Shown piece after piece: positions 1 through 64,000 of a stretch of DNA of 64,000 bases. The first letter of the stretch is position 1. Each line of letters opens with the position of its first letter. Under the pieces are notes generated by a model, which ran no database searches, had not been told where the DNA came from, and worked only from the letters and a program-made list of their open reading frames with translations. This stretch comes from an uncultured delta proteobacterium (GTDB taxonomy: Bacteria; Desulfobacterota; RBG-13-43-22). Made by a program: the position numbers and the translations under genes. Location of the stretch: positions 44,563 to 108,562 of the forward strand of contig CAWGEQ010000048.1 of assembly GCA_963821645.1 (NCBI GenBank). Direction: 5' to 3'.

Positions 1-1071
1 TCCAACGACGTCTTTTGCAGCGGCATTGAACACAAGATGGGGATTCACGGCTCATCGACCTGCTCCTTGAACTTCGGCGAGAACGGCGGCTGTCGCGGTT
101 ATCTTCTGGGCGAACCCCACAGCGGCATGGCCAAGATGTTCCAGATGATGAACGAGGCCCGCATGGGCTGCGGGGTCCAGGCCCTGGGTCTGACGGCCAG
201 CGCCTACGACTGCGCCCGTCAGTATGCCAAGGAAAGGCTTCAGGGCCCTCTTTTTACCAACCGCAGCGGGGACCGGGTGCCGATTATTCAGCATGAAGAC
301 GTGCGGCGTATGCTCATGAACCTCAAGTCCGGGACCGAGGCCATGCGGGCCGTGATCGGTAAACTTTTTTATTTGATCGATATCGCCGAACATGATCCCG
401 AGGAAACGAACCGGAAAATGGCCTTTCGTCAGGTGGAGCTGCTTACCCCTCTGGTCAAGGCCTATTTTTCGGACTTTGGATACAATCTGATCCGCGATGC
501 CATGCAGGTCTTGGGCGGGGTCGGCTACTGCTCGGAGTTTCCAGTGGAACAGTATGCCCGGGACTGCAAGATCGTTTCCATCTGGGAAGGGACCAATTAT
601 ATCCAGGCCCTGGACCTGGTGGGCCGCAAGCTGGGCCTGGAAGGGGGTAAGGTTTTTCAGGATTGGATCCAGGGGATCATGAGTTTTACCAGTCAGTATA
701 AAGAAGACCCGGATTTTGCCCCGGACTGTAAGCTTCTTTTTAAGGCCGCCCAGGCCACCGGCGACTTTACCCTGCGGTTCATGCAATATTTCCAGGGGGA
801 AAAAGTCCGCTTGATCGGCTTGACGGCCACCCGTTTCCTGGATTGCTTCTCCGAGGTCCTCATGGCCCATCTCATGCTGGAACAGGGACTTGTGGCCCGA
901 AATCGGCTCAAAGAGGTTGAGGCCGGCTCGTCTGATGGGATTTTTTACCGGGGAAAAATAGAGACCGTGAAATTTTTCTGCCGGAATATCCTGACTAATG
1001 TCTTTGCCCGGCATACTTCTCTTCAGCAGGAAGATTTCTCGGCCCTGGACATTCCGGAAGAGGCCTTTTAA
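1..1071 (+). CDS. acyl-CoA dehydrogenase, C-terminal ~355 aa (5' end lies outside the window)
   Basis: Frame 1 is open from nt 1 (SNDVFCSGIEHKMGIHGSSTC...). ACAD-type motifs are present: GIHGSSTCSLNF, QYAKERLQG, VSIWEGTNYIQALDLVGRKL. Confidence 0.85.
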   Translation, partial: SNDVFCSGIEHKMGIHGSSTCSLNFGENGGCRGYLLGEPHSGMAKMFQMMNEARMGCGVQALGLTASAYDCARQYAKERLQGPLFTNRSGDRVPIIQHEDVRRMLMNLKSGTEAMRAVIGKLFYLIDIAEHDPEETNRKMAFRQVELLTPLVKAYFSDFGYNLIRDAMQVLGGVGYCSEFPVEQYARDCKIVSIWEGTNYIQALDLVGRKLGLEGGKVFQDWIQGIMSFTSQYKEDPDFAPDCKLLFKAAQATGDFTLRFMQYFQGEKVRLIGLTATRFLDCFSEVLMAHLMLEQGLVARNRLKEVEAGSSDGIFYRGKIETVKFFCRNILTNVFARHTSLQQEDFSALDIPEEAF

Positions 1072-1103
1072 AGTCGCAACCGGATTCTAATCTAACTTTT
1101 GAA

Positions 1104-1137
1104 AACCCTCTCCTGCGAATGGGAGAGGGTTTTTTTG
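1104..1137 (+). terminator. rho-independent terminator after the ACAD gene
   Basis: Stem CCCTCTCC (1106-1113) pairs with GGGAGAGGG (1121-1129). A T7 run follows at 1130-1136. Confidence 0.7.
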
Positions 1138-1165
1138 TGGGCGGCAGGAATAAAAGTAAATTCGA

Positions 1166-1984
1166 TCAGCCCCCTAAAGCTATTTTTTCCAAAAAGGTCA
1201 AGGTTCCCAATGAAGGATAATGAGTCAGGTCATAACTGATGGGGGTGAGGGTGATATATCCGGCGGATAAAAGGGCATGATCGGTGTCCGGGGTCTCTTC
1301 CGGTGGTGGCAGGATCCCGGTCTGCCAGTAATAGACGTTCTCCCGGGGATCGATGCGTCGCTCGAACCGTTCCACGAAACGGAAGGTCCCCTGTTTGACT
1401 AAGCGAATTCCCTTGATCTCAGAAAGGGGCCGGGCAGGGACATTGACATTCAAAGAAACCCCGGGTGGTAGAGGAGTTTGGATGAGGAGGTCCACAATAT
1501 CAGCCGTGATTTGAGCCGCGGTTTCAAATTCGTGGGTCTTATAGGAATCAATGGAGACGGCAATCGAGGTTAGGCCCATCATGGCCCCTTCCGTGGCGGC
1601 CGAAACGGTGCCGGAATAAATGACATTGATTCCCACATTGGGGCCCAGGTTAATGCCGGAGATGAGCAGACGGGGTGGAGGAACGATCAATTCTTTGAGG
1701 GCGATTTTGACACAGTCGGCCGGGGTCCCGCTGACCCCGTAACCGAACAAGGCCCCATTTTTTGAAATTTCCCTGACCCTGAGGGGTTGGGTCAAGGTCA
1801 GGGCATGCCCCACGGCACTCTGCTCGGATTCCGGGGCCACAACCCAAAGGGGATACTTTTTTTTAAAAACCCGGACCAGGGCCTCCAGTCCTCTGGCAAA
1901 GATACCATCATCATTGGTCAGGAGGATGCTTGGGGGGTCTGGACTTATTGGTTTCAATGGATTAGCTTCCCTAACCTCCCCCAA
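1166..1984 (-). CDS. surE: 5'/3'-nucleotidase SurE
   Basis: SurE signature ILLTNDDGIFARGLEAL near the N-terminus, plus GINLGPNVG and YSGTVSAA motifs. Confidence 0.9.
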   Translation of the reverse strand: MGEVREANPLKPISPDPPSILLTNDDGIFARGLEALVRVFKKKYPLWVVAPESEQSAVGHALTLTQPLRVREISKNGALFGYGVSGTPADCVKIALKELIVPPPRLLISGINLGPNVGINVIYSGTVSAATEGAMMGLTSIAVSIDSYKTHEFETAAQITADIVDLLIQTPLPPGVSLNVNVPARPLSEIKGIRLVKQGTFRFVERFERRIDPRENVYYWQTGILPPPEETPDTDHALLSAGYITLTPISYDLTHYPSLGTLTFLEKIALGG

Positions 1985-2607
1985 CGAACCCCGAATTCGG
2001 TACGGTCCCAGGACCAGTAGATGATAAAGGCCTGGCCGATGATCTCTTTTTGATCGACAAAGCCCCAGTATCGGCTGTCATAGCTTTCATCGCGATTGTC
2101 CCCCATGACAAAGATTTTATTGGGTGGGACAATAATCGGGCCGGTATTGTCACGAGGTTGTTCCGCTTCCGGGATGATCATCTGGTCGGAATGGACCCCG
2201 TGAGGATCTTCCATGGGCAGGTGATTGATATAAATCTTTTTGTCTATGACCTGGACCGTATCCCCCGGAAGTCCGATAACCCTTTTGATGAAGTCTTTTT
2301 TCGGGTCCACCGGATAGATAAAAACAACCACATCATTTCTTTTAGGAGAACTGATGGGGATCAAGGTGTAGTTAAGAGAGGAAAAGGGGACTCTGAGCTT
2401 TATTCCATAAATAAACTTGTTGACTAAGATGTGGTCTCCCACTAACAGGGTCGGTTTCATGGATCCTGATGGGATTTTGAAGGCCTGAACCACAAAGGCC
2501 CGTATCACCAAGGCCAAGAGAATGGCGATAATGATGGATTCGGCATATTCCCGGACGACGGATTTTTTTCGTTCAGGCCCTTGATTCCTGTTTTTTCCTT
2601 TTTCCAA
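1954..2607 (-). CDS. lepB: signal peptidase I
   Basis: N-terminal TM segment, catalytic-Ser box IPSGSMKPTLLVGD and the GDNRDESYDSRYWGF box. It overlaps the surE start, which suggests operon coupling. Confidence 0.9.
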   Translation of the reverse strand: MEKGKNRNQGPERKKSVVREYAESIIIAILLALVIRAFVVQAFKIPSGSMKPTLLVGDHILVNKFIYGIKLRVPFSSLNYTLIPISSPKRNDVVVFIYPVDPKKDFIKRVIGLPGDTVQVIDKKIYINHLPMEDPHGVHSDQMIIPEAEQPRDNTGPIIVPPNKIFVMGDNRDESYDSRYWGFVDQKEIIGQAFIIYWSWDRTEFGVRWGRLGKLIH

Positions 2608-2919
2608 ATAGTCCTCCTCTGACCGAAAGAAGATTGTTCTCGATTGAAGGAGAGGTTTAGGGCAAATACCTCGGCCTCAATATGAACGCCCCTTAAGCCC
2701 CGAAAAATCGGGGACAATTTTTTTATTTTAATTTATTTGGTCCCACTCTGTCAAGAAGACCCTCGGATTGCCTGCCCGGAAAGGGGTTCTTCTTCCTTAG
2801 GAGATCGTCGGACCGATTGAGCCTCAAGCAGGCCGTGTTGTCTTTCATAACGGGATTAGAGGCAGGAATCAAGAAAAAAGTCTTTATTTTTTTTTAAATT
2901 AAAAATAGTATCCATAAGT

Positions 2920-3477
2920 ATGGACCAATCCTTTTTGTCTAATCACCACCCGGCGCACGAAATCGACCCCCCATTCCGTTTCTGTCCCTTATGCGGCGGA
3001 AATTTAAACAAAAAAAAGTTAAAACCCTTGGAGCCGGATCGTTTGGTTTGCAGCCTCTGTTCTTTTGTCTATTATCTCGACCCCAAGGTGGCGGCGGGAA
3101 CCGTGACCCTTTTTGAAAACCGGATTGTCTTAGCCAAGAGAGGGATTTCGCCGGCCTATGGGAAGTGGGTCATCCCGGGAGGGTTTGTGGATCGGGGAGA
3201 AACTTTGGAAGAGGCAGCTATTCGGGAGACCCTGGAAGAAACCAATCTCCAGGTCCGTTTGATTAGCCTTTTGAACGTCTATTCCTATCCTGGAAAGGCC
3301 GTAGTGGTCGTGGCCTATTTGGCAGAAGCCATGGCCGGTGTTCCGGAAGCCTGTGATGAAACCCTGGAGGTGGGCTTGTTCCAATATGAGGAAATTCCCT
3401 GGGAAGACCTGGCCTTTCCCAGCACCCGGGAGGCTCTAAGAGATTACCGGAAACGATTTGCCTTACCCCGGCAATAA
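2920..3477 (+). CDS. NUDIX hydrolase with N-terminal Cys4 zinc ribbon
   Basis: Nudix box GGFVDRGETLEEAAIRETLEETNL. N-terminal CPLCGG...CSLCSF. Confidence 0.8.
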   Translation: MDQSFLSNHHPAHEIDPPFRFCPLCGGNLNKKKLKPLEPDRLVCSLCSFVYYLDPKVAAGTVTLFENRIVLAKRGISPAYGKWVIPGGFVDRGETLEEAAIRETLEETNLQVRLISLLNVYSYPGKAVVVVAYLAEAMAGVPEACDETLEVGLFQYEEIPWEDLAFPSTREALRDYRKRFALPRQ

Positions 3478-3585
3478 TTTTGTTCCCTAAGGATAAATTT
3501 TTCTTGTCAATCAGGCCGAAGACAGGTTAGAAATGCCGTTTCAATCTTGATTCACCTATTCAAAAGATAAAGGAGTACAGATAAC

Positions 3586-4881
3586 GTGGAGTTCATCAAA
3601 CCCGAAAGACTGACGGATTTAGCCGAGGAGAGGAAAGAGGCCCTGCTCAAGAGGTCTATGGAAGACATCTCGGATATTTATGAAGAGACCCGGTCCATTG
3701 TCCATGACATCCAGAAATCAGGGGAGCGGATTATTTTAGAACATTATCGAAAATATAAATCCGATATTCGGCCAAAGGACATCCTGGTCCAGCCCCAAGA
3801 AGTTCAGGCGGCCTATAAACAGGTTGATAAGGCCGTCCAGCAGGCCTTGAAACAAGCGGCCAAAAATATCGAAAAGTTCCATCGAGCCCAATTAGAAAGG
3901 GAGATGTGGGCCATTGAGGTCAGACCGGGGATCTTAGCCGGGAGGGTCAGAAGGTCCATGGAAATCATCGGGGCCTATGTTCCCGGAGGCAAGGCGAATT
4001 ACCCCTCAAGCGTACTTATGAACATTATCCCTGCCCGGGTAGCCGGGGTATCGACCGTTGTGGCCTGCACGCCGCCACAGAAAGGGATGAAGGCCGACCC
4101 GGTCACGATCGTGGCTGCAGATATTGCCGGGGCTGATTATCTATTCAAGGTGGGCGGGCCTTGGGCCATCGCCGGAATGGCCTATGGCACCAAATCCATG
4201 CCCAAGGTGGATAAGATTGTCGGCCCGGGTAATAAATATGTAACCGCGGCCAAGATGGCCGTCTTTGGGATGGTGGATATTGACTCTCCGGCCGGCCCGA
4301 GTGAGGCCCTCATTGTGGCCGACGATACCGCCAGGCCGGAGTGGATGATCTGGGATTTTCTTTCCCAAATCGAACATGATCCGGATGCCGGGGCTGTTTT
4401 GGTGACCCCCTCTCAAAAATTGGCCGAGAAGGTCTGTGAAATGATTAATCGGGAGTTGCCTGGACTGGAAAGGCGGGAAATTATTCAGGCGGCCTTGACA
4501 CGTCATTCCGCGGTCCTGGTTACTTCTACTCTCAAGGAAGCGATCGATTTTGCCAACGCCTATGCTGCCGAACATTTACAGATTGTTACCGAGGACCCCT
4601 GGATCATCCTGCCCATGATAAACCATGCCGGTTCTATTTTCATGGGTCCCTACGCACCGGTTCCGGCGGGCGATTATGCCTCGGGGACCAATCACGTTTT
4701 GCCGACCGGTGGGTGTGCCAGGATGTTTTCCGGTCTCTCAGTGGATGATTTTATCAAAAAGCCGACCTTTCAATACCTAAGCCGGAATGGATTACAGGGT
4801 CTAAAGAAGACGATCACCCTGTTGGCTAAAAAGGAAGGCCTGCCACTTCATGCCCGGGCGATCGAAGAGAGGTTTAAATAA
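3586..4881 (+). CDS. hisD: histidinol dehydrogenase
   Basis: 431-aa ORF with a GTG start behind AAAGGAG. HisD-like motifs include [22 protein letters not shown] and [13 protein letters not shown]. Confidence 0.9.
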
Positions 4882-4887
4882 TAAGAC

Positions 4888-4964
4888 AGGTATAAGGTAT
4901 AAGGTTATAGGTTTTAGGTTCAAGGGAAAGACCGTATACCGTAAACCTTACACCTTAGACCTTG
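4888..4964. repeat. 7-nt-periodic inverted repeat: (AAGGTWY)n arm and (RWACCTT)n arm forming an imperfect long hairpin
   Basis: Left arm is aggtataaggtataaggttataggttttaggttcaagg. Right arm is accgtataccgtaaaccttacaccttagaccttg. It sits between convergent hisD and iorB and belongs to the same family as 32368-32443, 59380-59448 and 62575-62649. Confidence 0.6.
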
Positions 4965-5554
4965 TTTTTATCGGCCGCCTCAAAGCCCAGGTCAAAGGCC
5001 TTCAGATTGATGGCCCATAACTTTTGCTTCAGGTTCATCTTGAGGGTCTCTTTGATTTGATCGGCCGTGACGGGAACGGTATTGCTTTGGACCAAGGCCC
5101 CAAGCATGACCACATTGACGGCCATGGCCGATCCGGCCTCTTCGGCCAGGGCGTCGGCATTCAAGGCGATCAATCGCTTGACCTTCTTTTGAATCAGACC
5201 CAGGGCCTCTTTGATATTCGGATAGACCCCCTTGCCTACGGCTACGGTAAAGGGCATCAAGGGGGTGACATTGGTTATCACCGTCGTCTCATTGGAACAT
5301 TTCCCCATGGCCCGCAAGGTCTCGGAGGGTTCAAAGCCGATCAAAACATCGGCCTCCCCATCGGAAACGATGGAGCTCAAGGCCCCGCCTAAGACCACGG
5401 CCGATTCGACCACACCGCCCCGCTGGGCCATGCCATGAACCTCGCTGACGTTGACCGGAATCCCGGCTAATAAGGCGGCTTCTCCTAAGACTCGGGAGGA
5501 GAGCAGGTTCCCCTGTCCTCCAACTCCGACAAAAACAATCCGTTTGATATCCAT
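4955..5554 (-). CDS. iorB: indolepyruvate:ferredoxin oxidoreductase subunit beta
   Basis: 199 aa with N-terminal VGVGGQGNLL...HGMAQRGG, typical of the IorB/gamma-type 2-oxoacid oxidoreductase domain. It lies directly downstream of iorA. Confidence 0.85.
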   Translation of the reverse strand: MDIKRIVFVGVGGQGNLLSSRVLGEAALLAGIPVNVSEVHGMAQRGGVVESAVVLGGALSSIVSDGEADVLIGFEPSETLRAMGKCSNETTVITNVTPLMPFTVAVGKGVYPNIKEALGLIQKKVKRLIALNADALAEEAGSAMAVNVVMLGALVQSNTVPVTADQIKETLKMNLKQKLWAINLKAFDLGFEAADKNKV

Positions 5555-5566
5555 AAGGCCCTCCTG

Positions 5567-7414
5567 TTATTTCCTGGGCAGAATAGCGTGTTCCGGGCAG
5601 ACCTGAGCGCAGACCGCACAGCCGATGCACTGGTTTTCGTTGATTTGAACCCGGCCATCTTCGACAAAAAAGGCCGGACAGGCAAATAAATTGACACAGT
5701 CCCGATGGTCCTTGCACCGGCTTTGGTTGATCATAAAGGTGCGTGACTTGGTCGAAGGGGCCACTTTTTTGGCGTACAGGGGGCAGATCTCTTTGGAGAT
5801 GATCACCGAAACCCCATCGTAGTCCAAGGCTTTTTGGACGGCCTCCATGGTCTCCTTAACTTTCCGGGGAGCGACGACGGAGATCTGTTTGACCCCGATC
5901 CCTCGTACCACCTCCTCGATGGAGATTCGGGTATTGGGTTGTCCCAAAAGGGCCATATCCACGCCGGGGTGGGGCTGATGCCCGGTCATGGCCGTGGTTT
6001 CATTGTCCAGGATGACCAGGGTAAACCGATGGTTGTTGTGTACGGCGTTGACCAGACCGGTGATACCGGAATGGAAAAAGGTGGAATCGCCGATAAAGGC
6101 AATGACCCGCTTCCCCGTGGCCTTGGAAAATCCGGCAGCCGAACTGACACTGGAACCCATGCAGATCAGAAAATCGGCCATACTCAAGGGCGGGAGCATG
6201 CCCAGGGTATAACAACCGATGTCGGTAGGATAGATAGCCTCCTCGCCGGCTACTTTCTTGACCGCATAAAAGGTCGATCGATGGGGGCACCCGGGACAAA
6301 GATTGGGGGGCCGGCCGGGAAGGGGGGGAATATCGGAAAGATCTACCGCCTTTCGACCCTCATCGGGCAAACAAAAATACTGGGCGATGGAGGTGCGGAC
6401 ACGGGCAGGTTCGTATTCGAAGAGGCGGCTGAGCTTACCGATCCCTTTGCCCTTAATAGGAATGTTCCTTCCCATGGTCTGGGCCAGGGCCCGCAAGGCT
6501 TCCTCCATGATGGGCTCCAACTCCTCCACTACCAAAACCTGGTCGACCGTATTGAGGAATTTTTTGCCCATTTCTTCCGGGAAGGGATAAGAAAATCCGA
6601 CCTTCAAGACGGTAAAAGAATTTTTGACCTTCAGGTCTTCCAGGGCATCCTGTACGTAAGCAAAGCTGACCCCCTGGGTAACGATTCCCCGTTTTCCGGT
6701 TCCGATGATTTCGTTAAAAGGAGAACGGTTGGAGATTTGTAAGGCCTGATCGTATTTCTCTATGAGTTTTATATGCAGGTTTCTAGACACGGCCGGCACC
6801 GTGACATAACTGAAGGGATCTTTTTTAAAAAACCCCTGGGTCTGCCTGGGTTTTATTTCGCCCAGGGTGACGACACCCCGAGAATGGTTGACGCGGGTTG
6901 TGGTCCTCAGCAGCACCGGTACTTTTAATTTTTCGGACAGGTCGAAGGCGGCCAGGGTCATGTCTTTGGCCTCTTGAGGCGTCGTCGGCTCCAGCATGGG
7001 CAGTCCGGAAATCCGGGCGTAGTAACGGTTGTCCTGCTCATTTTGACTGGAAAAGAGAGAGGGGTCATCGGCCGTCAGGATGACCATGCCCCCGATTACC
7101 CCGGTATAGGCTAAGGTCATCAGGGGATCGGCGGCCACATTTAGTCCCACATGCTTCATGGTAACCATGGTCCGCAAACCGGAAACCGCCGCCCCGGCGG
7201 CAACTTCCAGGGCGACCTTCTCATTGGTCGAGTATTCAAAATAGAGGTCCGATTCCTGGTTGATTTGATAGAAATTTAAAGCCACTTCCGAGGAGGGGGT
7301 TCCCGGATAAGCAGTCGCAAAAGCCAATCCGGCTTCAATGGCCCCTCGGGCAATGGCCTCGTTACCCAACAACAACATCTTTTCTCCGGATTTTCCTTTT
7401 AATAATTCATGCAT
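5567..7414 (-). CDS. iorA: indolepyruvate:ferredoxin oxidoreductase subunit alpha
   Basis: 615 aa with a TPP-binding region (GDSTFFHSG) and a C-terminal 2x[4Fe-4S] cluster (CxxCxxCxxxCP: CIGCAVCAQVCPEHAI). Confidence 0.9.
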   Translation of the reverse strand: MHELLKGKSGEKMLLLGNEAIARGAIEAGLAFATAYPGTPSSEVALNFYQINQESDLYFEYSTNEKVALEVAAGAAVSGLRTMVTMKHVGLNVAADPLMTLAYTGVIGGMVILTADDPSLFSSQNEQDNRYYARISGLPMLEPTTPQEAKDMTLAAFDLSEKLKVPVLLRTTTRVNHSRGVVTLGEIKPRQTQGFFKKDPFSYVTVPAVSRNLHIKLIEKYDQALQISNRSPFNEIIGTGKRGIVTQGVSFAYVQDALEDLKVKNSFTVLKVGFSYPFPEEMGKKFLNTVDQVLVVEELEPIMEEALRALAQTMGRNIPIKGKGIGKLSRLFEYEPARVRTSIAQYFCLPDEGRKAVDLSDIPPLPGRPPNLCPGCPHRSTFYAVKKVAGEEAIYPTDIGCYTLGMLPPLSMADFLICMGSSVSSAAGFSKATGKRVIAFIGDSTFFHSGITGLVNAVHNNHRFTLVILDNETTAMTGHQPHPGVDMALLGQPNTRISIEEVVRGIGVKQISVVAPRKVKETMEAVQKALDYDGVSVIISKEICPLYAKKVAPSTKSRTFMINQSRCKDHRDCVNLFACPAFFVEDGRVQINENQCIGCAVCAQVCPEHAILPRK

Positions 7415-7561
7415 GGTCTCACTCCTTAAATCGAAAATGCCGACAGGTGCCCTTTATATCCGATTGAGGCTGACAGGGACTTCAAACGAGTTTTGTGTCG
7501 TTCCTGAATAGTTATATTGTAGCTACGCTATCTCTTTAGAAACGCCTTGTCAAGGTAAAAC

Positions 7562-8227
7562 CTAACCGTTCAATCTTCCCAAACGATCTTTGACCATGGG
7601 GGCAAAAGTCGATTTAGGAAAGGATTGGAGAAAATTCTGGTAAGTGGCTTTGGCCTCTTGGGATTTGCCCATCTTTTGATAAACCCGGGCCAGACTTAAA
7701 AGGATATCCTCTTTCAAAAGATTCTCTTTCTCCCGGGAGAGTTCTGAAAATATTTTAGCGGCCTGCTGGAGATAGCCCTGTTCCTCGTAGGCATAAGCCA
7801 GATCCTCCAAGATCAGGACCCTGAAAGGGGAGGGGAATTTCCCTTGATTCAGCGCCGACCGGTATGCCCAAGCGGCCCTGGGGAAATCTTTTTTCTGGTA
7901 ATAGAGTTGTCCCAGAGTCACCCAGGAGGCATAGGCAGCCTTGGTCCTGGGGTAATCTTTGACGAGGGCCTCTAACTGTTTTATTCTCTGATTCGAATCG
8001 GTTGATTCCTGGATGGTAAAATATTTTTCATGGGCTTGTCTTTCCTGACGGTTTTGATAAGCCGAATACCCAAAAAAAAGAATTAGAAGTAAGACCACCG
8101 CCGAGCCCAGCCAGATTACCGTTGGATAGTTTTCTTTCACCCAACTCAGAATCTGGGTGGAAAGGGTGAGAAACTCGTCGGGCCTTTTCAGCATTTCTTT
8201 CCTGGTGATTTTTTTCTTCCTGGCCAT
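7562..8227 (-). CDS. membrane-anchored TPR-repeat protein (YfgM-like architecture)
   Basis: One N-terminal TM helix (VIWLGSAVVLLLILFFGY) followed by TPR-like helical repeats. Confidence 0.6.
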   Translation of the reverse strand: MARKKKITRKEMLKRPDEFLTLSTQILSWVKENYPTVIWLGSAVVLLLILFFGYSAYQNRQERQAHEKYFTIQESTDSNQRIKQLEALVKDYPRTKAAYASWVTLGQLYYQKKDFPRAAWAYRSALNQGKFPSPFRVLILEDLAYAYEEQGYLQQAAKIFSELSREKENLLKEDILLSLARVYQKMGKSQEAKATYQNFLQSFPKSTFAPMVKDRLGRLNG

Positions 8228-8274
8228 GAAATCCTTTCCTATGCTTTAATCGTTCAGAATTCGTTGCTGAAAGC

Positions 8275-9306
8275 TCAGAGGAAAAAAGGGTCTAATTTCG
8301 TCTTCGAGCCTTGGGCTTTCAGCACTCTTTTGCTTCTGTCCATCGCCATCTTGGCGGCCCCCAGGATCCCACTTTTTTCTCCTAAGGACGAAATCCGGAT
8401 CGACACCCGGTCCGGTGGCATCATGGTCAATCGTTTTTTAAATTCTTTTTCCAGATATGGCAAGAAAATTGTGGCTGCCTTGCTGACACCGCCTCCCAAG
8501 ACCACCCCTTCTATCCCCAGGGTATGAACGAGATTGGCAAGGGCAATTCCAAGAAATTTCCCCATTTCGGCAAAGAGGGAGAGGCAAAAAGGGTCTCCTT
8601 GCCGGGCCGTCTCATAGAGGAGCTTGGCCGAAATATCCCTTGACCCTTCTGCGAGGGTTTCCCTGAGAAGGGTGGGAATTTTTTTATCCAACCCCTGTTG
8701 GGCCTTTTTTACCAGATAAGGGGCTGAGGCCAGGGTCTCCAGGCAGCCCCGGTTGCCGCAATTACACCGGTCTCCCTTTGGTAGAACGGTCGTATGACCG
8801 AATTCGGGACCGCTTCCTTGACTACCGTACCAGGGTCGCCCATTGAGGATAAGTCCGCTTCCCACGCCGGTTCCTAAGGTTAAGCAGGCAAAATGAGTCA
8901 GATCCTTTCCGGCCCCGACCCATTTTTCGCCGTAGGTTACCACATTGGCGTCATTATCAATAAAGGCAGGTAGTCCGACCTCAGTGGATATAACACGGGC
9001 TAAAGGCACCTCTTTCCAGTCCGGGAAATTCGGCGAGAGGCGAACAATCCCTTCATCCCGGTCAATCATACCCGGAGATCCCAGGCCGATTAATCCCGGT
9101 GATGCCCATTTTTTCTTTGAAATTTCGACGAGCTGCTTAATGATCCGTACGATTTTTTTTAATACCTGATCCTTTCCCATTTTAACGTCTGTCGCATAAT
9201 TTTTCGAAAAGAGGACCTCCCCGTTTATGTCGATCAAGCCTGTTTTGATCCGTGTGCCTCCCAGGTCGATCCCAATTATTGTGGATGCTCCCTTGGCCAT
9301 GGCCAT
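8275..9306 (-). CDS. ROK-family glucokinase / sugar kinase
   Basis: IGIDLGGTRIK ATP-binding start and the ROK Cys motif CNCGNRGCLE. The start is moved to the internal Met (MAMAKGAS), which sits directly before the conserved N-terminus. Confidence 0.8.
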   Translation of the reverse strand: MAMAKGASTIIGIDLGGTRIKTGLIDINGEVLFSKNYATDVKMGKDQVLKKIVRIIKQLVEISKKKWASPGLIGLGSPGMIDRDEGIVRLSPNFPDWKEVPLARVISTEVGLPAFIDNDANVVTYGEKWVGAGKDLTHFACLTLGTGVGSGLILNGRPWYGSQGSGPEFGHTTVLPKGDRCNCGNRGCLETLASAPYLVKKAQQGLDKKIPTLLRETLAEGSRDISAKLLYETARQGDPFCLSLFAEMGKFLGIALANLVHTLGIEGVVLGGGVSKAATIFLPYLEKEFKKRLTMMPPDRVSIRISSLGEKSGILGAAKMAMDRSKRVLKAQGSKTKLDPFFL

Positions 9307-9500
9307 CCTTTCAACTTTAAGGGAATGAAAATAACAAAAAAGATGAATCAAATCCGCTTTTTTTTCTTTCTTTTAACATTTTTTGCCTGCCAAGACCACA
9401 TCTGAATAGGACTTTCTTAAAAAAAAGGAAATTTGTTCTATAACATATTGAAATTTAACATAATCCATAAAAAATGAAATTTATGTGATAATTAATATAG

Positions 9501-9528
9501 TTGACAAGAAATTTTTTTCTGCTATAAA
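9501..9528 (+). promoter_or_regulatory. candidate sigma-70 promoter for the lytic transglycosylase gene
   Basis: TTGACA (9501-9506), a 16-nt spacer, then TATAAA (9523-9528), in an AT-rich intergenic region. Confidence 0.4.
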
Positions 9529-9700
9529 TAAAACCATAAAATAAAAATTTAGGACTGGAAAATGGATATTACCTGGGGGAGATCTTCAGAGATGCTTGCT
9601 TTTTTAAGTGGGATTCTGGGCCTATCCATTCAGTTCACCGGGGTCTTTTTTTTATATCAGAAGGGTATAGAAGGTTGTTTATCAAATAAAGGTGATTCCT

Positions 9701-10300
9701 ATGCAAAGTCTTTATATAAAAAAAATATCGATTGGTCTGGTTCTTATCACTCTATCAGGCGTAAATGGTTTCTATCTTTTAGGGACGGCCCAGGACCAGC
9801 TCGACCCAAATTTGGTTTCAAATCGGATTGACCTGCCCATTAACTTCCCTGAAAAGACCCTATCCCATTTGACGCTGACCTCCCAGGAATTAGAGTCGTC
9901 AGTCACCACCTATGACCACTGGATTAAGGCCGCCTGCCGCAAACATTCCCTGGATCCTGCCCTGGTCAAGGCCGTAATCCACGCCGAATCCCAATTTGAC
10001 CCCCTGGCGGTTTCCCCAAAGGGGGCCATAGGACTGATGCAAATAGATCCCAATACGGTCAGGGAATTAGGGATAAAGGACCCCTTTAATCCCAAATATA
10101 ATATCGATGGGGGAGTGCGTTATCTCAAGGACTTGCTGGATGCCTTCGAAGGAGACCAGAAATTGGCCCTGGCCGCTTATAACGCCGGCCCCACCCAGGT
10201 CCACCGGCATAATGGTGTGCCTCCCTTTAAAGATACCAAAAATTATCTCAAACGGGTTTTTCGGTATCTGGCCTATTATCAGAAAAACCTGATCAGTTAA
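9701..10300 (+). CDS. lytic transglycosylase (SLT domain), exported
   Basis: Signal-like N-terminus. SLT catalytic region AVIHAESQFDPLAVSPKGAIGLMQI and AAYNAGP. ATG 9701 is preferred over GTG 9692 because of the AGGTGA Shine-Dalgarno sequence. Confidence 0.8.
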   Translation: MQSLYIKKISIGLVLITLSGVNGFYLLGTAQDQLDPNLVSNRIDLPINFPEKTLSHLTLTSQELESSVTTYDHWIKAACRKHSLDPALVKAVIHAESQFDPLAVSPKGAIGLMQIDPNTVRELGIKDPFNPKYNIDGGVRYLKDLLDAFEGDQKLALAAYNAGPTQVHRHNGVPPFKDTKNYLKRVFRYLAYYQKNLIS

Positions 10301-10441
10301 TCAGTTAAAATGTTCGTTCCTGCCTTATTCGCCCAACCTCAAGGAACACGAGGTCTATCAAAACATCCTCCGAATTTTTTATCCTTACGGGAATAACTTT
10401 TTCTTTCCCTAATCAGGAAGTTATGTTAAGGAAGAAGGCTT

Positions 10442-12030
10442 ATGGTCGGACAAAAGATAAAAGCCAGCAAACAAGTCGGCCTAAAGGATTTTCGGTCCAA
10501 GTCCGGGCGGATTAATGAATATGTCCTGATCTGTTTCAGCGCTCTCTTAGTCGTTCTTTCTTTTCCCAAATTCTCCTGGTCCATTTTGGCCTGGGGTTCC
10601 CTGGTTCCATTCTTTAAATCCCTTGAAGATAAACCGGCCCGAACAAGATTTCGGCTGGGATATCTATTCGGCATTGTTTATAACCTGGGGATTTTTTATT
10701 GGGTAACCCACTCCATGCGCTATTACGGCGGCTTGGACCCCTTTACCAGTTATTTTGTCCTGCTGCTTATGGTCCTTTATTTGGCCCTTTATACCGGGGC
10801 CTTTGGTTGGCTTTGGGGGTTATTCCCCACGAAGGGTCTTTTCCCTCTCATTTGGGTCCCCTCGACCTGGGTCGGCCTGGAATTCCTGCGGGCCCACCTA
10901 TTAACCGGATTTCCCTGGGAATTATTCGGCTATTCCCAATATAACTGTCTGCCGATAATCCAGATGGCCGAGATAACCGGGGTCTTGGGGGTCTCCTTTT
11001 TAATCATCTTAGTCAACCAAAGTTTATACCAGCTTTTTTTGACCGACCGCCCTTATGAAAAGAGGTCCCGGAAATGGAAATTGGCGGCTTTCCCCCTTTG
11101 TTTAATCATCTTAGTCCTTATTTTCGGCTTCAATGCTTTATATCAACAAAGGCAAAAAGATCGACAGGCCCCGTCTTTAAAAGTAGCCCTTATTCAGGGG
11201 AATATCGACCAATCCTTAAAATGGGACCCGACCTTTCAAGAAAAGACCATTGACCTTTATGAGAACCTGACCCTTAAAACAAGTTCTTCCGCCGCCGATT
11301 TGGTTGTCTGGCCGGAAACAGCGGTTCCTTTTTTTTCTTGAGTGAAAATCGTTTGTCCCCCAGATTATTTCAGTTGACCCGGAGAACCGGGGCCTCTCTT
11401 TTATTCGGGAGCCCGGCGGTTAATTATCCAGGAGGACAACCCCAATTTTATAATCGGGCCTATCTGCTGAGCCCCGAAGGCCGGATAAGTTTCTACGATA
11501 AGGTCCATCTGGTTCCCTTTGGAGAATATATTCCCTTAAAGAAGCTCTTACCCTTTGTGGGGAAAATAGTCCAAGCCATAGGTGATTTCAGCCCTGGGCC
11601 GGGAAGCTATGGGTTGGACCATCCAAAAGGGAAAATAGGTGTTCTGATCTGCTTTGAAACCATTTTCCCGGAATTATCCCGGGCCTATAAACAAGAAGGG
11701 TGTCGGCTTCTGGTCAACATGACCAATGACGCCTGGTTTGGGAAGACCTCGGCTCCTTACCAACACCTGTCCATGCTTACCTTTCGGGCCGTCGAAAACC
11801 GGCTCTGGATCGCCCGAGCCGCCAATACGGGTTTTAGCGCTGTTATTGATTCTACCGGGCGGATCACCAAGCGATTTCCGCTGTTTCAAACCGGGGGGAT
11901 TTATGCTACTATTCCCTTAAGGGAAGGAAAGACTTTTTATTCCCGCCACGGCGACCTGCTGATCATTTTTTGCGGCCTGGTTTTCCTCTCGGGAATTATT
12001 ATTGGGATAGTAAAGAAAAAAGGGGATTAA
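10442..12030 (+). CDS. lnt: apolipoprotein N-acyltransferase, interrupted by a frameshift in a T8 run (11329-11336)
   Basis: ORF 10442..11341 carries the multi-TM N-domain and the start of the CN-hydrolase domain (VALIQGNI...VVWPETAVPFF). ORF 11338..12030 continues the CN-hydrolase domain in another frame (ICFETIFPE...AANTGFSAVID). Confidence 0.8.
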
Positions 12031-12034
12031 GATC

Positions 12035-13121
12035 ATGAATGAAGAAATCAGTCGGGTTAAGGATAAATTGAATAAATTAGGAGACTATCTTTGACCTGGC
12101 CCACAAAAAAGAACGGATGGCCTCCCTGGAAAAGGTTATCGCCCAAAACAGCTTCTGGGACAAGCCGGATCAGGCCAGGGTCGTCCTGAAAGAAAGGGGA
12201 AAACTCAGTCAGGTTGTTTCCGAATGGGAACAAACCCGAGCCCAATTAGAGGAAGTAGAGATCCTTCAGGACCTGGGTTCAGCCGAAGACGACCAGGAAA
12301 CCCTGACCGAAGTGGTAACCCGTTTAAAGGATCTTGAGAGGCAATTGGCCCGGATGGAATTTAACAAACTTCTTTCCGGGGAAGAAGATATCAATAATGC
12401 CATCATGGCCATTCATGCCGGTGCCGGCGGCACGGAAGCCCAGGATTGGGCCGAGATGCTGCTCCGCATGTATCTGCGTTGGAGTGAACGGCGGGGGTTT
12501 AAGACCGAGATCCTCGATCAGTTGCCCGGAGACGAAGCCGGTCTCAAAAGTGTGACCTTTACCATCGAAGGGAAATATGCCTACGGCTATCTGCGCTCGG
12601 AGAGCGGGATCCATCGTCTGGTCCGCATCTCTCCTTTTGATGCCGGGGGACGCCGCCACACCTCCTTTGCTTCGGTTTTTGTCTATCCGGAGGTGGAAGA
12701 CGACATCGAGATCGAGATCAATGAGTCCGATGTTCGGGTTGACACCTTCCGGGCCAGCGGGGCCGGTGGACAACATGTCAACAAGACCAGCTCGGCCATC
12801 CGTTTGACCCATATGCCCACGGGAATTGTGGTCCAATGCCAAAACGAGAAATCACAGCACCGCAACAAAGACATGGCTTTTAAGGTCTTGAAATCAAGAC
12901 TCTATGAGTTGGAACTGGAAAAGAAAGAGGAAAAAAAGAAGGAGATCCACGAAGGGCAGGCCGATATTGCCTGGGGAAGTCAGATCCGTTCTTATACCCT
13001 GGCCCCCTACCAGTTGGTGAAGGACCATAGGACTCAATTGGAGATCGGCAATGTGGCTGATGTCCTTGACGGGGGGATCGATCCTTTTATTGAGGCCTTT
13101 TTGTGGAAAAAAAATAAATGA
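12035..13121 (+). CDS. prfB: peptide chain release factor 2, made by programmed +1 frameshift (12035..12091 joined to 12093..13121)
   Basis: A short frame (MNEEISRVKDKLNKLGDYL) ends at CTT TGA C. The +1 frame continues DLAHKKERMASLEKV... through the SPF and GGQ (SGAGGQHVNKT) motifs. Confidence 0.95.
12079..12095 (+). promoter_or_regulatory. prfB autoregulatory +1 frameshift site
   Basis: SD-like AGGAG (12079-12083) upstream of the slippery CTT (12089-12091) and an in-frame TGA (12092-12094) followed by C. Confidence 0.9.
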
Positions 13122-13267
13122 GGTTCAACTTAAACTCGCAGGCCCGCCTGATGCGGCTGACACGAAACATGAAAAGGAGCGTCAAAGGCCCAAAACCAAC
13201 TATGGCGTTCTAGTTTTTCCCTTGTACCTTAAACCTTGAACCGTTATTTTCGGACTAAGGAGGACTG

Positions 13268-14032
13268 ATGAGCTACCAGCATATTCAAAGCGAAGTAAAA
13301 GAAGGAATAGCCATTATTACCTTAAACCGGGAACCTCTCAATGTGCTTAATATCGCCATGATGAAGGAGATCAATCAGGCCCTGGATTCCTTGAAAGAGG
13401 CCAAGATCAAACTCCTCCTTTTCAAGGCCAAAGGCAAGGCCTTTTCGGCCGGGGTGGATGTGGGAGAACATCTTGGCGACCAGGTGGCGGAGATGATCGA
13501 GGTCTTTCACGGAATTTTCAGGCGCCTGGATGCCCTGCCGGCCTTATCCATCGCCTCGGTACAGGGGGCGGCCTTGGGCGGGGGCTGCGAGCTGGCTCTG
13601 TATTGCGATCTGGTCGTGGCCTCGGAGAAGGCCAAATTCGGCCAGCCTGAAATCCAGGTGGGGGTTTTCCCGCCCATAGCCGCTTTGATCCTTCCCAGGA
13701 TTGCCGGCCGGAAAAAGGCCCTGGAATTGATCCTATCAGGAGAAACGATCGGCGCCCAGGAGGCCCTGTCTCTGGGGCTGATCAATAAAGTGGTCCCTCC
13801 TGATGCCCTGGAAGAAGAGTTTCAAAAATTCTGCGCTAAATTTACGCCCTTAAGCGGCCTGGTCCTGTCTTTAACCAAAAAGGCTTTTAATGCCGGGTTG
13901 ATGGATCCTTCAGACCGGGGTTTGAAGGAGATCGAAAAAATCTATCTTCAGGAATTAATGAAAACCAAAGATGCCCAGGAAGGATTAAAGGCCTTTTTGG
14001 AAAAGAGAAAACCGGTTTGGAAGGAAGCCTGA
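13268..14032 (+). CDS. enoyl-CoA hydratase/isomerase (crotonase) family protein
   Basis: Crotonase fold motifs KAFSAGVDV, GAALGGGCELALYCD and QPEIQVGVFP. Confidence 0.85.
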   Translation: MSYQHIQSEVKEGIAIITLNREPLNVLNIAMMKEINQALDSLKEAKIKLLLFKAKGKAFSAGVDVGEHLGDQVAEMIEVFHGIFRRLDALPALSIASVQGAALGGGCELALYCDLVVASEKAKFGQPEIQVGVFPPIAALILPRIAGRKKALELILSGETIGAQEALSLGLINKVVPPDALEEEFQKFCAKFTPLSGLVLSLTKKAFNAGLMDPSDRGLKEIEKIYLQELMKTKDAQEGLKAFLEKRKPVWKEA

Positions 14033-14161
14033 GTAGTTGAACACGGATAGCGAAGACTCATAAATCCCCGCAGCTTGCTGCGTGGATTAGCGAGCGAACT
14101 ACGAAAAATAGAAATTTACCTTGCCGGGAAGATTCCCTGCACCTTGGTGCCGGGAGCTAAT

Positions 14162-14206
14162 CAGGATCGGGGATGAGGGGTCACGATCCCTCATCTCCTG
14201 ATCCTG
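14162..14206. terminator. nested GC-rich hairpin between convergent genes (possible bidirectional terminator, no clear U-tract)
   Basis: CAGGATC..GGATGAGGG..loop..CCCTCATC..GATCCTG. Confidence 0.4.
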
Positions 14207-14222
14207 GTCCGCCAATTCCACT

Positions 14223-14802
14223 CTAAGCAACATCGGAAACGGTGAAAACCGCCAAGTAATTGTAAGACCCGACATCCACTGTTTTAATCAGATTAAAAGA
14301 ATAGGGTCGAAGCCTATCGGTCACTTCTTCCACGGAGATTCGGATTTCAAGAGGAGGCCCTGGAGGGCCTTGCATTTTTTTAAATTCAACGACAGCCACC
14401 GTCCCCTGAGGTTTCATAACCCGTTTGATTTCTTTTAAGGTGCCTTGATCCGTATGGTCCTGGATAAGGTCATGTAAAACCGTGGCCAAAAGACAGACAT
14501 CCACGCTCCGGTCTTCCATCGGAATTTTCAGACTCACATCAGCCACAAGGGCTTCAATGTTAAGGATTTTACCGGTCAGCGACCGCTCTCCGCAAATCCT
14601 CGATCCCTTCCTTCCAGAGATCAACCGCAATGATACGGCCGGCAGGCCCAACATAGTCGGAGGCAGCAAGAGAATAGGCCCCCCGGCCGCAGGCAACATC
14701 AAGAAAGGTGATGCCTGCCTGGAGGTTCAGTTCCGAGAAAAATCTTTGGGTATCTATAAGGTTAAAACTGCTTTTTCCGGCTGCGATAGGTTTGTCGTTC
14801 AT
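14223..14802 (-). CDS. class I SAM-dependent methyltransferase, frameshifted near 14570-14590
   Basis: N-part ORF 14569..14802 carries motif I (FLDVACGRGAYS). The C-part continues in ORF 14223..14702 (VDVCLLATVLHDL...MKPQGTVAVVEF). The two overlapping frames read as one protein. Confidence 0.7.
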
Positions 14803-14861
14803 TCATACCCCTCTCTTGAGAAATTTTTTCAGCTTTCGGTCTTTGGTTTATTTTAAGGCCA

Positions 14862-15326
14862 TTATTCTCGGAGGTCCAACTTAGCCCCTTGATGACTGAA
14901 CACGAATCCAAGCTTACCATAGAACTGATGGGCTTTAGTCCGCTCATTGAAGGAGGTAAGTTGCACCAGGCAACATCCCTTTTCCCGGGCCCTGGCGATG
15001 GCCCATCGCATCATGGCCGTCCCGATTCCCTGGTTGCGGAGATTTGCCGATACCATGACCCCTTCGATCTGGGCGCGCCATCCCCCTTGATAAGTCATGT
15101 TGGGGATGAAAGATAATTGGAAGGTCCCCATAATTTCTCCGTCCTTGTCGGCCACAAAAAGTCCATGATTCGGGTCGGCCGAAATCGCTTCAAAAGCCGC
15201 GACGTAGGACTCGGCGATGGGATCCGTCAGCCTTTCTCGTGAACCGGCCACCTCATCGTCGGCCAAAAGCTTAACTATGGCCGGCAAATCCTCTTGGATA
15301 GCAGTGCGGATAACGATCTCATCCAT
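14862..15326 (-). CDS. GNAT-family N-acetyltransferase
   Basis: Acetyl-CoA binding motif RNQGIGTAMMRWAIARAREKGC within a 154-aa GNAT-sized ORF. Confidence 0.8.
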   Translation of the reverse strand: MDEIVIRTAIQEDLPAIVKLLADDEVAGSRERLTDPIAESYVAAFEAISADPNHGLFVADKDGEIMGTFQLSFIPNMTYQGGWRAQIEGVMVSANLRNQGIGTAMMRWAIARAREKGCCLVQLTSFNERTKAHQFYGKLGFVFSHQGAKLDLRE

Positions 15327-15394
15327 GGGCCTTATTCTTCCTCTCGGTTCTCTGACCTTTTATGCCCTATTATTTCTCCGGCGTTGATCTGGGT

Positions 15395-16018
15395 TCATTT
15401 CGGGCAGCTCAAATAATAGTGCCAGAAGACCCGCGCTGCCACCGCCCGCCAGGGTTTCCATTTGTGGCTGAGGACTTCGAGCTCCGCCGGCGAAGGGCGT
15501 GATCCAAGTCTCTTGACCCGCTGAACGGCAATGGCCAGGGCGAGATCTCCTACGGGCCAAACATCGGGCCGCCGCAGGGCCATCAGAAGATAGATGTCCG
15601 CCGTCCATCGACCGATGCCGGTTATCCTGATCAATTCGGCGCGAGCTTTATCGTCATTCATCCGGTCAATCCTTTCCAACTGGAGTGACCTTGAAGTAAT
15701 GGCCTCTGCCAAGAGACGACAATACCTGGTTTTCTGCCGGCTGAACCCGAATTGCTTCAGCCTTTCATCATCCAGCATCAGGAATTGGTCGGGCGTTAAT
15801 ATCGGGAGGGCCTCCTGGAGGCGATCAAAGGCCGCCTTGGCCGAGGCCAACGAAACCTGCTGCTCGAGGATAATGCGAATCAATGTCGCGAATCCCGGGT
15901 CGCGCTTCCACATCGGCGGTGGACCAAGGTTCGACAGTATATCTTCCACATCCGGGTCCCGGTCTTTAAGGACGGCCAGGGCCTGTTTGAAGGCCGGTCC
16001 GGTCAGGTGTTTAGACAC
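15395..16018 (-). CDS. HhH-GPD DNA glycosylase (3-methyladenine glycosylase II / AlkA-like)
   Basis: ILEQQVSLASAKA, helix-hairpin-helix LIRITGIGRWTADIYL and the downstream catalytic-Asp region PVGDLAL. Confidence 0.75.
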   Translation of the reverse strand: MSKHLTGPAFKQALAVLKDRDPDVEDILSNLGPPPMWKRDPGFATLIRIILEQQVSLASAKAAFDRLQEALPILTPDQFLMLDDERLKQFGFSRQKTRYCRLLAEAITSRSLQLERIDRMNDDKARAELIRITGIGRWTADIYLLMALRRPDVWPVGDLALAIAVQRVKRLGSRPSPAELEVLSHKWKPWRAVAARVFWHYYLSCPK

Positions 16019-16134
16019 ACCATCCCTTCCGTTTGTGGCATAAAGGCATAAACGGTACCTCCTACCTGGCAGATATTGAGGACAGGCGAAAAACCAGCCA
16101 TTACTTGTTTAGAAGCCGAATCGTCTTCGAGTTT

Positions 16135-16437
16135 TTACCCGGGAAGTTTGGCCGCCAGGACATCGACCTTCTCGATAACGGGCGGCTGGGCTAATAACTC
16201 GGAAGCTTTGGCCATAAGGGCTGCGGCCACGCGGCCCGAGAGGTGGGCCTGCCGTCCCGCCTCGTCCGGGAAGGCATCAAAGATCCCGAAGGTGGACGGC
16301 CCGAGACGGATGCCGAACCAGGCCGTGGTGGCCGGTTCCTCCTGGACTATCGACAGGCCGCTTTTAAGAAAGCTTTCGACCTCCGCTTCCTTTCCGGGTT
16401 TGGCTTCCAATCGAACAAACAAGGCTACTTTAACCAT
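16135..16437 (-). CDS. ABM-domain (antibiotic biosynthesis monooxygenase-like) protein
   Basis: 100 aa with a ferredoxin-like beta-alpha-beta pattern (VALFVRLEAKPGKEAEVESFL...IFDAFPDEAGRQAH). Confidence 0.65.
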   Translation of the reverse strand: MVKVALFVRLEAKPGKEAEVESFLKSGLSIVQEEPATTAWFGIRLGPSTFGIFDAFPDEAGRQAHLSGRVAAALMAKASELLAQPPVIEKVDVLAAKLPG

Positions 16438-16508
16438 GTCTTTTCTCCTTTCTTAAATGAGCCGTTTATTTTAACTCCTTCAGGTTATTCAAAACGAACT
16501 GACCGGGA

Positions 16509-17478
16509 TCAAATTTCTCCTTTTGTTTCTTTTAACAGGCCCTCCAGGGGTATTTCAGCCCTGGCGGCACCCTTGTGCCCACCGGCGGAGGCCCCCCATC
16601 GTTCGAAGAGTCGCTGGGCCGTTTTTCCGGCATCCCCGCGAAAGCTGGCCTTTCTCAGGATAACGATCAGCTTGTCCTGGTTTATTCCCGAAACAACGCT
16701 CCAGGTCGATTCGGCAATCCGGAGAAAAAAATCGGCCAGGATCACCAGAACGTCTGGATTTTCCACCTCACCCATATGGGCGAAGGCGATTTTTTTTAAA
16801 AAGATCAACTTATCCAGGCCGATTTTGAAATAGGCCAGCATCTTCTTGTTCAGTTCGGAGGACTCGATTTTTTTGATAATATTCATATTGGCGTACTGAT
16901 AAAGATACCTGAAGGCGCTGACATCGTTGTACACCGAATCCCTGACGAAACTATCGGTATCGGTCTTGATGCCGTAGAACAGGGCCGTGGCCAGCATCTC
17001 AGAGGGCTTGATCCTGGCCGCCCTTGAGGTACTCGGTCATGATCGTTGAGTTGGCCCCGTAATCCTCCCTGATATCAAGGAAGCGGGCCTTGGACGTCGT
17101 TTCAACCGGGTGATGATCGATGATGATGTCGAAATTCAGGTCTTTGAACTGCTCATCATGGCTTGGTTGAGAATCGACCAGGGCCCATTTGGTGATAAGG
17201 GCAGGGTTCATATGCCGGATATGCTGCTGCTTAATCTTGAGGAGCTTGACGAAAGCCAGGTTATCGGCCCGCTGAATGGGATTGACGTGATAAATCGAAA
17301 TCTTTTTTACCTTTCGCCACAGCAGTCTCTTTAAGGCAACGGCGCTGGCCATGGAATCAGGGTCGGCCTTGATCAAAATCGCCAGGGTATCCTCCTGATC
17401 CACCATCTCGAAAAGCCGGTGGCACTTCCCGGTGGAGGGCGGGGATTTCGGCAAGGGATGTTCTTTAGCGTTGCTCAT
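16509..17478 (-). CDS. DHH/DHHA1 phosphoesterase (NrnA-like), frameshifted near 17015-17027
   Basis: N-part carries the DHH motif (IIIDHHP). C-part carries GIKTDTDSF and the DHHA1 motif GGHKGAARAE. Shifting one base at CTCAAGGGCGGCC restores ...TEYLK-AARIKPSEMLATAL. Confidence 0.75.
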
Positions 17479-17880
17479 GCTGGTTTTCTCTCCAGGCCCG
17501 GAAGACGGCCTTCCGCTCGGTAAGTACCGCTCTTCAAGTTATGGGAATTAGGTCCTTCTTCTAAATTTTTAATCAGTTCACTTGAATCCTTGAACCCTTG
17601 AATCCTCGAATCCTTTAATCGTCGCCAACTTTTGGCGATGATTAAAAATTATAAGATAAGATGACGATAGAGACAAGGAAAAAGGCTTTAATCTCGGGTA
17701 TATTGTAGGAATCAAGGTGTATTTATTGAAATAAGTGAACTGAAAAAAATTAAAATAAATGTTGTAAAAATCTATTAACCGTTTAATAATCATCGATAAT
17801 CATTTAACCAAGATAGACCATCCTTGGATTTCTGTCAGAAAAAACGGACAAATTTTTTGGTTTATGGCCTGATAAGCTTC

Positions 17881-18008
17881 ATGGGGCGCCGTTTCCCACC
17901 CGGTTGTCCCGCCGCGCAAACGCGGCAGAACAGCGCTGTTGCACCTGACGTCCCCGCGTCCAAATAAATTTGTCTCCGGTTCCGCAGGTGAACCGGCGCC
18001 CATTAGAT
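17881..18008 (+). repeat. long imperfect palindrome ending in ATTAGAT; proposed left boundary of the cassette array
   Basis: ATGGGGCGCCG (17881-17891) pairs with CCGGCGCCCAT (17993-18003). TTAGAT (18003-18008) is the exact complement of ATCTAA (18956-18961) at the end of the mrr cassette. Confidence 0.4.
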
Positions 18009-18027
18009 GCAAAAAGGAGATTGATAC

Positions 18028-18961
18028 ATGGCCATTCCAGATTATCAGAGCGTGATGTTGCCACTTCTCAGATTTTCCGCGGAAAAAAAAGACGAGACCT
18101 CCACAGGGGAGGCCGTTGAAGTCCTTCAAAAGAATTTGGCCTGACAGATGAAGATCTAAAAGAGCTACTTCCAAGCGGTATTTCAATCTACCTTTGTCAA
18201 TAGAGTTGGTTGGGCGTCTACTTACATGAAGAAAGCCGGTCTACTTGAAGCTACACGGAGAGGCTACTTTCGAATCACATCGCGCGGTCAAGAACTACTC
18301 AGGAAGCAGCCAAAAGCTATCAATATAAAACTTCTCAAACAGTATCCTGAGTTCCTTGAGTTCCAACAACTCAAAGGAACACGAAGTGGTGAGAAAGATA
18401 AGCGCCTCAGGAGGAACACCTGACATTTTAGCAGCTACTCCGTCTGAGGCATTGGAAAACGCCTATGAAAATCTACGTAATGAACTTGCTAACGAACTAC
18501 TCGCCAAAGCTTAAAAAATCTTCGCCATCCTTTTTCGAACGTGCTGTTGTCGAGTTGCTCGTGAAGATGGGTTATGGAGGCTCACGCTCCGACGCAGGAA
18601 AAGCCATTGGGAAAAGCGGAGATGGCGGCATTGATGGAATAATAAAAGAAGACAGACTTGGACTCGATGTCGTCTACATTCAAGCAAAACGATGGGACAA
18701 CTAATCCTGTTGGAAGGCCAGATGTTATGCAGTTTGCGGGAGCGCTACAAGTTGCAGAAAGCAAACAAAGGCATATTCATTACGACTTCCAGATTTACCG
18801 ACGATGCGAGAAGCTTTGTTTCACAAATTGGAAGCAAAATTGTCTTAATCGATGGGGAACAACTCACCAATTTAATGATTGAGAGTGATGTTGGCGTATC
18901 GGTTGTATCGATGTATCCGGTGAAGAAAATAGATGCTGATTATTTTGATGAAAGCATCTAA
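18028..18961 (+). pseudogene. mrr: Mrr-family restriction endonuclease, decayed (at least 5 frame disruptions)
   Basis: Mrr_N motifs MAIPDYQSVMLPLL, GLTDEDLKELLPSG and FVNRVGWASTYMKKAGLLE, plus Mrr_cat motifs FERAVVELLVKMGYGGS, GKSGDGGIDGIIKEDRLGLD, YIQAKRW, VGRPDVMQFAGAL, KGIFITTSRFT and VLIDGEQLTNLMI. These are spread over three reading frames. AAGGAGA Shine-Dalgarno sequence at 18014-18020. Confidence 0.8.
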
Positions 18962-19019
18962 CAAGCGGCTCCACCGGATCGCCGAAAAATCCGGCTTCCG
19001 GTGAGCTCTAACGGTGGCG
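18956..19019 (+). repeat. attC-like module A, copy 1
   Basis: ATCTAAC (fits RYYYAAC and contains the mrr stop codon), AAGCG, GCTCCAC, a 25-nt centre, GGTGAGC, TCTAAC, then GGTGGCG (a degenerate R', GGT instead of GTT). Confidence 0.45.
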
Positions 19020-19182
19020 CCGCCTGCGGCGTCGCCAATGCGGCGTTGACCCTATCTGGTTCATGTCCCGTTCGGCTTCGCCTACGGCTGCGCCAACCAG
19101 GCCATTGGACCTCGATGTCCCTCGCTCGCATGGGCCTTCGGCCCCCGCAAGCTTCGGGACACGGGTCAACGCCGCATTATGT
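19020..19182 (+). repeat. module B, copy 1: ~160-bp GC-rich long imperfect palindrome
   Basis: AATGCGGCGTTGACCC (19038-19053) pairs with GGGTCAACGCCGCATT (19163-19178). The apical 62 nt (19092-19153) are identical to 20465-20526. The module ends in ATTATGT. Confidence 0.55.
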
Positions 19183-19194
19183 AAGGAAAGAGAC

Positions 19195-19725
19195 ATGGCC
19201 ATATCCGATCGTATACTGGAGTGTATCAACAAATACAATGCCAATGATCTCGATAACGCTCTTATTCAAGTCTGTATTGCCATGGATGGAACGGCAAAGA
19301 AAGAGTATCCGAAAATAAAAAAAGTCGGTGAGAGGTTCAGGACGTTCATCAAGTCCAATCAAGACATAATCACCTTCTTTACGTTCAACACGAATATCTT
19401 CATCAACTGCCAGTTCGGAGAGTACACAATCGAGCAGTTTATATACAAAGTCCTTCGCTGCGGGTTGCTGCATGAAGGAGACATCCCCGAGATGTTCGAG
19501 TTTGCGGAAACGGGTGGTCCCATCGAAATCGGCGATAGAAAATGGCGTCTCCCGAAGACCTTCGTGTTTGGCGCAATGCTTGCCGTGATTGGCGCTCATT
19601 CCAATTCGGGGGAGAATTTGCCGGAAGACCTGACCGTCACCATTATGGGGCAGCAGTTTACCGTAAACCAGTTGTGGGGTCGTGCAGACATTATCAGAAC
19701 GACATTAGAGCCAAGGGCTGCATAA
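19195..19725 (+). CDS. hypothetical protein (177 aa), cassette-borne
   Basis: ATG 19195 follows AAGGAAAG. The 44 upstream codons of track ORF 19063..19725 lie inside repeat module B and were rejected. No motif was recognised. Confidence 0.6.
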   Translation: MAISDRILECINKYNANDLDNALIQVCIAMDGTAKKEYPKIKKVGERFRTFIKSNQDIITFFTFNTNIFINCQFGEYTIEQFIYKVLRCGLLHEGDIPEMFEFAETGGPIEIGDRKWRLPKTFVFGAMLAVIGAHSNSGENLPEDLTVTIMGQQFTVNQLWGRADIIRTTLEPRAA

Positions 19726-19782
19726 CCGCATGAACCGGATCATGTCCCTGGCGGGCCACTCCTGGATATGCATGCGTTGTAC
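19720..19782 (+). repeat. attC-like site (63 bp) after the 177-aa ORF
   Basis: GCATAAC (contains the stop TAA), then CGCATG..AACCGGA // TCCTGGAT..CATGCG, then GTTGTAC. The sequence is unrelated to module A but has the same architecture. Confidence 0.4.
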
Positions 19783-19828
19783 ATAAAAATCAATTGACTT
19801 ATAACCACATTGTATTTACACTGTATTT

Positions 19829-20137
19829 ATGTCTGAGATTCGCTTTGAATGGGATGAAAAGAAGCATTCTCTAAATATGAGAAAGCATGGAGTTTCTTTC
19901 AACGAAGGACAGACGGTGTTTGCTGATGAAAACGGTTTGTTACTTGACGATCCAGACCATTCTTAGGAGGAAAACCGCTTTATCCTTCTCGGACTAAGTT
20001 CCAGCCTACGCCTCATAGTCGTTTCCCATACCTATCGAAAGAATGATGCTGTTATAAGAATCATCTCGGCCCGTAAGGCGACTAACTCGGAACAAAAACA
20101 ATATGGAGAAGATGGTAACCATGAGAAAAGAATATGA
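19829..20137 (+). pseudogene. brnT: BrnT-family (DUF497) toxin with an in-frame TAG at 19964-19966
   Basis: The translation MSEIRFEWDEKKHSLNMRKHGVSFNEGQTVFADENGLLLDDPDHS*EENRFILLGLSSSLRLIVVSHTYRKNDAVIRIISARKAT parallels the intact paralog at 20613..20885. Confidence 0.75.
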
Positions 20138-20339
20138 TTTTTCCAAAGCCAAGAAAAATCCTTATGCGAACATGCTGAAGAAACATGTCTCCATAAGGTT
20201 AGATGAAGAAACCATCAAGTATTTCAAGGAGCTTGCAATGGGGGCCGGGATCCCCTACCAAACCCTGATAAACCTTTATTTACGGGATTGTGCGTCATCG
20301 GGTCGGAAGCTTTCTATTCAATGGAAAGAAGCTTCCTAA
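20103..20339 (+). CDS. brnA: BrnA-family antitoxin (RHH/CopG-like)
   Basis: KEYDFSKAKKNPYA...VSIRLDEETIKYFKELAMGAGIPYQTLINLYLRDCA. It overlaps the 3' end of the brnT pseudogene. An alternative start is ATG 20121. Confidence 0.8.
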   Translation: MEKMVTMRKEYDFSKAKKNPYANMLKKHVSIRLDEETIKYFKELAMGAGIPYQTLINLYLRDCASSGRKLSIQWKEAS

Positions 20340-20346
20340 AATATTT

Positions 20347-20411
20347 GCCCAACAAGACGTTCCACCGGATCGCCCGAAAACCGGGCTTCCCGGTGAACTC
20401 TTTCGTTGGCG
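20347..20411 (+). repeat. attC-like module A, copy 2 (best-preserved)
   Basis: R'' GCCCAAC (20347-20353), AAGAC, L'' GTTCCAC, atcgcccgaaaaccgggcttc-containing centre, L' GGTGAAC, TCTTTC, R' GTTGGCG (20405-20411). L'' carries one extra C relative to L'. Confidence 0.5.
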
Positions 20412-20556
20412 CCGCCTGCGGCGTTGCCCCTGTCGGGTCCATGTCCCGGCTGGCTCGCCCGGCTGCCAACCAGGCCATTGGACCTCGATGTCCCTCGCTC
20501 GCATGGGCCTTCGGCCCCCGCAAGCTGCGGGCCACGGGTCAACGCTGGATGCGGAG
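20412..20556 (+). repeat. module B, copy 2
   Basis: It shares the start ccgcctgcggcgt and the identical 62-nt core (20465-20526) with copy 1. The flanking stem arms have diverged. Confidence 0.55.
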
Positions 20557-20576
20557 ATCAGGTGATTACAAAACTC

Positions 20577-20605
20577 TTAGCATGATTCCAAGAACATGAT
20601 ATAAT
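20577..20605 (+). promoter_or_regulatory. candidate promoter of the second brnTA pair (near-leaderless)
   Basis: TTAGCA (20577-20582), a 17-nt spacer, then a perfect TATAAT (20600-20605). The brnT ATG at 20613 lies only 7 nt downstream. Confidence 0.4.
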
Positions 20606-20612
20606 CTGAAAT

Positions 20613-20885
20613 ATGAAAATCGAATGGGACCGGAAGAAGGCAAAAATCAACATTAGGAAGCATGAAGTCTCTTTTGAGGAAGCGGCCACCGCATTGAGTG
20701 ACCCTATGGCCGCAACCGGTCCCGATCCCGATCATTCAATTTCTGAAGAACGTTATATTACCTTTGGTGTATCAGAAAAAGGTCGGCTGCTGGTGGTATC
20801 TCACACTGAAGAAGGCGAAAACATTAGAATTATAAACGCTCGCAAAGCGAGCAAAGGAGAACGGGAACTTTATGAAGAAGGATAA
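20613..20885 (+). CDS. brnT: BrnT-family (DUF497) ribonuclease toxin
   Basis: MKIEWDRKKAKINIRKHEVSFEEA...DPDHSISEERYITFGVSEKGRLLVVSHTEEGENIRIINARKA. Confidence 0.85.
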   Translation: MKIEWDRKKAKINIRKHEVSFEEAATALSDPMAATGPDPDHSISEERYITFGVSEKGRLLVVSHTEEGENIRIINARKASKGERELYEEG

Positions 20886-21135
20886 AAAACCTGAAAAAGA
20901 CGAACTACGGCCGGAGTATAGGCGTTCAGATTTTCCCGGGGGCCTTGTACGGGGGAAATACACAAAACGTATAAAGGAATCATCAAATATCATCGTCCTT
21001 AAACCGGAAGTAGCCCGTGTATTTCCAAACGGAGATGCTGTTAACAAGGCTCTTCTTTCTCTGATCGACCTGGCCCGAAAAACAACACACCCAAGACGTT
21101 CCACCGGATCGCCCGAAAACCGGGCTTCCCGGTGA
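20872..21135 (+). CDS. putative cognate antitoxin; 3' end reads into the attC-like repeat
   Basis: It overlaps the brnT stop by 14 nt. It has the DELRPEY...VRGKYTKRIKESSNIIVLKPEVARVFPNGDAVNKAL pattern often seen next to DUF497 toxins. The last ~15 codons (HPRRSTGSPENRASR) are encoded by repeat module A. Confidence 0.6.
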   Translation: MKKDKKPEKDELRPEYRRSDFPGGLVRGKYTKRIKESSNIIVLKPEVARVFPNGDAVNKALLSLIDLARKTTHPRRSTGSPENRASR

Positions 21136-21183
21136 ACTCTTTCGTTGGCGCCGCCTGCGGCGTCGCCGATGCGGCAGTTAGAA
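21088..21183 (+). repeat. attC-like module A copy 3 plus a truncated module B, ending in GTTAGAA
   Basis: It is identical to copy 2 from gacgttccaccgg through gttggcgccgcctgcggcgt. The 5' R'' region carries a 3-nt deletion. Module B is cut to ~35 nt. Confidence 0.5.
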
Positions 21184-21322
21184 CAAATGATGAAAAGCAA
21201 GGCAGGGGAGGGCGTATAGCTCGAAACCGCGCTGGAATCGACGAGGGGTTAAGGGGGCTTAAGGGAGGGGGGAGATTCCCTGCGCCTGGTGCAGGGAGCT
21301 TTAAATAGTTATAAAAAATTAT

Positions 21323-21351
21323 TTGACTTGCTTATACAAAGGGGTTATCAT
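21323..21351 (+). promoter_or_regulatory. sigma-70 promoter upstream of the cold-shock gene (implies a ~155-nt leader)
   Basis: TTGACT (21323-21328), a 17-nt spacer, then TATCAT (21346-21351). Confidence 0.55.
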
Positions 21352-21427
21352 ATAAAAAATTAAATCCGTTATTGACCCAGTATGGTGTGAATAACGGTCG
21401 AAGTTGGTGAACAATTCGATGAGTACA

Positions 21428-21462
21428 GGCATCGGAGGATTTATCTTCGATGCCTTTTTTTT
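21428..21462 (+). terminator. terminator-like hairpin plus T8 inside the csp leader (attenuator or sRNA 3' end)
   Basis: GGCATCG (21428-21434) pairs with CGATGCC (21448-21454). TTTTTTTT follows at 21455-21462, about 50 nt upstream of the csp ATG. Confidence 0.5.
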
Positions 21463-21513
21463 AGGCAAGTCGTTATCCCAACTTGAGAAATACTTCAAGA
21501 GAGGAATAGGACT

Positions 21514-21717
21514 ATGCCAGAAGGAAAAGTAAAGTGGTTCAACGAGAACAAGGGTTTTGGCTTTATTGAAGTTGATGGTCAGGATAAAGACGTTTTTATT
21601 CACCATTCAGCCATCAGTATGGCGGGATTTAGAACCTTGGAAGAGGGCCAGCGGGTTAGCTTTGACATCGAGCAGGGCAAAAAAGGCCCAGCCGCAGTCA
21701 ATGTAACGATCCTGTAG
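21514..21717 (+). CDS. cspA: cold-shock protein (CspA family)
   Basis: 67 aa with RNP1 KGFGFI and RNP2 VFIHHS motifs. Confidence 0.92.
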
Positions 21718-21742
21718 CCTTTCGTTAATCACGAAAAAAGCA

Positions 21743-21775
21743 AAGGGGGTGAATGAAAATTCACCCCCTTTTTTA
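21743..21775 (+). terminator. rho-independent terminator of csp
   Basis: GGGGGTGAA (21745-21753) pairs with TTCACCCCC (21760-21768), followed by a T6 run. Confidence 0.75.
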
Positions 21776-21969
21776 TTCCTTAACCCAAATCCCCTGTTTT
21801 ATCCCTGTCCATTCCTTTTCCGTATTAAGATCTCATGCCCGCTTGAAGCGGGCACCGACGAAGCATGAAAATAAAACTTAGTATCAACGGGTTAAACGTT
21901 TTTATTCTGAATTCTGACTCCTGAATTCTGGATTCTTGGGTTTTATTTTCGAACTAAGATCCATCCGGA

Positions 21970-22410
21970 TCATCCCTTCTTCTTGAGCGTTTCTTCTATC
22001 TGATCAAGATGCATTTTGCGATGCTCGGATCGGTAGAGCCGGTGTTTTTCTCCGAGGCTTTCGATGGCGGCAATCAGCTCGTCAGGGGCTTCTTCCAGTT
22101 CCCGGTCTATGGCCTCGGTCGATGAAACGGCCAGGTCGGCAGCCGCCCTGGGCGGGAGGGCCAGCCAAAGGGGAAGGAGCGATTCATTGATGACATCGAT
22201 GTCGATCGGGCAGGGGGCCACCCCGTCCTCCTCCCATTTCCGCATCAGGACCAACGACCGCTGGTCCCAAAAAGCCAGATGGGCCAGGGCCACGGCCACC
22301 GTCCAGTCGGTCCCCAGTGGATGGCTGAGATCTTCGTCGGTCAAGTTTCCGACAAGGGAACGGAGCCTTTTCCGTTCTCTGGCATTCTCGTCCACAAAGG
22401 GTCGATCCAT
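21970..22410 (-). CDS. DinB-superfamily (DinB_2 / maleylpyruvate-isomerase N-terminal-like) protein
   Basis: 146-aa four-helix-bundle-like protein with conserved His positions (LAHLAFWD ... SEHRKMHLDQI). Confidence 0.55.
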   Translation of the reverse strand: MDRPFVDENARERKRLRSLVGNLTDEDLSHPLGTDWTVAVALAHLAFWDQRSLVLMRKWEEDGVAPCPIDIDVINESLLPLWLALPPRAAADLAVSSTEAIDRELEEAPDELIAAIESLGEKHRLYRSEHRKMHLDQIEETLKKKG

Positions 22411-22522
22411 AATCCCTCCTTTTTTTGATTATTGATAGATATAGAATAGTACCAATTCCTTTTCCTTTGGGAAACAAAAAATATCTGTTGAAAAAAAACT
22501 GGAATACGATAGCATACTTTCC

Positions 22523-23917
22523 ATGCCTTCCAAAACCATCCAGGATCTGCAGGAAAAAATAGAATTTTACGAACGGGTGCTGGATAACATTCGTAACGGG
22601 GTGATGATCACCGACCCCAAGGGCAAGGTCATCTTTTTCAGCCGGACCTATGGGAATTTTTTGGGGGTCGATCCCCAAAAGGTCATGGGCAAACACTGCC
22701 GCGAGGTGGTGGAACATACCCGGATGGATGTGGTGGCCCGGACGGGCATACCGGAGATCAACCATCCTCATCGCATCAAAGGCCGGGATATGGTGGTTCA
22801 GCGGATTCCCATCCAGAAGGACGGCAAGGTCATCGCCGTCTACGGGCAGGTGATGTTTGAAGATATCCGCGATGTCCAGACCCTGGCCAAAAAATTGAAT
22901 TTTTTGGAATCCAAGATTGAGCTCTATGAAAAGGAATTGGTCAGCCTGCGCTCTTCCAAATATACCTTCAATCATATCGTCGGGAAAAGTCCGTCCATCA
23001 TGGAGTTAAAAAAGATCGCTCAAAAGGCGGCCAAGACCAATGCCGCGGTGTTGATCACGGGGGAAAGCGGTACGGGTAAGGAGCTGTTTGCCCATGCCAT
23101 CCATCATGCCAGCCACCGCAGGGCCTTTCCCTTTGTCCGTTTGAATTGTGCGGCCATTCCCAGGGATCTGTTGGAAGCCGAGCTGTTCGGCTATCAGCCC
23201 GGGGCTTTTACCGGAGCGGGGAACCGGGGAAAACCGGGCAAATTTGAGCTGGCCCACCAGGGGTCCGTCTTCCTCGACGAAATCGGGGACCTTCCCCTGG
23301 AAATGCAGCCCAAGCTGCTTCGGGTCATAGAAGAGAAAGAGACCGAGCGTCTGGGCGGGACCCGGGTCTTTAAATCCGATTTTCGCTTGATCACCGCCAC
23401 GCATGAAAACCTGGAAAAATTGGTCCAGGAGGGCCGTTTTCGAAAAGACCTCTATTACCGTTTAAATGTCATTCCCATTAACCTGTCCCCTTTAAGGGAA
23501 CGAAAAGAGGACATTATCATCTTGGTCCATCATCTGATTGAAATCCTGAACCGGGATTTGGGCTTGAATGTTACTCGACTGGCCCCGGAAGTTCTCCGTT
23601 GTTTTGAAAACTACCATTGGCCGGGAAACGTCCGGGAATTGGCCAACATTTTGGAAAGAATCCTTTATTCCCTGGATGGGGATACCATCGAACGGCATCA
23701 CCTCCCCATCTTTCTGCAAAATAGCGGTCAGGGAATTTCTCGATCCCCCAATGCCTCTCTAAAAAGAGTTAAGGACGAGACGGAAAAGGAGACCCTCCTG
23801 CAAGCCCTTCAGCAATCCAAAAATAATAAAAACAAGGCCGCCCTGGCCTTGGGGATCCACCGGACGGCCTTGTATAAAAAAATAAAAAAATATCAGATTC
23901 CCTTACAACCTTCTTAA
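22523..23917 (+). CDS. sigma-54-dependent transcriptional activator (PAS - AAA+ - Fis HTH)
   Basis: N-terminal PAS domain, Walker A GESGTGKE, GAFTGA loop (YQPGAFTGA) and C-terminal HTH AALALGIHRTALYKKIKKY. Confidence 0.9.
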   Translation: MPSKTIQDLQEKIEFYERVLDNIRNGVMITDPKGKVIFFSRTYGNFLGVDPQKVMGKHCREVVEHTRMDVVARTGIPEINHPHRIKGRDMVVQRIPIQKDGKVIAVYGQVMFEDIRDVQTLAKKLNFLESKIELYEKELVSLRSSKYTFNHIVGKSPSIMELKKIAQKAAKTNAAVLITGESGTGKELFAHAIHHASHRRAFPFVRLNCAAIPRDLLEAELFGYQPGAFTGAGNRGKPGKFELAHQGSVFLDEIGDLPLEMQPKLLRVIEEKETERLGGTRVFKSDFRLITATHENLEKLVQEGRFRKDLYYRLNVIPINLSPLRERKEDIIILVHHLIEILNRDLGLNVTRLAPEVLRCFENYHWPGNVRELANILERILYSLDGDTIERHHLPIFLQNSGQGISRSPNASLKRVKDETEKETLLQALQQSKNNKNKAALALGIHRTALYKKIKKYQIPLQPS

Positions 23918-24115
23918 AGTATCTTCTTTTTTCTATATGTAGTTTTTTATCTACTCTTATAAGAATCATTCGGAATTGCTCATGTTTTTTTGAATTCTCC
24001 ATTAAGTATAGCTTTTTATCTACATTAAAGATTCCCAAGGCGAAATCCCTTTTAAGATTTTCTTGAAAAATTCTTTTATTTTTTATGGATTTGTAAAAAG
24101 GTAAAATCAGCTTTA

Positions 24116-24146
24116 GACGTCATTCCGGCGAAGGCCGGAATCCAGG
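24116..24146. repeat. REP-like palindromic element (single copy)
   Basis: gacgtcattccggcgaaggccggaatccagg. It belongs to the same family as 53214-53292 and 60948-61024. A degenerate copy lies at 31702-31730. Confidence 0.6.
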
Positions 24147-24257
24147 AATATTAAACCCTTCTGGACCCCGGCTGTCGCCGGGGTGACGGTTCTGTCTGAG
24201 TTATTATGAGTCTCTCCTCTTTGGTTGGTCGGGTGTTTTTTGAACAAACGGATGGCT

Positions 24258-24273
24258 TGGCCTGCATCTTGCT
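24258..24273 (+). promoter_or_regulatory. sigma-54 (-24/-12) promoter
   Basis: TGGCCTGCATCTTGCT matches the consensus TGGCACG-N4-TTGCW, with GG and GC spaced by 10 nt. It lies 45 nt upstream of ATG 24319 and downstream of the EBP gene. Confidence 0.6.
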
Positions 24274-24318
24274 CACTATAAATAGAGTTTCTAAAAAACC
24301 AAAGCAAGGACGAGATTT

Positions 24319-25191
24319 ATGCGCCTGAGTAAAGACCTGATGGAACCGGTGATCAAGAAAGAGGATATCATGATCCTTTCCGACCCGGATTTTAATCCCG
24401 GTCATGTCTGTCTGGTGACCGGGGCCGCCGGAGGGATCGGCCGGGCCACGGCCGTGGCCGCCGCGGCCAATAACCTGATGACCGTGGGTTTGGATATCGA
24501 CGAAAAAGAGGGAAACAAGACCCAGAGACTGGCCCGGGAAATGGGCGGCCAGATGATTTTTATCAAGGCCGACCTGACCCATGATGAAGACCTGAAACAG
24601 GCCGTTTCCGAGGCGGCCAAGCTCGGGTCCATTAAATTCCTGGCCAATATTGCCGGTATTCAGCATATCGATTGCGTCGAAAACTTCCCCATGGAAAAAT
24701 ATGATTATATGCAGCGGCTCATGCTGCGCGCCCCTTTTTATTTATCCCAATTGGTGATCCCCCATATCAAAAAAAGCAAAAACGGGACCGGGGCCATCGG
24801 GGCCATGGCCTCCATCCACGCCCACATCTGCACCCTGAACAAACCGGCCTATAATGTCATGAAATTCGGCTTGCGGGCTTTGACCCAGTCTTTGGCCGCC
24901 GAGGGGATGGGCAAGATCCGGGCCTTTTCAGTCAGCACCGGTTTTGTCAAAACAGCCCTGACCTTGAAACAGATTCCCATCCAGGCCAAGCAGCGAGGCA
25001 TCAACCCGAAAGAGGTGGTCCAGGATGTGATGCTGGGCAATTCCCGGGTAAAGGAAATGATGACCCCCCTTGAGGTGGCCAATTTATTCCTTTTCGGATT
25101 TTCCCGGTTTGCCAAATACCTGGTCGGCGGCGACCTGCTCTTTGACGGCGGTATGGTCTTAACCTATGCCGAGAAAAAAACGGGGAAGTAA
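24319..25191 (+). CDS. short-chain dehydrogenase/reductase (SDR) family oxidoreductase
   Basis: Cofactor motif TGAAGGIGRA, with a catalytic S...YxxxK-like region (YNVMKFG). Confidence 0.85.
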   Translation: MRLSKDLMEPVIKKEDIMILSDPDFNPGHVCLVTGAAGGIGRATAVAAAANNLMTVGLDIDEKEGNKTQRLAREMGGQMIFIKADLTHDEDLKQAVSEAAKLGSIKFLANIAGIQHIDCVENFPMEKYDYMQRLMLRAPFYLSQLVIPHIKKSKNGTGAIGAMASIHAHICTLNKPAYNVMKFGLRALTQSLAAEGMGKIRAFSVSTGFVKTALTLKQIPIQAKQRGINPKEVVQDVMLGNSRVKEMMTPLEVANLFLFGFSRFAKYLVGGDLLFDGGMVLTYAEKKTGK

Positions 25192-25270
25192 AAAGATATT
25201 TTTTTCAGGTTCATCAAAAATTTTTTTGGTGTAATAAAAAAAACTTTTTAAGCTCGAAGGAGGAAAAAAA

Positions 25271-26551
25271 ATGAAAAGAACGGCCTTATTGACAGTTGTT
25301 TTTTGTTTAGTGGCATTCTTAACGGCCTCGATGGTCCTGGCCCAGGCCAAGGCTCCGGCCAAAAAGGCCGCCGAAGCGGCCATAAAAACCGGGGCCAAAG
25401 ATGCCATCCGTTTGGGGGCCATCTGGGACTTTGCCGGACCCTGTTACATGCTTTCCGAGTCGGCCGTCCAGGGTATGCGGATCGCCGTGGAAGAGATCAA
25501 TGCCAAGGGGGGCGTCCTGGGTAGAAAATTCGACCTGATCGTCCGGGATACGGAGATGAAGGTCGATGTGGGGGCCAGGGAAACCAAGGACCTGATCCTG
25601 CGTGAGAAAGTCAATTTCCTGGTCGGGCCATGCAGCAGCGGGGTGGCCTTGGCGGTTCAGGTGGTTCATGCCGAGAATAAAATTTTGCGGGTCACCTGTA
25701 TGGCTAATACCGAGGCTCAGGTGGTCGATAAATTCACCCCTTACGTGGTCCAAGTAGTTCCCAATACCTACATGGAGGCCGTGGCCGCCACCCAGTTCCT
25801 GCATAAGAAATATCCCCAGGCCAAAAAATTCTGTACCATTGCCCCGGATTATGAATACGGCCGCCGGGAAGAAGCCGCCTTTGAGGAAGAAATTAAAAAA
25901 CTGGTGCCCGATGCCGAAATCCTTTATCAGGCCTGGCCCAAGCCCGGGGAAAAAGATTTAACTTCTTTCATCACCGCCATTATGGCCAAGAAGCCCGATG
26001 CCGTCCACAGTTCCTTTTTCGGTGGAGACTTAGTGGCCTTTACCAAACAGGCCGCCCCTTACGGCTTTTTTGAAAAGATCCCCTTTATCGCCCTCTATGA
26101 CCTGCCGGTCTTTATCGCCCTGGGGGCCGATGCCCCGGAAGGGGTTATGGCTTTCGGTCGGGGGTGTTTCTTCATGGACCCCAATCCCAAGATGATGCAA
26201 TTCGTCGAGAAATATCGAAAGGCCCGCGGCGCCTATCCGGATTCCTGGGCGGTCATGGCCTATGATTCGGTTTATCTGATCAAGGCCGCCGTGGAAAAGG
26301 CCAAATCGGTCGATACCGATAAGGTCATCAAGGCCATGGAAGGGATGACCCTGGACAGTTTACGGGGCAAATTTTTCATCCGGCCTTTGGACCATATGGG
26401 CAGTGTACCCTGCTATCAGGGGATCATCGCCAAGGACCCCAGATATCCATTCAAAATTTGGAAGGATATCGTGCGGGTCCCTGGAGATAAGGTCTGGCGG
26501 TCCGAAGCCGGTGTGCGGGAAATCTGGAAAAAGACGGGGGTGGTCCGATAA
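25271..26551 (+). CDS. ABC transporter substrate-binding protein (LivK / Peripla_BP_6 type)
   Basis: Signal peptide (MKRTALLTVVFCLVAFLTASMVLAQA) and a type-I periplasmic-binding fold length of 426 aa. It heads the Liv-type permease/ATPase genes. Confidence 0.85.
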   Translation: MKRTALLTVVFCLVAFLTASMVLAQAKAPAKKAAEAAIKTGAKDAIRLGAIWDFAGPCYMLSESAVQGMRIAVEEINAKGGVLGRKFDLIVRDTEMKVDVGARETKDLILREKVNFLVGPCSSGVALAVQVVHAENKILRVTCMANTEAQVVDKFTPYVVQVVPNTYMEAVAATQFLHKKYPQAKKFCTIAPDYEYGRREEAAFEEEIKKLVPDAEILYQAWPKPGEKDLTSFITAIMAKKPDAVHSSFFGGDLVAFTKQAAPYGFFEKIPFIALYDLPVFIALGADAPEGVMAFGRGCFFMDPNPKMMQFVEKYRKARGAYPDSWAVMAYDSVYLIKAAVEKAKSVDTDKVIKAMEGMTLDSLRGKFFIRPLDHMGSVPCYQGIIAKDPRYPFKIWKDIVRVPGDKVWRSEAGVREIWKKTGVVR

Positions 26552-26656
26552 TACTGGATGCTGGATGCTTGATACTCGGATACTGGATATTGATCTGGAT
26601 GTTATGTCATGAAAATACCTCGAGGATCGGGATTTAATCCAGTATCCGTACATGAC
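26552..26656 (+). repeat. GGA-rich 7/8-nt-periodic tract plus its inverted partner, between the SBP and permease genes
   Basis: tactggatgctggatgcttgatactcggatactggatattgatctggatg. CGGATACTGGAT (26577-26588) pairs with ATCCAGTATCCG (26637-26648). There are 7 GGA motifs in ~85 nt. Confidence 0.55.
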
Positions 26657-26741
26657 GCTCCAAGCGTCGAGGTCAATTGGACCCGAAGATCTTAGAAGAA
26701 GTAATTCGATATAGAACTCGAAGTTTATTAGGATACTCCGC

Positions 26742-27624
26742 ATGTCCTTTGATGTCCTTTTCAACCAGTTTCTAAGCGGGATAGCCCGGGGCGCCTTGTT
26801 GTTCCTGGTAGCCTCGGGCCTTTCCCTGACCTTCGGGGTCCTGAGGGTATTGAATTTCGCCCATGGATCTCTTTATATGTTGGGGGCCTTTATTGCCTAC
26901 AGCATCTGGAAATGGCTCCTGATCCCGGTTGTCGGGTTTTATGTGGCCACCGTGCTTAGCGCCCTGATCATGGGCGGTATCGGGCTTTTGATCGAATACT
27001 TTATCTTGAGACGCCTTTACTCCCGGGGTTGGCCCGAGCAGCTCCTGGCTACCTATGCCCTGATCCTGATCATCACCGATATCGTCAAATGGTTCTGGGG
27101 AGGAGAATTTCTTTCTATCCCCAGACCCCAACCGTTTGCCGGAGCGGTCTCTCTCTTCGGATTTCCCTTTCCTTCGTATAACTTTTTCATCATCCTTTTA
27201 GGACTGGCTCTGGTTGTTTTCCTCTGGTGGCTGGTCTACAAGACCCGCCTGGGCGACATCATCCGGGCCGCGGCCCACGACCGGGATATGGTCTCGGCCC
27301 TGGGGATCCCTATCCCCTGGCTCTTTACCTGTATCTTTGTCCTGGGCGCTTTTATCGCCGGTTTAAGTGGAGCAGTGGTCGCTCCTTATGGGGCCATCGC
27401 CCTGGGCATGGATATCGACATTATTATCGAGTGCTTTGCCGTGGTGGTCATCGGCGGCATGGGAAGCTTGCCGGGAACCCTTGCTGGGGTCCCTGATCGT
27501 CGGCCAGGTCTATTCCTTCGGCATCATGTATAAACCCGAGCTGGCCCTGGCCTTTATCTTCATGGTCATGGCCATAGTCCTGATCATCCGCCCCTGGGGG
27601 ATTTTCGGAAGGCCGGAACGCTAA
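26742..27624 (+). CDS. branched-chain-amino-acid-type ABC permease (LivH type), frameshifted near 27474-27482
   Basis: ORF 26742..27533 ends out of frame after VVIGGMGSLPGT. ORF 27367..27624 supplies the expected continuation LLGSLIVGQVYSF...RPWGIFG. Confidence 0.8.
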
Positions 27625-27626
27625 GC

Positions 27627-28601
27627 ATGGAAGCCAATCAAATGGAAGAAAAGCAATCCTGGGTGAAACGGGGATGGTGGCTGATCCTCTTAGTCATCTT
27701 CGGTCTGATCGCCCCCCAGGTGATCAGCGAGTTTTATTTGTTGATCCTGGGCGAAGCCCTGATCATGAGCCTTTTTGCCTTGAGCTTTAACCTGCTCTTC
27801 GGGGTTATGGGTCAGCTCCCTTTCGGCCAAGCCGCCTTTTACGGCCTGGGGGGGTATGGAATGGCCATGCTCCTGACCAAATTCCAGTTCAATTTCTGGG
27901 TAAGTTTTGTCGCCGGGATCGGGATCGCCGCCTTGATCGGTCTTCTGGTCGGACTTTTTTGCGTCCGACTTCGGGGTATTTATTTTTCCATATTGACCCT
28001 GGCCTTTGGACAATTGATCTTTGTGGTCATCTATAAGTGGCATGATTTTACCGGCGGTGATGATGGAATCCAGGGGGTTTTTCCTCCGGAGTTTCTCAAA
28101 GACCCGACGGCCTACTATTATTTCATCCTGCTCATCTTTTTGATTTCGGCCTTTATCTTGTGGCGGATCATCCATTCCCCCTTTGGCTACACCTTGCAGG
28201 CCATGCGTGAAAATTCCGAGAGGACCGAATTTTTGGGGATCCCCATTGCCCGTTATCAGTTGATCGCCTTTGTCATTTCAGCGGCTTTTGCCGGCTTGGC
28301 CGGTGCCTTGTGGGCCCCCTTTTATCGATCGGTGGCCCCCTCGACCCTGATGTGGGTCAAGTCCGGTGAACCGGTTATGGCCACGATCCTGGGCGGGGCC
28401 GGTCTCTTCTTTGGGCCGGTACTGGGCACCTTTTTAATTACCTTTGTCCACGCCTATCTCCTGGGGTTCACTCACTTCTGGCCCATTATCATGGGGACCT
28501 TGATTTTGATCGTCATCTTCCTTTTGCCGGGAGGGATCCTCGGATTTATAAAAGAAAAATGGGAAAATCGTCAAAATAGAAACCAGCAAAACCAAGGGTA
28601 A
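27627..28601 (+). CDS. branched-chain-amino-acid-type ABC permease (LivM type)
   Basis: 324-aa multi-TM protein with the QLPFGQAAFYGLGGY motif. Confidence 0.85.
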   Translation: MEANQMEEKQSWVKRGWWLILLVIFGLIAPQVISEFYLLILGEALIMSLFALSFNLLFGVMGQLPFGQAAFYGLGGYGMAMLLTKFQFNFWVSFVAGIGIAALIGLLVGLFCVRLRGIYFSILTLAFGQLIFVVIYKWHDFTGGDDGIQGVFPPEFLKDPTAYYYFILLIFLISAFILWRIIHSPFGYTLQAMRENSERTEFLGIPIARYQLIAFVISAAFAGLAGALWAPFYRSVAPSTLMWVKSGEPVMATILGGAGLFFGPVLGTFLITFVHAYLLGFTHFWPIIMGTLILIVIFLLPGGILGFIKEKWENRQNRNQQNQG

Positions 28602-28608
28602 TCCAATC

Positions 28609-29349
28609 GTGATTCTGGAAACCAAAAAAATAGTCAAAGTATTCGGGAAACTCGTGGCGACTAACAGCGTCAGTCTGGCCGTGCGTCCCGGGGACATTCA
28701 TGCCATTATCGGGCCCAACGGCGCCGGTAAATCGACTTATTTTAATTTGATCACCGGGTATCATCTTCCGGATTCGGGCCAGGTTTTTTTCAAGGGGAAA
28801 GACATCACCAAGCTCCCGCCCTATCGCCGATGCCGGATGGGGATCACCCGTTCTTTTCAAATCACCAGCATCTATCCAAAAATGACGGTGTATGAAAGCG
28901 TCCTCATGGCCCTTCTATCCCATCAGAAGAAGACTTTGGATTTCTTCGCCTCAGCGAAAAATTATTTCAAGGATGAGGTCTGGCGTATTTTGGAGGACGT
29001 GGGGCTGGCCGACCAGGCCCTGATTAAAGGGGATTCCATTTCCCACGGAGATAAAAAGAGGCTGGAATTGGCCGTTACACTCGGGACCAAGCCCGAGCTG
29101 CTCCTCTTAGATGAACCGACCTGCGGCATGTCCCCCGAGGAGACCGACAGTATCATGGAGATCATCAAAAAATTGGTCGATGAAAAGGGGTTGACCATCT
29201 TTTTCACCGAACATGATATGGCGGTGGTCTTCGGGATCGCCCGGCGGATCTCCGTACTGCACCAGGGCACCCTGATCGCCGACGGGACCCCGGAGGAGGT
29301 CCGGGCCAGCGAACAAGTTCAAAAAGTCTATTTGGGCGGTGCGGCATGA
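28609..29349 (+). CDS. ABC transporter ATP-binding protein (LivG type)
   Basis: Walker A GPNGAGKST, signature region SHGDKKRLELA, Walker B LLLLDEP. GTG start. Confidence 0.9.
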   Translation: MILETKKIVKVFGKLVATNSVSLAVRPGDIHAIIGPNGAGKSTYFNLITGYHLPDSGQVFFKGKDITKLPPYRRCRMGITRSFQITSIYPKMTVYESVLMALLSHQKKTLDFFASAKNYFKDEVWRILEDVGLADQALIKGDSISHGDKKRLELAVTLGTKPELLLLDEPTCGMSPEETDSIMEIIKKLVDEKGLTIFFTEHDMAVVFGIARRISVLHQGTLIADGTPEEVRASEQVQKVYLGGAA

Positions 29350-30044
29350 TCCTGGAAGTGAAAGAGATCCACACCTATTACGGAACCAGTCACATCCTCT
29401 TCGGGATTTCTCTGCAGGTTAAGGAAGGGGAGGCGGTTTGTCTGCTTGGCCGAAACGGGGCCGGCAAGACCACGACCTTGAAGAGCATCATCGGTCTGAC
29501 CGTACCGAAAAAAGGCAGCATCAAATTCCAGGACAAAGAGGTGGTCGGTAAGCCCCCTTATACCATCGCTCAAATGGGAGTGGGTTTTGTTCCCGACGAT
29601 CGCCGTATTTTCCCGGACCTGACCGTTCGTCAGAACCTCCTTCTGGCCAAAAGGGAACGCGACGGCGGGCTTTGGAATCTGGACCGGATCTATTCCCTGT
29701 TTCCGAAGATAAAAGAATTGGACACCCATATGGGGGGTCATTTAAGCGGCGGAGAACAACAGATGCTGACCATTGCCCGCACACTGATGACCAATCCGAC
29801 CCTGCTTTTGTTGGATGAGCCGGGGGAAGGGCTGGCCCCCATGGTGGTCCGGACCATGGGCGAGAAACTCATGGAGATCAAAAAATTAGGGGTCACCATG
29901 CTCATCTGTGAACACAATGTGGGGTTGGCCTTGTCCCTGAGCGACCGGGCCTATGTCATGGACAAGGGGACCATCCGCTACCAGGGCACCATCGAGGAGT
30001 TGAAGGCCAGCGAAGAAGTGCGCAAGAAATACCTGATGGTGTAA
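29346..30044 (+). CDS. ABC transporter ATP-binding protein (LivF type)
   Basis: Walker A GRNGAGKTT, signature LSGGEQQML, Walker B LLLLDEP. It overlaps the previous gene by 4 nt. Confidence 0.9.
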   Translation: MILEVKEIHTYYGTSHILFGISLQVKEGEAVCLLGRNGAGKTTTLKSIIGLTVPKKGSIKFQDKEVVGKPPYTIAQMGVGFVPDDRRIFPDLTVRQNLLLAKRERDGGLWNLDRIYSLFPKIKELDTHMGGHLSGGEQQMLTIARTLMTNPTLLLLDEPGEGLAPMVVRTMGEKLMEIKKLGVTMLICEHNVGLALSLSDRAYVMDKGTIRYQGTIEELKASEEVRKKYLMV

Positions 30045-30091
30045 AGAATAAAAAAACATCAATCGTTTTAAATATGATCGGTTTCTTAAAG

Positions 30092-30141
30092 AAATCCCCC
30101 TTTTCCCTCTTTATTTATAGGGGAGAAAGTGGGGATTTTTA
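30092..30141 (+). terminator. terminator-like hairpin between the ABC genes and the acyl-CoA ligase gene
   Basis: aaatcccccttttccctc pairs imperfectly with gggagaaagtggggattt, followed by TTTTT. Confidence 0.4.
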
Positions 30142-30179
30142 GTTCTGATTCGTCGATATTATCACCTTAAGGAGGAACT

Positions 30180-31697
30180 ATGAACCTTGGCACCTTATTA
30201 CCACGTCAGGCCCGTTTCCGTCCGAATCAGACGGCCGTCGTCTTTCAGGAAACCCGCCTGACCTACCGGGAACTCAATAAAAGCGTCAATCGTTTAGCCA
30301 ATGTTTTTTGGGCGCTGGGGATCCGAAAGGGAGACAAGGTGGCCACTATCCTGCCCAACTGCCTTGAGCTTTACGAAACCTACTGGGCCGTGGCCCGCAT
30401 CGGCGCCGTGGTAGTCCCCTTGAGCCCTTTGCTCCGGGGAACCGGGCTGATCAGCCTGCTCAATGATTCGGACACCCTTTTGGTTATTACCAATAAATCG
30501 TTCGTGGAAGTGTTGGACCCCATCAAAAACCAGCTCCCGGCTATTCAAGGCGACCGGTACCTGCTGATTGATGGGGGCCAAATCCCGGGCTATCAAAGTT
30601 TCCATGCCTTGAAGGCCCAAGCCGGAGACCAGGATCCACCTCCAGTGGAGATTGACGACCAGGACCCTTACAACATCATTTATAGCAGCGGGACGACCGG
30701 TCTGCCCAAAGGGATCATCCATACCCATTATGTGCGGGCCATGTACTGTACCCACTTTTCGTCGTCCTTCCGTATTCATCCGGAAAGTGTCATCCTCCAC
30801 ACCGGATCCATCGTCTTCAACGGGGCATTCTTGACCCTCATGCCGGCCATGTATCTTGGAGCTACCTACATCCTGCACCCCCAATTCGAGGCCGAAGCCA
30901 TGATCCGGACCATTGAAGAAGAAAAGGTCACCCATGTGGATACGGTCCCGGCCCAGATTATCGGCCTGCTCAATTCTCCGAACTTCGGACTTAAGACCTG
31001 CGGCTCCCTGGAATGTTTGATCTGTCTGGGTGCCCCGCTGCACAAAGAGCATAAGGAAGAATTACATCGCAAGCTGCCCGGCCGATTTTATGAGCTCTAC
31101 GGCTTGACGGAAGGGTTTGTGACCATTTTGGATAAGAATGATTTTCCGGCCAAGCTTTCTTCCGTGGGCTGCTGCCCTCCCTTTTATGAAATGAAAATAA
31201 TGAACGATCAGCGAGAGGAAGTCCCGGTGGGTCAGGTGGGCGAGATCGTCGGACGGGGTCCCATTTTGATGCCAGGTTATTATAAAAGACCTGATTTGAC
31301 CGAGAAGGCGATTATCGACGGCTGGCTCTACACCGGCGACATGGGCTTTGTGGATGAAGAGGGGTATCTTTCTTTAGTAGACCGAAAGAAAGACATGATC
31401 ATCTCCGGGGGAATCAATGTCTATCCTAAGGACATCGAGGAGATCGTGGTCCAACATCCGGCGGTTCGCGAAACAGCGGTCTTCGGCATCCCCCATGAAA
31501 AATGGGGAGAAACGCCGGTGGCGGCCGTTATTTTAAACCAACCGGCGGATATCAGCGAAGAAGAGCTCAAGGATTGGATCAACAAAAGGGTAGGGGCCGC
31601 TTATCAGCGGGTCAATAAGGTTGTCTTTATGAAGGACTTCCCGCGCAGTACGGCCGGCAAGACCCTCAAGCGGGTTTTGCGGGAAGATTTAAAATAA
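30180..31697 (+). CDS. AMP-dependent acyl-CoA synthetase/ligase
   Basis: AMP-binding motif IIYSSGTTGLPKG, plus YGLTE, TGDMGFVDEEGYL and the terminal GKTLKR. Confidence 0.85.
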   Translation: MNLGTLLPRQARFRPNQTAVVFQETRLTYRELNKSVNRLANVFWALGIRKGDKVATILPNCLELYETYWAVARIGAVVVPLSPLLRGTGLISLLNDSDTLLVITNKSFVEVLDPIKNQLPAIQGDRYLLIDGGQIPGYQSFHALKAQAGDQDPPPVEIDDQDPYNIIYSSGTTGLPKGIIHTHYVRAMYCTHFSSSFRIHPESVILHTGSIVFNGAFLTLMPAMYLGATYILHPQFEAEAMIRTIEEEKVTHVDTVPAQIIGLLNSPNFGLKTCGSLECLICLGAPLHKEHKEELHRKLPGRFYELYGLTEGFVTILDKNDFPAKLSSVGCCPPFYEMKIMNDQREEVPVGQVGEIVGRGPILMPGYYKRPDLTEKAIIDGWLYTGDMGFVDEEGYLSLVDRKKDMIISGGINVYPKDIEEIVVQHPAVRETAVFGIPHEKWGETPVAAVILNQPADISEEELKDWINKRVGAAYQRVNKVVFMKDFPRSTAGKTLKRVLREDLK

Positions 31698-31777
31698 GTC
31701 TGTCATCCCAAAGAAAGCCGGAATCCGGGAATTCTTCCGAACTTAGGCGGACCTCGGACACCGGCCTTTTTCTTTCC

Positions 31778-32335
31778 CTAAGGCAACTGGTATTCTTTGA
31801 TTCCTTCCTCATACAGGTCCCGTCCCTGGGTATCATTGATGACCACGGCCGGAAAATTTTCCACCACCATCCGCCGAATGGCCTCTGGCCCTAATTCCTC
31901 ATAGGCAATGACCTCGGCGGCTTTGATGGCCCGGGAAATCAAGGCCCCGGCCCCGCCGGTAGCCCCGAAATAAACCGCTTTATATTTGACCATGGATTCC
32001 TTGACGGCCGGGGCGCGTTTGCCTTTGCCGATCATGCCCTTCAGACCCAGTTCCATCAACCGGGGTGCATAAGGGTCCATGCGGTAACTGGTGGTCGGCC
32101 CGGCGGCCCCGATCACGCCGCCCGGCTTGGCCGGAGAGGGGCCTACGTAATAGATAACCTGTCCCTTGAGGTCAAAGGGCAGGGGTTTCCCGGCATCCAA
32201 CAGGTCGATTAACCGTTTATGGGCGGCGTCTCTGGCCGAATAAACGACGCCGCTCAAAAAGACCTTGTCGCCTATTTCCAGGGAAGAAACCATTTCATCG
32301 GTTAACGGGGTGGTTAGATAGACTGTTTTAGGCAT
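31778..32335 (-). CDS. class I (Fe-S) fumarate/tartrate hydro-lyase, beta subunit
   Basis: LSGVVYSARDAAHKRL...GPTTSYRMD...GKGKR motifs. The start is set at the internal MPKTVYL. Confidence 0.85.
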   Translation of the reverse strand: MPKTVYLTTPLTDEMVSSLEIGDKVFLSGVVYSARDAAHKRLIDLLDAGKPLPFDLKGQVIYYVGPSPAKPGGVIGAAGPTTSYRMDPYAPRLMELGLKGMIGKGKRAPAVKESMVKYKAVYFGATGGAGALISRAIKAAEVIAYEELGPEAIRRMVVENFPAVVINDTQGRDLYEEGIKEYQLP

Positions 32336-32367
32336 TGGATTTATCCTTATTGTTAGCAAAAAGGTTC

Positions 32368-32443
32368 AAGGTATAAGGTTCAAGGTACAAGTCAAAAATA
32401 AAAGGTTTAAACCGTATACCGTGTACCTTGCACCTTATACCTT
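32368..32443. repeat. AAGGTAT-family hairpin (21/22-bp stem) between the hydro-lyase alpha and beta genes
   Basis: AAGGTATAAGGTTCAAGGTACA (32368-32389) pairs with TGTACCTTGCACCTTATACCTT (32422-32443). The right-arm 20-mer TACCTTGCACCTTATACCTT is identical to 59429-59448. Confidence 0.7.
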
Positions 32444-32447
32444 TATA

Positions 32448-33289
32448 TCACAACGTCACTTCCTTATGCCGGCTGGCATGACACTGCACATTGACCGCCA
32501 CGGGAAGGCTGGCGATATGGCAGGGCAGGAGCCGGATATGAACCGCCAAGGAGGTTGTTCTGCCCCCCAAGCCCTGGGGTCCTATGCCCAGTTTATTGAT
32601 CAACCCAAGGACCTCCTTCTCCAGTTGATCAAGCTCCGGATCAGGATTGGCGGTCCCGAGGGGGCGGAGCAAGGACTTTTTGGCCTGCAGGGCGGCTTGT
32701 TCGAAGGTCCCGCCGATGCCTACGCCGATAATGGTCGGCGGGCAGGGGTTCGGCCCGGCATCCCTTACGGTTTCCACAATTTTTTCCTTGATACCGGCTA
32801 TTCCGGCCGAGGGGGGAGCATAAATAAACGGCTCATGTTTTCACTGCCGCCCCCCTTGGGGACGACCCAGATCTTCAGCCGGTCTCCGGGGACTACATCG
32901 GTGTAGATGACGGCCGGGGTATTATCCCCGGTATTGGCCCGGGAAAAGGGATGGCAGGAGGATTTGCGAAGATACCCCTCGCCGTAGCCCTCACGGACAC
33001 CTTGGTTGACCGCCTCTTTTAGATCTCCGCCGATCAAGTGTAGATCCTGACCGATTTCCAGGAAGATAACGGCCAAACCCGTATCCTGGCACATGGGTAG
33101 ATGCTCTTCTTTGGCGATTCGGGCATTTTCGATCAACTGCCCCAGGATCTCTTTTCCGACCGGAGAAATCTCCTTCTGCAAGGCCTGCTGAAAGCAGAAA
33201 AGGACGTCTTCCCCTAACTCCTCATTGGCTTCGATGGACAACTTTTTGATGGCCCGGGTAATCTCTTTGACATCAAGTTCTCTGATCAT
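32448..33289 (-). CDS. class I (Fe-S) fumarate/tartrate hydro-lyase, alpha subunit, frameshifted in a C6/G6 run (32811-32816)
   Basis: N-part (ORF 32798..33343, start taken at MIRELDV with an AGGAG Shine-Dalgarno sequence) carries LPMCQDTG and KGGGSENMS. C-part (ORF 32448..32777) carries PPTIIGVGIGGT. One extra C would restore ...LFMLPPSAGIAGIKEKI. Confidence 0.8.
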
Positions 33290-33476
33290 CGGATCTCCTG
33301 ATTTTTTTGCAAGATTATCAAAATCAAAACCTATTCCCTTCATTGATTATCAAATTTAAATTGATTTGGCAACCACCTTATTAAGCGGGATAAAAGTTCG
33401 AACGTAACCGCATAAAAATAGGTTAAAAATGAAAAGGCTTGACTTCAATAAAAAATAGTTATATTACATAACAATT

Positions 33477-33977
33477 ATGAAAAATAACCAAAAGGAGCTC
33501 CTCCGGAAGGGGGGAGGGAGGGACAGGCCCGGACTCAACGATCAATTCGTCAGCGATCTTCTGACCACCCTTTCTCTGTTCCATAAACTGATGCGACAGG
33601 GCTGGCGCCGGAAGAAAGGAGGGTATTCCTCTTTCCTTCACTATCATGTCCTCGGCGTCTTAGGGCATTTCGGCGCCTTGCCCGTTTCGGAAATAGGAAA
33701 GCGTCTTCATATATCAAAACCCAATATGACCCCATTGATCGACCGGTTGGTGGAAGACGGGATGGTAGTCCGAAAACCGGATGCCCAAGACCGCCGGGTC
33801 ACCAAGATCGCCATTACGCCAAAGGGCCGAGCTCTCATGAGTGCCGGCCAAAACAGGATGAAAGGGACCATGGAAAAGGTTTTTAACGTATTTACCGAAG
33901 AGGAACTAAGCCGGCTCTCAGGGGCCCTGGAGACCTTGAAAATTTTATTGCTAAAAGCCGCTTCTCCGGAGAAATGA
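33477..33977 (+). CDS. MarR-family transcriptional regulator
   Basis: Winged-HTH region LPVSEIGKRLHISKPNMTPLIDRLVEDGMVVRKPDAQDRR. Translationally coupled to the MFS gene by a 4-nt overlap. Confidence 0.8.
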   Translation: MKNNQKELLRKGGGRDRPGLNDQFVSDLLTTLSLFHKLMRQGWRRKKGGYSSFLHYHVLGVLGHFGALPVSEIGKRLHISKPNMTPLIDRLVEDGMVVRKPDAQDRRVTKIAITPKGRALMSAGQNRMKGTMEKVFNVFTEEELSRLSGALETLKILLLKAASPEK

Positions 33978-35527
33978 TGACCTCCGCTGAAAACCGACAA
34001 TCCAATATCCCGGCCATCATGATCAGCGTCATGATCAGCCTTCTGTTGGCGGCCCTGGACGGCACCATCGTGGGCACGGCCATGCCCAAAATAATCGGCG
34101 AACTCCACGGCATGGCCCAGTATAGCTGGCCTTTTACCGCTTATATGCTTTTTTCCACCCTTTCCATCGTGGTCTTCGGCCGACTATCGGACCTGTATGG
34201 TCGGAAGCCGGTCTATCTCTTCGGGATCCTTTTTTTCCTTTTCAGTTCCGCCTTGTGCGGTTTATCGCGGTCCATGCTTCAGCTCATCATTTTTCGGGGG
34301 CTTCAGGGGATCGGCGGCGGGGTCCTCTTTTCCAGTTCTTTTATCATCGTCGGGGAACTCTTTCCACCCAGGGAGCGGGGGAAATACATGGGACTTCTGG
34401 CGTCGGTCTATGGCTTCGCCAGTGTCCTGGGACCGGCTGTGGGCGGATTGATCGCCGACCACCTGAGCTGGCGTTGGATTTTCTATGTCAACATCCCCCT
34501 GGGAGGTGTGGCCTGCCTCCTCGTCTTTCTTTTCATCCCCCGATGGCATCCGGTGGCCGCTGGAAGAAAGATCGATTACTGGGGGGTCCTCTTTCTGATT
34601 CTGGCCTTACTCCCCTTCTTTTTGGGTCTCACCTGGGCCGGGACCCGGAATGAATGGCTTTCCGGCCAGACCCTTGGTTTGCTTCTTCTTTCACTCCTGA
34701 TGTTTCTGCTTTTTTTCCGGGCGGAGCGCAAGTCGGCGGAACCTTTTCTTCCTCTGGGCCTTTTCAGGAACTCGATTTACGCCATTTCTATTGTGGCCAT
34801 GTTTCTGTCGAGCGCCGTCATGTTCTGTGGGGTCATCTATATTCCTCTTTTCGCCCAGGCGGTTTTGGGGGCCAGTGCGACCAACTCCGGGGTGGTGACC
34901 ACTCCGATGATGCTCGGTCTTTCCCTGTCCATCATCGTCAGCGGACGGATACTCTCTCGAACGGGCCGCTATAAACCCCTGGCCCTGACCAGTCTCGGCC
35001 TGGGCGGAGTGAGCCTCTTCCTTTTGGTCCGAATGGACCTGACCACCTCCATGCCTTTCCTGATGGGTTATGCGGCGCTCTTCGGAATCGGTTCCGGCAT
35101 TATTATTCCCAGTCTCAATATTGCCGTTCAAAATGCCTTTCCGCAACGCCAATTGGCCGTGGCCACCTCTTCGATGCAGTTTTTCAGAAATATGGGCGCC
35201 ACCGTCGGGACTTCATTTTTTGGCTATGTGATGAACGCCGGCATGGCCCGGGGATTGAAAACGATCAATATTAGCCAACTACCGACTCAGATGGCCAAAG
35301 CCTTCGGTAGCCCCCGTATTCTTTCAAGTCAGGAGACTCTCATTCAAATCAGGACTCACTTGCCCGATAACCTCCGTCCTATTTTTAACAGCCTGCTCAA
35401 CCGGATGCGGATGATCGTGGCCCATTCGATCCATGATGTCTTCCTCCTCGGTCTCATCATCATCATCGTTTCCTTTATCGTCATTCTGGGGCTGAAAGAA
35501 ATACCCCTGGGACACGGAAAAGAGTAA
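33974..35527 (+). CDS. MFS transporter, DHA2 (EmrB/QacA-like, 14-TMS) drug:H+ antiporter family
   Basis: 517-aa polytopic protein with GRLSDLYGRKPV (motif A) and the LQGIGGG motif. Confidence 0.85.
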   Translation: MMTSAENRQSNIPAIMISVMISLLLAALDGTIVGTAMPKIIGELHGMAQYSWPFTAYMLFSTLSIVVFGRLSDLYGRKPVYLFGILFFLFSSALCGLSRSMLQLIIFRGLQGIGGGVLFSSSFIIVGELFPPRERGKYMGLLASVYGFASVLGPAVGGLIADHLSWRWIFYVNIPLGGVACLLVFLFIPRWHPVAAGRKIDYWGVLFLILALLPFFLGLTWAGTRNEWLSGQTLGLLLLSLLMFLLFFRAERKSAEPFLPLGLFRNSIYAISIVAMFLSSAVMFCGVIYIPLFAQAVLGASATNSGVVTTPMMLGLSLSIIVSGRILSRTGRYKPLALTSLGLGGVSLFLLVRMDLTTSMPFLMGYAALFGIGSGIIIPSLNIAVQNAFPQRQLAVATSSMQFFRNMGATVGTSFFGYVMNAGMARGLKTINISQLPTQMAKAFGSPRILSSQETLIQIRTHLPDNLRPIFNSLLNRMRMIVAHSIHDVFLLGLIIIIVSFIVILGLKEIPLGHGKE

Positions 35528-35582
35528 CACACGGCTACTTTTCTTCTTGACCCCTTCCCTTCTATAATTTAAACTTTTCTCG

Positions 35583-38500
35583 ATGGCTGACCCTAAAACC
35601 TCCAATCAAAATCAGGAATCCAAAGAACCCCTGGGAGCTGCAGGCCCTTCATTTCCGGCGGATGAAACTCGACGCTTGGACTTGCCCCAGGCGATCGTCG
35701 GTGTGGGGGCTCCGGCCGGAAGGCTGGATCTTCTCATAAAACTCTTTGCCGCCATCCCGACCGGACACGGGTTGTCTTTTGTCCTGGTCCAGCATGTCGG
35801 GCCGTCCCAGGAAGTCCTCACCGTCGATCAGTTAAAGAACCATACTTTCTTAGAGGTGGTCGAGGCCGGAGAAGGCCTGATCGCCGAAGCCGACCACCTT
35901 TATGTGATTCCCTCCAACAGACATCTCACCATCTTCGAAGGCCGGATGAGTGTGGTTGACCCGATCCAGTGTCATGGGTTGTGCCTGCCGATCGACCATT
36001 TTTTCTGCGCCCTGGCCGCAGATCAGAAGACCAGGGCCGTGGGCGTCGTCCTGTCGGGGACGGGCAGCGACGGAAACATAGGACTATCGGAAATCAGGGC
36101 CGCCGGGGGCCGGACCATTGTAGAAGAACCGAAATCAGCGGAGTTTGTTGACCTGCCACCAGGCACCATACCGGCCGGAGTGGCCGACCAGGCCCTCTCC
36201 GTGGAGAAGATACCCGAGGCCCTGCTGGACTTGGTTTCCCGGATGGCCGATCAGGGCCGTTCCGGTGAGAGCGGGAAAATGGACGCGGACTTCCGAGCCA
36301 TCTTGAACATCCTGCTCGTCAGGACCGGCCATGATTTCCGCTGCTATAAAAAGAGCACTCTCGTCCGGCGGATACGCCGACGCATGGCCTTGAACCAGTT
36401 CAAGGCCCCGGCGGATTACCGGGCCTTTCTCGAGGATCATCCCGACGAAGCCCGTCTGCTCCAAAAAGATTTGCTCATTGGCGTGACGGATTTTTTCCGT
36501 CAGCCGGAAGCCTGGCTCCTGCTGGAGGAAAAGGTCCTCCCTCTTTTGATCGCCAAGGCCAGTCCGGAGAACCCCATCCGCGTCTGGGTTCCCGGATGCT
36601 CAACCGGCAAAGAGGCCTACAGTCTGGCCATTCTGCTGACCGAGCAGGCGGAAGCCTCCGGCAAGCCGATAGGCATCCAGATTTTTGCCACCGATACGGA
36701 TGAAGACGCCCTGACCATCGCCCGAAGCGGAATTTATCCCGAAGACGACCTGGGCGCCGATATCTCACCGAAGAGAAGGGAAAAATTCTTCGTCTATAAG
36801 AACGGACAGGTCCGGGTGACCAAGGCGATACGAGAACGGGTGATTTTCGCACCGCAGAACCTCACCAGTGATCCGCCGTTTTCCAGGCTTGATTTGATCA
36901 GTTGCCGCAATCTTTTGATCTATCTGGGCCGCGATGTCCAACGCCAGATCATCGCCCTGTTTCATTTCGCCTTGCGCGACGGCGGGTTTTTGTTCCTGGG
37001 CAACGCCGAAACCGTAAGCGGTCATGAGGAGTTGTTCGAGCCGGTTTTTAAAAAATGGCGGATCTACCGTCGGATCGGCGTGGGCCGGCGGGTGCCCCTG
37101 GAATTGCCTGTCGGCAAAACCGCCGGGGTGCGTCGGGTCGCACCACCCATTCCTTCTCGTCAGAACAACCTCGTCTTCGCGGCCCAACAGGTCCTGGTGG
37201 ATCGTTTCGCTCCCACGGCGGTCATTGTGGACCGCCGCCAGCAACTGCTCTACGCCCACGGGACCACCGAGGACTATCTGACGATTCCCAGCGGTGAAAC
37301 CACCATGGATATCGTCAACCTGGTCAAAGAGGGCTTGCGGACCCGGCTGGGGGCGGTGATACGCAAAGCCGTCGAAGAAAACCGGCCCGCCGCCATCACC
37401 ACCCGTATCAGGCGCGGTGCCAAGTCCTTTCCGGTAAGAGCGACCGTAACTCCATTACACCAGCCGCGCGAGGTGGACGGCCTGTTGTTGATCAGTTTTG
37501 AAGAATACCAACCCCGGGACAGGCACCGGGCAGCTCGTGAGGTTTCGGCGGCCGGTGAAAACGACCTGCGGCATTTGGAAGACGAGCTCAAAATCACCCA
37601 GGAAGAATTACAGGGCACGATCGAACAGTTGGAGAGCTCCAACGAGGAGCTCAAGGCCTCCAACGAAGAGGCGATTGCCTCCAATGAAGAGATGCAGTCG
37701 GCCAATGAGGAACTGGAGACCTCCAAAGAGGAATTGCAGTCCCTCAACGAGGAACTGAATACCGTCAATGCCCGCCTCCATGAAAAGGTGGAGGAGTTGG
37801 AGAACACCAACAACGACGTTGTCAACCTGCTGGGCAGCACCAATATCGCCACCATATTCCTGGACCGGGACTTTAAGGTCATGCGCTACACCCCGGCCAT
37901 CACCCTGTTGCTGAGCCTGATCCCTTCCGATGTGGGGCGTCCCATCGCGGACATCACCCGAAAGTTCGGGGATGAGGCCTTGTTGTCCGATGCCCGGCGG
38001 GTGTTGGCCGACCTGGCACCGGCGGCCAAAGAAGTACGGGCCGAAGACGGGCGGTGGTATATCCGCCGGATTACGCCCTATCGCACCCACGACGATCGCA
38101 TCGAGGGCGTGGTCGTTACCTTTTTAGACGTCCATGACCTCAAACAGAGCGAACAGGAACGGGAGCGGCTGGCCTCTTTCCCGCTGTTGAACCCGCAGCC
38201 GATCATCGAAGCGGACCTGGAAGGAAACGTGCATTTTCTTAATCCCTCGGCCCAGAGGTTGATCCCTGATCTTGAGCAGCGCGGTATTGAACATCCCTGG
38301 TTGGCGGATTGGGGGACGGTGGTCCGGGCCTGCCAGGAGGACGGAGTGGAACTCATAACCCGCGAGGTGATCGTTGGCGAACGTTACTACCAACAAACGA
38401 TCCATTACGTCTCCGAAGTCGGCCGGTCCGGATCTACGGCGCGGAAATTACCGATCGCAAACAGGTGGAAGAGACATTGCAGGAGAGTGAGGAACGTTAC

Positions 38501-38618
38501 CACGCCCTGTTCGATAAGATGTCGGAGGGTTTTGCCCTCCATGAAATCATTTGCGACCAGTCCGGCAAACCGACGGACTACCGATTTCTCGACATCAACT
38601 CCGCTTTTGAGACTTTGA
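35583..38618 (+). CDS. CheB-like methylesterase / CheR methyltransferase / coiled-coil / PAS sensor protein; first segment of a ~4.9-kb frameshifted hybrid histidine kinase (the true frame leaves this ORF near 38420)
   Basis: CheB-like [11 protein letters not shown]...LVQHVGP...LSGTGSDG. CheR FFRQPEAW...[17 protein letters not shown]. Heptad region [47 protein letters not shown]. PAS domains follow. Confidence 0.8.
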   Translation: [1011 protein letters not shown]

Positions 38619-39316
38619 CCGGGCTTAAGCGCCAGACCCTGATTGGGAAGACCTTGCTGGAAGTCCTGCCCGACACCGAACCAGTGTGGATAGAAAAATA
38701 CGGTGAGGTGGCTTTGACCGGCCAGTCGATTCATTTTGACCAATATCATGCCGGGCTCTCTAAACATTACGAAGTGTTCGCTTATTGCCCGGCACCGCGC
38801 CTGTTCGCGGTCCTCTTTCTGGACATCACCGAGCGCAAACGGGTTGAAGATTTATTAACGGAAAATGAAAATCGTCTGAAAAGGGCCCAGGAAATCGCCC
38901 ATCTCGGCAGTTGGGAACTCGACGTCGTCAATAACCGGCTTACCTGGTCCGATGAGGTCTACCGGATTTTCGGATTACAACCCCAGGAATTCGCTGCCAC
39001 CTATGAAGCCTTCCTTGAGGCAGTACATCCCGATGATCGAGCGGCGGTGGACGCCGCCTATTCCGGATCACTGCGAGAGGGAAAAGAAAGCTACGAGATC
39101 GAGCACAGGGTTGTTCGAAAATCTACCGGAGAAATACGCTTTGTCCATGAAAAATGTGAGCATGTCAGGGACGAAACCGGCAAAATCATCCGGTCTGTCG
39201 GCATGGTGCAGGACATCACCGAACGCCGACAGACCGAGGAGGCCCTGCGTGAAAGCGAGCGGCGCTATCGCCATCTTTTTGAGTCAATGGACGAGGGTTT
39301 GCCCTTTGTGAGATGA
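38417..39316 (+). CDS. two PAS domains (second segment of the same sensor kinase)
   Basis: This frame continues ...RIYGAEITDRKQVEETLQESEERYHALFDKMSEGFALHEII...DITERKRVEDLL...IAHLGSWELD...VQDITERRQTEEALRESERRY. Confidence 0.75.
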   Translation, partial: SRPVRIYGAEITDRKQVEETLQESEERYHALFDKMSEGFALHEIICDQSGKPTDYRFLDINSAFETLTGLKRQTLIGKTLLEVLPDTEPVWIEKYGEVALTGQSIHFDQYHAGLSKHYEVFAYCPAPRLFAVLFLDITERKRVEDLLTENENRLKRAQEIAHLGSWELDVVNNRLTWSDEVYRIFGLQPQEFAATYEAFLEAVHPDDRAAVDAAYSGSLREGKESYEIEHRVVRKSTGEIRFVHEKCEHVRDETGKIIRSVGMVQDITERRQTEEALRESERRYRHLFESMDEGLPFVR

Positions 39317-39370
39317 TTTACGATGAAGCGGGCAACCAATGGACTTCGCTATCTGGAGTGAATCCGGCCT

Positions 39371-40453
39371 TTGCCAGCTGACGGGCCTGAAGAAGGTTAT
39401 GGGCGAACGGTCAAGGGTGATCCTAGGCATGAGTCCTTCTGGATTGAGTCGTTGATCTGCTACGAACAGGTCCACGGAACGGATGCCCCCCGCCTTCTGC
39501 CCCCATACCATACCCTGGCGGATGGGCAGGAGCATGTCGCCGAAGTGCATGAGGAGCGTCTCGGCGGTGACTTCTTAGTCAGCACTACCCCTGTTTTCGA
39601 TGCCAGGGCGGTTGATCGGTCTGTCCACGTGGCCAGGGACATCACCGAGCGCAAAAAACTGGAAGAGGAAATACGTCGGTCCGGGACGAGCTGGAAATCC
39701 GGGTTCGAGAACGAACTGGCCGTAACCAATGAAGGGCTGGTAATCGAAATTATCGAACGACAGAAGGCCGAGGAAGCCTTACAGAGATCGGAAGATCAAC
39801 TGCGTTCCCTGGCCACCCAGATTCTTTCGGCTCAGGAAACTGAAAGAAAACGGATTGCCCTGGAAGTTCACGACGTCCTGGGGTCGTCCCTGAGCGCCAT
39901 CAAATTCAAGGTGGAAGAGGCATTACATAACAGCAATAACGGGAAGTCGGCGAGGTTAGTCGAATCTCTGGAGGCGGTCATCCCCCTTGTCCAGGATACG
40001 ATCGAAGAGGCCAGAAGGATTCAGAGTGATCTGCGGCCCCCTATGCTGGACGATCTGGGGATCATCGCTACCTTCTCCTGGTTCTGTCGCCGATTTGAAT
40101 CGATTTATTCGGGCATCCGCGTTGAACGAGGAATTTCTATCCAGGAAGAGGAAGTGCCTGATTATCTGAAGATCGGGCTTTTCAGAATTGCCCAGGAAGC
40201 GATGAATAACATCGGGAAACATGCCGGCGCCACGCGGGTGCATCTCGGACTGCGAAAAGTCGAGGGCCAGATAGAACTGACTATTCGGGATAATGGGGAA
40301 GGATTTGAACCGGAAAGTCTTTACAACGGGAATTTGAAAAAAGGGCTGGGTCTGGCCAGCATGAAAGAGCGGGCCGAATTTTCGGGCGGCACTTTTTGCC
40401 TTGAATCCTCCGCGGGGAAAGGAACGGTCATCAGGGCCGTTTGGCCCGTTTGA
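39371..40453 (+). CDS. degraded PAS plus HisKA_3 and HATPase_c (C-terminal segment of the same sensor kinase)
   Basis: H-box ERKRIALEVHDVLGSSL, N-box EAMNNIGKHAGA, G-boxes IRDNGEGF and GLGLASMKERAEFSGG. The 39300-39420 stretch needs several 1-nt corrections to read as PAS (DEGFALCEMIYDEAGN...YLEVNPAFAS). Confidence 0.75.
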   Translation: MPADGPEEGYGRTVKGDPRHESFWIESLICYEQVHGTDAPRLLPPYHTLADGQEHVAEVHEERLGGDFLVSTTPVFDARAVDRSVHVARDITERKKLEEEIRRSGTSWKSGFENELAVTNEGLVIEIIERQKAEEALQRSEDQLRSLATQILSAQETERKRIALEVHDVLGSSLSAIKFKVEEALHNSNNGKSARLVESLEAVIPLVQDTIEEARRIQSDLRPPMLDDLGIIATFSWFCRRFESIYSGIRVERGISIQEEEVPDYLKIGLFRIAQEAMNNIGKHAGATRVHLGLRKVEGQIELTIRDNGEGFEPESLYNGNLKKGLGLASMKERAEFSGGTFCLESSAGKGTVIRAVWPV

Positions 40454-40628
40454 TTGATGATAGGGGGACTGAGATAGGAGGAGAACGGTGAGAAACGGAG
40501 AAAAATCACACCGTACCCGATTCTTATTCATCAATCCTCAATAGGTCCTTGTTCTCCCTTCAAGTAAGAGGAGATTGGGATTATTCCTATATTTTTTCGC
40601 TTTTTGGGGCTGAATTTTTAAATTTGTC

Positions 40629-40656
40629 TTGACGGATTCCCGCCCGCACCTATAAG
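40629..40656 (+). promoter_or_regulatory. candidate sigma-70 promoter of the MarR-RND operon
   Basis: TTGACG (40629-40634), a 16-nt spacer, then TATAAG (40651-40656). Confidence 0.5.
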
Positions 40657-40682
40657 TTGTCATGACAATGTTGTCATGACAA
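40657..40682. promoter_or_regulatory. tandem perfect palindromes, putative MarR operator
   Basis: TTGTCATGACAA (40657-40668), tg, TTGTCATGACAA (40671-40682). It lies immediately downstream of the -10 and 33 nt upstream of the MarR ATG. Confidence 0.65.
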
Positions 40683-40714
40683 CTTTTTTATTTTGATCTC
40701 CCGGAAAAATACCC

Positions 40715-41204
40715 ATGAAAAAGAAGAACGCTCTTCTGTATGAAGCCTTAGGCTTCTGGATCTATAGACTGTACAATCAGGGAAGTAACCTTCTACGGAA
40801 GACCTTCCAGGCCGAGGGGTATCGACCTGACGCCGGAACAATGGGGTGTACTGACCCGTCTGCGGGAAGAGGAGGGGATGAACCAGAGTCATTTAGGCGA
40901 AAAAACGTTTAAAGACCGGCATAACATCACCAGGATCCTGAACCTGCTGGAAAGACGGGGGTGCATCGAACGCCGGGCCGATAAAGCCGACAAGAGGGTT
41001 TATCGCCTTTTTTTAACCAAAACCGGGCAGAAGGTGCAAGAGAATCTGGGGGCCATCGTCCTGACCCATCGGGAGGCGATATTTGAAGGGTTGAGCCGGG
41101 AGGATATCGTTACCATGCAAAGGATCGTCGAGCATATTGTGAAAAATGTGGAAAGAAGATTTGAGGCCATCGCCGTGTCAAGGAGGATAAAGAATGGCTT
41201 TTAA
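40715..41204 (+). CDS. MarR-family transcriptional regulator, frameshifted at a G4 run (40816-40819)
   Basis: ORF 40715..40912 leaves the true frame after FQAEG. The frame of ORF 40878..41204, read upstream of its listed Met, gives the expected GIDLTPEQWGVLTRLREEEGMNQSHLGEKTFKDRHNITRILNLLERRG. Confidence 0.75.
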
Positions 41205-42402
41205 AGACAGGCTAAGATCGTATTTGGGCCTGAGCATCCTTATCATGGCCGGGTTGCTGCTTTTGACCGCGGGATGCCAAAAAGTCCAAACCAAAGAAGT
41301 CCCCCCGGTGCCCTCGGTAGAGGTGGCGGAAGTCGTGGCTAAGGATGTCCCCATCTATTCGGAATGGACCGCTTCAACCGATGGTTTCGTCAATGCCACC
41401 ATTCGGGCCCAAGTCCAGGGTTATCTGGTCGAGCAGGATTATAAGGATGGGGATTTTGTCCTGAAAGGGCAGATCTTGTTTAAGATCGATCCGCGCACCT
41501 TCCAGGCGGCTTTGGAGCAAGCCAGGGGGCAGCTTACCGAGCAGATGGCCAGGTGGGAAAACGCCCGGGCCAATCTCGAGCGTATCAAACCCCTGGTTGA
41601 GCAGAAGGCCGTCAGTATGAAGGACTTCGATGAAGCCGTCGGTACGGAGCAGGCAACCCATGCGGCGGTGATCGCCGCCCAGGCGGTGGTTGAAAAGGCC
41701 CAGTTGGACCTGGGGTTCACCAAGGTCATCTCTCCCATCGACGGCATCGCCGGGATTGCCCGGACCCAATTAGGCAACCTGGTGGGACCCGGGTCCATCG
41801 AGGAATTGACCATGGTCTCAACTGTCAACCCGATCAAGGTCTTCATCCCCATGAGCGAACAGGAATACCTGAAATACGTAGTCAACGGCCACGGTAGGGC
41901 TCAGCAGATACCATTGGAATTGATCCTGGCCGACGAAAAGGTCCATCCGTACAAAGGAACCTTTGCCTTTGCCGCCCGACAGGTGGATGTCCGGACCGGC
42001 ACGATCAGGGTCGCGGCCTTATTTCCCAATCCGGGAAATGTGCTCCGGCCCGGTCAGTTTGCCCGGGTCCGGGCCCAGACCATGATCAAGAAAGGGGCCC
42101 TCCTGGTGCCTCAGCGGGCGGTCGTGGAACTGCAGGGAAAATATCAGGTGGCCGTGGTCAACTCCGACAACCAGGTGACCATCAAACAGGTCAAACCGGC
42201 CGAACGGGTGGGGAACCTCTGGGTGATTGAAGAAGGCTTAAGACCCGCAGAGCAGGTCGTCGCCGAAGGGCTTCAGAAGATCAAGGACGGAACGGTCGTT
42301 ACGACCAAGCCCTTCCACCCCGATACCGGGACCCCCCCTGAGATCAAGCCCCGGGTCAAGACCGAGCTCCAACCGGCAGCGCCCAAGGCCGGGAAAAATT
42401 AG
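41194..42402 (+). CDS. RND efflux periplasmic adaptor (membrane fusion protein), lipoprotein
   Basis: Lipobox LLLTAGC and HlyD/AcrA-type barrel-sandwich and coiled-coil regions. Confidence 0.85.
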   Translation: MAFKDRLRSYLGLSILIMAGLLLLTAGCQKVQTKEVPPVPSVEVAEVVAKDVPIYSEWTASTDGFVNATIRAQVQGYLVEQDYKDGDFVLKGQILFKIDPRTFQAALEQARGQLTEQMARWENARANLERIKPLVEQKAVSMKDFDEAVGTEQATHAAVIAAQAVVEKAQLDLGFTKVISPIDGIAGIARTQLGNLVGPGSIEELTMVSTVNPIKVFIPMSEQEYLKYVVNGHGRAQQIPLELILADEKVHPYKGTFAFAARQVDVRTGTIRVAALFPNPGNVLRPGQFARVRAQTMIKKGALLVPQRAVVELQGKYQVAVVNSDNQVTIKQVKPAERVGNLWVIEEGLRPAEQVVAEGLQKIKDGTVVTTKPFHPDTGTPPEIKPRVKTELQPAAPKAGKN

Positions 42403-42413
42403 GGGTAGGCCGC

Positions 42414-45400
42414 ATGTCGAAGTTCTTTATCAATCGCCCCATTGTGGCCATGGTCATTTCCATTTTGTTTGTCATCCTGGGTTTGGTGGCCATGAAAGGC
42501 TTGCCCGTGGCCCAGTTTCCGGAGATCGTGCCCCCGGAGATCCAACTCTACGCCACTTATCCCGGTGCCGATGCCGAAACCGTGGAACAATCCGTAGCCA
42601 CTCCCATCGAACAGCAGATCAGCGGCGTGGACAACATGAGCTATATGTATTCCGTGAATGCCAGCAACGGGACCATGCGGATGTTCGTCGATTTCGATGT
42701 CAAGACCGACCCCAACACGGATTTGATCTTTACCCAGATGCGGCAAAACCAGGCCCAGCCCCAGCTTCCCCTGGATGTGCGCAATTACGGGGTGACCATG
42801 GTCAAATCCAGGGCCGCCCCGATGCTGCTCGTCGGTCTCACCTCCCCCAAAGGCAGTTACAGCGCGGCTTTTTTGGCCAACTACGCCAATATCAACCTGG
42901 TCGACCAGCTTTTGCGTGTGCCCGGTATCGGTCAGGTGGCCATCTTCGGTGCCGGCCCTTATGCCCTGCGCATCTGGGTCAAACCCGACACCCTGGGCAA
43001 GCTGGGCATGACTGTTTCCGATATCATCAACGCCATCCAGAAACAAAATACCGTCAATCCGGCCGGACAGGTCGGCAGCGAACCCGCCCCTCCCGGACAG
43101 GAATACACCTACACGGTGCGCGCCCAGGGTCGTCTGGTATCCGAGGAGGAATTCGGGGCCATTGTGGTCCGAGCCAACTCCGATGGCTCGATCGTCCGGT
43201 TGAAGGACGTGGCCCGGATCGAATTAGGGACCCAGACTTACACGATCAACGGCCGCATCGACGGCCGGCCGGCCGGGATCATGGCCATCTACCAGCTCCC
43301 CGGTTCCAATGCCCTGGCCACGGTCCAGGCCATCAAAAAGTTGATGGGCGACGCCAAGAAAAGGTTTCCGGCCGACCTGGATTACACCGTGGCCTTAGAT
43401 ACCACCAGGTCCATCAACGAGGGAATCAAGGAGATCGTCATTACCCTTTTGGAAGCCTTGCTTCTGGTCATCCTGGTGGTCTTTCTCTTTCTCCAGGGCT
43501 GGAGGGCCACCCTTATCCCGGCCCTGGCCGTTCCGGTCTCCCTGATCGGCACCTTTGCCGTCTTTCCTTTGTTGGGGTTCTCCATCAACACCCTGTCGCT
43601 CTTCGGCCTGGTTCTGGCCATCGGCCTGGTGGTCGATGACGCCATCATTGTCGTGGAGGCGGTGGAGCGCCACATCGGAGAAGGTCTGGCCCCCAAGGAG
43701 GCCGCCATCAAGGCCATGGGCGAGGTTTCCGGGCCGGTCATGGCCATTGCCCTGATTTTAAGCGCCGTCTTCGTCCCCACCATATTTATTCCGGGGATCA
43801 CCGGCCGGCTCTACCAGCAGTTTGCCGTAACCATCGCCATCTCGGTCCTCATCTCGGCCTTTAATGCCCTGACTTTGAGCCCGGCCCTCTGCGCCCTGCT
43901 GCTAAAACCCCGGAAAGAGACCCGGGGACCTTTGGGTGTCTTCTTCGGCTGGTTCAACCGCTCCTTCGGCCGGGCCTCAAAAGGATATATCCGTCTCTGC
44001 GGGACCCTCATCCGTAAGAGCGCCCTGAGCCTTATTCTGTTGGCCGGGATAGCCCTGCTCGGCGGTCTTTTAGGTAAAGGCATCCCCCACGGGTTTCTGC
44101 CCGAAGAAGACCTGGGATATATGTACGTCAACGTGACTTTGCCCAACGCCGCCTCTCTCCAGCGCACGGACGCCGCCTGTAAAAAAATTGAGGAGATCCT
44201 CCGGAATACCCCCGGCGTCGAACATTACCAGACCATCGTCGGTATCAGCCTGATGAGCATCGCCCAAAACACCTACAGCGGCTTCTTTTTTGTGACCCTC
44301 AAGGAGTGGAAGGAGCGGAAGAGGCCGGAAGAACAGTACCAGGCCATCATGGCCCATCTGAACAGCGAATTGGGCAAGCTGCCTGAGGCCGTGGCCTTTG
44401 CCTTTCCCCCCCCGGCCATTCAAGGCATCGGGTTGGCCGGCGGAGCCACCCTGGTGCTCGAGGACCGGGCCGGCAAACCCATCTCTTTTTTGGCTGAAAA
44501 TGTCAATAAATTCCTCTCGGCCGCCCGCAAAAGACCGGAATTGGCCAGGGTGACGACCACCCTTCTTCCGTCCGTGCCCCAGCTCTTTGCCAAGGTGGAC
44601 CGCGACAAGGTGCTCAAACAGGGGGTTGACCTTAGCGAGGTCTACCAGACTCTCCAGACCTTTATGGGAGGATATTTCATAAACTTTTTTAACCGTTTCG
44701 GACGGCAGTGGCAGGTCTTTGTCCAGGCCGAAGGGGAATACCGCACCAAGGCCGAAGATGTCCGGCAATTCTATGTGCATAACGACAAGGGGGATTATGT
44801 GCCGCTGTCGGCCTTGACCACCATGGAGTTCCGGCCCGGTCCTGAGTTCACCATGCGCTACAATCTCTACCGCTCGGCCCAGGTCAACGCCATGGGCAAG
44901 CCCGGTTTCAGCTCGGGTCAGGTCATGAAGGCCCTGGAAGAGGTCTTTCATCAGACCATGCCCGGTGAAATGGGGCTGGATTACATCGGGATGAGCTTTC
45001 AGGAAAAAAAGGCCCAGGAAGGGATTCCGGCTTCGGCCATTTTCGGATTTTCCCTGCTCTGTGTCTTTCTCATACTGGCGGCCCTTTACGAGAGCTGGTC
45101 CCTGCCCTTTAGTGTGCTGCTCTGCACTCCGGTGGCCGTTTTCGGGGCCTTCGCCGGTATTTGGCTCACCGGCCAGGTGAACAATATCTACGCCCAGATC
45201 GGTCTCATCGTCCTCATCGGCCTGGGTGCCAAGAATGCCATCCTGATCGTCGAGTTTGCCAAGGCCCGGCATGAGCGGGGGAGTCCCCTGGCTGATGCCG
45301 CCCTGGAGGGGGCCCGTCTTCGTCTCAGGCCGATCCTGATGACCTCCTTCGCTTTTCTTCTGGGTGTGCTCCCCCTGGTTTTTTCAACGGGCGCCGGCGC

Positions 45401-45563
45401 CGTGGCCCGGCGGATCATGGGCACGGCGGTCATGGGAGGAACCACCGCCGCCTCGTTGATCGCTATTTTCCTGATCCCGGTGACCTTCTACGTGGTGGAA
45501 AAATTCTTCAGGCCCGGGAAGAAAAAGGACCGGGAGAAAGAAAAGGAGGCAGACCATGTTTAA
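42414..45563 (+). CDS. RND multidrug efflux permease (AcrB/MexB family)
   Basis: 1049 aa starting MSKFFINRPIVAMVISI, with a 12-TMS/two-large-loop architecture and conserved GLVVDDAIIVVE. Confidence 0.9.
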   Translation: MSKFFINRPIVAMVISILFVILGLVAMKGLPVAQFPEIVPPEIQLYATYPGADAETVEQSVATPIEQQISGVDNMSYMYSVNASNGTMRMFVDFDVKTDPNTDLIFTQMRQNQAQPQLPLDVRNYGVTMVKSRAAPMLLVGLTSPKGSYSAAFLANYANINLVDQLLRVPGIGQVAIFGAGPYALRIWVKPDTLGKLGMTVSDIINAIQKQNTVNPAGQVGSEPAPPGQEYTYTVRAQGRLVSEEEFGAIVVRANSDGSIVRLKDVARIELGTQTYTINGRIDGRPAGIMAIYQLPGSNALATVQAIKKLMGDAKKRFPADLDYTVALDTTRSINEGIKEIVITLLEALLLVILVVFLFLQGWRATLIPALAVPVSLIGTFAVFPLLGFSINTLSLFGLVLAIGLVVDDAIIVVEAVERHIGEGLAPKEAAIKAMGEVSGPVMAIALILSAVFVPTIFIPGITGRLYQQFAVTIAISVLISAFNALTLSPALCALLLKPRKETRGPLGVFFGWFNRSFGRASKGYIRLCGTLIRKSALSLILLAGIALLGGLLGKGIPHGFLPEEDLGYMYVNVTLPNAASLQRTDAACKKIEEILRNTPGVEHYQTIVGISLMSIAQNTYSGFFFVTLKEWKERKRPEEQYQAIMAHLNSELGKLPEAVAFAFPPPAIQGIGLAGGATLVLEDRAGKPISFLAENVNKFLSAARKRPELARVTTTLLPSVPQLFAKVDRDKVLKQGVDLSEVYQTLQTFMGGYFINFFNRFGRQWQVFVQAEGEYRTKAEDVRQFYVHNDKGDYVPLSALTTMEFRPGPEFTMRYNLYRSAQVNAMGKPGFSSGQVMKALEEVFHQTMPGEMGLDYIGMSFQEKKAQEGIPASAIFGFSLLCVFLILAALYESWSLPFSVLLCTPVAVFGAFAGIWLTGQVNNIYAQIGLIVLIGLGAKNAILIVEFAKARHERGSPLADAALEGARLRLRPILMTSFAFLLGVLPLVFSTGAGAVARRIMGTAVMGGTTAASLIAIFLIPVTFYVVEKFFRPGKKKDREKEKEADHV

Positions 45564-46968
45564 AGGGATCGTGGTCCTCTGCTCGGCCCTGATCATCTCG
45601 GCCTGTACCCTCGGGCCTGATTACCGTCGCCCGACTATGGACATCCCCTCGTCCTGGCGTTTTGAAGAAAAAGAAGCCAGGGATGCGGCCAATACCGCCT
45701 GGTGGGGGCAGTTCGAGGATCCGGTCTTGAATGAGTTGATCGCCATGGCCCTTAAAGAGAACCTGGATCTTAAGACCGCTGCCTTGAGGGTCGAGGAATT
45801 CATCGGACGGTACGGCCTTTCCAGGTCCGGGCTCTTTCCCCAGGTTGGTGCCACGGGCATCGGCCAGAGAAAGTCCCTAACCCAATACAGCAATCCTCCC
45901 TTTCCTTCAACGTCCGACAACACCTATTACGATTTTCAGACACTCCTGACGGCCAGTTGGGAGATCGATGTCTGGGGGCGGCTCCGGAGGTCCACGGAAG
46001 CGGCCCGGGCCGATCTTTTGAGTACCGAAGAGGGACGGCGGGCAGTCATCATGACCGTAGTGACCGCGGTGGCCACGGCCTACACGGACCTCCGGGACCT
46101 TGATAAACAGCTTGAAATTGCCCAAAGGACCGCTAAAAGCCGCGAAGATTCTTTCAAACTTTTCAATCTCCGTTTTGAGCGGGGTCTGATTTCGGAACTG
46201 GAGTTGCGGCAAATCGATTCGGAGTACCAATCGGCCTTGGCGACCATCTCGTTACTTCAGAAGCTGATCCTCCAACAGGAGAATGGCCTGAGCCTATTAC
46301 TTGGGCACAACCCGGGTCCAATTACGCGGGGCAAAACCCTGGACCTTCTTGTTCTGCCGGCTGTTCCGGCCGGGGTCCCTTCGCAGCTCCTGGAAAGACG
46401 CCCGGATATCCGTCAGGCCGAGCAGGACCTTATTGCCGCCAATGCCCGGATAGGGGTGGCCAAGGCCCTTTATTTCCCGACCATTTCCCTGACCGGTTTT
46501 TTAGGGCTGGAAAGCACCGACCTGTCCAGTCTCTTCAGCGGACCGGCCAGGACCTGGAATTATGCGGCCCAGATCACAATGCCTCTTTTCTCAGCGGGCG
46601 GTATCGCCGGGACCATTAAGGCCACCGAGGCCCTACAGCAACAAGCCTTGGTTCGTTACCAGCAGGCCATCCAGACGGCCTTCAGAGAGGTAGAGGATGC
46701 CTTGATCGATCAGGCCAAGTCGAGGGAGCAACTTGAAAGGCAAAAAAAACAGGTGGAGGCTTTACAGAAATACCTGGGGCTGGCCAGGTTACGTTATGAA
46801 AACGGCTATACCAGTTATCTGGAAGTCCTCGACGCCGAGCGGGGCCTCTTCAATGCCGAGCTTTCCTATACCCAGACCCAAGGTGTTTTATTTCGGGCCC
46901 TGGTCAACCTTTACAAGTTCATGGGCGGGGGCTGGGCGGTTGACGCCGATAAACTGACCGGAGGATGA
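45556..46968 (+). CDS. outer-membrane factor lipoprotein (NodT/OprM family)
   Basis: Lipobox LIISAC, PDYRRP motif and duplicated TolC-like repeats. Confidence 0.85.
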   Translation: MFKGIVVLCSALIISACTLGPDYRRPTMDIPSSWRFEEKEARDAANTAWWGQFEDPVLNELIAMALKENLDLKTAALRVEEFIGRYGLSRSGLFPQVGATGIGQRKSLTQYSNPPFPSTSDNTYYDFQTLLTASWEIDVWGRLRRSTEAARADLLSTEEGRRAVIMTVVTAVATAYTDLRDLDKQLEIAQRTAKSREDSFKLFNLRFERGLISELELRQIDSEYQSALATISLLQKLILQQENGLSLLLGHNPGPITRGKTLDLLVLPAVPAGVPSQLLERRPDIRQAEQDLIAANARIGVAKALYFPTISLTGFLGLESTDLSSLFSGPARTWNYAAQITMPLFSAGGIAGTIKATEALQQQALVRYQQAIQTAFREVEDALIDQAKSREQLERQKKQVEALQKYLGLARLRYENGYTSYLEVLDAERGLFNAELSYTQTQGVLFRALVNLYKFMGGGWAVDADKLTGG

Positions 46969-47148
46969 AAAGCTAAAGATACCCCTCAATTCAATCTTCA
47001 AACTCCATAATAAATATTCCTTCAGGTTCATTGCTCTTCAGAAGGCCTTGAGGCACGCCCCGGTTTTCTCAAAATACCGTCCCTTTTCAAGAAATATACT
47101 GTCCAACCATTATTTATTTCCGGAGATAAGGTTGATAAGATATTAAAC

Positions 47149-47180
47149 CCTCATGCCCCAAGTGGCATGAGGATTAGTTT
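47149..47180 (+). terminator. possible terminator downstream of the efflux operon
   Basis: CCTCATGCC (47149-47157) pairs with GGCATGAGG (47164-47172), followed by attagtttt. Confidence 0.4.
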
Positions 47181-47245
47181 TAAAAAATGGGTCCCGTGGT
47201 GGGAGGAAATGACCGAGGGCTTTATTTCCGAAGGGAGCCAGGGAG

Positions 47246-48127
47246 GTGTTTATGGTCAACAATTGGATTGCTAATGCCTATGAAGGGATGTCCCGACGGC
47301 AATTTCTCGCCGGGATGAGCGCTGCGGGTGTCGGATTGGCCGGATATGCCATCGCCGCCCATCCGGTGGCCGGTGAGATCATCAATACCCCTACGAATAA
47401 TCTCGTGGCCAAGGACGGCAAGGTGCTTTCAGATGGCTTCCAGGTGCCGATCTATGAGGCAAGGCCTGAGGCCGCAGGAAAATATCCCATCATGCTGGTG
47501 ATTCCGGAAATATTCGGGATGCATGAGCACATCAAGGACGTCACCCGTCGTTTTGCCAAAGAAGGGTTCTTGAGTTTTACTTTTGAGCCTTATGCCCGTG
47601 AAGGAGGGGTTTTATCCCAGTTCGACATCGATGCGGTCAGGAAGGTGGTCGACCCGGTCCCTGACCAGCGGGTTATGATGGATTTGGATGCCCTCGTGGC
47701 CTTTGCTAAGCAACATCCGGCCGGGCGGCCAGATCGGATCGGGGTGACGGGATTCTGCCGGGGCGGGATGTATACCCTTCTTTTTGCCGCCCACAACCGG
47801 GAAATAAAGGCGGCTGTTGCCTGGTACGGCCAGATCCGACCGGCTAAAACACCCGGAGTTAGGACCGAAGGACCGCTCGACGTGGCCGACCGAATCAATG
47901 CCCCCGTGCTCGGTCTGTACGGCGAGGCCGATTTGGGAATTCCGGCGAAGGACGTGAAGGAGATGGAGGCCGCCCTGAAGGCAGCCGGCAAAACGGCTGA
48001 GTTTGTTCTTTACCCTGGAGCGCCTCACGCCTTTTTCGCGGACTACAGGCCAAGTTACCGCCCCGAGGCGGCCAGGGAAGCCTGGGGACGATGTCTGGTT
48101 TGGTTTAATAGGTATCTTAAAGGGTAA
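47246..48127 (+). CDS. dienelactone hydrolase family protein with twin-arginine signal
   Basis: Tat motif SRRQFLAGMSAAGVGLAG. DLH-type nucleophile region GVTGFCRGG and a C-terminal YPGAPHAF. The exact start is uncertain (47246, 47252 or 47288). Confidence 0.75.
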   Translation: MFMVNNWIANAYEGMSRRQFLAGMSAAGVGLAGYAIAAHPVAGEIINTPTNNLVAKDGKVLSDGFQVPIYEARPEAAGKYPIMLVIPEIFGMHEHIKDVTRRFAKEGFLSFTFEPYAREGGVLSQFDIDAVRKVVDPVPDQRVMMDLDALVAFAKQHPAGRPDRIGVTGFCRGGMYTLLFAAHNREIKAAVAWYGQIRPAKTPGVRTEGPLDVADRINAPVLGLYGEADLGIPAKDVKEMEAALKAAGKTAEFVLYPGAPHAFFADYRPSYRPEAAREAWGRCLVWFNRYLKG

Positions 48128-48165
48128 CCGTAGGAGAGACAAAAACTTATTTTGAAACTGGTGCC

Positions 48166-48546
48166 TCAATGCCTGTCTTTGACGGTTTGTTCCTGTATTT
48201 CGGATAAATAGTCATCCATTTCTTGGATGCTGGCGAAGATCTGCAGGGAGGGGAGGGCATGGATGATCTCAAAGACCTTCTCAATTTGGGGCTGTAGATT
48301 CATCATGGATAGGAGACCCCCATTTTTTTTGAGATCCTTGAGGGCCTTGAGGACGACCCGGACCCCCATGCTGCTGATGTAGTCCACCCCGGTCATATCG
48401 ATGGTCAGGTGCCAGGCCTGACCCTCACGCATCAGGTAATCTATCTTCTTCTCCAGAACCGTATAGGTGTTTGAATCCAAACGACCTATGGGATAAAGGA
48501 TAAAGACGCCGGGCCTTTTTTCGGTTGAACGGACGGTTAGGGACAT
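48166..48546 (-). CDS. STAS-domain protein (anti-sigma-factor antagonist-like)
   Basis: 126 aa in the SpoIIAA-like pattern, with DMTGVDYISSMGVRVL containing the phosphorylatable Ser context. Confidence 0.7.
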   Translation of the reverse strand: MSLTVRSTEKRPGVFILYPIGRLDSNTYTVLEKKIDYLMREGQAWHLTIDMTGVDYISSMGVRVVLKALKDLKKNGGLLSMMNLQPQIEKVFEIIHALPSLQIFASIQEMDDYLSEIQEQTVKDRH

Positions 48547-48722
48547 GGACTCTCCTTTCCCAACGGGATTCGTACCTTCCCGATAAAAGAAGTATAAAAT
48601 AAGTCAACCAGTGGAGCAAGAAGAAAACAGGGCCTGACTCATCCCACCATTAATGCATTTTCTCATTGATTGAAAACAGACCTCTGGAATATAATAAAAT
48701 AAACCCATAAGGAGGGATTCCC

Positions 48723-49148
48723 ATGGAGACTCACGAAAAGATTCTGGTTCCTTTGGACGGCTCCCAATGCGCCGAGGATATCATTCCTACGGTCGAGAAA
48801 CTGGCTACTGACTTCAAGGCCGACATTTCTCTTTTGCGGGTGGCCTTGGCGCACACCTTCCCGGGAATGGACCCGACCGATGCCGAAGTGAAAGTCATTC
48901 GGGAAGCGGAAGAGTACCTTGCCGGAGTAGAGGAACGGCTTAAGGCCAAGGGGTTCAAGGTGGACAGTCATATACGTTATGGTAATGATGCCGAGGAAAT
49001 CCTCAATCATGCCGCCCAAAAGGACATCGGCCTGATTGCCATGTCCAGCCACGGGCACGGCGGGGTCAAACGTTTTTTCCTCGGAAGCGTGGCCGAGAAA
49101 TTGATGCGCCATTCTCCGAAACCGATCTATCTGGTTCGCTGTACTTAA
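48723..49148 (+). CDS. universal stress protein (UspA family)
   Basis: KILVPLDGS start and C-terminal GSHGHGGVKRFFLGSVAEKLMRH ATP-binding motif. Confidence 0.85.
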   Translation: METHEKILVPLDGSQCAEDIIPTVEKLATDFKADISLLRVALAHTFPGMDPTDAEVKVIREAEEYLAGVEERLKAKGFKVDSHIRYGNDAEEILNHAAQKDIGLIAMSSHGHGGVKRFFLGSVAEKLMRHSPKPIYLVRCT

Positions 49149-49173
49149 TCATTTGAAAGAAAGGAAGAATCAA

Positions 49174-49740
49174 ATGGACTTTAAGGAATTATTGGAAAAA
49201 CGGCGTTCTGTCAGGGACTTCGAAGACAAAGCGGTTTCGCCGGATCTGATTAAAAAAATCATCACTGAAAGCCTCAAGGCCCCCAACGCCAGCAATCTGC
49301 AGCCCTGGAAATTCATCGTGGTCAACAATCGAAAGATGATGAAAAGGATTTCCGATGCCAGTAAGAAAACGATCATCGCCGGCATCGAAAAAGACCCCAA
49401 TTCGCCTATGAAAGGATACCTGGAGATTCTGAAAAACGAAGGCTTCAATGTCTTTTACAATGCCCCCTGCTTAGTGGCCGTTGTCGGCCGCCTCAAAGGG
49501 GCCACCATTGCCATAGATTGTGCCCTCGTCGCCGCCTATTTTATGCTCTCGGCCGCCGACAAGGGCTTGGGCACCTGCTTTGTCGCCCAGGGAGCGGAGG
49601 CCAGGGACCCCGAGTTGCTTGAGGAAATCGGACTCCCCGAGGGGTACCGGATATGGGCCCCCATCATCGTCGGCTACCCGAAGAATATCCCTCCCATGCC
49701 GGATCGCAAGGAAGCCGAGATTCTAAAAATCATCTCCTAA
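49174..49740 (+). CDS. nitroreductase family protein
   Basis: RRSVRDF, PNASNLQPWKF. ATG 49174 with an AAGGAAG Shine-Dalgarno sequence is preferred over TTG 49153. Confidence 0.8.
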   Translation: MDFKELLEKRRSVRDFEDKAVSPDLIKKIITESLKAPNASNLQPWKFIVVNNRKMMKRISDASKKTIIAGIEKDPNSPMKGYLEILKNEGFNVFYNAPCLVAVVGRLKGATIAIDCALVAAYFMLSAADKGLGTCFVAQGAEARDPELLEEIGLPEGYRIWAPIIVGYPKNIPPMPDRKEAEILKIIS

Positions 49741-49765
49741 AAGTGCCCGGCGCACCGGAAAGGAG

Positions 49766-50140
49766 ATGGTAATGACACCGAGGCTCTTCCTGGCCATAGC
49801 AATAGTACTATTCGGGACACTATGTCAGTGTTTCGGAGAGACAGCCAGACCTTTTGGTCAGACGGTCATGGCCGCCGCCAACCCAACGGAAACGGTAGAG
49901 ATCTATATAACGGACTGGTGCCCGTATTGTGCGCAGGCTGTTAAGTTTTTTCAAGCTAATCAGATTCGGTATGTAGCCTATGATATAGAAAAAGACAGGG
50001 AAGCAGCGGAACGATATAAAAAGCTTTCAGGACGCCGGGGTGTTCCTTTCGCAATCATCAAAGGGAAAAAGATCCACGGCTTTTCCGAGCAGACGTATTC
50101 GAAAGCTCTTGACCTCAAGAGTCGACCGGGGCGGCCTTAG
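49766..50140 (+). CDS. exported glutaredoxin-like protein (CPYC active site)
   Basis: N-terminal signal peptide and a thioredoxin-fold motif YITDWCPYCAQAVKFF ... GVPFAII. Confidence 0.7.
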   Translation: MVMTPRLFLAIAIVLFGTLCQCFGETARPFGQTVMAAANPTETVEIYITDWCPYCAQAVKFFQANQIRYVAYDIEKDREAAERYKKLSGRRGVPFAIIKGKKIHGFSEQTYSKALDLKSRPGRP

Positions 50141-50183
50141 GTTATAGGTATTCAAGTGACATCAAGACTGGGTATTCTGTGAA

Positions 50184-50402
50184 ATGAGAGAGATTGAAAT
50201 TTCAGAAGAGCCCATCGAGCTCTATAAAATTCTGAAGTTCGAAAATTGGGTCGATAGCGGCGGCGAGGCGAAATTTGTGATTTCTGAAGGCCAGGTCAGA
50301 GTCAATGGCAAGGTTGAAACCAGAAAGCGAAAAAAGATCTTGTCAGGTGATGTGGTCGCATTTGGGAAAAATAAAATTCGTGTCATAGTCAAAGGAAAAT
50401 GA
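50184..50402 (+). CDS. S4-domain RNA-binding protein (YbcJ-like)
   Basis: 72 aa with VRVNGKVETRKRKKILSGDVV. Confidence 0.65.
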   Translation: MREIEISEEPIELYKILKFENWVDSGGEAKFVISEGQVRVNGKVETRKRKKILSGDVVAFGKNKIRVIVKGK

Positions 50403-50508
50403 TCTCCTCAAAGCCCTTGGCGACGTCATCGTAGACCCGGGTCATCATGGTCATTGATTCCAACAGTCGGCCGTGAAAATCGTGTTAATACTATCAGACA
50501 CTATTTTT

Positions 50509-52005
50509 TCAGGCCTTCAGTGGTGCCCGCTTGGTGAACCAGGGGAGAGCCTTTTCCAGTTGGGAGGCTAAGCGGAAGAGCAGGGCTTCGTCTCCGAAAG
50601 GTCCGATGAACTGGACGCCGCAGGGCAGACCATCAGCCGTCCAGGATAGGGGTATTGACATGGCCGGAAGTCCGGTCAGGTTGGCTAATTGGGTAAAAGG
50701 CGTTCTTTCAAGGCTCTTTTCAGCCATCTGGTCCACGAGGCCCAGGCCCTTTAAAAGCCGGCCCAGTTTCAATCCGTTGACCACCTTCATCATAAAGATC
50801 TCCGAGGCCTTGGGTTCCAGCTCACCGATTTTTGCCGGAGGATAAGCCGTGGTCGGGGTGAGGTAGAGGTCGTACTTCCCGAAGAAGAGGCCCATCTGGC
50901 GGGCCGCCCGATCCCATTGGAGCAAGGCCTGGTAGAGATAGCCGGCTGAATAGGTGCGTCCGAGCATACCGAGGGTCTGGGTCAGAAGCTCGACGTCTCC
51001 CGGTCCGGCTTTCCGCTTCAACATGGCTTCCAACTCTTCAATCTGAGCCGCCACCAGGCCGAAATACAAGGCCAGATAGCTTTTGGCCAAAGCCTTGCCG
51101 TCAACGTCTGGCCGGGCTTCTTCCACGTGATGTCCCAAACCTTCCAAGAGACGGGCGGCTTCTTCCACGGCCCGTACACATTCCGAATGGACCGGAGTAC
51201 CGAGGGGTGATTGGCTGTTAAGGGCGATTTTTAATCGACCGGGGTCCTTTTCCAGCTCTTTTAGAAAAGGGCCTTCTGGGAGACGAATTTCATAAGGTGC
51301 GCCCCTGTCCGCACCCTGGGTAGCGTCCAGCATGGCCGCGCTATCCCGGACAGACCGGGTGAGGACATGATTTTGGACCGCCCCCAGCCAGACCTGACCC
51401 GAGTCCGGGCCGCTGGGGTTGCGTCCCCGGCTCGGCTTTAAACCGAAAAGACCGCAATAGGCCGATGGGATCCTGATGGACCCCCCGCCGTCGCCGCCGG
51501 CGGCCATGGGAACAAGGCCCGCGGCCACCGCGGCTGCTGAGCCACCGCTGGAACCACCCGGAGTGTGTGAGGTGTTCCAGGGATTGCGGCAGGGCCCGAA
51601 AAGCTTGGGTTCGGTGACGCCCAGGAGTCCGAATTCCGGGGTATTAGTTTTGCCGAGGATCACCAGGCCGGCTTTCTTGAAACGCAGGACCATTTCATCG
51701 TCATGGGAGGGGACATAGTCCTTAAGGGCCTGGCAGCCCGAAGCCATAGGCACACCGGCATAAGCATAATCCAGGTCTTTAATCAGAAAGGGAACCCCGG
51801 CGAAGGGTCCGGCTGGCAGGGATGTTGAGGCCGCTCGGCGGCCCTGGTCGACCATGGGGGTGACCACCGCATTTATTTTCGGATTGATTTTTTCGATCCT
51901 GTCAATGGCCTCCACGCACAGTTCCATCGGCGTGACTTGACCCTGTTGGACCAGTTCGGCCAAGCCCAGCCCGTCGTATTGATCATACTCCGGGAAGCAA
52001 CCCAT
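50509..52005 (-). CDS. amidase (amidase-signature family)
   Basis: AS signature GGSSGGSAAAVAAG with the upstream Lys context FLIKD, and GGSIRIPSAYCGLFGLKPS. Confidence 0.85.
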   Translation of the reverse strand: MGCFPEYDQYDGLGLAELVQQGQVTPMELCVEAIDRIEKINPKINAVVTPMVDQGRRAASTSLPAGPFAGVPFLIKDLDYAYAGVPMASGCQALKDYVPSHDDEMVLRFKKAGLVILGKTNTPEFGLLGVTEPKLFGPCRNPWNTSHTPGGSSGGSAAAVAAGLVPMAAGGDGGGSIRIPSAYCGLFGLKPSRGRNPSGPDSGQVWLGAVQNHVLTRSVRDSAAMLDATQGADRGAPYEIRLPEGPFLKELEKDPGRLKIALNSQSPLGTPVHSECVRAVEEAARLLEGLGHHVEEARPDVDGKALAKSYLALYFGLVAAQIEELEAMLKRKAGPGDVELLTQTLGMLGRTYSAGYLYQALLQWDRAARQMGLFFGKYDLYLTPTTAYPPAKIGELEPKASEIFMMKVVNGLKLGRLLKGLGLVDQMAEKSLERTPFTQLANLTGLPAMSIPLSWTADGLPCGVQFIGPFGDEALLFRLASQLEKALPWFTKRAPLKA

Positions 52006-52266
52006 GGTTTGGTTCTCCTTTCAGGTGTTATGTTAGACGCGCAATCCTTTTATGATTTTTCCATTCCGGTTCTTGGCCTTTTCTCTTTCCCGGCATCTCT
52101 CTACAGGGGATACCCTACTATAAAATAGGCTGGAATGTTAGGTCAAGAATATTAGATCAACCAGGGAGTCATTTAAGATGGCAACCATTTTTCTTTCGCC
52201 GATTGTTTGATATTCCCCGATTCTATGGTTATAATAAAACAATCAAGATCGTTGGGAGGAGTGGGG

Positions 52267-53097
52267 ATGTCTAAGCGAGAAAAATCGGAAAAGATCGAAA
52301 ACGGAGAGTATAGAATAACCGAAGAACCTTTTTACCTTCCCCAGGGAAACGAAATAGCCATTTTTGAGGCGGCCCAGGCCAACAAGCTCCCGGTTTTGCT
52401 CAACGGTCCCACGGGAAGCGGAAAGACCAGACTGGTAGAACATATGGCCTGGCGGTTGAAGCTTCCCCTATACACCGTGGCCTGCCATGAGGACCTGAGC
52501 GCCAATGATCTGACCGGACGTTATATCATCAAGGGAGACGAGGTGAAATGGATAGACGGACCTCTCCTGATGGCCGTTCGTGAGGGGGGCATCGCCTACT
52601 TAGATGAAGTGGTCGAAGCCCGGAAGGATGTGACGGTGGTGATCCATCCCCTGACCGACCACCGGCGCTGTCTGCCGGTGGAAAAACGGAGTAAAATCTT
52701 TCACGCCCCGGAAGGATTCATGCTGGTCATTAGCTATAATCCAAACTACCAAAGTGTGCTTAAAGAACTCAAACCGAGCACCAGGCAGCGTTTCGTGTCG
52801 ATCAACCTGGGCTGGCCGAAGGAAGAGTTGGAAATACGCATCGTCAGCCGTGAGGCCGGTGTGGATGAAGAGACGGCGGATAAGCTGGTCAGGGCGGCCA
52901 ACCGGATACGTAATCTGGTCAATCAGGGACTCGAAGAGGGCGTATCCACCCGCGAGCTGGTTTATGCCGGGACGCTTCTTCGTAACGGATTGCCGATGAA
53001 AGATTCCCTTCAGGCCACCATGATCGAGCCCTTGACCTATGATATAGACCTGAAGAAAAGCATCGAAGAGGTACTGAAAAATTATTTTAGTTTTTGA
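52267..53097 (+). CDS. CbbQ/NirQ/NorQ/GvpN-family AAA+ ATPase (MoxR class)
   Basis: Walker A LNGPTGSGKT, Walker B GGIAYLDEV, and the conserved HPLTDHRR and VISYNP stretches. The start is set at MSKREKS behind GGGAGGAG; the track ORF starts at 52207. Confidence 0.85.
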   Translation: MSKREKSEKIENGEYRITEEPFYLPQGNEIAIFEAAQANKLPVLLNGPTGSGKTRLVEHMAWRLKLPLYTVACHEDLSANDLTGRYIIKGDEVKWIDGPLLMAVREGGIAYLDEVVEARKDVTVVIHPLTDHRRCLPVEKRSKIFHAPEGFMLVISYNPNYQSVLKELKPSTRQRFVSINLGWPKEELEIRIVSREAGVDEETADKLVRAANRIRNLVNQGLEEGVSTRELVYAGTLLRNGLPMKDSLQATMIEPLTYDIDLKKSIEEVLKNYFSF

Positions 53098-53213
53098 CAA
53101 TAGGATTCGAGGGGTCCGTGGTTCGAGGGTGGGGGGGCTGAATAAAATATGAAAAAGATTTCTCCAGCATTGAACCTTGATGAAATCATAAAAATCTCGG
53201 AGCACACATTTTT

Positions 53214-53292
53214 ATCATTCCCGTGAAAACGGGAATCCAGTATTTTTAAACAGTTGAGAATCATCTGGATTCCCGCCTTCGCGGGAATGACG
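53214..53292. repeat. paired REP-like elements in inverted orientation
   Basis: ATCATTCCCGTGAAAACGGGAATCCAG (53214-53240), a 24-nt spacer, then CTGGATTCCCGCCTTCGCGGGAATGACG (53265-53292). The layout matches 60948-61024. Confidence 0.7.
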
Positions 53293-53352
53293 AGTTTTTA
53301 CGAGACCATCGATGATGGATGTCGAAGGAAGACAAAAACAATTCACCTGATG

Positions 53353-53421
53353 ATTCGAAATTCGAAATTCGGTATTCAATATTCGTATTTATTGAATTCT
53401 CTGAACTTGAACCTTGAACGG
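53353..53421. repeat. heptamer tandem tract (ATTCGAA)n followed by (CTTGAAC)-type units
   Basis: attcgaa attcgaa attcggt attcaat attcgta, then ...gaattctctgaacttgaaccttgaacgg, directly upstream of the giant VWA gene. Confidence 0.55.
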
Positions 53422-53431
53422 TATTTCTTCC

Positions 53432-56400
53432 ATGTCCCATACTTCTAAAAATAAAACAGGTCATATCGATAAGGACTATGAAGAGGAATTGATCGCCCGG
53501 TTCGGCGAGGCCCTTTCTCCTCTGATTGATCGCTTCGGCTATGGAGGGATCGATCAAATAGGCATACTGATGGCCAGGCTCAGGCAAGATGACCCGCAGG
53601 CTGCTTTGTATCTTCTTAAAATAAGTCCTTCTCTTATCGACAGGCTTCTTCCCCAGGGTGAAGAGTTGATTTTGAATGTTTATGAATTGGGAAATCAGAT
53701 GGTCCCCTTTGGGTCCGTTTTAACCGTGAGACTTCTGGAGATGAGTCCTGAGATCCTTGAAAAGGGTGATTACCAAACCTTGGTTAAAACAGCCTCCCTG
53801 GCCCGTGAAGTGGCCCGTGAAAATAGTGCCACCGCAGTGACCCTGATTCAGAAAAGTCCGGACCTTCTCGAGTCCATAGGCTTCGAAGGACTCGAAAGGA
53901 TCGGCTTGTTTAGCGCGGCCATAGCCCGTTCAAGCCGGACCTATTCGCTGAAGGCCCTTGAACAGAGCACCTCGGCTGTCGAGGTCCTCCTCAAGTCGGG
54001 AGGTAAAGGGTTGGTCCTCACCGTCTATGGCCTGGGGATGCGCCTGGCCGATGAGGATTGGAGCAATGCCCTGGAAGTGGTCAAAAGAAGTCCGGACGTG
54101 GCCGAAGCGCTGGTTTCACAGGGAAACGGCCCACTCCTTACGGGTCTCTACGAGCAGGCGTCCAGGGCCGCTTCTTTCGGGGCCGGTCTGACCTTGACGT
54201 TCCTTGATACGGCCCCTTCCTTGATCGAACAGATCGGTCCGGCCGGGTTGGAACCAATTTGGAGGTGCGCCTTGGCCATGGCCGCCGAAAATCCGGAAAA
54301 TGCCCAGTCCCTCCTTAAAAAAAGCCCTGACATCGTACAGGGCCTGCTTTCCCGATTTTCTTCCTTAAAGGTTGGGGAAGTCTATGAACTGGGAATGGAT
54401 CTGGCCCGGATCAGTTCCCAATTGGCCCTCGGGTTTTTGGAGAAGAGTGTCGATCTGGCGGAGCGACTCGATGACGAAAATTTAATGCACCTTTTAAACA
54501 GGGCCAAAGAAATGGCTCAAGCGAGTCTGCCCGCGGCTGGGGCCTTTCTCCAGAACGCTTCGGCCTTGATCGACAGGGTCGGCGTCGGGGGACTGGACAA
54601 GATTGCCGATTGGAGCATACCCATGGCCCGTCAAAGCTTTGAAGCGGCTACCCGGTTCCTCCAAAAAAGCCCTGAACTGATCAACCGTCTGGGTCTTGAC
54701 GGAGTCAAGACGATCGGCGATTTTTCGGCCCTCTTGGCTCAAGAAAGCGAGACATCGGCCATCCGCCTTATTGAAAAATGCCCCTCTATCATCGACGGCC
54801 TCTTGAAGATCGACGGTCTTTCCCTGATAGCCGAAGTGTGCCGATTAGGCGGCCGGATCGCCCGAACCAACGCCCGACTGGCCGTGAGTCTTCTCGAAGG
54901 AAGCCCTGAAATCATAGGGATGGCCGGGTTCGCCGGACTTGAAAAGGTGGAGGAACTGGCCCATCAGGTGGGCCTCGAGAATTGGACAGCCGCCGTCAGC
55001 CTGGTCGAAGCAAGTCCCCGGATCATTGAACGGGTAGGATTCGAAGGGTTGGAAAGGATCGCCGCCGTGGCCCGGAAGATGGCCCGGGTGAATAGTTATA
55101 ACGCGGTCAATCTTCTGGAAAAATGTCCCGATCAGATCGATCGTCTCCTCCACTACGGAGACCAGACCCTGGCCCTCCATGTCTATGATCTGGCCGGAGA
55201 AGCGGTTTCCTTAGGCTGGAGAATGGCCTCGATCCTGCTGGAGCGAAGTCCGGAATTCCTCTCCAGTATAGGCGCTGATGGGCTGGAAAAGTTGATCGAC
55301 CTGGTCAACAAGAAGGCGGAAAAAAACCTGCCGGTGGCCTTGGGTATTCTGGATAAAGGCCTGGCCATTATGGATCGATTGGGATTTGAGGGGCTGGAAA
55401 TCCTGTCGGATCTTTCCTCGGTCGTCTTTAAGGCCGATCAGGAGGGGGCTTTATCGCTCCTGGAGAATGGCCCTTTGTTAATCGACCGTCTGGAGAATAC
55501 CATGGAGGGAAACGTGGCCTTGGCCGTTTATGACCTGGCGGCCAAGGTGGCCCGAACCAGCCCGGCGGTGGCCATGAGGCTCCTTGGAAAAAGTCCGGAA
55601 TTTCTCGACTGGGTGGGATTCGAAGGATTCGGGAGGATTGCGGCCTTTGTGGAAAATGCAGCCAAAGTGGATGAAGAAAAGGCCCTTTCTTTTTTAAAAA
55701 GCGATTCTCCGGCCTTTGCCGACTTTATGGAAAATATTCCCAAAGGGCTTGAGTTAAAGACCGTCAAGCCGGTGCTTTCCATCTATCTGAAGGCATTGCT
55801 GGGCAGGAGGGTGGAGATTGCCGAGGCTGACATGGTCTACACGGACGGCCAAAAAATATACCTGCCCCGTCGGATTAAGGAATTTCAGGACCGGGAAGAT
55901 AACTTCGCCCTTTATAAGGTATCGGCCACCCATCAGGAGGCTCATCTCGAATACGGAAGCTTTGAATTCGACCTGGACAGGATCGGGGACAGCGTCGAAC
56001 GACTCAGGTCTCTTTATGGAGAAAAGGCCGGTGAGGACGAAGGCGATATAGACCGGTTTGTCCTGCTTTTTCCGGAACCGGACCTGGCCCGGGATCTTTT
56101 TAACATTATGGAAGACTTTCGTATTGAAGACTTGCTAAAACGGGAATATCCTGCCCTCGGAAAAGATATTACCCGGATGAATCTCCACAAACTATCCCAG
56201 AGACGTCCACCTAAAAATATGACCAATCCCAAACAGCGGGCGGTGGAAATGATCGGTCAGTCTTTGATGGGTGGAAAGACCTTTGATGAACCCGGTGATC
56301 CGGCCTTTCCCATCCTCCAGGAGGCCTTGGAAAGGGCAGGGTTCCTGGAGCGGCCCGGGGCCGATGTGCATGACGCGGCACGAATAGCCGCAGAACTGAC

Positions 56401-57817
56401 CATTAGGCTCGATCGGGAATTTAAGGAACCCTACCGCCCGGCCAAGCCCATGGCCAAACCCCTGGATCAGGACATGGTTTCCCGGAATATCGGCAGCTTC
56501 GGCAAAACTTCCCAGAAGATCCAGGAGCGGATCAGTCGAAGGGAATCGGCCGGGCCCATACGGCCCCAGGACCAGCCTGAGGCGGAAAGCGGTTCGGAGG
56601 CGGAAACACAGCCCAGCCAAAGTCGGCCCGGCCAGGATAATATTCAACAGCGGCCCCGGCCTGTTGGTAAAGATCAAAGGACTTTTCAGGGACCCGTCGG
56701 AGGAGGAAAACCGGAATCCGGGGGTTCGGATACAGAAGCGGAAGAAACCGGCCGAGTGGGGGAAGTTATGAAATTTGATTCCCCTGAAAAGATAGAGCGT
56801 CTGCTAAAGGCGGCTTACCGGGAGCAGGGGATAACCCCCAAGGAGATCGAGCGGCGCCTTGAATCTCTTTACCAAAATGAAATTTATCTCTTCCTCCATA
56901 ATCTGGAAGCCTCGCTCGATAAAAAGACAGAGCTTCAAAGCGAAAGGGGAACCTCTCTGTACCCCGAATGGGGCGAAGATATCCAGGAATACCGGGGCAA
57001 CTGGGCCAGAGTACGCGAACAGACCCTGGCGGGGAAAACCCCGGATTTTTACCGGGAAACCCTGGACAGGTATGCGGGTCTTCTTAAAAAAATAAGAAGA
57101 GAATTTCAGATACTGAAACCCGAAGGGTTCGTCAAGCTCAAGCGGCAATACGACGGTGATGATATTGACCTGGATGCCGTGGTGGAATATTGGGTGGACC
57201 GAAAAGCAGGGCTTTCTCCTGGCGAAAACAACTACACCCTAACCCGGAAAAAAAGACGGGACATCGCCGTGGCCTTTCTGATCGATATGAGCCGGAGTAC
57301 CAAAGGGGCTACCATCGAAAGGGAGAAGGAATCACTCATCATCATGTCCGAGGCCCTTCATGAAGTGGGGGATAGCTTTGCCGTTTTCGGCTTTTCAGGG
57401 GACAACCGGGACAATGTGGATTTTTACCGGATCAAGGGCTTTGATGATCCCTATGACGATCCGGTGAAAAAAAGGATTTCCGCCATCACGGATCGCTTTG
57501 AAAACCGGGACGGTACGGCCATCAGACACACCGTAACCAAACTACGGAGGAGACCGGAACGAACCAAGCTGATCATCCTCCTGAGCGACGGCAAGCCGGT
57601 GGACAAGGAGTATACCGGCCTCTATGCCATCGAAGACACGCGTATGGCCCTGAAAGAGGCCCAGCATTTCGGTATCAAAACCTTCTGCATAACCGTTGAC
57701 CGGACCGCTGCTGAATACCTGCCCAGAATGTACAGCCACAGTAGTTGGACGGTTATCGATGATGTTATCAGACTTCCCGAGAAAATCACCAGGATTTACC
57801 GGGGTCTGACGGCTTAA
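53432..57817 (+). CDS. giant CbbO/NorD-like von Willebrand factor A protein with an N-terminal array of 19 tandem 37/41-aa helical repeats
   Basis: C-terminal VWA/MIDAS domain (VAFLIDMSRST...FGFSG...ILLSDGKPVD...ITVD). NorD/CbbO-like middle region (TDGQKIYLP...NFALYKVSATHQEAHLEYGSF). An acidic/Pro-rich linker. The repeats are in track aa 35-763. Start ATG 53432 is preferred over TTG 53414, but there is no clear Shine-Dalgarno sequence. Confidence 0.8.
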   Translation: MSHTSKNKTGHIDKDYEEELIARFGEALSPLIDRFGYGGIDQIGILMARLRQDDPQAALYLLKISPSLIDRLLPQGEELILNVYELGNQMVPFGSVLTVRLLEMSPEILEKGDYQTLVKTASLAREVARENSATAVTLIQKSPDLLESIGFEGLERIGLFSAAIARSSRTYSLKALEQSTSAVEVLLKSGGKGLVLTVYGLGMRLADEDWSNALEVVKRSPDVAEALVSQGNGPLLTGLYEQASRAASFGAGLTLTFLDTAPSLIEQIGPAGLEPIWRCALAMAAENPENAQSLLKKSPDIVQGLLSRFSSLKVGEVYELGMDLARISSQLALGFLEKSVDLAERLDDENLMHLLNRAKEMAQASLPAAGAFLQNASALIDRVGVGGLDKIADWSIPMARQSFEAATRFLQKSPELINRLGLDGVKTIGDFSALLAQESETSAIRLIEKCPSIIDGLLKIDGLSLIAEVCRLGGRIARTNARLAVSLLEGSPEIIGMAGFAGLEKVEELAHQVGLENWTAAVSLVEASPRIIERVGFEGLERIAAVARKMARVNSYNAVNLLEKCPDQIDRLLHYGDQTLALHVYDLAGEAVSLGWRMASILLERSPEFLSSIGADGLEKLIDLVNKKAEKNLPVALGILDKGLAIMDRLGFEGLEILSDLSSVVFKADQEGALSLLENGPLLIDRLENTMEGNVALAVYDLAAKVARTSPAVAMRLLGKSPEFLDWVGFEGFGRIAAFVENAAKVDEEKALSFLKSDSPAFADFMENIPKGLELKTVKPVLSIYLKALLGRRVEIAEADMVYTDGQKIYLPRRIKEFQDREDNFALYKVSATHQEAHLEYGSFEFDLDRIGDSVERLRSLYGEKAGEDEGDIDRFVLLFPEPDLARDLFNIMEDFRIEDLLKREYPALGKDITRMNLHKLSQRRPPKNMTNPKQRAVEMIGQSLMGGKTFDEPGDPAFPILQEALERAGFLERPGADVHDAARIAAELTIRLDREFKEPYRPAKPMAKPLDQDMVSRNIGSFGKTSQKIQERISRRESAGPIRPQDQPEAESGSEAETQPSQSRPGQDNIQQRPRPVGKDQRTFQGPVGGGKPESGGSDTEAEETGRVGEVMKFDSPEKIERLLKAAYREQGITPKEIERRLESLYQNEIYLFLHNLEASLDKKTELQSERGTSLYPEWGEDIQEYRGNWARVREQTLAGKTPDFYRETLDRYAGLLKKIRREFQILKPEGFVKLKRQYDGDDIDLDAVVEYWVDRKAGLSPGENNYTLTRKKRRDIAVAFLIDMSRSTKGATIEREKESLIIMSEALHEVGDSFAVFGFSGDNRDNVDFYRIKGFDDPYDDPVKKRISAITDRFENRDGTAIRHTVTKLRRRPERTKLIILLSDGKPVDKEYTGLYAIEDTRMALKEAQHFGIKTFCITVDRTAAEYLPRMYSHSSWTVIDDVIRLPEKITRIYRGLTA

Positions 57818-57923
57818 GGGCTCGGTTCGTTTTAAGGAAGAAAAATGATCACCAATGAAACACAATGGATTCCGGCTTTCGCCGAAAGAACTCTAACTGA
57901 TTCAATAAAAAAAGGAGAAATTT

Positions 57924-58493
57924 ATGGCTCAAGATTCCAAAGAAAAAAAACGGGGAACGACAATTGAATTGTTGAATAAGGCCCGTGGCATGGAGTTGCT
58001 GGCGATTTCACAGTATATGAACCAGCATTATAACCTGGATAACCTGGATTATGGGGATATGGCCGCCAAGGTTAAATTGATCGCCATCGATGAAATGCGC
58101 CACGCGGAGATGTTTGCCGACCGCATAAAAGAGTTAGCCGGAGAGCCGACTTCAGACCCGGCTGGAAAGGTACAAAAAGGTCAAAAAGTCGAGGGGATGT
58201 TTTCCTTTGATGCCAATCTCGAGGACAATACGATCGACACCTACAACCAGTTTCTGACGGTGTGCAGGGAAAACGGCGACAGCATCAGCATGAAGCTTTT
58301 TGAAGCGATCATCGATGAAGAGCAGGTCCATTTCAATTACTTTGACAATGTAAATGACCACATCGAGAAGCTCAACGGGACCTATCTGGCTCAGATAGCC
58401 GGGACCCCATCGACCACCGGCCTGCAGACTCAGGGCTTTGTCGCCAGGCAGGGGATTAAACCACCGCCGGGGGGCGCCACTCCCCTTCGATAA
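57924..58493 (+). CDS. bacterioferritin-like / ferritin-like di-iron protein with a ~30-aa Gly/Pro-rich C-terminal extension
   Basis: Ferroxidase-type ligand pattern (ELLAISQY...IDEMRHAEMF...EEQVHFNY). 189 aa, longer than I recall for typical Bfr proteins. AAGGAGA Shine-Dalgarno sequence. Confidence 0.75.
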   Translation: MAQDSKEKKRGTTIELLNKARGMELLAISQYMNQHYNLDNLDYGDMAAKVKLIAIDEMRHAEMFADRIKELAGEPTSDPAGKVQKGQKVEGMFSFDANLEDNTIDTYNQFLTVCRENGDSISMKLFEAIIDEEQVHFNYFDNVNDHIEKLNGTYLAQIAGTPSTTGLQTQGFVARQGIKPPPGGATPLR

Positions 58494-58533
58494 AAAAAGA
58501 ACGGATCGTCTGACCTGATGGTCCTGTAAAAGC

Positions 58534-58577
58534 CACCAAGGCCGCCACCCGGCTTTTACCGGGTGGCGGCCTTGGTG
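58534..58577. terminator. perfect 19-bp hairpin between convergent genes (bidirectional terminator candidate)
   Basis: CACCAAGGCCGCCACCCGG (58534-58552) pairs with CCGGGTGGCGGCCTTGGTG (58559-58577), with a 6-nt loop. Confidence 0.65.
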
Positions 58578-58645
58578 AGTCTATCAACCGGAGAGTAAAG
58601 TGATTTGAATAGAATTTTTTGGAAATGAGGGGACGATCGGCGCCG

Positions 58646-59356
58646 TCAAATAAATTTACAGACCCCGACGGGGCAGCGTTTTTCTTTGATGTGGATCTCA
58701 AACTCTTCCCTGAAATTGGTCAAGATAGCCAGAATAATATGGGAGGTCTTACCGGCGAAGGCACAATAGGCCGCCTGCTGCATCAGGGTCATCAGCGATT
58801 CCATCTCCTGAAGGGCATCTTCCGGCGCTCGGCCGTGACTGATGGCTTCAATGAGATCGGAAAGCCTTTGAATACCCAGGCGGCAGGGGACGCATTTGCC
58901 GCAGGATTCACCGTAATGGAACTTGATCAGATAGTCGGCGACCTGAACCATACAGGTGGAGGGGTCCATGACCATAATACAACTATGGTCTTTTTCCCAA
59001 ATCAAGTCGCCCCGGGTGGACTGAAGGGGATTCAGACGCAATAAAGGAAAGAGGATCTTCCCCTTTTGAATCGTCTCTTCCAGAATAAAGGGGACATGGG
59101 CTTCCTGGACCTGTTCATAAAAAAGGCCCATGTGAGGCAAACTCAAGAAAGGTCCCCGGCGGCACGTTCCGCTGCAACCGCATTTGGCCGGCTCAATGAC
59201 TACGGGGATATTCAACCTTTGGGCTTCGGCAATAAGGCCCTTATAAAGGGCTTCTGCCCCACAGCTCGGCTTGGGTCCTTGACCCCGGCAAACCGTTATC
59301 CTTGGGGCCTGGGTAGCCTGGGGCTCCGCGATCAGATTGGTGGATACTGCTGGCAT
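58646..59356 (-). CDS. Fe-S protein fusing a thioredoxin-like [2Fe-2S] (NuoE-type) domain to the NuoF C-terminal [4Fe-4S] domain; no FMN/NADH domain
   Basis: N-terminal VCRG...SCGAE...CGCSGTCRRGP. C-terminal ESCGKCVPCRLG...YCAFAG. The intervening region aligns with the NuoF region just before the cluster (DPSTCMVQVADYL). Confidence 0.7.
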   Translation of the reverse strand: MPAVSTNLIAEPQATQAPRITVCRGQGPKPSCGAEALYKGLIAEAQRLNIPVVIEPAKCGCSGTCRRGPFLSLPHMGLFYEQVQEAHVPFILEETIQKGKILFPLLRLNPLQSTRGDLIWEKDHSCIMVMDPSTCMVQVADYLIKFHYGESCGKCVPCRLGIQRLSDLIEAISHGRAPEDALQEMESLMTLMQQAAYCAFAGKTSHIILAILTNFREEFEIHIKEKRCPVGVCKFI

Positions 59357-59379
59357 ATATATAAACTCCGTTTTGGTTT

Positions 59380-59448
59380 AAGGTATAAGGTGCAAGGTAT
59401 ACGGTATATGGGTTTTCCTTTTACCTTGTACCTTGCACCTTATACCTT
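59380..59448. repeat. AAGGTAT-family hairpin (perfect 20-bp stem) between nuoN and the NuoE/F-like gene
   Basis: AAGGTATAAGGTGCAAGGTA (59380-59399) pairs with TACCTTGCACCTTATACCTT (59429-59448). Confidence 0.75.
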
Positions 59449-59452
59449 TCTT

Positions 59453-60871
59453 TTATGAGATGATCGTCTTACAGGCAGTCCGGGCCATTTCGATAAACCA
59501 GGACGGCAAGGAGCCCATCAGGATGATCGCCAGGATCAACCCATAGTTTAATATTTTATTGGAAAAACTTAAGGACACGACCGGCAGTCCGCCTGGGTCC
59601 TGCCCATAGGCGGCGCGAACGATATTTAGATAGTAATAAATCGAAATGGCCGTATTGACCGCGGCGATAATCACCAGGGCCAGATGTCCCTGATTCAAGG
59701 CCGCCGTGAATAGGAACAATTTGCCGGTGAATCCGGCGGTGGGCGGAATACCGGCCAGGGCAAAGGCCCCCACGGCCAGGGTAAAGGCCAACAAGGGGGA
59801 ACGGCGATAAAGGCCGGAGAGGTCGCTGACCATCACGTTTTCCCCTTCCTGGGAAAGGGAACAGATGACCAGGAAACAGGCCAGATTCATCAAGAGATAA
59901 GCGGCAATGTGATAAATGGCCGCGCCGTAGCCCAGGGCATTCAGGGTCAGGACCCCCAGCATGATATAGCCGGCGTGGGCGATACTGGAATAGGCCAGCA
60001 ACCGCTTAAGGTCTTTCTGGACCAGGGCCGCCAGATTACCGAAGGTCATGGACAGGGCCGAAAGTAAAACCAGAACCTGAATCAGGTCTACCGCTCCTGT
60101 CCCGGCCAGACTGGTAATGCGCAGCAGCAAGGCCACCCCGGCCAATTTGGGCATGGTGGCCACATAGGAGACGGTTTCATTGGCTGCCCCCTGGTAAACA
60201 TCGGGGGTCCAGAATTGAAAGGGTACGACGGCTAATTTAAAGAAAAAGCCGCAGAGAATCAGCAGGAGTCCGATAAGGGCCACCGGCTGGCTGATGATAA
60301 GGGGCATCTTGGTGAGGATGTCCACCAGATAGGTCGATTGGGTGACGCCGAAGATATAGCTCATGCCGAAAATCATGACCCCGGTGGCCGCGGCCCCGAA
60401 TATGATGTATTTGATGGCCGCTTCCATCTGCCCGCCGTGATTCTGTTTTCGGATAGGGATGAGGACATAGAGAGAATAGGAGGACAACTCCATGGCGATA
60501 AAAATAGTCACCAGCTCTACACTGCTGACCATCAACATCAGCCCCAGGGCGCTTAAGCTCAGAAACATAAAAAATTCCGGCAGGAGACGGTCCTCAATGC
60601 TTTTGAACTTCTGGCCCAGGACGATAATTAAAAACAGCCCCAGGCTGATGAGGATCTTAAAAACCTGGGAAAAGAGATCCACCCGGTAGGATTTATAAAA
60701 AAGGTCTCCGCTTATATTCAGGGAACAAAGGCTCAGGATGAGGCCGATGGCGGAAAGAAAAAGGGCCAGACCCTGATTGGTCTTGGCGGACGAAGTCCAT
60801 AAGGATTGGCAAAAAAAGATCAGGGCCATCAACAGCAGAAAGGTTTCCGGTATGAATAACGAGAAATCCAT
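59453..60871 (-). CDS. nuoN: NADH-quinone oxidoreductase subunit N-like antiporter-type subunit
   Basis: 472 aa, ~14 TMS, NuoN/ND2-like motifs (FQFWTPDVYQGA, LLAYSSIAHAGY). Confidence 0.8.
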   Translation of the reverse strand: MDFSLFIPETFLLLMALIFFCQSLWTSSAKTNQGLALFLSAIGLILSLCSLNISGDLFYKSYRVDLFSQVFKILISLGLFLIIVLGQKFKSIEDRLLPEFFMFLSLSALGLMLMVSSVELVTIFIAMELSSYSLYVLIPIRKQNHGGQMEAAIKYIIFGAAATGVMIFGMSYIFGVTQSTYLVDILTKMPLIISQPVALIGLLLILCGFFFKLAVVPFQFWTPDVYQGAANETVSYVATMPKLAGVALLLRITSLAGTGAVDLIQVLVLLSALSMTFGNLAALVQKDLKRLLAYSSIAHAGYIMLGVLTLNALGYGAAIYHIAAYLLMNLACFLVICSLSQEGENVMVSDLSGLYRRSPLLAFTLAVGAFALAGIPPTAGFTGKLFLFTAALNQGHLALVIIAAVNTAISIYYYLNIVRAAYGQDPGGLPVVSLSFSNKILNYGLILAIILMGSLPSWFIEMARTACKTIIS

Positions 60872-60947
60872 TATGATTCGTTCCTTAGACTTATTATAAA
60901 TCCGATAAAGTTGACAATTCCGTAATGTTCGAAAGCACTCATTTTCG

Positions 60948-61024
60948 CCATTCCCTGAAAAGGGGAATCCTGCGTTTCTTGTCGGCTTCGTTGGTCTGGA
61001 TTCCCGCCTGTCGCTGGAATGACG
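60948..61024. repeat. paired REP-like elements inside the nuoM-nuoN intergenic space
   Basis: GCCATTCCCTGAAAAGGGGAATCCTG (60948-60972), a 23-nt spacer, then CTGGATTCCCGCCTGTCGCTGGAATGACG (60996-61024). Confidence 0.7.
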
Positions 61025-61040
61025 ACTTCTTGCGACTTCA

Positions 61041-62541
61041 TCATTTCACTAAAGCCAAGGCACTTCCGGCCTGAACCTGCTTGATCAAATGATCCACACT
61101 GGCGTGCATAACATCCAAAAATGGGGTCGGGGCAAAGCCGATCCACAAAACGAAAACGGCCAGGGGGACTAAATAAACGATCTCCCGGGCATTAAGATCG
61201 AAAAAGTGATGGGTCCCTAAGTTGGGTCCCCAGGCGATCTTTTGGAGCAAGCGGAGCATATAGGCCGCCGCTAAAACCACCCCGGGAATGGACAGGGCAC
61301 CCACTATTTTATTGTTTAAAAAGGTGCCGATCAAGACCAGCAGCTCGCCCACAAAACTGTTGGTTCCGGGAAAGGCCATGGAGGACAGTGAAAAAAAGCC
61401 CAAAAACCCGATATAATAGGGCATGATCTTGCTGAGGCCGGAATTGTCGCTGATCTCACGGCTGTGGGTCCTTTCATAAATAATACCCACGCAGAGAAAG
61501 AGGGCCCCGGTGGTGATCCCGTGATTGATCATCTGTAAGATGGCCCCTTCCATCCCCTGTTTGTTGAACAGGAAGATGCCCAGGGTGACAAACCCCATGT
61601 GGGCCACGCTGGAATAGGCGATCAATTTTTTCATGTCACTTTGCCCCAGGGCCACATATCCGCCGTAGATGATGGAGATGATGGACATCCAGAGGAGATA
61701 GGGGGCGAAGTAAAGGCTGGCCTGGGGGGTGATGGGCAGACAAAAACGGACAAAGCCGTAGGTGCCCATTTTCAGCAATATGCTGGCCAGCAAGACACTG
61801 CCGGCGGTCGGGGCCTGCACATGGGCGGCCGGCAACCAGGTATGAAAGGGGGCCATGGGGACCTTGATGGCAAAGGCGATTCCAAAAGCCAGAAAGATCC
61901 AGAATTGAAAGGCGAATGAATAGTGATGGGTCATTAGCTCCGGAATACTAAAGGTCCCGGCCGCCAGGTAAAGGGCGATCATGGCCACCATGAGGAAAAC
62001 GCTGCCGGCCATGGTGTAGATAAAGAACTTAATCGAGGCGTAGACCTTTTCCGGGCCTCCCCAGACGGCGATCAATAAATACATGGGGACCAGCATGGCC
62101 TCCCAGAAAATATAAAAAAGAACGAAATCCAGGGCGGAGAAGACCCCGACGCAGGCCGTTTCCATGAAGAGGAGACAGATGTGGAATTCCTTGACCCGTT
62201 TCTCGATGTATTTCCAGGAGGCCAGAACGCAGATGGGGGTGAGCAAGGTGCTCAGACAGGACCAGAAGGAGGCTGATGCCGTCGACCCCCAGGGTATAAT
62301 TGATTTTGAACATGGGGATCCAGGGGGCATGCTCGGCAAATTGATATTTATAGGTCGCCAGGTCGAAATTGAAGTAAAGGGGCAAAGAGAGAAAAAAAGC
62401 CGCCAGACTGACGAGCAAGGTCCAGATCCTGGCCGCTTTTTCATTTTTGAATAGAAAAAGGACCACGGCCCCGGCCAGGGGCAAAAAGATCAAGGTGCTT
62501 AAAATCGGGTAACTAAGCTGATTGGGGATAAGAAAATCCAT
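61041..62541 (-). CDS. nuoM: NADH-quinone oxidoreductase subunit M-like antiporter-type subunit, frameshifted near 62255-62270
   Basis: The N-terminus MDFLIPNQLSYPILSTLIFLPL...YTLGVDGISLLLVL (ORF 62029..62565) continues in ORF 61041..62444 as LSTLLTPICVLASW...FYIFWEAMLVPMYLLI...HTWLPAAHVQAPTAGSV...LIAYSSVAHMGF. Confidence 0.8.
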
Positions 62542-62574
62542 GGTTGTATATTTCCCTAGTAACAATAAATATCG

Positions 62575-62649
62575 GTTTACGGTCTAAGGTTTACGGTCCA
62601 CGGTTGGTCTAAGGTCAAAGGTTTTGCCTTGCGCCTTGAACCTTGCACC
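62575..62649. repeat. AAGGTAT-family (ACGGT/AAGGT variant) inverted repeat between the nuoL-like and nuoM genes
   Basis: Left arm ggtttacggtctaaggtttacggtccacggttggtctaaggtcaaagg. Right arm gccttgcgccttgaaccttgcacc. Confidence 0.6.
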
Positions 62650-62655
62650 TGTTAT

Positions 62656-64000
62656 TTATAGAAACCAATAGATCCCCACGATGGCAAAGATGATCAGAAT
62701 GGCCAGGGCCAAGTAATTCTGGATGTTACCGGTTTGGACCCGGCGTACTTTATTCCCTATTCCCTGGGTACCATAGGCGACATTATCGACCACCCCATCG
62801 ATCCCCCAGCGGTCAAACCAGGCAAAGAAGCCGGCAAAGGCCATCAAGGATTTAAGGGCCAGACTCCGGTAGAGTTCTCCCCAACCGGTATCAAAACCCT
62901 GGATGAATTTCCGGTCGAACCACATAAAACCTGGCTAGCATTTTCCGGTAAGTCCAGTCAAAATCCAGATTGATTTTGGCTTCCGGCTGGTCAGCCGCTT
63001 AAGGAGCAGAAAGAATCCCAATCCGGTAAAGAGCAGGATCTGGATGGTCTCCGAGAGATGGGGGAGATTATAGGGATGGAATTCCGCGGCGGCCTCTTTA
63101 AAAGGCAGCAGATCATACAAAACTTTGGGATAAACCCCGATCAGCAAGCAGAGGAAAGAGGTAATACCCATGGCCCAGAGCATATTTTCCGGCGGTTCCT
63201 TGGGCTTCAACCCCGAGTCTTTTCCGAACCAGGCGAAATAGGGGAGTTTCAAGCCCACAGAAAGGAAGGTACCGACCGAGGCTAAAAGCATCAGGACCAT
63301 CAGCACCGGATGATGGGACTCGCCGGCCCCGGAAATGATCATGGATTTGCTGACAAAGCCGCTGAAAAGAGGCGAAGCCGGATATAGAGATCCCTCCTAC
63401 TACATAGAAGATCAAGGGTGAGGGGCATATATTTGTAAAGACCGCCCAATTTATTTAATTTGGAGGTCCCGGTCATCATCAGAACCGAACCGGCCCCCAT
63501 AAACAACAAGGCCTTGTAAAGGATATGGGCATAGGCATGGGCGCAGGCCCCGTTTAAGGCCAGTTCCGTGCCGATTCCGACACCGGCCACCATGTAACCC
63601 ACCTGGCTGATGATGTGATAGGAAAGGATGCGGCGCATGTCGTTTTCGATGGTGGCGTAACAGACCCCGTAGACGGTCATGACCGTACCCATCACGGCCA
63701 GGACATCATAGCCGGGGAAGGCCCGGGCCAGGACATAGATGGCCGTCTTGGTGGTAAAGGCGCACATAAAGACCGCCCCGGTGACCGTGGCTTCCGGATA
63801 GGCATCGGGCAGCCAGGCATGGAGCGGAAAGACGGCGGCATTCAAGGCAAAACCGGCCAGGATCAGATATTCGGCCAAACCGGCGCTGGCCTTGGGGACG
63901 AGCTCAAAGGCCATACTGCCGGTATTCTGGTAATGTAAAAAGATGCCGGCCAAAAGCAGCAGACCGCCGAAGATGTGCATCAACAGATAGCGGAACCCGG
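62656..64000 (-). CDS. NuoL/MrpD-like antiporter-type subunit; at least 3 frameshifts; 5' end outside the window
   Basis: Pieces 63339..63983 (HAWLPDAYPEATVTGAVF, ILSYHIISQVGYM), 63113..63415 and 62935..63342 (MIISGAGESHH...), and 62656..62925 (NuoL-type C-terminus IDGVVDNVA...RRVQTGNIQNYL) read as one protein across frames. Confidence 0.7.

Follow-up and report, generated by a model that had tools for sequence, protein, structure and literature searches.

The 3.3-kb island found between a DHH-family gene and csp in a Desulfobacca-related member of Thermodesulfobacteriota raises the question of whether its repeats are recombination sites of gene cassettes or ordinary intergenic palindromes. 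An earlier note had proposed an integron-like cassette array without an integrase, and this reading was supported by site models, complementarity between cassette ends, strain polymorphism and the link of the site family to an integrase remnant; each of the refuting conditions named in the note turned out in its favour. Comparison with relatives placed the island at positions 17863-21186 of the window, i.e., the whole 64-kb stretch of DNA analysed (Table 1). [quoted passage not shown] 2016, PMC4889954). The array is partly decayed, and its cargo comprises two toxin-antitoxin (TA) pairs, a gene of unknown function and a restriction gene that is now a pseudogene. On the left, homology with the relative L122 ends at 17862, and both the window lineage and L122 show GG↓TT at the junction and diverge beyond it, which suggests an attG-like insertion point; on the right, homology with L123 and L125 restarts at 21187-21188. 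The stretch had been described as AT-richer, a signal that proved weak, since its GC content is 0.481, compared with a window value of 0.520 and with 0.489 in the adjoining 10 kb on the left.

Table 1. Features of the cassette array, with positions in the window (↓, crossover or junction point)
Feature	Position	Strand	Details
Insert start, short non-coding leader	17863-17924	+	After left junction; flank ends ...TTTTTTGG↓TT at 17860/17861
Site 0, attC-like, third class	17925-18008	+	R'' GCAGAAC, L'' GTT-G-CACC / L' GGTGAAC, R' ATTAGAT
mrr restriction-endonuclease pseudogene	18028-18961	+	Cassette 1 (18003-19013); Mrr_N and Mrr_cat fragments (Pfam), Mrr_cat in different frames
attC A1	18956-19019	+	R'' ATCTAAC, 5-nt spacer, L'' GCT-C-CACCGG, L' CCGGTGAGC, 6-nt spacer, R' GGTGGCG
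ORF-less cassette, X+B copy 1	19014-19176	+	Own attC 19091-19182 (R'' CGCCAAC ... GGGTCAACGCCGC A↓TTATGT)
176-aa ORF	19196-19725	+	Cassette 2 (19177-19776); 100% identical in L001
Degenerate attC	19720-19782	+	R'' GCATAAC ... R' GTTGTAC; L' arm mutated
brnT toxin pseudogene	19829-20119	+	First gene of cassette 3 (19777-20405); in-frame TAG 19964-19966
brnA antitoxin	20103-20339	+	PF14384 BrnA_antitoxin, E 1e-9
attC A2, canonical	20347-20411	+	R'' GCCCAAC, AAGAC, L'' GTT-C-CACCGG, centre, L' CCGGTGAAC, TCTTTC, R' GTTGGCG
ORF-less cassette, X+B copy 2	20406-20550	+	5' end 13 nt shorter; attC 20464-20550
Promoter-like site upstream of brnT	20577-20605	+	TTAGCA-17-TATAAT with TG; consensus match only
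brnT toxin, intact	20613-20885	+	Cassette 4 (about 20551-21144); PF04365, E 6e-27; 100% identical in L001
87-aa ORF, presumed antitoxin	20872-21135	+	Overlaps brnT; 3' end enters attC A3
attC A3	21089-21150	+	99% identical to A2; 3 nt lost at R''/spacer junction; R' GTTGGCG (21144)
Stub, 5' end of a further X+B unit (TTGGCGCCGCCTGCGGCGTCGCCGATGCGGCAGTTAGAACAA), then right junction	21145-21186	+	Alignment with B copies

Two repeat modules were recognized in the insert: module A, of ~76 nt, in three copies (18961-19036, 20353-20428 and 21092-21167), and module B, of ~140 nt and bearing a perfect 16-nt terminal inverted repeat, in two (19037-19178 and 20417-20550); the remaining 60 kb of the window contain no further copy of either. 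The attC calls were made with two proxy covariance models, R1 and R2, in place of IntegronFinder's own, and their E-values are rough owing to a shortened calibration. The training set of R1 consisted exclusively of 18 attCs from clinical class 1 integrons, and that of R2 of 27 sites in unrelated JGI metagenome contigs, none of the window lineage. Searching the whole window (128 kb of search space), R1 placed its top two matches on the + strand inside the insert, at 20347-20410 (21.7 bits, E 0.003) and 18956-19019 (12.1 bits, E 0.79). R2 returned exactly three sites, all in the insert: A2 (20347; 42.8 bits, E 2.7e-9), A1 (18956; 39 bits, E 3.2e-8) and A3 (21089; 22.6 bits, E 1.2e-3), the next match having an E of 0.56. 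A2 was the best site of the window in both models, and R1 failed to detect A3, the 19720 site, site 0 and both B sites. R1 also matched an independent A-type site at the dapF end in the relative L123 (19.6 bits, E 0.01).

The A sites fold as hairpins (z = –3.4 to –4.7; –3.4 and –4.7 for A1) with the single unpaired base on the L'' side that the earlier note had described for the site at 20347, and their geometry is that of the 18 real class 1 attCs, R''(7) + 5 + L''(3 + bulge + 5) ... L'(8) + 6 + R'(7), in A2 7+5+9 ... 8+6+7. An L-box pair that is C:G in A1 versus T:A in A2 represents a compensatory change, and the GTT of the A1 R' box (19013) has mutated to GGT. The claim that an attC palindrome follows each unit stood for these A sites, and at 19720-19782, after the 176-aa ORF, no significant structure (z 0 and –0.9) and no R1 or R2 match was obtained; an intact site in L155 (oriented coordinates 2260-2326, 16.6 bits) is similar to the centre of this degenerate one. 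Site 0, with its crossover A↓TT at 18002/18003, folds into an L stem with a single bulged base at a z of only –1.4 and was detected by neither model; its homologue ending in GGCGCCCA↓TT lies directly upstream of a B-type attC in the JGI locus L140. All the boxes quoted previously were confirmed, namely ATTAGAT (18002), ATCTAAC (18956), GGTGGCG (19013), ATTATGT (19176), GCATAAC (19720), GTTGTAC (19776), GCCCAAC (20347) and GTTGGCG (20405 and 21144), as were the TAA stops inside R''-like boxes of the last mrr fragment (ORF end 18961) and the 176-aa ORF (end 19725).

Two sites had been seen to carry an extra ~150-bp module, leaving the attC limit at either 65 or ~220 bp. It was settled at 65 bp. 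The extra module is a separate ORF-less cassette (module X+B) with its own attC, usually ending in ATT rather than GTT. In the JGI comparison set, composed of 39 B-carrying metagenome contigs with the same site family, X+B follows many different attCs, its start falling exactly at G↓TTGGCGCC and its end being invariably GCCGC[A/G]↓TT. It begins with (T)TGGCG, complementary to the CGCCAA of its own R''. The B structure has 83% of its cells paired versus 20-42% in slid controls, and the L-box pairs are invariant, so they lend no covariation support; most B-type sites have ATT in place of the canonical GTT at their end. In copy 2, the R' of the attC is mutated, with GCTGGATG in place of GCCGCATT.

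The complementarity between each cassette start and the R'' box at its own end, pointed out in the earlier note, was borne out. In the window lineage, 19 of the 24 variable positions match, a value reached by 3 of 720 permutations, versus only 7/24 for in-situ pairing. Cassette 1 begins with TTAGAT, which complements its own R'' ATCTAA at every position, and cassette 2 with TTATGT, which matches R'' GCATAA at 5/6 positions; of the two cassette starts with a poor match to their R'', that of brnT'-brnA agrees at 2/4 positions and the other belongs to cassette 4. In the JGI loci, 60 of 76 positions match, with a perfect fit in 12 of the 19 pairs of adjacent sites (permutation mean 28.2, maximum 51; 0/200,000 reach 60), and the rule is also obeyed by the cassettes following B-type sites.

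TA systems and restriction genes had been regarded as typical cassette cargo, in agreement with the literature (PMC8618304). The mrr pseudogene is 91.7% identical to that of strain L001, with seven single-base indels, and the neighbouring cassettes are 100% identical. The ORF of cassette 2, previously given as 177 aa, has 176 aa; no Pfam or NCBIfam match was obtained in the scans run here, and a precomputed annotation assigns it to PF27329 Rv1289. In the brnT pseudogene, preceded by a promoter-like site at 19794-19822, BrnT_toxin was recognized on a 45-aa fragment, and the L001 copy is intact (96 aa). The 87-aa ORF following the second brnT, without a family match in the Pfam and NCBIfam scans, is presumed to be its antitoxin from position and overlap only.

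Nor is the locus invariant, since relatives whose flanks are 90-94% identical have different content between them, L122 and L123 differing there from the window, L001 and L124. Not all of this variation is cassette traffic, because L122 holds in the same place 8.6 kb of ordinary-looking genes without attC matches. Moreover, in the JGI locus L151 a same-family array lies beside a truncated integron integrase, oriented divergently from it. This 130-aa C-terminal half scores 165 bits with TIGR02249 versus 82 with XerC, and aligns with residues 196-309 of VchIntIA, including the integron-specific segment; L148 and L165 keep a 46-aa integrase remnant.

A rival explanation is that the repeats are self-spreading intergenic palindromes (REP/BIME-like, MITE-like or transcription insulators) in an unrelated gene islet. 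They are indeed GC-rich palindromes between genes, the terminal inverted repeat of B is MITE-like, a single metagenomic genome bin carries B at several loci (Ga0154639 contigs 113, 115 and 120), and some B loci have no detected A-type site nearby. However, a model trained on clinical attCs alone detects the sites, the unit borders follow the cassette rule to an extent equalled by no permutation, and the sites are strictly co-oriented with the ORFs and with each other (32/32 attC-model matches co-oriented with B in the 39 loci). With no copy elsewhere in the 64 kb, no T-run terminators and an integron-integrase remnant adjoining the array in L151, this explanation is largely refuted and very unlikely.

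It is likewise most improbable that a complete sedentary chromosomal integron is present, with this array as its distal part and with integrase and attI just outside the examined region. The same-family array adjoining an intI remnant in L151 would fit such an arrangement, and the sequence examined is confined to the 64-kb window. Nevertheless, both borders are chromosomal sequence conserved in relatives (DHH side to 17862, csp region from 21187), so the array is only 3.3 kb long, and neither the 17.8 kb on its left nor the 42.8 kb on its right contains a recombinase gene or a recognisable piece of one. The absence of intI from the window, as previously claimed, was upheld by Pfam, with no tyrosine recombinase among 30 of the 36 ORFs of at least 230 aa and three shorter ORFs beside the island (the six left out are at or overlapping assigned sites, or in a sensor-kinase and efflux-pump region), and by a six-frame tblastn of the whole window with IntI1, the L123 recombinase and the L151 fragment (best E = 4). 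In these 64 kb, no attI, Pc promoter or integrase was demonstrable for the genome.

An islet built by another recombinase system, such as an IS91-family transposase with an Xer-like tyrosine recombinase whose sites the palindromes would be, is highly improbable: L123 and L165 do carry a 92% identical Xer-like recombinase and an IS91 transposase adjoining attC-like hairpins that begin with CTTGAAC, but this recombinase has no integron-specific insertion, and the window, L001, L122 and L124 do not carry it. Both the cassette rule and the R'/R'' consensus are of integron type, and IS91 elements, which transpose by rolling circle, make no arrays of single-gene units.

As a CALIN, the array represents an already known kind of element, and integrons had been reported in Desulfobacterota (PMC8618304). 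Similar to CALINs (PMC4889954), it is chromosomal, has at least two co-oriented attCs <4 kb apart with no integrase within 4 kb, and its sites separate short one- or two-gene units with TA, restriction and unknown cargo; unlike them, it shows visibly eroded sites, two copies of one ORF-less cassette and one ATT-ending class. It shares with the Vibrio cholerae superintegron (VCR) a lineage-specific conserved attC class (B, 85-95% across contigs) besides more diverse attCs, duplicated cassettes, strain-variable content and TA cassettes with their own promoters, which in the window are consensus matches. In contrast, it is tiny (about seven sites), has no adjacent intI, attI or Pc, and its host is a member of Thermodesulfobacteriota, not Gammaproteobacteria. 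Like other ORF-less integron cassettes (PMC6557892; bioRxiv 10.1101/2023.11.21.568050; PMC8876359), X+B stands ahead of ORF cassettes, opens with TTGGCG and carries at its end an attC of its own, with the complementary R'' CGCCAAC. It differs in being very short (about 165 nt, of which the attC takes about 92 nt) and highly repeated, occurring in most of the 39 contigs and in as many as two copies in one contig, and in its perfect 16-bp inverted repeat between the 5' body and the 3' arm of the attC. The A sites match class 1 attCs (59-base elements; cmlA5, ereA2, aadA7) in block spacing and in the extrahelical base at L'' position 4, the R'' of A2 being that of cmlA5 and its L boxes those of ereA2 (TCCACCGG / CCGGTGA); unlike these, they have no sequence homology beyond the boxes, belong to another host phylum and accompany no resistance genes.

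The order of the array from left to right is a short leader ending in an attC, the mrr pseudogene, an ORF-less cassette, the 176-aa ORF, brnT(pseudo)-brnA, the second ORF-less copy, brnT-antitoxin and the stub of a third ORF-less unit. Every cassette has an attC at its end which, when single-stranded, folds into a hairpin containing the R and L boxes and one extrahelical base. In the mechanism proposed for this array, an integrase of integron type, encoded elsewhere at present or in the past and presumably acting in trans, would cut the R' box at [G/A]↓TT, and recombination would let cassettes leave as circles and enter attI, attC or a genomic G↓TT site; excision as circles by such a cut would explain why a cassette start TTxxxx is complementary to its own-end xxxxAA(C) box. 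The array now appears largely frozen, with the key box damaged at 4 of 7 sites and two genes dead. Addiction by the two brnTA-type modules, each with its own promoter-like site, probably keeps it in place, and the TA pairs may thereby have a stabilising role.

The insert at 17863-21186, between the DHH-family gene and csp, is supported as an orphan integron cassette array, an element of known type with no unusual cargo. The integrase-less cassette array read in the earlier note was upheld by attC models, by a signature at the cassettes' own ends and by strain variation. Two repeat families, modules A and B, were found there, with no further copies in the rest of the 64-kb window. The boxes quoted from the raw sequence were all located at the coordinates given for them. 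Folding gave a hairpin for every A copy, with a single additional base in the 5′ arm (z = –3.4 to –4.7). The common block plan of 18 different attCs, excised from class 1 integrons on PLSDB plasmids, was R″(7) + 5 + L″(3 + one bulged base + 5) ... L′(8) + 6 + R′(7). It was matched exactly by site A2 (GCCCAAC AAGAC GTT-C-CACCGG ... CCGGTGAAC TCTTTC GTTGGCG) and by site A1 (ATCTAAC AAGCG GCT-C-CACCGG ... CCGGTGAGC TCTAAC GGTGGCG). The architecture R″(RYYYAAC)-spacer-L″(extrahelical base)-variable centre-L′-spacer-R′(GTTRRRY) was present, fully canonical in A2, canonical in A1 apart from GGT in place of GTT at R′, and short of 3 nt at R″ in A3. Among class 1 sites, the cmlA5 attC had an R″ identical to that of A2, and the ereA2 attC had its L boxes in common with A2.

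Coordinates of features in the insert, and starts of cassette units compared with the R″ at their own 3′ end
Feature	Position	Strand	Description
Site 0, attC of a third class	17925-18008		L boxes GTT-G-CACC / GGTGAAC, R′ ATTAGAT; homologue in L140
Module A, ~76 nt	18961-19036, 20353-20428, 21092-21167	+	Repeat family within 17.4-21.6 kb
Module B, ~140 nt	19037-19178, 20417-20550	+	Repeat family; perfect 16-nt terminal inverted repeat
brnT fragment	19829	+	BrnT_toxin, E 1e-9
brnA	20103-20339	+	BrnA_antitoxin, E 1e-9
brnT, intact	20613-20885	+	BrnT_toxin, E 6e-27
mrr unit (window)			Start TTAGAT; own R″ ATCTAA; 6/6
176-aa ORF unit (window)			Start TTATGT; own R″ GCATAA; 5/6
brnT′-brnA unit (window)			Start TTGTAC; own R″ GCCCAA; 4/6
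Kinase unit (L123)			Start TTGGGG; own R″ CGCCAA; 5/6
dapF unit (L123)			Start TTCGAA; own R″ TTCGAA; 6/6
B unit			Start TTGGCG; own R″ TGCCAA or CGCCAA; 5-6/6

The check by attC covariance model that the earlier note had proposed gave significant matches with two proxy models. The first (R1), for which the 18 class 1 sites were the sole training set, was run unfiltered on both strands of the window and, with the scores of a proxy, ranked A2 first (20347-20410, 21.7 bits, E 0.003) and A1 second (18956-19019, 12.1 bits, E 0.79), the next match (E 0.96) lying inside a conserved coding region. The second (R2), built from 27 attC sites of JGI metagenome loci, returned exactly three matches in the window: 42.8 bits (E 2.7e-9) at 20347, 39 bits (E 3.2e-8) at 18956 and 22.6 bits (E 1.2e-3) at 21089. 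Its fourth-best match stood at E 0.56. A recurrent weak R1 match in a periplasmic-binding-protein gene (25382-25435, – strand; 11.8 bits, E about 1), also conserved in the related-strain contigs L123 and L124, was treated as a false positive that indicates the background rate of this model. Rfam at gathering thresholds returned nothing for the window and chance-level matches only for 17.5-21.5 kb. Among the matches listed for the pattern CCACCGG...CCGGTGA...TGGCGCC in genome contigs there were only chance or coding ones, mostly a TPP-enzyme motif. A strict A+X pattern gave 0 matches in a metagenome scan, two scans of viral contigs gave 0, and the six-frame translation of A2+B2, used as protein query for spurious ORFs over the repeats, found no matches.

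If the units travel as circular intermediates opened at G↓TT (the arrow marks the crossover), they must begin with six bases complementary to the R″ at their own 3′ end, a relation already pointed out from the raw sequence. Across the units of the window lineage, 19/24 matches were counted over the four variable positions, a figure reached by only 3/720 permutations; pairing in situ, each R″ against the unit after it, gave 7/24. A metagenome scan with three short anchors from B yielded 39 JGI loci, in which every neighbouring site pair was counted, with two local-alignment offsets corrected. Here 12 of the 19 cassettes were perfect at all four variable positions and 60/76 positions matched; 200,000 permutations of these pairs averaged 28.2 matches and peaked at 51, with 0 reaching 60. 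The units had also been described as co-oriented, and in fact all ORFs and attC sites of the insert lie on the + strand, and all 32 R1 matches in the JGI B loci fell on the same strand as B (32/32). The two stop codons placed within R″-like boxes were likewise seen.

As a whole, X+B is a cassette without an ORF, beginning with TTGGCG and closing with a B-type attC. The alternatives, that B is a MITE or belongs to a 220-bp attC, were rejected in favour of this separate cassette because unrelated sites are followed by the unit from G↓TTGGCG onwards, because the 3′ half of B alone is the attC between the protein-kinase and dapF genes in L123, and because cassettes after B follow the own-end rule. 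In most JGI loci the conserved unit began exactly at G↓TTGGCGCC, behind unrelated A-like site ends. Several loci carried only the 3′ ~92 nt of B behind unrelated sequence, the first four bases of R″ then being different (GGATAAC, AGACAAC, ACATAAC), and consequently the 3′ part of B is an attC class of its own. In this class R″ CGCCAAC is separated by 7 nt from L″ TTG-G-AC; after a ~50-nt hairpin come L′ GTCAA, a 6-nt spacer and R′ ATTRRRY. The structure assessed was a hand-drawn proposal, not an RNAalifold consensus; it had 83% of cells paired vs 20-42% with the partners slid, and two columns of the central hairpin covaried clearly. The L-box pairs are invariant and thus speak neither for nor against it. 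The 3′ end of B always read GGGTCAACGCCGC and A or G, followed by ↓TT and four variable, mostly RRRY-like bases; among 46 B copies, those of the window and L123 counted, the base preceding TT was A in 37 and G in 7. Cassettes behind B-type sites obey the own-end rule as well, and B therefore has its crossover at [A/G]↓TT.

A second conserved chromosomal junction (...AATTGAAAAGAAACTATTCAATATATTG↓TTGGCGCC) was seen about 70-330 nt upstream of B in four related metagenome contigs (L154, L171, L172 and L169, oriented), where the same ORF-less B cassette was followed by different cassettes; no integrase was found within 3-7 kb of it. This junction resembles a further hot spot or an attI-like site. 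We suggest only tentatively, as something rather to be doubted than expected, that the ~165-nt X+B unit is self-propagating, has spread behind many different attCs in the Desulfobacca-related lineage (at most 2 copies per contig) and opens arrays at two or more chromosomal hot spots, its attC being cut at A↓TT and not at the near-universal G↓TT. If this were true, the cognate integrase would have a relaxed or shifted core-site specificity, and the unit might have a regulatory role, as a promoter or an RNA. Two features seem unusual: the ATT core in attCs of the B type, and how abundant a single, very small ORF-less cassette is.

Related strains were represented by four contigs retrieved by exact-protein look-up of the flanking cold-shock protein and one more by BrnT, with flanks 90-94% identical to the window. 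Two of them (L001 and L124) carried the same array at 96-98% identity. Homology of L122 ended at window position 17862 and resumed at 21313, the place being taken by hicB-hicA′ and an IS3 element together with further genes over about 7 kb; that of L123 and L125 resumed at 21187-21188. The order in L123 was IS91 transposase, tyrosine recombinase, full B, protein-kinase gene, 3′ half of B, dapF and an A-type site (R1 19.6 bits, E 0.01). The content between conserved flanks differs among relatives, and therefore the insert is strain-variable; an invariant locus, which the earlier note had set against its own reading, was not what L122 and L123 revealed. In L123 (5142-5716) the cold-shock gene beside the insert was tandemly duplicated.

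The genes of the insert comprised fragments of Mrr_N and Mrr_cat, an ORF of 176 aa for which the scan gave no Pfam match, a BrnT fragment of 45 aa with BrnA behind it, and an intact BrnT overlapping an 87-aa partner ORF with no family match. Both domains of a BrnT/BrnA type II toxin-antitoxin system were found in adjacent overlapping genes, and a promoter-like site lay upstream of both brnT genes. An mrr homologue (46-51% amino acid identity) was observed after a site-0-type attC and a B attC in the metagenome locus L140 (oriented, 2532-2936), and a brnT homologue (71% over 34 aa) after a B attC in L152 (oriented, 181-285); homologues of the window cargo recur in other arrays of the same site family. 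The stretch described as AT-richer does show a GC dip, a slight one (0.481 in the insert vs 0.520). The remaining window is ordinary chromosome: it has hisD, surE, prfB and lnt, genes for a liv-type ABC transporter, a sigma-54 activator and an RND pump, and nuo/mrp-like genes. Among named relatives, the best match to HisD came from a Desulfobacca sp. MAG (88% identity), and the host is therefore placed as a Desulfobacca-like member of the Thermodesulfobacteriota. Two genes, lnt (10442-12030, +) and that of the DHH/DHHA1 phosphoesterase (16509-17478, –), were each split into two adjacent ORFs; the latter split is probably real and not an assembly error, because the independent assembly L122 shows it too. 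Intergenic palindromes of (GGTWYAA)n and then (TTRWACC)n heptamer runs occurred in three copies about 27 kb apart (4889-4963, 32349-32443, 59375-59448; also 17581-17620), and 8-nt tandem repeats (CTTGAATC-like) lay upstream of the DHH gene; these palindromes and repeats may be a lineage-specific REP-like element.

The array in the window is eroding. In addition to the altered R′ of A1 and the nucleotides lost from A3, the end of the second B copy reads GCTGGATG in place of GCCGCATT. The site after the 176-aa ORF kept R″ and R′ with a mutated L′ arm, and had neither a significant fold nor an attC-model match; an intact relative of it was found in the metagenome locus L155. Site 0, with z –1.4 and no attC-model match, is less well supported. 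In a comparison of two strains the mrr gene, previously called decayed, had 91.7% identity and seven single-base indels. An artefact of long-read assembly is unlikely to explain them, since the neighbouring 176-aa ORF, brnT, A1 and A3 were 100% identical, without indels, between the same two assemblies, and the decay is therefore taken as real. The nonsense codon in the first brnT was present in the window only.

No recombinase genes were found in the 64-kb window, and comparison of the window with IntI1, the L123 recombinase and the L151 fragment gave no match better than E 4, so that the reported absence of intI holds for fragments as well. The L123 recombinase was considered as the missing integron integrase and rejected: its 157 bits on TIGR02249, the integron-integrase model, fell short of the 265 cutoff, it lacks the IntI-specific insertion (about 34 residues absent relative to VchIntIA 173-241), it aligned with XerA without gaps, and it is part of an IS91-type unit. 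Such units, in which an Xer-like tyrosine recombinase lies upstream of an IS91-family transposase, were observed inside or beside attC arrays in L123 (308-2282, –) and in the metagenome locus L165 (oriented, 3764-4453). Their recombinases were 92% identical, and each unit was preceded by an attC-like hairpin starting with CTTGAAC (19.5 bits in L165); the unit could be an IS for which attC sites are target or cargo. An association of the site family with an integron integrase was found in a relative only, the metagenome locus L151, where tblastn with IntI1 revealed a 130-aa reading frame beside the array and divergent from it. This frame scored 165 bits on TIGR02249 vs 82 on XerC and aligned to VchIntIA residues 196-309, the integron-specific segment included, and it is truncated, the N-terminal 200 residues being missing. 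At 1563-2262 of L151 the truncated integrase (C-terminal 130 aa) abuts an opposite-strand GGDEF-domain gene fragment, which occupies the place of the integrase N-terminus and of the expected attI. Similarly, L148 and L165 carried a 46-aa remnant of an L151-type integrase adjoining B.

The insert shows every CALIN feature tested: a single strand carries two or more attCs inside 4 kb, there is no intI at that distance, and the three model-supported sites span 2.2 kb. It is not a complete integron, with intI, attI and Pc beside the first cassette, and its left neighbour is the DHH-family gene with a conserved upstream region. An attI is not recognisable by sequence. CALINs, toxin-antitoxin and restriction cassettes, ORF-less cassettes, cassette insertion at genomic GWT sites and integrons in Desulfobacterota have all been described (PMC4889954, PMC8618304, PMC8876359, bioRxiv 10.1101/2022.09.11.507474). 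The present analysis confirms that an orphan cassette array can be recognised by a reader from raw sequence, and documents a CALIN in an anaerobic lineage that has been poorly sampled, the Desulfobacca-like Thermodesulfobacteriota. Moreover, it provides a reusable set of about 70 attC sites in three classes, drawn from 39 metagenome contigs and five strain variants, with a clean circular-cassette signature, a highly repeated ORF-less cassette and an ATT-ending attC class. These data could address the range of integrase core-site specificity outside Proteobacteria and the decay of orphan arrays.

Follow-up and report, generated by a model that had tools for sequence, protein, structure and literature searches.

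The AAGGTNN…NNACCTT hairpins scattered through the genome of an uncultured deltaproteobacterium are probably the gene-less form of a palindromic insertion cassette, a reading to which we assign a probability of roughly 60 %. The complete cassette carries, enclosed by the same inverted heptamer arrays, a PF05635/TIGR02436 gene for a four-helix-bundle protein of the S23p/Avd-like "23S rRNA intervening-sequence protein" family. Cassettes and gene-less forms alike are found in the space that separates a stop codon from the following ribosome-binding site, or between two convergent stop codons, and at hot-spot junctions the cassettes replace one another and nest. Bacterial intergenic heptanucleotide repeats have been recorded since 1990 (STRR, the Xanthomonas GGGAATC repeats, the Geobacter sites), and we know of no accepted origin or function for them. 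Nor has the S23p or "23S rRNA IVS protein" family, to our knowledge, been given a function, despite a solved structure.

The hairpins were noticed in a stretch of 64,000 nucleotides (the window) from a 3.03-Mb MAG of 53 contigs and 76 % completeness (G000). The genome is Desulfobaccales-like, and its FumB is ~70 % identical to that of Desulfobacca. The initial annotation had described four hairpins and a half-element, and all five sequences were found where it had placed them (Table 1). The 20-mer TACCTTGCACCTTATACCTT is indeed present at both 32424-32443 and 59429-59448, and the stems of 21/22 bp in element 2 and 20/20 bp in element 3 were confirmed. A repeat search delimited arms of 22 nt with 95 % complementarity in the former (32368-32389/32422-32443) and arms of 32 nt with 88 % complementarity in the latter (59380-59411/59417-59448). 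As a sign of recent copying the identical 20-mer is probably weak evidence, because the arms are built from about eight common units and the arms of different copies pair equally well.

Element 1, the one copy of the four assigned to a convergent gap, does lie between hisD (3586-4881, + strand) and the POR gamma gene (4955-5554, - strand), and the POR-gamma stop codon falls within its 3' arm. The other three are placed between genes on the - strand. Element 2 is set between the stop codon of fumarate hydratase alpha (32448) and the start of the beta gene (~32335), and element 3 between the nuoN stop codon (59453) and the start of a NuoF-like gene (59356). Element 4 is situated between a nuoL-like gene and nuoM. 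Frameshifts have broken up the neighbouring genes of elements 2 and 4: a frame break divides fumarate hydratase alpha into two ORFs, and the nuoL|nuoM junction named in the initial annotation is right only once such frameshifts are allowed for. The half-element belongs to a recurrent composite, in which GGAAAAAC… and a TTTTCATG module come after an AAGGT 5' arm. Downstream of the half-element on the - strand is a copy of another palindromic module, the second dispersed one, for which Rfam gave no match even at a relaxed threshold, apart from one at chance level. The Rfam scan of the whole window returned no match at the gathering threshold.

Table 1. Positions of the AAGGT-type elements, their arrays and host operons in the window, and of the PF05635 cassettes in G000 (contig given before the position).
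Feature	Position	Strand	Remarks
Element 1	4887..4963	.	AAGGT-type hairpin; z = -4.7
Element 1, 5' array	4887-4926		CAGGTAT AAGGTAT AAGGTTA TAGGTTT TAGGTTC AAGGG
Element 1, 3' array	4931-4963		ACCGTAT ACCGTAA ACCTTAC ACCTTAG ACCTT
Second dispersed palindromic module	13118..13178	-	TTTTCATGYTTCGTG…CATGAGGGTTTA-type; downstream of half-element on - strand
Half-element	13219..13243	-	single AAGGT array, no ACCTT partner
Host operon of element 2	31778..33343	-	fumarate hydratase beta 31778-32335; alpha 32448-33343
Element 2	32361..32443	.	z = -5.8; loop ~20 nt
Element 2, 5' array	32361-32391		AAGGTTC AAGGTAT AAGGTTC AAGGTAC AAG
Element 2, 3' array	32411-32443		ACCGTAT ACCGTGT ACCTTGC ACCTTAT ACCTT
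Host nuo-type operon of elements 3 and 4	58646..63998	-	NuoF-like 58646-59356; nuoN 59453-60871; nuoM 61041-~62565; nuoL-like fragments 62656-63998
Element 3	59373..59448	.	apex GGGTTTTCC; z = -10.4
Element 3, 5' array	to 59411		AAGGTAT AAGGTGC AAGGTAT ACGGTAT ATGG
Element 3, 3' array	59417-59448		
Element 4	62575..62649	.	degenerate AAGGT-type, weak hairpin; z = -0.9
AAGGT cassette gene	C39:34744-35100		between guaB and guaA; 5' array starts at guaB stop codon
TAGGGTG cassette	C16		
TTAGCGA/AGCTGAA arrays around pseudogene	C39:41117-41418		
GAATATC cassette	C51		

Folds of the window elements were computed for the sense RNA and compared with dinucleotide shuffles (z scores in Table 1). Predicted energies were -30.6 kcal/mol for element 1 (4880-4970), -31.9 kcal/mol for element 2 (32355-32450) and -40.1 kcal/mol for element 3 (59370-59456), all three being far more stable than their shuffles. 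The sense RNA of element 4 (62566-62656), with its CGGT-rich and GCCTT-rich arms, was no more stable than its shuffles; these arms are unequal, with about seven CGGT/AGGT units against four GCCTT/ACCTT units, and pair poorly. No fold was obtained for the sense RNA of the half-element. Among 47 elements of at most 160 nt taken from the whole genome, 46 reached z < -3 and 43 had predicted stems of at least 22 bp, the medians being 30 bp and -36 kcal/mol. A run of at least four T beyond the 3' arm was counted at 16 of the 42 ends on the sense strand and at 17 of 42 on the antisense strand (~40 % each). In the window, a U5 run follows the 3' arm of elements 1 and 2 and none follows element 3. The earlier statement that the hairpins lack U-tracts is therefore true of element 3 and not general.

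The 7-nt periodicity and the dispersed character of the family, described from the window, were borne out by genome-wide scans. A strict search, in which a run of AGGTnnn had to be followed within 120 nt by a run of ACCTnnn, yielded ~45 loci and none in the reverse order. The relaxed search gave 53 AAGGTNN…NNACCTT hairpins against 0 in the reverse order, together with about 70 solo arms (35 + 38), many of which have a degenerate or heterologous partner. This is a hairpin family far beyond chance. Its arms comprise 3-8 tandem AAGGTNN units, most often four (41 arms) or five (38 arms), with a unit logo of A87% A76% G G T N Y in which GGT is fixed by the scan requirement. The family is also not restricted to the loci of the window and is conserved across the genus: the pattern AAGGTNNAAGGTNNAAGGT occurs in 13 of 13 congeneric genomes (1-104 matches per strand), in other genera of the family it has 0-3 matches, and a reversed-pattern control gave ~0.

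Based on crude ORF calls, 41 of the hairpins are located in co-directional gaps, 8 in convergent gaps and a single one in a divergent gap, the remaining 3 falling in short dubious ORFs. Since 17 % of background gaps are divergent, the binomial probability of finding at most one divergent gap in 50 is ~1e-3 by our own arithmetic. The 5' edge mostly lies 0-12 nt past the upstream stop codon (mode 3-6 nt), long gaps included, and the 3' edge leaves ~16-30 nt for the next ribosome-binding site. The preference for short gaps beside stop and start codons, mostly inside operons, thus holds well beyond the three operon-internal copies from which it had been proposed.

As a rival explanation, the hairpins could be structural punctuation selected by the host, serving as stabilisers or attenuators between cistrons and as bidirectional terminators. 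They would then have originated in place through 7-nt replication slippage, as long simple-sequence repeats, and PF05635 genes would merely have been inserted into them. We regard this as unlikely. The terminal T runs of ~40 % of the copies and a perfect 17-copy ACCTTGA array in the genome do speak for it, as does the position of heptanucleotides as the commonest long SSR class in prokaryotes, for which slippage has been proposed as the origin (Mrazek, 2007, as cited in PMC4679880). Slippage alone, however, leaves unexplained why AAGGT strictly precedes ACCTT (53 vs 0), why a fixed core is combined with free NN positions and why arm length peaks at 4-5 units.

Pairing between the two arms of a copy turned out not to be copy-specific. 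The duplex energy of own and cross-element arms was practically the same (-1.120 vs -1.117 kcal/nt, p = 0.50), and so was the match at variable positions (0.677 vs 0.672). Among orthologous elements no compensatory changes were found, but turnover of units instead. Therefore, core, phasing, unit number and polarity are conserved and the base pairs are not: a 5-nt core, a 7-nt phasing, ~4-5 units per arm and the purine-rich arm in first position persist, while the other two nucleotides drift. Such a pattern is easier to reconcile with homogenisation, or with a repeated word being recognised, than with selection that acts on the stem alone.

AAGGT is one of several word families with periods of 7, 8 and 9 that share one architecture, a point missed in the initial annotation. 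TRF found period 7 to be dominant in the genome, with 347 arrays (216 of them intergenic); periods 6 and 8 accounted for 109 and 156. The word families that emerged include AAGGTNN, CGGAGTT, ATCCAGT, CGATATT, CAGCTTT and CGGCGTT, and several of these also occur as inverted pairs.

Comparison with related genomes revealed the orthologous junctions to be filled, empty or occupied by other words. Between fumA and fumB, distant relatives have a gap of 10-20 nt, the window genome and L002 have AAGGT hairpins, and L004, L005 and L007 have GTTCGGN-type heptamers. In L001 the same position holds an unrelated insert of 160 nt despite 96 % identity of the flanking DNA, and the alignment breaks exactly at 32448, the stop codon, and at 32361. 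The nuoN|nuoF-like junction is empty in G006, G002 and G008, where the CGGAG ribosome-binding site comes immediately after TAA; it carries an AAGGT hairpin in G000, G013, G005, G003 and G011, and in six other genomes AAGGATTC octamer arrays whose 3' side mostly consists of CCGAACG heptamers. Wherever one of the 14 genomes has an insert, it is placed exactly after the stop codon and ahead of the ACGGAG ribosome-binding site. At nuoL|nuoM, G003 and G001 lack an insert, at least six genomes (G009, G013, G005, G010 and G007 among them) have one of AAGGT type, and G008, G011 and G004 have GGCTATA-type arrays. These three junctions and the POR-gamma/hisD gap are hot spots at which elements are gained, lost or replaced. 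Slippage again fails to explain how one word can cleanly take the place of another where the flanks of two genomes are 96 % identical.

At the convergent POR-gamma/hisD gap, some heptamer hairpin with a T-rich tail is present in 13 of 13 congeners examined. It is of AAGGT type in 7 of the 14 genus genomes, G000 counted, with heavy turnover of units and a retained core. This constant occupation is a point for host-selected punctuation; it counts against the cassette reading and could mean that the host selects for any hairpin, rather than selfish spread.

The gene that connects these arrays codes for a PF05635 protein, found in 14 of 14 genus genomes with 4-17 matches each vs 1 of 14 control genomes. 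In G000 each of the four copies sits between inverted arrays, and no two of them share a word (Table 1). Across the genus such arrays flank nearly all of 31 PF05635 loci, and the arrangement recurs at 30 loci beyond the four of G000, with 16 words of periods 7, 8 and 9. The protein tree accommodates the 16 words with 15 changes, as few as there can be, and places AAGGTNN as sister to AAGGCGC with 97 % SH-aLRT support. This congruence stems in part from vertical inheritance at shared sites, where the genes are orthologues. Cassettes with the same word (AAGGATTC, CAGAAKC) are nevertheless found in unrelated outer flanks, and gene and arms therefore move together as a unit. Slippage does not account for the perfect agreement of word and protein, in which the cassettes at unrelated sites are included. 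A protein recognising AAGGT, one of the roles raised in the initial annotation, would be compatible with the invariant core, the uncompensated NN variation and the way in which the word tracks the phylogeny of the PF05635 proteins.

Wherever it occurs, the gene of the AAGGT clade occupies guaB|guaA. Intact copies are those of G000 and G006; an in-frame TGA interrupts the gene in G011 and G012, and in G007 it is truncated. Between the two intact copies dN/dS is 0.095, and the gene is under purifying selection. Its product, 118 aa long in G000, matches the TIGR02436 "four helix bundle protein" model (1e-32) and the pentameric Xanthomonas XCC0516 structure 2GSC (6e-17), and only weakly the DGR Avd model NF033474 (21 bits vs an equivalog cut-off of 80).

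At the guaB|guaA junction, the AAGGT cassette of five genomes is replaced by a CGTTCG cassette in G010 and G003. G005 has a GAGTTCG cassette nested inside CGTTCG arms, and G001 only a gene-less CGTTCG hairpin. Alternation of gene-less and gene-bearing forms at an orthologous site is thus seen for CGTTCG (G001 vs G010 and G003); for the AAGGT word, the two forms share only their inner boundaries (AAGGAAACC / TTTTCCT). The variants of this junction across the genus show that a gene-less hairpin and a full cassette are two forms which the same kind of element can take, and that an old hairpin can receive a new cassette at its centre.

Further results were counted against the cassette reading. Gene-less loops show no orientation bias with respect to host transcription (11 vs 13). 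The 23S rRNA genes of the genus have an insert of 120-370 nt that contains neither heptamers nor an ORF. Comparison of filled with empty sites (TAA|CGGAG) revealed no clear target-site duplication beyond a possible AA. Finally, G009 and G005 have no AAGGT-clade gene and yet 100-180 pattern matches (the guaA gap of G013 was not recovered), so that a dependence of the arrays on a resident cognate gene was rejected; the abundance of arrays in genomes without that gene would also suit an origin by slippage.

Alternatively, the arrays could be sites, on DNA or RNA, to which a global regulator or a nucleoid protein of the host (IHF/HU-, CsrA- or S1-like) binds. Such a protein would have no relation to PF05635, and the purine-rich AAGG/AGGT words would mimic a Shine-Dalgarno sequence and ACCTT an anti-SD. 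Similar proposals were made for the paired heptanucleotide sites of Geobacter (PMC2700814) and for the TAACTGA repeats (PMC4679880), and an invariant core, fixed phasing and the lack of stem covariation would all agree with this explanation, as would the SD-like 5' words AAGGT, AAGGATTC and CGGAGTT, the last of which equals the local ribosome-binding-site motif ACGGAGTT. It becomes quite improbable in view of the number of words, at least 16 in a single genus, which are unrelated and yet share one architecture; either many regulators or one that ignores sequence would be needed for them. GAATATC, GATACTG and CAGAAGC are moreover not SD-like, and words swap at the same junction without evident consequence.

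REP and BIME sequences are palindromes found outside genes, in gaps that are transcribed and at the ends of operons; they vary between strains and have presumed roles in mRNA stability or termination. The AAGGT elements resemble them as extragenic palindromes of variable presence, and differ in having tandem-array arms and a four-helix-bundle gene instead of a transposase. A family of this kind mobilised by a RAYT (IS200/IS605-type Y1 transposase), or MITEs of a DNA transposon, would be in keeping with dispersed extragenic palindromes whose presence is polymorphic between relatives and with Y1_Tnp genes in 14 of 14 genomes, but has very little probability, given that heptamer arrays flank none of the 3 Y1_Tnp loci of the genome itself and the 12 of the genus, that the conserved GTAG/CTAC head is absent from arms which are internally periodic and variable in length, that filled and empty sites do not differ by a target-site duplication and that PF05635 is the only gene consistently found between such arms. 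The initial distinction from ordinary REPs has thus held, with no link to a RAYT and no Rfam family.

As gene-less cassettes, the hairpins would be transcribed along with the operons in which they sit and would form imperfect stems of ~30 bp. If the S23p-bearing intervening sequences of 23S rRNA are taken as a guide, these stems may be substrates of RNase III that cut or stabilise the polycistronic mRNA. Copies ending in a U run could act as (bidirectional) terminators. The pentameric protein would recognise the core word that is repeated in its own arms. No enzyme that would move the cassettes was identified, which counts against this reading, and no transposase gene was found between the arms. 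What the genus offers is the union of heptamer repeats and an S23p-family gene as one unit, with empty, hairpin, cassette, decayed and nested states. Two old questions hence become testable, namely whether the protein binds its own word and whether RNase III cuts the stem. We predict that such elements reshape the processing of operon mRNA in genes of core metabolism (nuo, fumarase, gua, his).

More tentatively, and with less confidence than a one-in-two chance would warrant, PF05635 pentamers and inverted arrays of 4-5 words of 7-9 nt might form one cis/trans system in general. They would represent widespread IVS-like selfish cassettes, each protein lineage recognising its own arm word, which spread into the space behind stop codons and into rRNA helices. 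The heptamer repeats of cyanobacteria (STRR), Xanthomonas and Geobacter would be remnants of such cassettes that lack the gene, and host operons would acquire RNase III sites and terminators from them.

Among known systems, the S23p-encoding intervening sequences of Coxiella burnetii and Leptospira share a terminal inverted-repeat stem, 5' tandem heptamers and an ORF of the PF05635 family in the loop (PMC4990558). In the 23S IVS of Coxiella, the terminal stem measures 28 bp, the 5' end bears the heptamer GACAGAT in 3-4 tandem copies and the ORF is that of S23p; RNase III cleaves at the first repeat, and the S23p protein of Xanthomonas is a homopentamer (PMC4990558). Gene-less and decaying forms, the view of these sequences as selfish and a pentameric four-helix-bundle protein family (2GSC) are further points in common. 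The IVSs, in contrast, reside in helix 25 or 45 of 23S rRNA, and the AAGGT elements in intergenic gaps of mRNA behind stop codons, with dozens of gene-less copies per genome and both arms made up entirely of heptamer arrays. RNase III cleavage has been shown for IVSs and would be expected for AAGGT elements by analogy. Identity with a 23S rRNA IVS was rejected: all copies in the window lie between protein-coding genes, and the 23S inserts of the genus are devoid of heptamers and ORF.

PF05635 is also homologous to Avd of the diversity-generating retroelements, likewise a pentameric four-helix bundle, which binds nucleic acid and a partner enzyme (PMC10053308). The cassette is not a DGR, as neither a reverse transcriptase nor a template or variable repeat is located near it and its flanks are guaB and guaA. 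The TAACTGA repeats of marine Beggiatoaceae are similar as intergenic arrays of 2-6 heptamers by translation signals with a patchy distribution across phyla (MacGregor, 2015; PMC4679880). These are direct repeats just upstream of start codons (169 direct sets vs one inverted), unlike the inverted AAGGT pairs that abut stop codons.

Closer in lineage, the deltaproteobacterium Geobacter metallireducens has paired five-unit heptanucleotides (MTYCTGA) in strand-switching pairs, one of them inside an operon between proB and proA, and a second family, GGACCGG x4, with 49 copies (Aklujkar et al., 2009; PMC2700814). Paired heptamer arrays are thus common to both; the Geobacter sites differ in their words, in being proposed sites for an IHF/HU-type regulator, in having no associated gene noted and in being partly intragenic. 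The Xanthomonas GGGAATC and Nostoc GGGGAYT (STRR-type) repeats are intergenic, transcribed and at most 50 bp from a stop codon or overlapping it, enriched between co-directional and depleted between divergent ORFs, and each Xanthomonas genome has 70-75 pairs in convergent (inverted) orientation (Rehm et al., 2015; PMC4692102). The 7-nt unit, the stop-proximal co-directional intergenic placement and the convergent pairs recur in the AAGGT elements. The Xanthomonas and Nostoc repeats were read as G-quadruplex-forming SSRs, while AAGGTNN has only GG doublets and two degenerate positions. That report makes no link to PF05635, the terms "intervening" and "four helix" having 0 occurrences in it (PMC4692102).

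A general connection between heptamers and PF05635 was absent from the literature searched, which held only an incidental remark for Coxiella. A variant of the class that is associated with PF05635 cassettes outside rRNA is likewise undescribed there. A match to a described family, which the initial annotation had named as a ground for setting its claim aside, was found in so far as a similar class exists in Xanthomonas and Nostoc (PMC4692102) and in Geobacter (PMC2700814), and was not found in so far as that class has no known behaviour. Taken together, the AAGGT family is a further member of the heptamer-hairpin class known from Xanthomonas, Nostoc and Geobacter.

A second dispersed family in the genome is a palindromic module of about 50 nt with the form TATTTTCATG(C/T)TTCGTGGYGCCCC…GGGGCATGAGGGTTTAATACGAAAATA, of which at least 51 strict copies were counted, most of them intergenic. 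The module has no match in Rfam. A period-7/8 array lies within 40 nt of 31% of the copies vs 11% for random intergenic sequence, a 3-fold enrichment, and the 5' arm of an AAGGT element is often followed by the module in place of the ACCTT arm. The window holds two copies, and the array of CAGAATC-type heptamers found there is built on the same word that brackets PF05635 genes (encoding four-helix-bundle proteins) in four congeneric genomes (G012, G007, G010 and G011).

Repeats and reading frames in the window
Feature	Position	Strand	Remark
Palindromic module	13118-13178	-	second dispersed family
Palindromic module	21832-21870	-	second dispersed family
CAGAATC-type heptamer array (cccaagaatccagaattcaggagtcagaattcagaat)	21905-21935	-	adjoins TTTTCATG module
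Inverted repeat TCATTCCCGTGAAAACGGGAATCCAG / CTGGATTCCCGCCTTCGCGGGAATGA	53215-53290		
fumA	32448-33343		split into 2-3 reading frames
nuoM	61041-62565		split into 2-3 reading frames
nuoL-like gene	62656-63998		split into 2-3 reading frames

The three interrupted genes are single ORFs in the relatives, where nuoM encodes 501-515 aa, and the frame breaks probably stem from erroneous indels in the assembly, not from true pseudogenization. At element 1, the hairpin between the convergent hisD and POR-gamma genes, the 3' arm contains the end of the POR-gamma ORF (4955-4963; …AAGGTCTAA on the minus strand), and the last codons together with the stop codon therefore come from the element; in relatives, the stop is located just ahead of the array, not within it.

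Outside the window, a perfect tandem array of 17 ACCTTGA units (sequence C28 of the same genome, G000, 33229-33344) shows that this unit is also able to expand as a plain microsatellite. Two genomes from outside the family also carry such repeats: G034 is rich in arrays of the variants AAGGTGA/AAGGTCA, and G030 has long pure AAGGTGA tandem arrays at a contig end and a second site, both genomes belonging to other families of the phylum. The guaB|guaA gap of the congeneric genome G005 (locus L153) carries CGTTCG hairpin arms that enclose a nested PF05635 cassette with GAGTTCG arms, and partial versions of this arrangement are present in G004 and G009, which suggests that existing hairpins receive insertions at their centre.

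The inverted repeat of the window is a member of a third dispersed family, together with related 'GGAATCC…cattcccg' elements between fumA and fumB of a relative (L002), between nuoL and nuoM of G006 and within the 23S rRNA insert of G007. The 23S rRNA genes of G009, G008, G013 and G007 (L163-L166) exceed the Rfam consensus model by 215-365 nt, mainly owing to one insert of about 120 nt in the first three and about 250 nt in G007. This insert has ends of the form GCTTCAC…GTGAAG, contains neither a gene nor heptamer arrays, and resembles 23S rRNA intervening sequences.

Follow-up and report, generated by a model that had tools for sequence, protein, structure and literature searches.

A NorQ/CbbQ-class AAA+ ATPase paired with a giant NorD/CbbO-like VWA adaptor that carries a family-specific helical-repeat region

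Analysis of a 64-kb stretch of DNA from an uncultured delta proteobacterium (hereafter the window) points, with a probability of about 0.6, to a two-gene operon, not a trio, that encodes a self-contained remodeller of the NorQD/CbbQO type whose client-binding arm is expanded and whose client is encoded elsewhere. This central functional claim is drawn by homology. The novelty lies in the adaptor, in which about 20 family-specific 37-aa helical repeats stand ahead of a NorD-like core. The features of the locus are collected in Table 1.

Table 1. Features of the ATPase–adaptor locus and its 3' flank (positions in the window)
Feature	Position	Strand	Details
Promoter-like site TTTGATATT-N17-TATAAT	52206..52235	+	11/12 consensus positions matched
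GGAGG ribosome-binding site	between promoter-like site and ATG 52267	+	
NorQ/CbbQ-class MoxR AAA+ ATPase	52267..53097	+	276 aa; Pfam AAA_5 + CbbQ_C
ATPase–VWA spacer	53098..53431	+	334 bp
Giant NorD/CbbO-like VWA adaptor	53432..57817	+	1,461 aa; 44 homologues
N-terminal alpha-solenoid	53591..55717	+	aa 54-762; ~18-20 tandem ~37-aa repeats, ~710 aa
NorD-like N-terminal domain	55718..56539	+	aa 763-1036; model + motif alignment
Disordered linker	56540..56764	+	aa 1037-1111, 75 aa; rich in Gly, Glu, Pro, Gln
NorD-type VWA module	56765..57814	+	aa 1112-1461; phmmer + Foldseek
Bacterioferritin	57924..58493	+	189 aa; Pfam Ferritin; 1nf4 match
20-bp perfect hairpin	58533..58578	.	between convergent bacterioferritin and NuoF-like genes

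The preliminary description of this DNA had assigned the first gene to the CbbQ/NorQ class of AAA+ ATPases, and Pfam (AAA_5, 7.9e-33; CbbQ_C, 1.7e-27) and the PDB agree. The product matches NorQ of Paracoccus (PdNorQ, 9qh4) with an E-value of 2.5e-98 and 60% identity, and CbbQ (5c3c) with an E-value of 2.8e-91 and 50% identity. Walker A (GPTGSGKT, 52405-52428) and Walker B (YLDEV, 52597-52611) are both intact, and a serine of this P-loop replaces the redox-switch cysteine of NorQ. The helix-2 insert reads GRYIIKGDEV (52516-52545) against GRxLLxxxxT in NorQ, and the pair after sensor 1 is VL instead of IL (PMC13036017). A TTG at 52207 was rejected as the start codon, since it is part of the -35 hexamer of the promoter-like TTGATA-17-TATAAT; the real start is the ATG listed in Table 1. 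This promoter-like pattern has no second match within the 64-kb window. The arrangement ATTTGATATT...TATA(A/T)T also lies 5' of the AAA+ gene in seven related loci and is kept across subclades.

The giant VWA protein announced downstream of the spacer was confirmed, with a MIDAS-type VWA domain. We consider its gene real because 42 of its 44 homologues cover at least 69% of the query. The protein is made of four parts, namely helical repeats, a weakly NorD-like N-terminal domain, a disordered linker and a NorD-type VWA module. Its C-terminal ~680 aa had been proposed to resemble a full-length NorD/CbbO; our results showed that the resemblance is strong for the finger and VWA part but weak for the N-terminal domain. 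In the VWA module, a YPEW hairpin (aa 1177), a pore-finger region (about aa 1229-1275), a Pfam VWA domain (aa 1280-1435) and the C-terminal ...YRGLTA were located, and the MIDAS is intact (D1285-x-S-x-S, T1362, D1386). With phmmer, aa 1172-1459 match NorD 9qhd_G (E 1.9e-45) and the module matches 9qh6_G (E 1.7e-38). Foldseek on the VWA model gave the NorD VWA as the best match (E 5e-16, TM 0.73 on the target), followed by the MIDAS domains of Midasin/Rea1, and a weak CobT_C match was recorded in Pfam.

The NorD-like N-terminal domain, modelled at a pLDDT of 80-95, displays the motifs TDGQKIYLP (aa 804), NFALYK (824), HQEAH (834), EDFRIE (894) and REYPAL (904), which are conserved across Syntrophales, Nitrospirota, Chloroflexota and Myxococcota (alignment A3). 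Its profile aligns with the N-terminal domain of PdNorD collinearly but weakly (E 0.036), a weak match links aa 772-830 to NorD residues 58-117, and two family members weakly match Pfam CobT. The linker that follows has a pLDDT of about 30 (model residues 277-351) and corresponds to the NorD linker that is essential for iron insertion (PMC13036017).

Ahead of this core, 18 repeat units were found by iterated HMM (per-unit E-values down to 1e-18; consensus n..aAv.LLekSPelIdrlGfeGLe.ia.la..mA), while the coding DNA holds no tandem repeat at the DNA level. The AlphaFold2 model of this solenoid is all-alpha with a mean pLDDT of 87.9. It matches no Pfam family and no PDB fold at E<=0.001, designed helical repeats being closest. 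The 37-aa repeat is restricted to this giant-VWA adaptor family: it matches only 59 proteins among 1.84 billion representatives, and in all the longer ones it accompanies the NorD-like part. A shorter, divergent version seems to stand ahead of the core in relatives of ~1,000 aa from Nitrospirota and Chloroflexota. The N-terminal domain of such adaptors varies in length and has been proposed to give target specificity (PMC9976466). As N-terminal regions are thought to set client specificity, we infer that the solenoid may serve as a long arm that binds or scaffolds a large client, whose gene lies elsewhere in the genome. Self-assembly or localisation would be other possible roles for it.

Homology to NorQD and CbbQO predicts a ring of six ATPase subunits, with the VWA domain of a single adaptor molecule docked in its concave face. 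ATP hydrolysis would then rotate the VWA domain and stretch the disordered linker, while the MIDAS site and the N-terminal region of the adaptor hold the client, which would be pried open. The outcome might be insertion of a cofactor or metal, or release of an inhibitor.

We compared 41 de-duplicated related loci, with 10 kb on either side. The pairing of a NorQ/CbbQ-type AAA+ protein with a NorD/CbbO-type VWA protein holds in the window and in these loci: wherever a bacterial repeat-bearing locus includes upstream DNA, the AAA+ gene directly precedes the VWA gene in the same orientation, often with a gap of 0-12 bp. It is not universal in archaea, because the VWA part of several ANME-1 loci lacks an ATPase within 10 kb. 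No gene beyond these two is conserved at the loci, and the most frequent neighbour occurs in 11 of the 41 loci. Hosts are Syntrophales, Desulfobacterales and ANME archaea, and Nitrospirota and Chloroflexota often have shorter relatives. The ATPases of Syntrophales and ANME share 74-77% identity, so the pair has moved between domains of life. By contrast, the AlaRS flanking it at one locus (L042) shares only 25% identity with its bacterial counterparts. Judged by these identities, only the AAA+/VWA pair passed between the two groups.

The repeat-filled spacer was also found as described. It contains a 24-nt direct repeat and two inverted copies of a REP-like hairpin (ATTCCC-N8-GGGAAT, 26 nt each, 53215-53240 and 53265-53290). 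The first copy is followed by a T-run and has a terminator-like score on the + strand, so it could uncouple the two genes transcriptionally. The REP-like element fills the equivalent spacer in loci L002 and L024. Since the spacer of the Smithellaceae relatives is only 11-12 bp long, that of the window is a lineage-specific insertion.

The most frequent neighbour is a nitroreductase-family gene, found in both Syntrophales and ANME-1 among the repeat-family loci, although its counts are inflated by phylogenetic non-independence; 44 loci from Nitrospirota or Chloroflexota all lack it. In L020 and L024 such a gene lies immediately 3' of the VWA gene and shares its strand, a different PF00881 gene is divergently upstream in L003, and in the window itself a nitroreductase gene is paired with a glutaredoxin gene (49153-50140). 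Together with a Fur/PerR-family gene 3' of the VWA gene in L019, this would suit an oxidative- or redox-stress repair chaperone, encoded in a stress regulon with nitroreductase-family flavoproteins, glutaredoxin and bacterioferritin, that reactivates an oxygen-damaged metalloenzyme of strict anaerobes or has a nitroreductase-family protein as its client. We nevertheless regard this as unlikely. The nitroreductase gene is absent from 30 of the 41 loci and is upstream, downstream or convergent where present, the bacterial and archaeal proteins are only 22-26% identical, and no shared operator was found. Moreover, nitroreductase genes are numerous in anaerobes.

A weak iron/oxidative-stress flavour thus remains around the pair (nitroreductase near it in 11 of the 41 loci, glutaredoxin in the window, the Fur-family gene of L019), but it points to no particular client.

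The ferritin-like di-iron gene following the pair proved to be a bona fide bacterioferritin. It matches that of Desulfovibrio desulfuricans (1nf4) with an E-value of 3.9e-65 over 170 aligned residues, and its six di-iron ligands (E24/E57/H60/E100/E133/H136) and haem methionine (Met58) are all canonically spaced in the sequence; it differs by ~15 extra C-terminal residues, and nothing suggests a specialised role. The strong hairpin said to close the cluster is there as well: the 161-nt stretch has an MFE of -69.8 kcal/mol (z-score -6.5), and its perfect stem is probably a bidirectional terminator.

This gene had been put forward as a third member or client of the system, and an iron-delivery module, in which the pair takes iron from, loads or remodels the bacterioferritin and the three genes form one unit, would fit several observations. 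NorQD is itself an iron insertase (PMC13036017), the stretch from the VWA gene to the bacterioferritin gene holds no predicted + strand terminator, and a Fur-family gene lies 3' of the VWA gene in L019. Bacterioferritin is found within 2 kb 3' of the VWA gene in the window and five related loci despite local rearrangements. However, it is present in only 5 of the 41 de-duplicated loci, all of the window's own subclade; the gene is missing in L020 and L024 of that same subclade, and in Smithellaceae, Desulfobacterales and archaeal loci, so that synteny of the trio is largely absent elsewhere. In L002, an oppositely oriented IS110 transposase gene separates it from the VWA gene, and co-transcription is thus not required there. 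Finally, the bacterioferritin is of the standard Desulfovibrio type with its own ribosome-binding site (AGGAG), and the AAA+ promoter motif is not repeated 5' of its gene. We consider an iron-delivery unit quite improbable and the bacterioferritin probably a neighbour, not part of the AAA+/VWA machine.

The neighbouring complex-I-like module with its Fe-S protein had been named as another possible client. The pair might, by analogy with RavA-ViaA and Nuo/Frd of E. coli, assemble or remodel this Nuo/Fpo-type membrane complex. An operon of this kind, which includes a gene for a NuoF-C-terminal Fe-S protein, is found downstream in convergent orientation in the window and three related loci, and a NuoF-like gene was found 1.7-3.9 kb 3' of the VWA gene in seven of the Nitrospirales loci fetched. 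To our knowledge, all host lineages have 11-subunit complex-I-type enzymes. RavA-ViaA is reported to interact with Nuo (PMC3893208). Against such a role, which we hold to be very unlikely, the operon is convergent with a strong terminator hairpin in between, pair and operon are neighbours only in two clades whose synteny is inherited (among the 41 de-duplicated loci it occurs in three, all of the window's subclade), and the genes are missing from the other 35 or more loci.

As previously stated, no known client is encoded nearby. Pfam searches on ~40 ORFs found no Rubisco, NOR, CODH, chelatase or gas-vesicle gene in the 64-kb window, and the surroundings of the pair in the 41 related loci likewise lack Rubisco, NOR, CODH and gas-vesicle genes. 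The pair could still be an ordinary NorQD or CbbQO serving a NOR or Rubisco encoded at a distant site in the genome, as the identities of the ATPase to NorQ (60%) and CbbQ (50%) and the JGI automatic annotation of family members as NorQ and NorD would suggest. This is most improbable. The genes norB/C and cbbL/M/S are absent from the window and are not among the recurrent neighbours within 10 kb in the 41 loci, and Syntrophales, Desulfobacterales and ANME archaea are not known to us as denitrifiers or Calvin-cycle autotrophs. In addition, the adaptor resembles neither NorD nor CbbO over its N-terminal two-thirds, the part expected to determine specificity (PMC4660213). The client is probably neither Rubisco nor NOR.

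A vWA-MoxR type conflict system, an idea also raised earlier, or an anti-phage system is hardly credible: MoxR-vWA pairs do occur in conflict systems, and toxin-antitoxin and IS elements flank some loci (e.g., L002), but PADLOC gave only P-loop-level matches (IetA and mad8) for the ATPase and none for the VWA protein, no effector domain or VMAP-like partner was seen, the pair is embedded in housekeeping neighbourhoods, and the ATPase belongs to the NorQ/CbbQ subfamily.

Among the known systems closest to the self-contained remodeller that we favor is NorQ-NorD (PDB 9qh4-9qhg), which inserts FeB into cytochrome c nitric-oxide reductase. The two ATPases share 60% identity, with conserved helix-2 insert and post-sensor-1 contact residues; the VWA part, including pore finger, MIDAS and C-terminal contact residues (L-T-A versus L-V-A in NorD), aligns end to end; and both systems share the gene order, ATPase then VWA, and the layout of N-terminal domain, disordered linker and VWA domain. 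The adaptor is 1,461 aa long versus ~640 aa for NorD because of its ~710 aa of novel helical repeats, no nor genes are near the pair, and its hosts are strict anaerobes and archaea.

With CbbQ-CbbO, the Rubisco activase (PDB 5c3c, 6l1q), the pair shares 50% identity in the ATPase, a C-terminal VWA with a perfect MIDAS, a long and poorly conserved N-terminal region and, as expected by homology, a Q6:O1 stoichiometry. CbbO is shorter (~770 aa), and no Rubisco or carboxysome genes adjoin the window pair, whose hosts are, as far as we know, not Calvin-cycle autotrophs. RavA-ViaA, which acts on respiratory complexes, and CobS-CobT/BchI-BchD share the general logic of an AAA+ ring and a VWA adaptor, and the giant-VWA family has weak CobT_C and CobT matches. 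The window ATPase belongs to another AAA+ subfamily (AAA_5 plus CbbQ_C) than RavA, CobS and BchI, and no chelatase substrate subunit or LdcI-type partner is present.

The eukaryotic ribosome-assembly protein Midasin/Rea1 differs in that the window system has a homohexameric ring, is split into two polypeptides, shows no sign of a ribosomal client and has a solenoid arm without detectable homology to the Rea1 linker. However, the Midasin AAA modules are matched by the ATPase (E ~1e-51), and the two proteins together repeat its layout of an AAA ring, a long helical arm, an acidic disordered linker and a MIDAS domain docking back on the ring.

The ORF map, the sequence and the Pfam and PDB matches agree with the gene layout of the preliminary description, in which a NorQ/CbbQ-class ATPase gene is followed by a giant NorD/CbbO-like VWA gene and a ferritin-like gene. 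Pfam scans of about 40 further ORFs in the window revealed ordinary housekeeping and transport genes and no Rubisco, NOR, CODH, chelatase or gas-vesicle genes. Together with the layout, this confirms the earlier observation of an orphan pair with no known client in the window. Orphan AAA+/VWA pairs are common, and no dedicated activases or metal insertases are better understood than the pairs of the NorQ/CbbQ type. To our knowledge, only two clients are established for this subfamily, Rubisco and the cytochrome c nitric-oxide reductase (cNOR), and the carriers of the present pair are not expected to have either. Building on the observed domain identities, motif conservation, pairing and context, our best reading, with a probability of roughly 60%, is a NorQD/CbbQO-like remodeller with an extended client-binding arm and a client encoded elsewhere.

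Coordinates of the features of the ATPase/VWA locus and of related loci carrying a split adaptor
Feature	Position	Strand	Length	Evidence or description
AAA+ ATPase gene	52267-53097	+	276 aa	ORF map, sequence
ATPase-VWA spacer	53098-53431		334 bp	26-nt inverted pair and short direct repeat
REP-like hairpin, first copy	53215-53240
REP-like hairpin, second copy	53265-53290
Giant VWA protein gene	53432-57817	+	1,461 aa	ORF map, sequence
Folded N-terminal (weakly NorD-like) domain	aa 763-1036			model pLDDT 80-95
H(E/Q)xxH motif	55931-55945 (aa 834-838)
Downstream ED pair	56111-56128 (aa 894-899)
Disordered linker	aa 1037-1111			Gly/Glu/Pro/Gln-rich; model pLDDT ~30
VWA domain	aa 1280-1435			PF00092, 5.1e-10
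Bacterioferritin gene	57924-58493			PF00210, 3.2e-25; D. desulfuricans Bfr 1nf4, E 3.9e-65
20-bp perfect hairpin	58533-58578			between bacterioferritin and convergent NuoF-like gene
Split-form locus L041	8927-12045
Split-form locus L043
Split-form locus L035	6840-10716
Split-form locus L029	1657-3944

The ATPase gene starts at ATG 52267, just preceded by a GGAGG ribosome-binding site. A longer ORF starting with TTG at 52207 was rejected as the ATPase gene, this TTG being part of the -35 hexamer of a promoter-like TTGATA-17-TATAAT (52207-52235). In Pfam, the product has a single AAA_5 domain (PF07728, 7.9e-33) followed by a CbbQ_C lid (PF08406, 1.7e-27), both above the gathering scores. Its top matches among solved structures are NorQ (9qh4, E 2.5e-98), CbbQ (5c3c, E 2.8e-91) and the AAA modules of Midasin (E ~1e-51), and it is 60% identical to Paracoccus NorQ and 50% to CsoCbbQ. 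Walker A (GPTGSGKT) and Walker B (YLDEV) are intact. [quoted passage not shown] Judged from these domains and motifs, the ATPase is a MoxR AAA+ protein of the CbbQ/NorQ/GvpN subfamily.

A promoter-like motif, ATTTGATATT-N17-TATA(A/T)T, is found 5' of the ATPase gene in eight loci of differing subclades, namely the window (52206-52235) and the related loci L006, L036, L002, L010, L022, L003 and L008. Its conservation supports a transcription unit beginning at the ATPase gene. In the window, an 8-bp inverted repeat (GATTGTTT...AAACAATC) brackets the site and might be an operator; a search for an operator common to the ATPase promoter and the bacterioferritin or nitroreductase genes found none. 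Downstream of the ATPase gene, the spacer contains two copies of a REP-like hairpin, GTCATTCCCGTGAAAACGGGAATCCAG, of the form ATTCCC-N8-GGGAAT, which occurs nowhere else in the 64-kb window. The same element fills the equivalent spacer in the related loci L002 (~9885-9960) and L024 (~7475-7640), so that three separate lineages carry it, and its format recalls the Neisseria dRS3 repeat. The long spacer of the window is a lineage-specific insertion populated by these hairpins. As the first copy scores terminator-like, we speculate that it could reduce expression of the adaptor relative to the ATPase. Rfam and tRNA scans detected no RNA gene or riboswitch in the spacer or the window.

Elsewhere in the window, the 18961-21167 region holds three copies of a 76-200-nt repeat, the closest two or three of which are 95-99% identical. 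Among them are small ORFs resembling toxin-antitoxin genes (BrnT/BrnA-like) and a frameshifted Mrr-like restriction gene (18226-18961), an arrangement that is cassette-array or MITE-like. The prfB (RF-2) ORF at 12117-13121 begins at PCRF residue 2, about 27 aa shorter than a 361-aa database protein of its cluster, which fits the usual programmed +1 frameshift.

We then examined the giant protein. Residues 761-1461 were modelled with a mean pLDDT of 74. After the disordered linker, the model contains a beta-hairpin with YPEW, a helical segment of lower confidence where NorD has its finger, and a VWA fold. Residues 1172-1459 align with cryo-EM NorD (9qhd_G, E 1.9e-45; 9qh6_G, E 1.7e-38), and Foldseek of the VWA model returned NorD VWA chains with their finger first (E 5e-16, target-normalised TM 0.73), followed by the MIDAS domains of human MDN1 and Chaetomium Rea1. 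The MIDAS residues (D1285-M-S-R-S, T1362 and D1386) are intact. Alignment with residues 339-637 of Paracoccus NorD (PdNorD) is gap-poor across the finger (403-448), and the C-terminal end, ...YRGLTA, resembles the ...YRQLV(A) of PdNorD. [quoted passage not shown]

In PdNorD, the finger binds the NorQ helix-2 inserts that carry GRxLL/IxxxxT, the final two residues of the protein contact I159/L160 of the post-sensor-1 loop, and both contacts are required for NorQD complex formation and iron insertion (PMC13036017). As the finger, the C-terminus, GRYIIKGDEV and the VL pair are all preserved here, the NorQD-type docking interface is conserved in sequence.

The C-terminal ~680 aa had been described earlier as looking like a full-length NorD/CbbO. 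This holds for the finger and VWA part (E 1.9e-45), while the N-terminal domain resembles NorD weakly. A single-sequence search aligned its residues 772-830 with NorD 58-117, collinearly but insignificantly, and two collinear stretches of the PdNorD N-terminal domain were matched by a profile of 13 diverse adaptor-family members (E 0.036). Pfam CobT was matched weakly by two family members. From its sequence, we consider this domain weakly NorD-like. Its conserved motifs are TDGxxIYLP, NFxxYKV, atH(E/Q)xxHLEFG, EDxR(I/V) and REYPG. The third contains HExxH in Nitrospirales and one Methanosarcinales member and HQEAH in the window and Chloroflexota; it is lost in several others, and the wider family does not conserve its two His. 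A zincin-like peptidase was rejected on this lack of conservation and on the absence of any metallopeptidase Pfam match in the 13 members scanned at E<=5. Likewise, the profile matched only NorD and noise in the PDB (e.g., phospholipase C, E 1.5), with no peptidase family. The H(E/Q)xxH motif and the ED pair may form a degenerate zincin-like or metal-binding site.

In the N-terminal arm of the protein, residues 54-762 consist of about 18-20 tandem units of ~37 aa with the consensus n..aAv.LLekSPelIdrlGfeGLe.ia.la..mA. An HMM built on nine clear copies and then iterated on the giant protein recovers 18 units, with per-unit E-values as low as 1e-18. AlphaFold2, using an alignment of 24 family members, predicts residues 1-800 as an all-alpha array (mean pLDDT 87.9). 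HEAT, ARM, TPR, Sel1 and other known helical-repeat families were rejected: a PDB sequence search was negative, a Pfam scan of the arm matched no model at E<=0.01, and Foldseek against the PDB gave nothing at E<=0.001, the best hit being a de novo designed helical-repeat protein (E 0.0096). A phmmer scan of 1.84 billion representative proteins with residues 1-770 returned just 59 at E<=0.001; nearly all the longer matches also had the NorD-like core or its repeat-associated part, and the remainder were mostly short fragments. Taken together, the Foldseek, Pfam and phmmer results indicate that the 37-aa repeat is specific to the adaptor family. It is a new domain family and a candidate entry for domain databases. 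No tandem repetition was found at the DNA level in the repeat region, which argues against a recent tandem duplication and for an old array. The exact sequence from ATG 53432 is absent from the protein collection searched, and the database start of the protein probably differs from this ATG.

A word-indexed search identified 44 relatives of the giant protein, 42 of them with at least 69% query coverage; the named ones were all Thermodesulfobacteriota or Deltaproteobacteria MAGs. Scanning one genome per GTDB species with the C-terminal half gave at least 549 loci, of which the best 80 were fetched. Among these, MAGs of Smithellaceae, Syntrophaceae and Syntrophales carry the giant form (57-92% identity); cultured Desulfatitalea alkaliphila (M08but, locus L028) has a form of 1,357 aa, and one Methanosarcinales MAG has one of 1,040 aa. 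Desulfobacterales MAGs carry two-gene split forms, and ANME-1 (Methanophagales) split or partial forms. Relatives in Nitrospirota, Chloroflexota and Myxococcota (~1,000-1,100 aa, 30-34% identity) have no recognisable copies of the repeat, and profile-profile comparison detects a faint periodic similarity in their ~335-aa N-terminal extension (E 1e-4 to 3e-3). The long arm of the giant protein thus seems to have expanded from a shorter one already present in a widespread family. A conserved ~136-aa ORF with no Pfam match abuts or overlaps the VWA stop codon of the ~1,000-aa relatives in Nitrospirota (L045-L048, L055-L084), where it may represent a third component. The ATPase gene is non-adjacent in most fetched Nitrospirales loci.

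Split adaptors of Desulfobacterales and ANME-1 break at one shared point, ~104 residues into the NorD-like N-terminal domain, with a 4-nt gene overlap in L041 and L043 and a ~690-nt gap in L035. Many independent database proteins terminate at the same position, and the split appears to be a real gene fission. In several ANME-1 loci only the VWA half is present, and no ATPase gene lies within 10 kb of it. Where present, the ATPases of ANME-1 (L035/L029) and Methanosarcinales (L042) are 74-77% identical to those of Syntrophales, whereas AlaRS encoded on the archaeal contig L042 shares just 25% identity with bacterial AlaRS. The pair has therefore crossed between Bacteria and Archaea as a two-gene cassette, and the sequences indicate transfer between likely syntrophic partners.

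To map the neighbours, ORFs of 85 fetched loci and of the 40-64 kb stretch of the window were clustered by all-against-all BLAST. In every bacterial repeat-bearing locus whose DNA continues upstream, the ATPase gene directly precedes the VWA gene in the same orientation, the gene order that characterises NorD/CbbO-type adaptors. The two genes are 0-12 bp apart in Smithellaceae, and the gap is 88-371 bp in the subclade of the window. No third gene is conserved; past the ATPase, no neighbour occurs in more than 11 of the 41 de-duplicated loci of the repeat-bearing family. The commonest, a nitroreductase-family gene (11/41), comes from the window's subclade, where an S4_2-like gene also accompanies the pair, and from ANME-1. 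It would fit a role in redox-stress repair or a nitroreductase-family client, which we consider unlikely, though the best placed of the alternatives suggested by neighbours: the nitroreductases of the two groups are only 22-26% identical, and position and orientation vary. In the window, nitroreductase (49153-49740), glutaredoxin and a 72-aa S4_2 RNA-binding-like gene lie on the same strand at 49153-50402, upstream of a divergent amidase. In the related locus L019, a Fur-family regulator gene (12192-12608) follows the VWA gene by 85 bp on the same strand, and a long tandem array of CAGACCAAA(A/C)GGACCAAA-like units (~6630-6785) directly precedes the ATPase gene. An M16 peptidase gene is found downstream in two loci (L026 and L027).

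The ferritin-like gene encodes a bacterioferritin, whose ligands E24, E57, M58 (haem), H60, E100, E133 and H136 are at canonical spacing, identical to that of the di-iron ligands and haem Met of E. coli Bfr. The preliminary description had proposed that it forms a functional trio with the pair, and had suggested it or the neighbouring Fe-S/complex-I genes as client. Bacterioferritin is downstream of the VWA gene in just 5 loci, all of the window's subclade (VWA identity >=73%), and in one of them, L002, an opposite-strand IS110 transposase intervenes. This restricted synteny does not sustain the trio and makes bacterioferritin-linked iron delivery improbable. A complex-I-type client is slightly less probable again. 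Complex-I-like genes with a NuoF-C-terminal protein adjoin the pair only in the window, L005, L006 and L036, and 7 of the fetched Nitrospirales loci have a full-length NuoF-like gene downstream; the linkage is confined to these two clades, with inherited synteny, and both proposed clients are lineage-specific neighbours. The 'unusual Fe-S protein' noted previously (58646-59356, minus strand) has 236 aa: its N-terminus resembles a 2Fe-2S ferredoxin, and of NuoF it contains just the C-terminal 4Fe-4S domain. Its gene comes first in the complex-I-like operon, from which a full NuoF seems to be missing.

A conventional NorQD or CbbQO whose client is encoded far away would agree with the ATPase subfamily and the adaptor-defining features, which the pair shares with both systems, but we regard it as quite improbable. 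Unlike NorQD proper, the pair has no linkage to nor genes, which are absent from the 64-kb window and from the recurrent neighbours of the 41 loci, and its N-terminal domain is a marginal match (E 0.036). CbbQO genes follow cbbLS or cbbM, or belong to a carboxysome operon (PMC4660213), whereas no Rubisco or carboxysome gene was found in the window or related loci. Defining features of neither system proper are thus present. A MoxR-vWA conflict or defence system, raised earlier as an alternative, is very improbable: PADLOC models match the ATPase only at P-loop level (E 1e-5) and the VWA protein not at all, and there is no conserved third gene and no effector or VMAP component.

Returning to a NorQD/CbbQO-like remodeller with its client encoded elsewhere, the ATPase subunits would, by homology with NorQD and CbbQO, form a hexamer binding one adaptor, whose VWA finger would occupy the pore and whose C-terminus would contact the post-sensor-1 loop. 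Driven by ATP hydrolysis, the VWA domain would turn and the linker would extend, and a client held by the MIDAS site and the N-terminal region would then be pried open. The N-terminal region of adaptors, which varies in length, has been proposed to set client specificity (PMC9976466); we therefore infer that the ~20-repeat arm may be an extended client-binding or scaffolding surface. The client is probably a different, large protein or complex. Its identification would widen the substrate range of NorQ/CbbQ-type machines and could hint at how a key enzyme of syntrophic or methane-cycling anaerobes is matured or repaired. Since a cultured carrier, D. alkaliphila M08but, exists, both the client and the role of the arm can be tested.

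Our finding overturns nothing established. The NorQD mechanism was visualised only recently (2026), and we found no paper on the adaptor family beyond work on NorQD, CbbQO and RavA. Databases name its members "VWA domain-containing protein" or, automatically, "NorD/NorQ", and the automatic "nitric oxide reductase NorQ/NorD" names are probably misleading for these genes. Compared with NorQ, the P-loop Cys of the proposed redox switch is a Ser in the window ATPase. The two proteins together repeat the layout of Midasin/Rea1: a ring, a helical arm, an acidic disordered linker and a MIDAS domain docking back on the ring. A bolder and doubtful proposal is that the pair is a horizontally mobile, split-gene prokaryotic counterpart of Midasin, serving a large client complex particular to syntrophic and methane-/alkane-cycling anaerobes (e.g., complex-I/Fpo-type or another big metalloenzyme), with the degenerate H(E/Q)xxH...ED as a site holding metal during insertion. 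If true, it would add a new client class to NorQ/CbbQ-type activases. Against the known systems, the missing client, the host range, the transfer between domains of life and the repeat arm are new, and the motor and its docking module are familiar.
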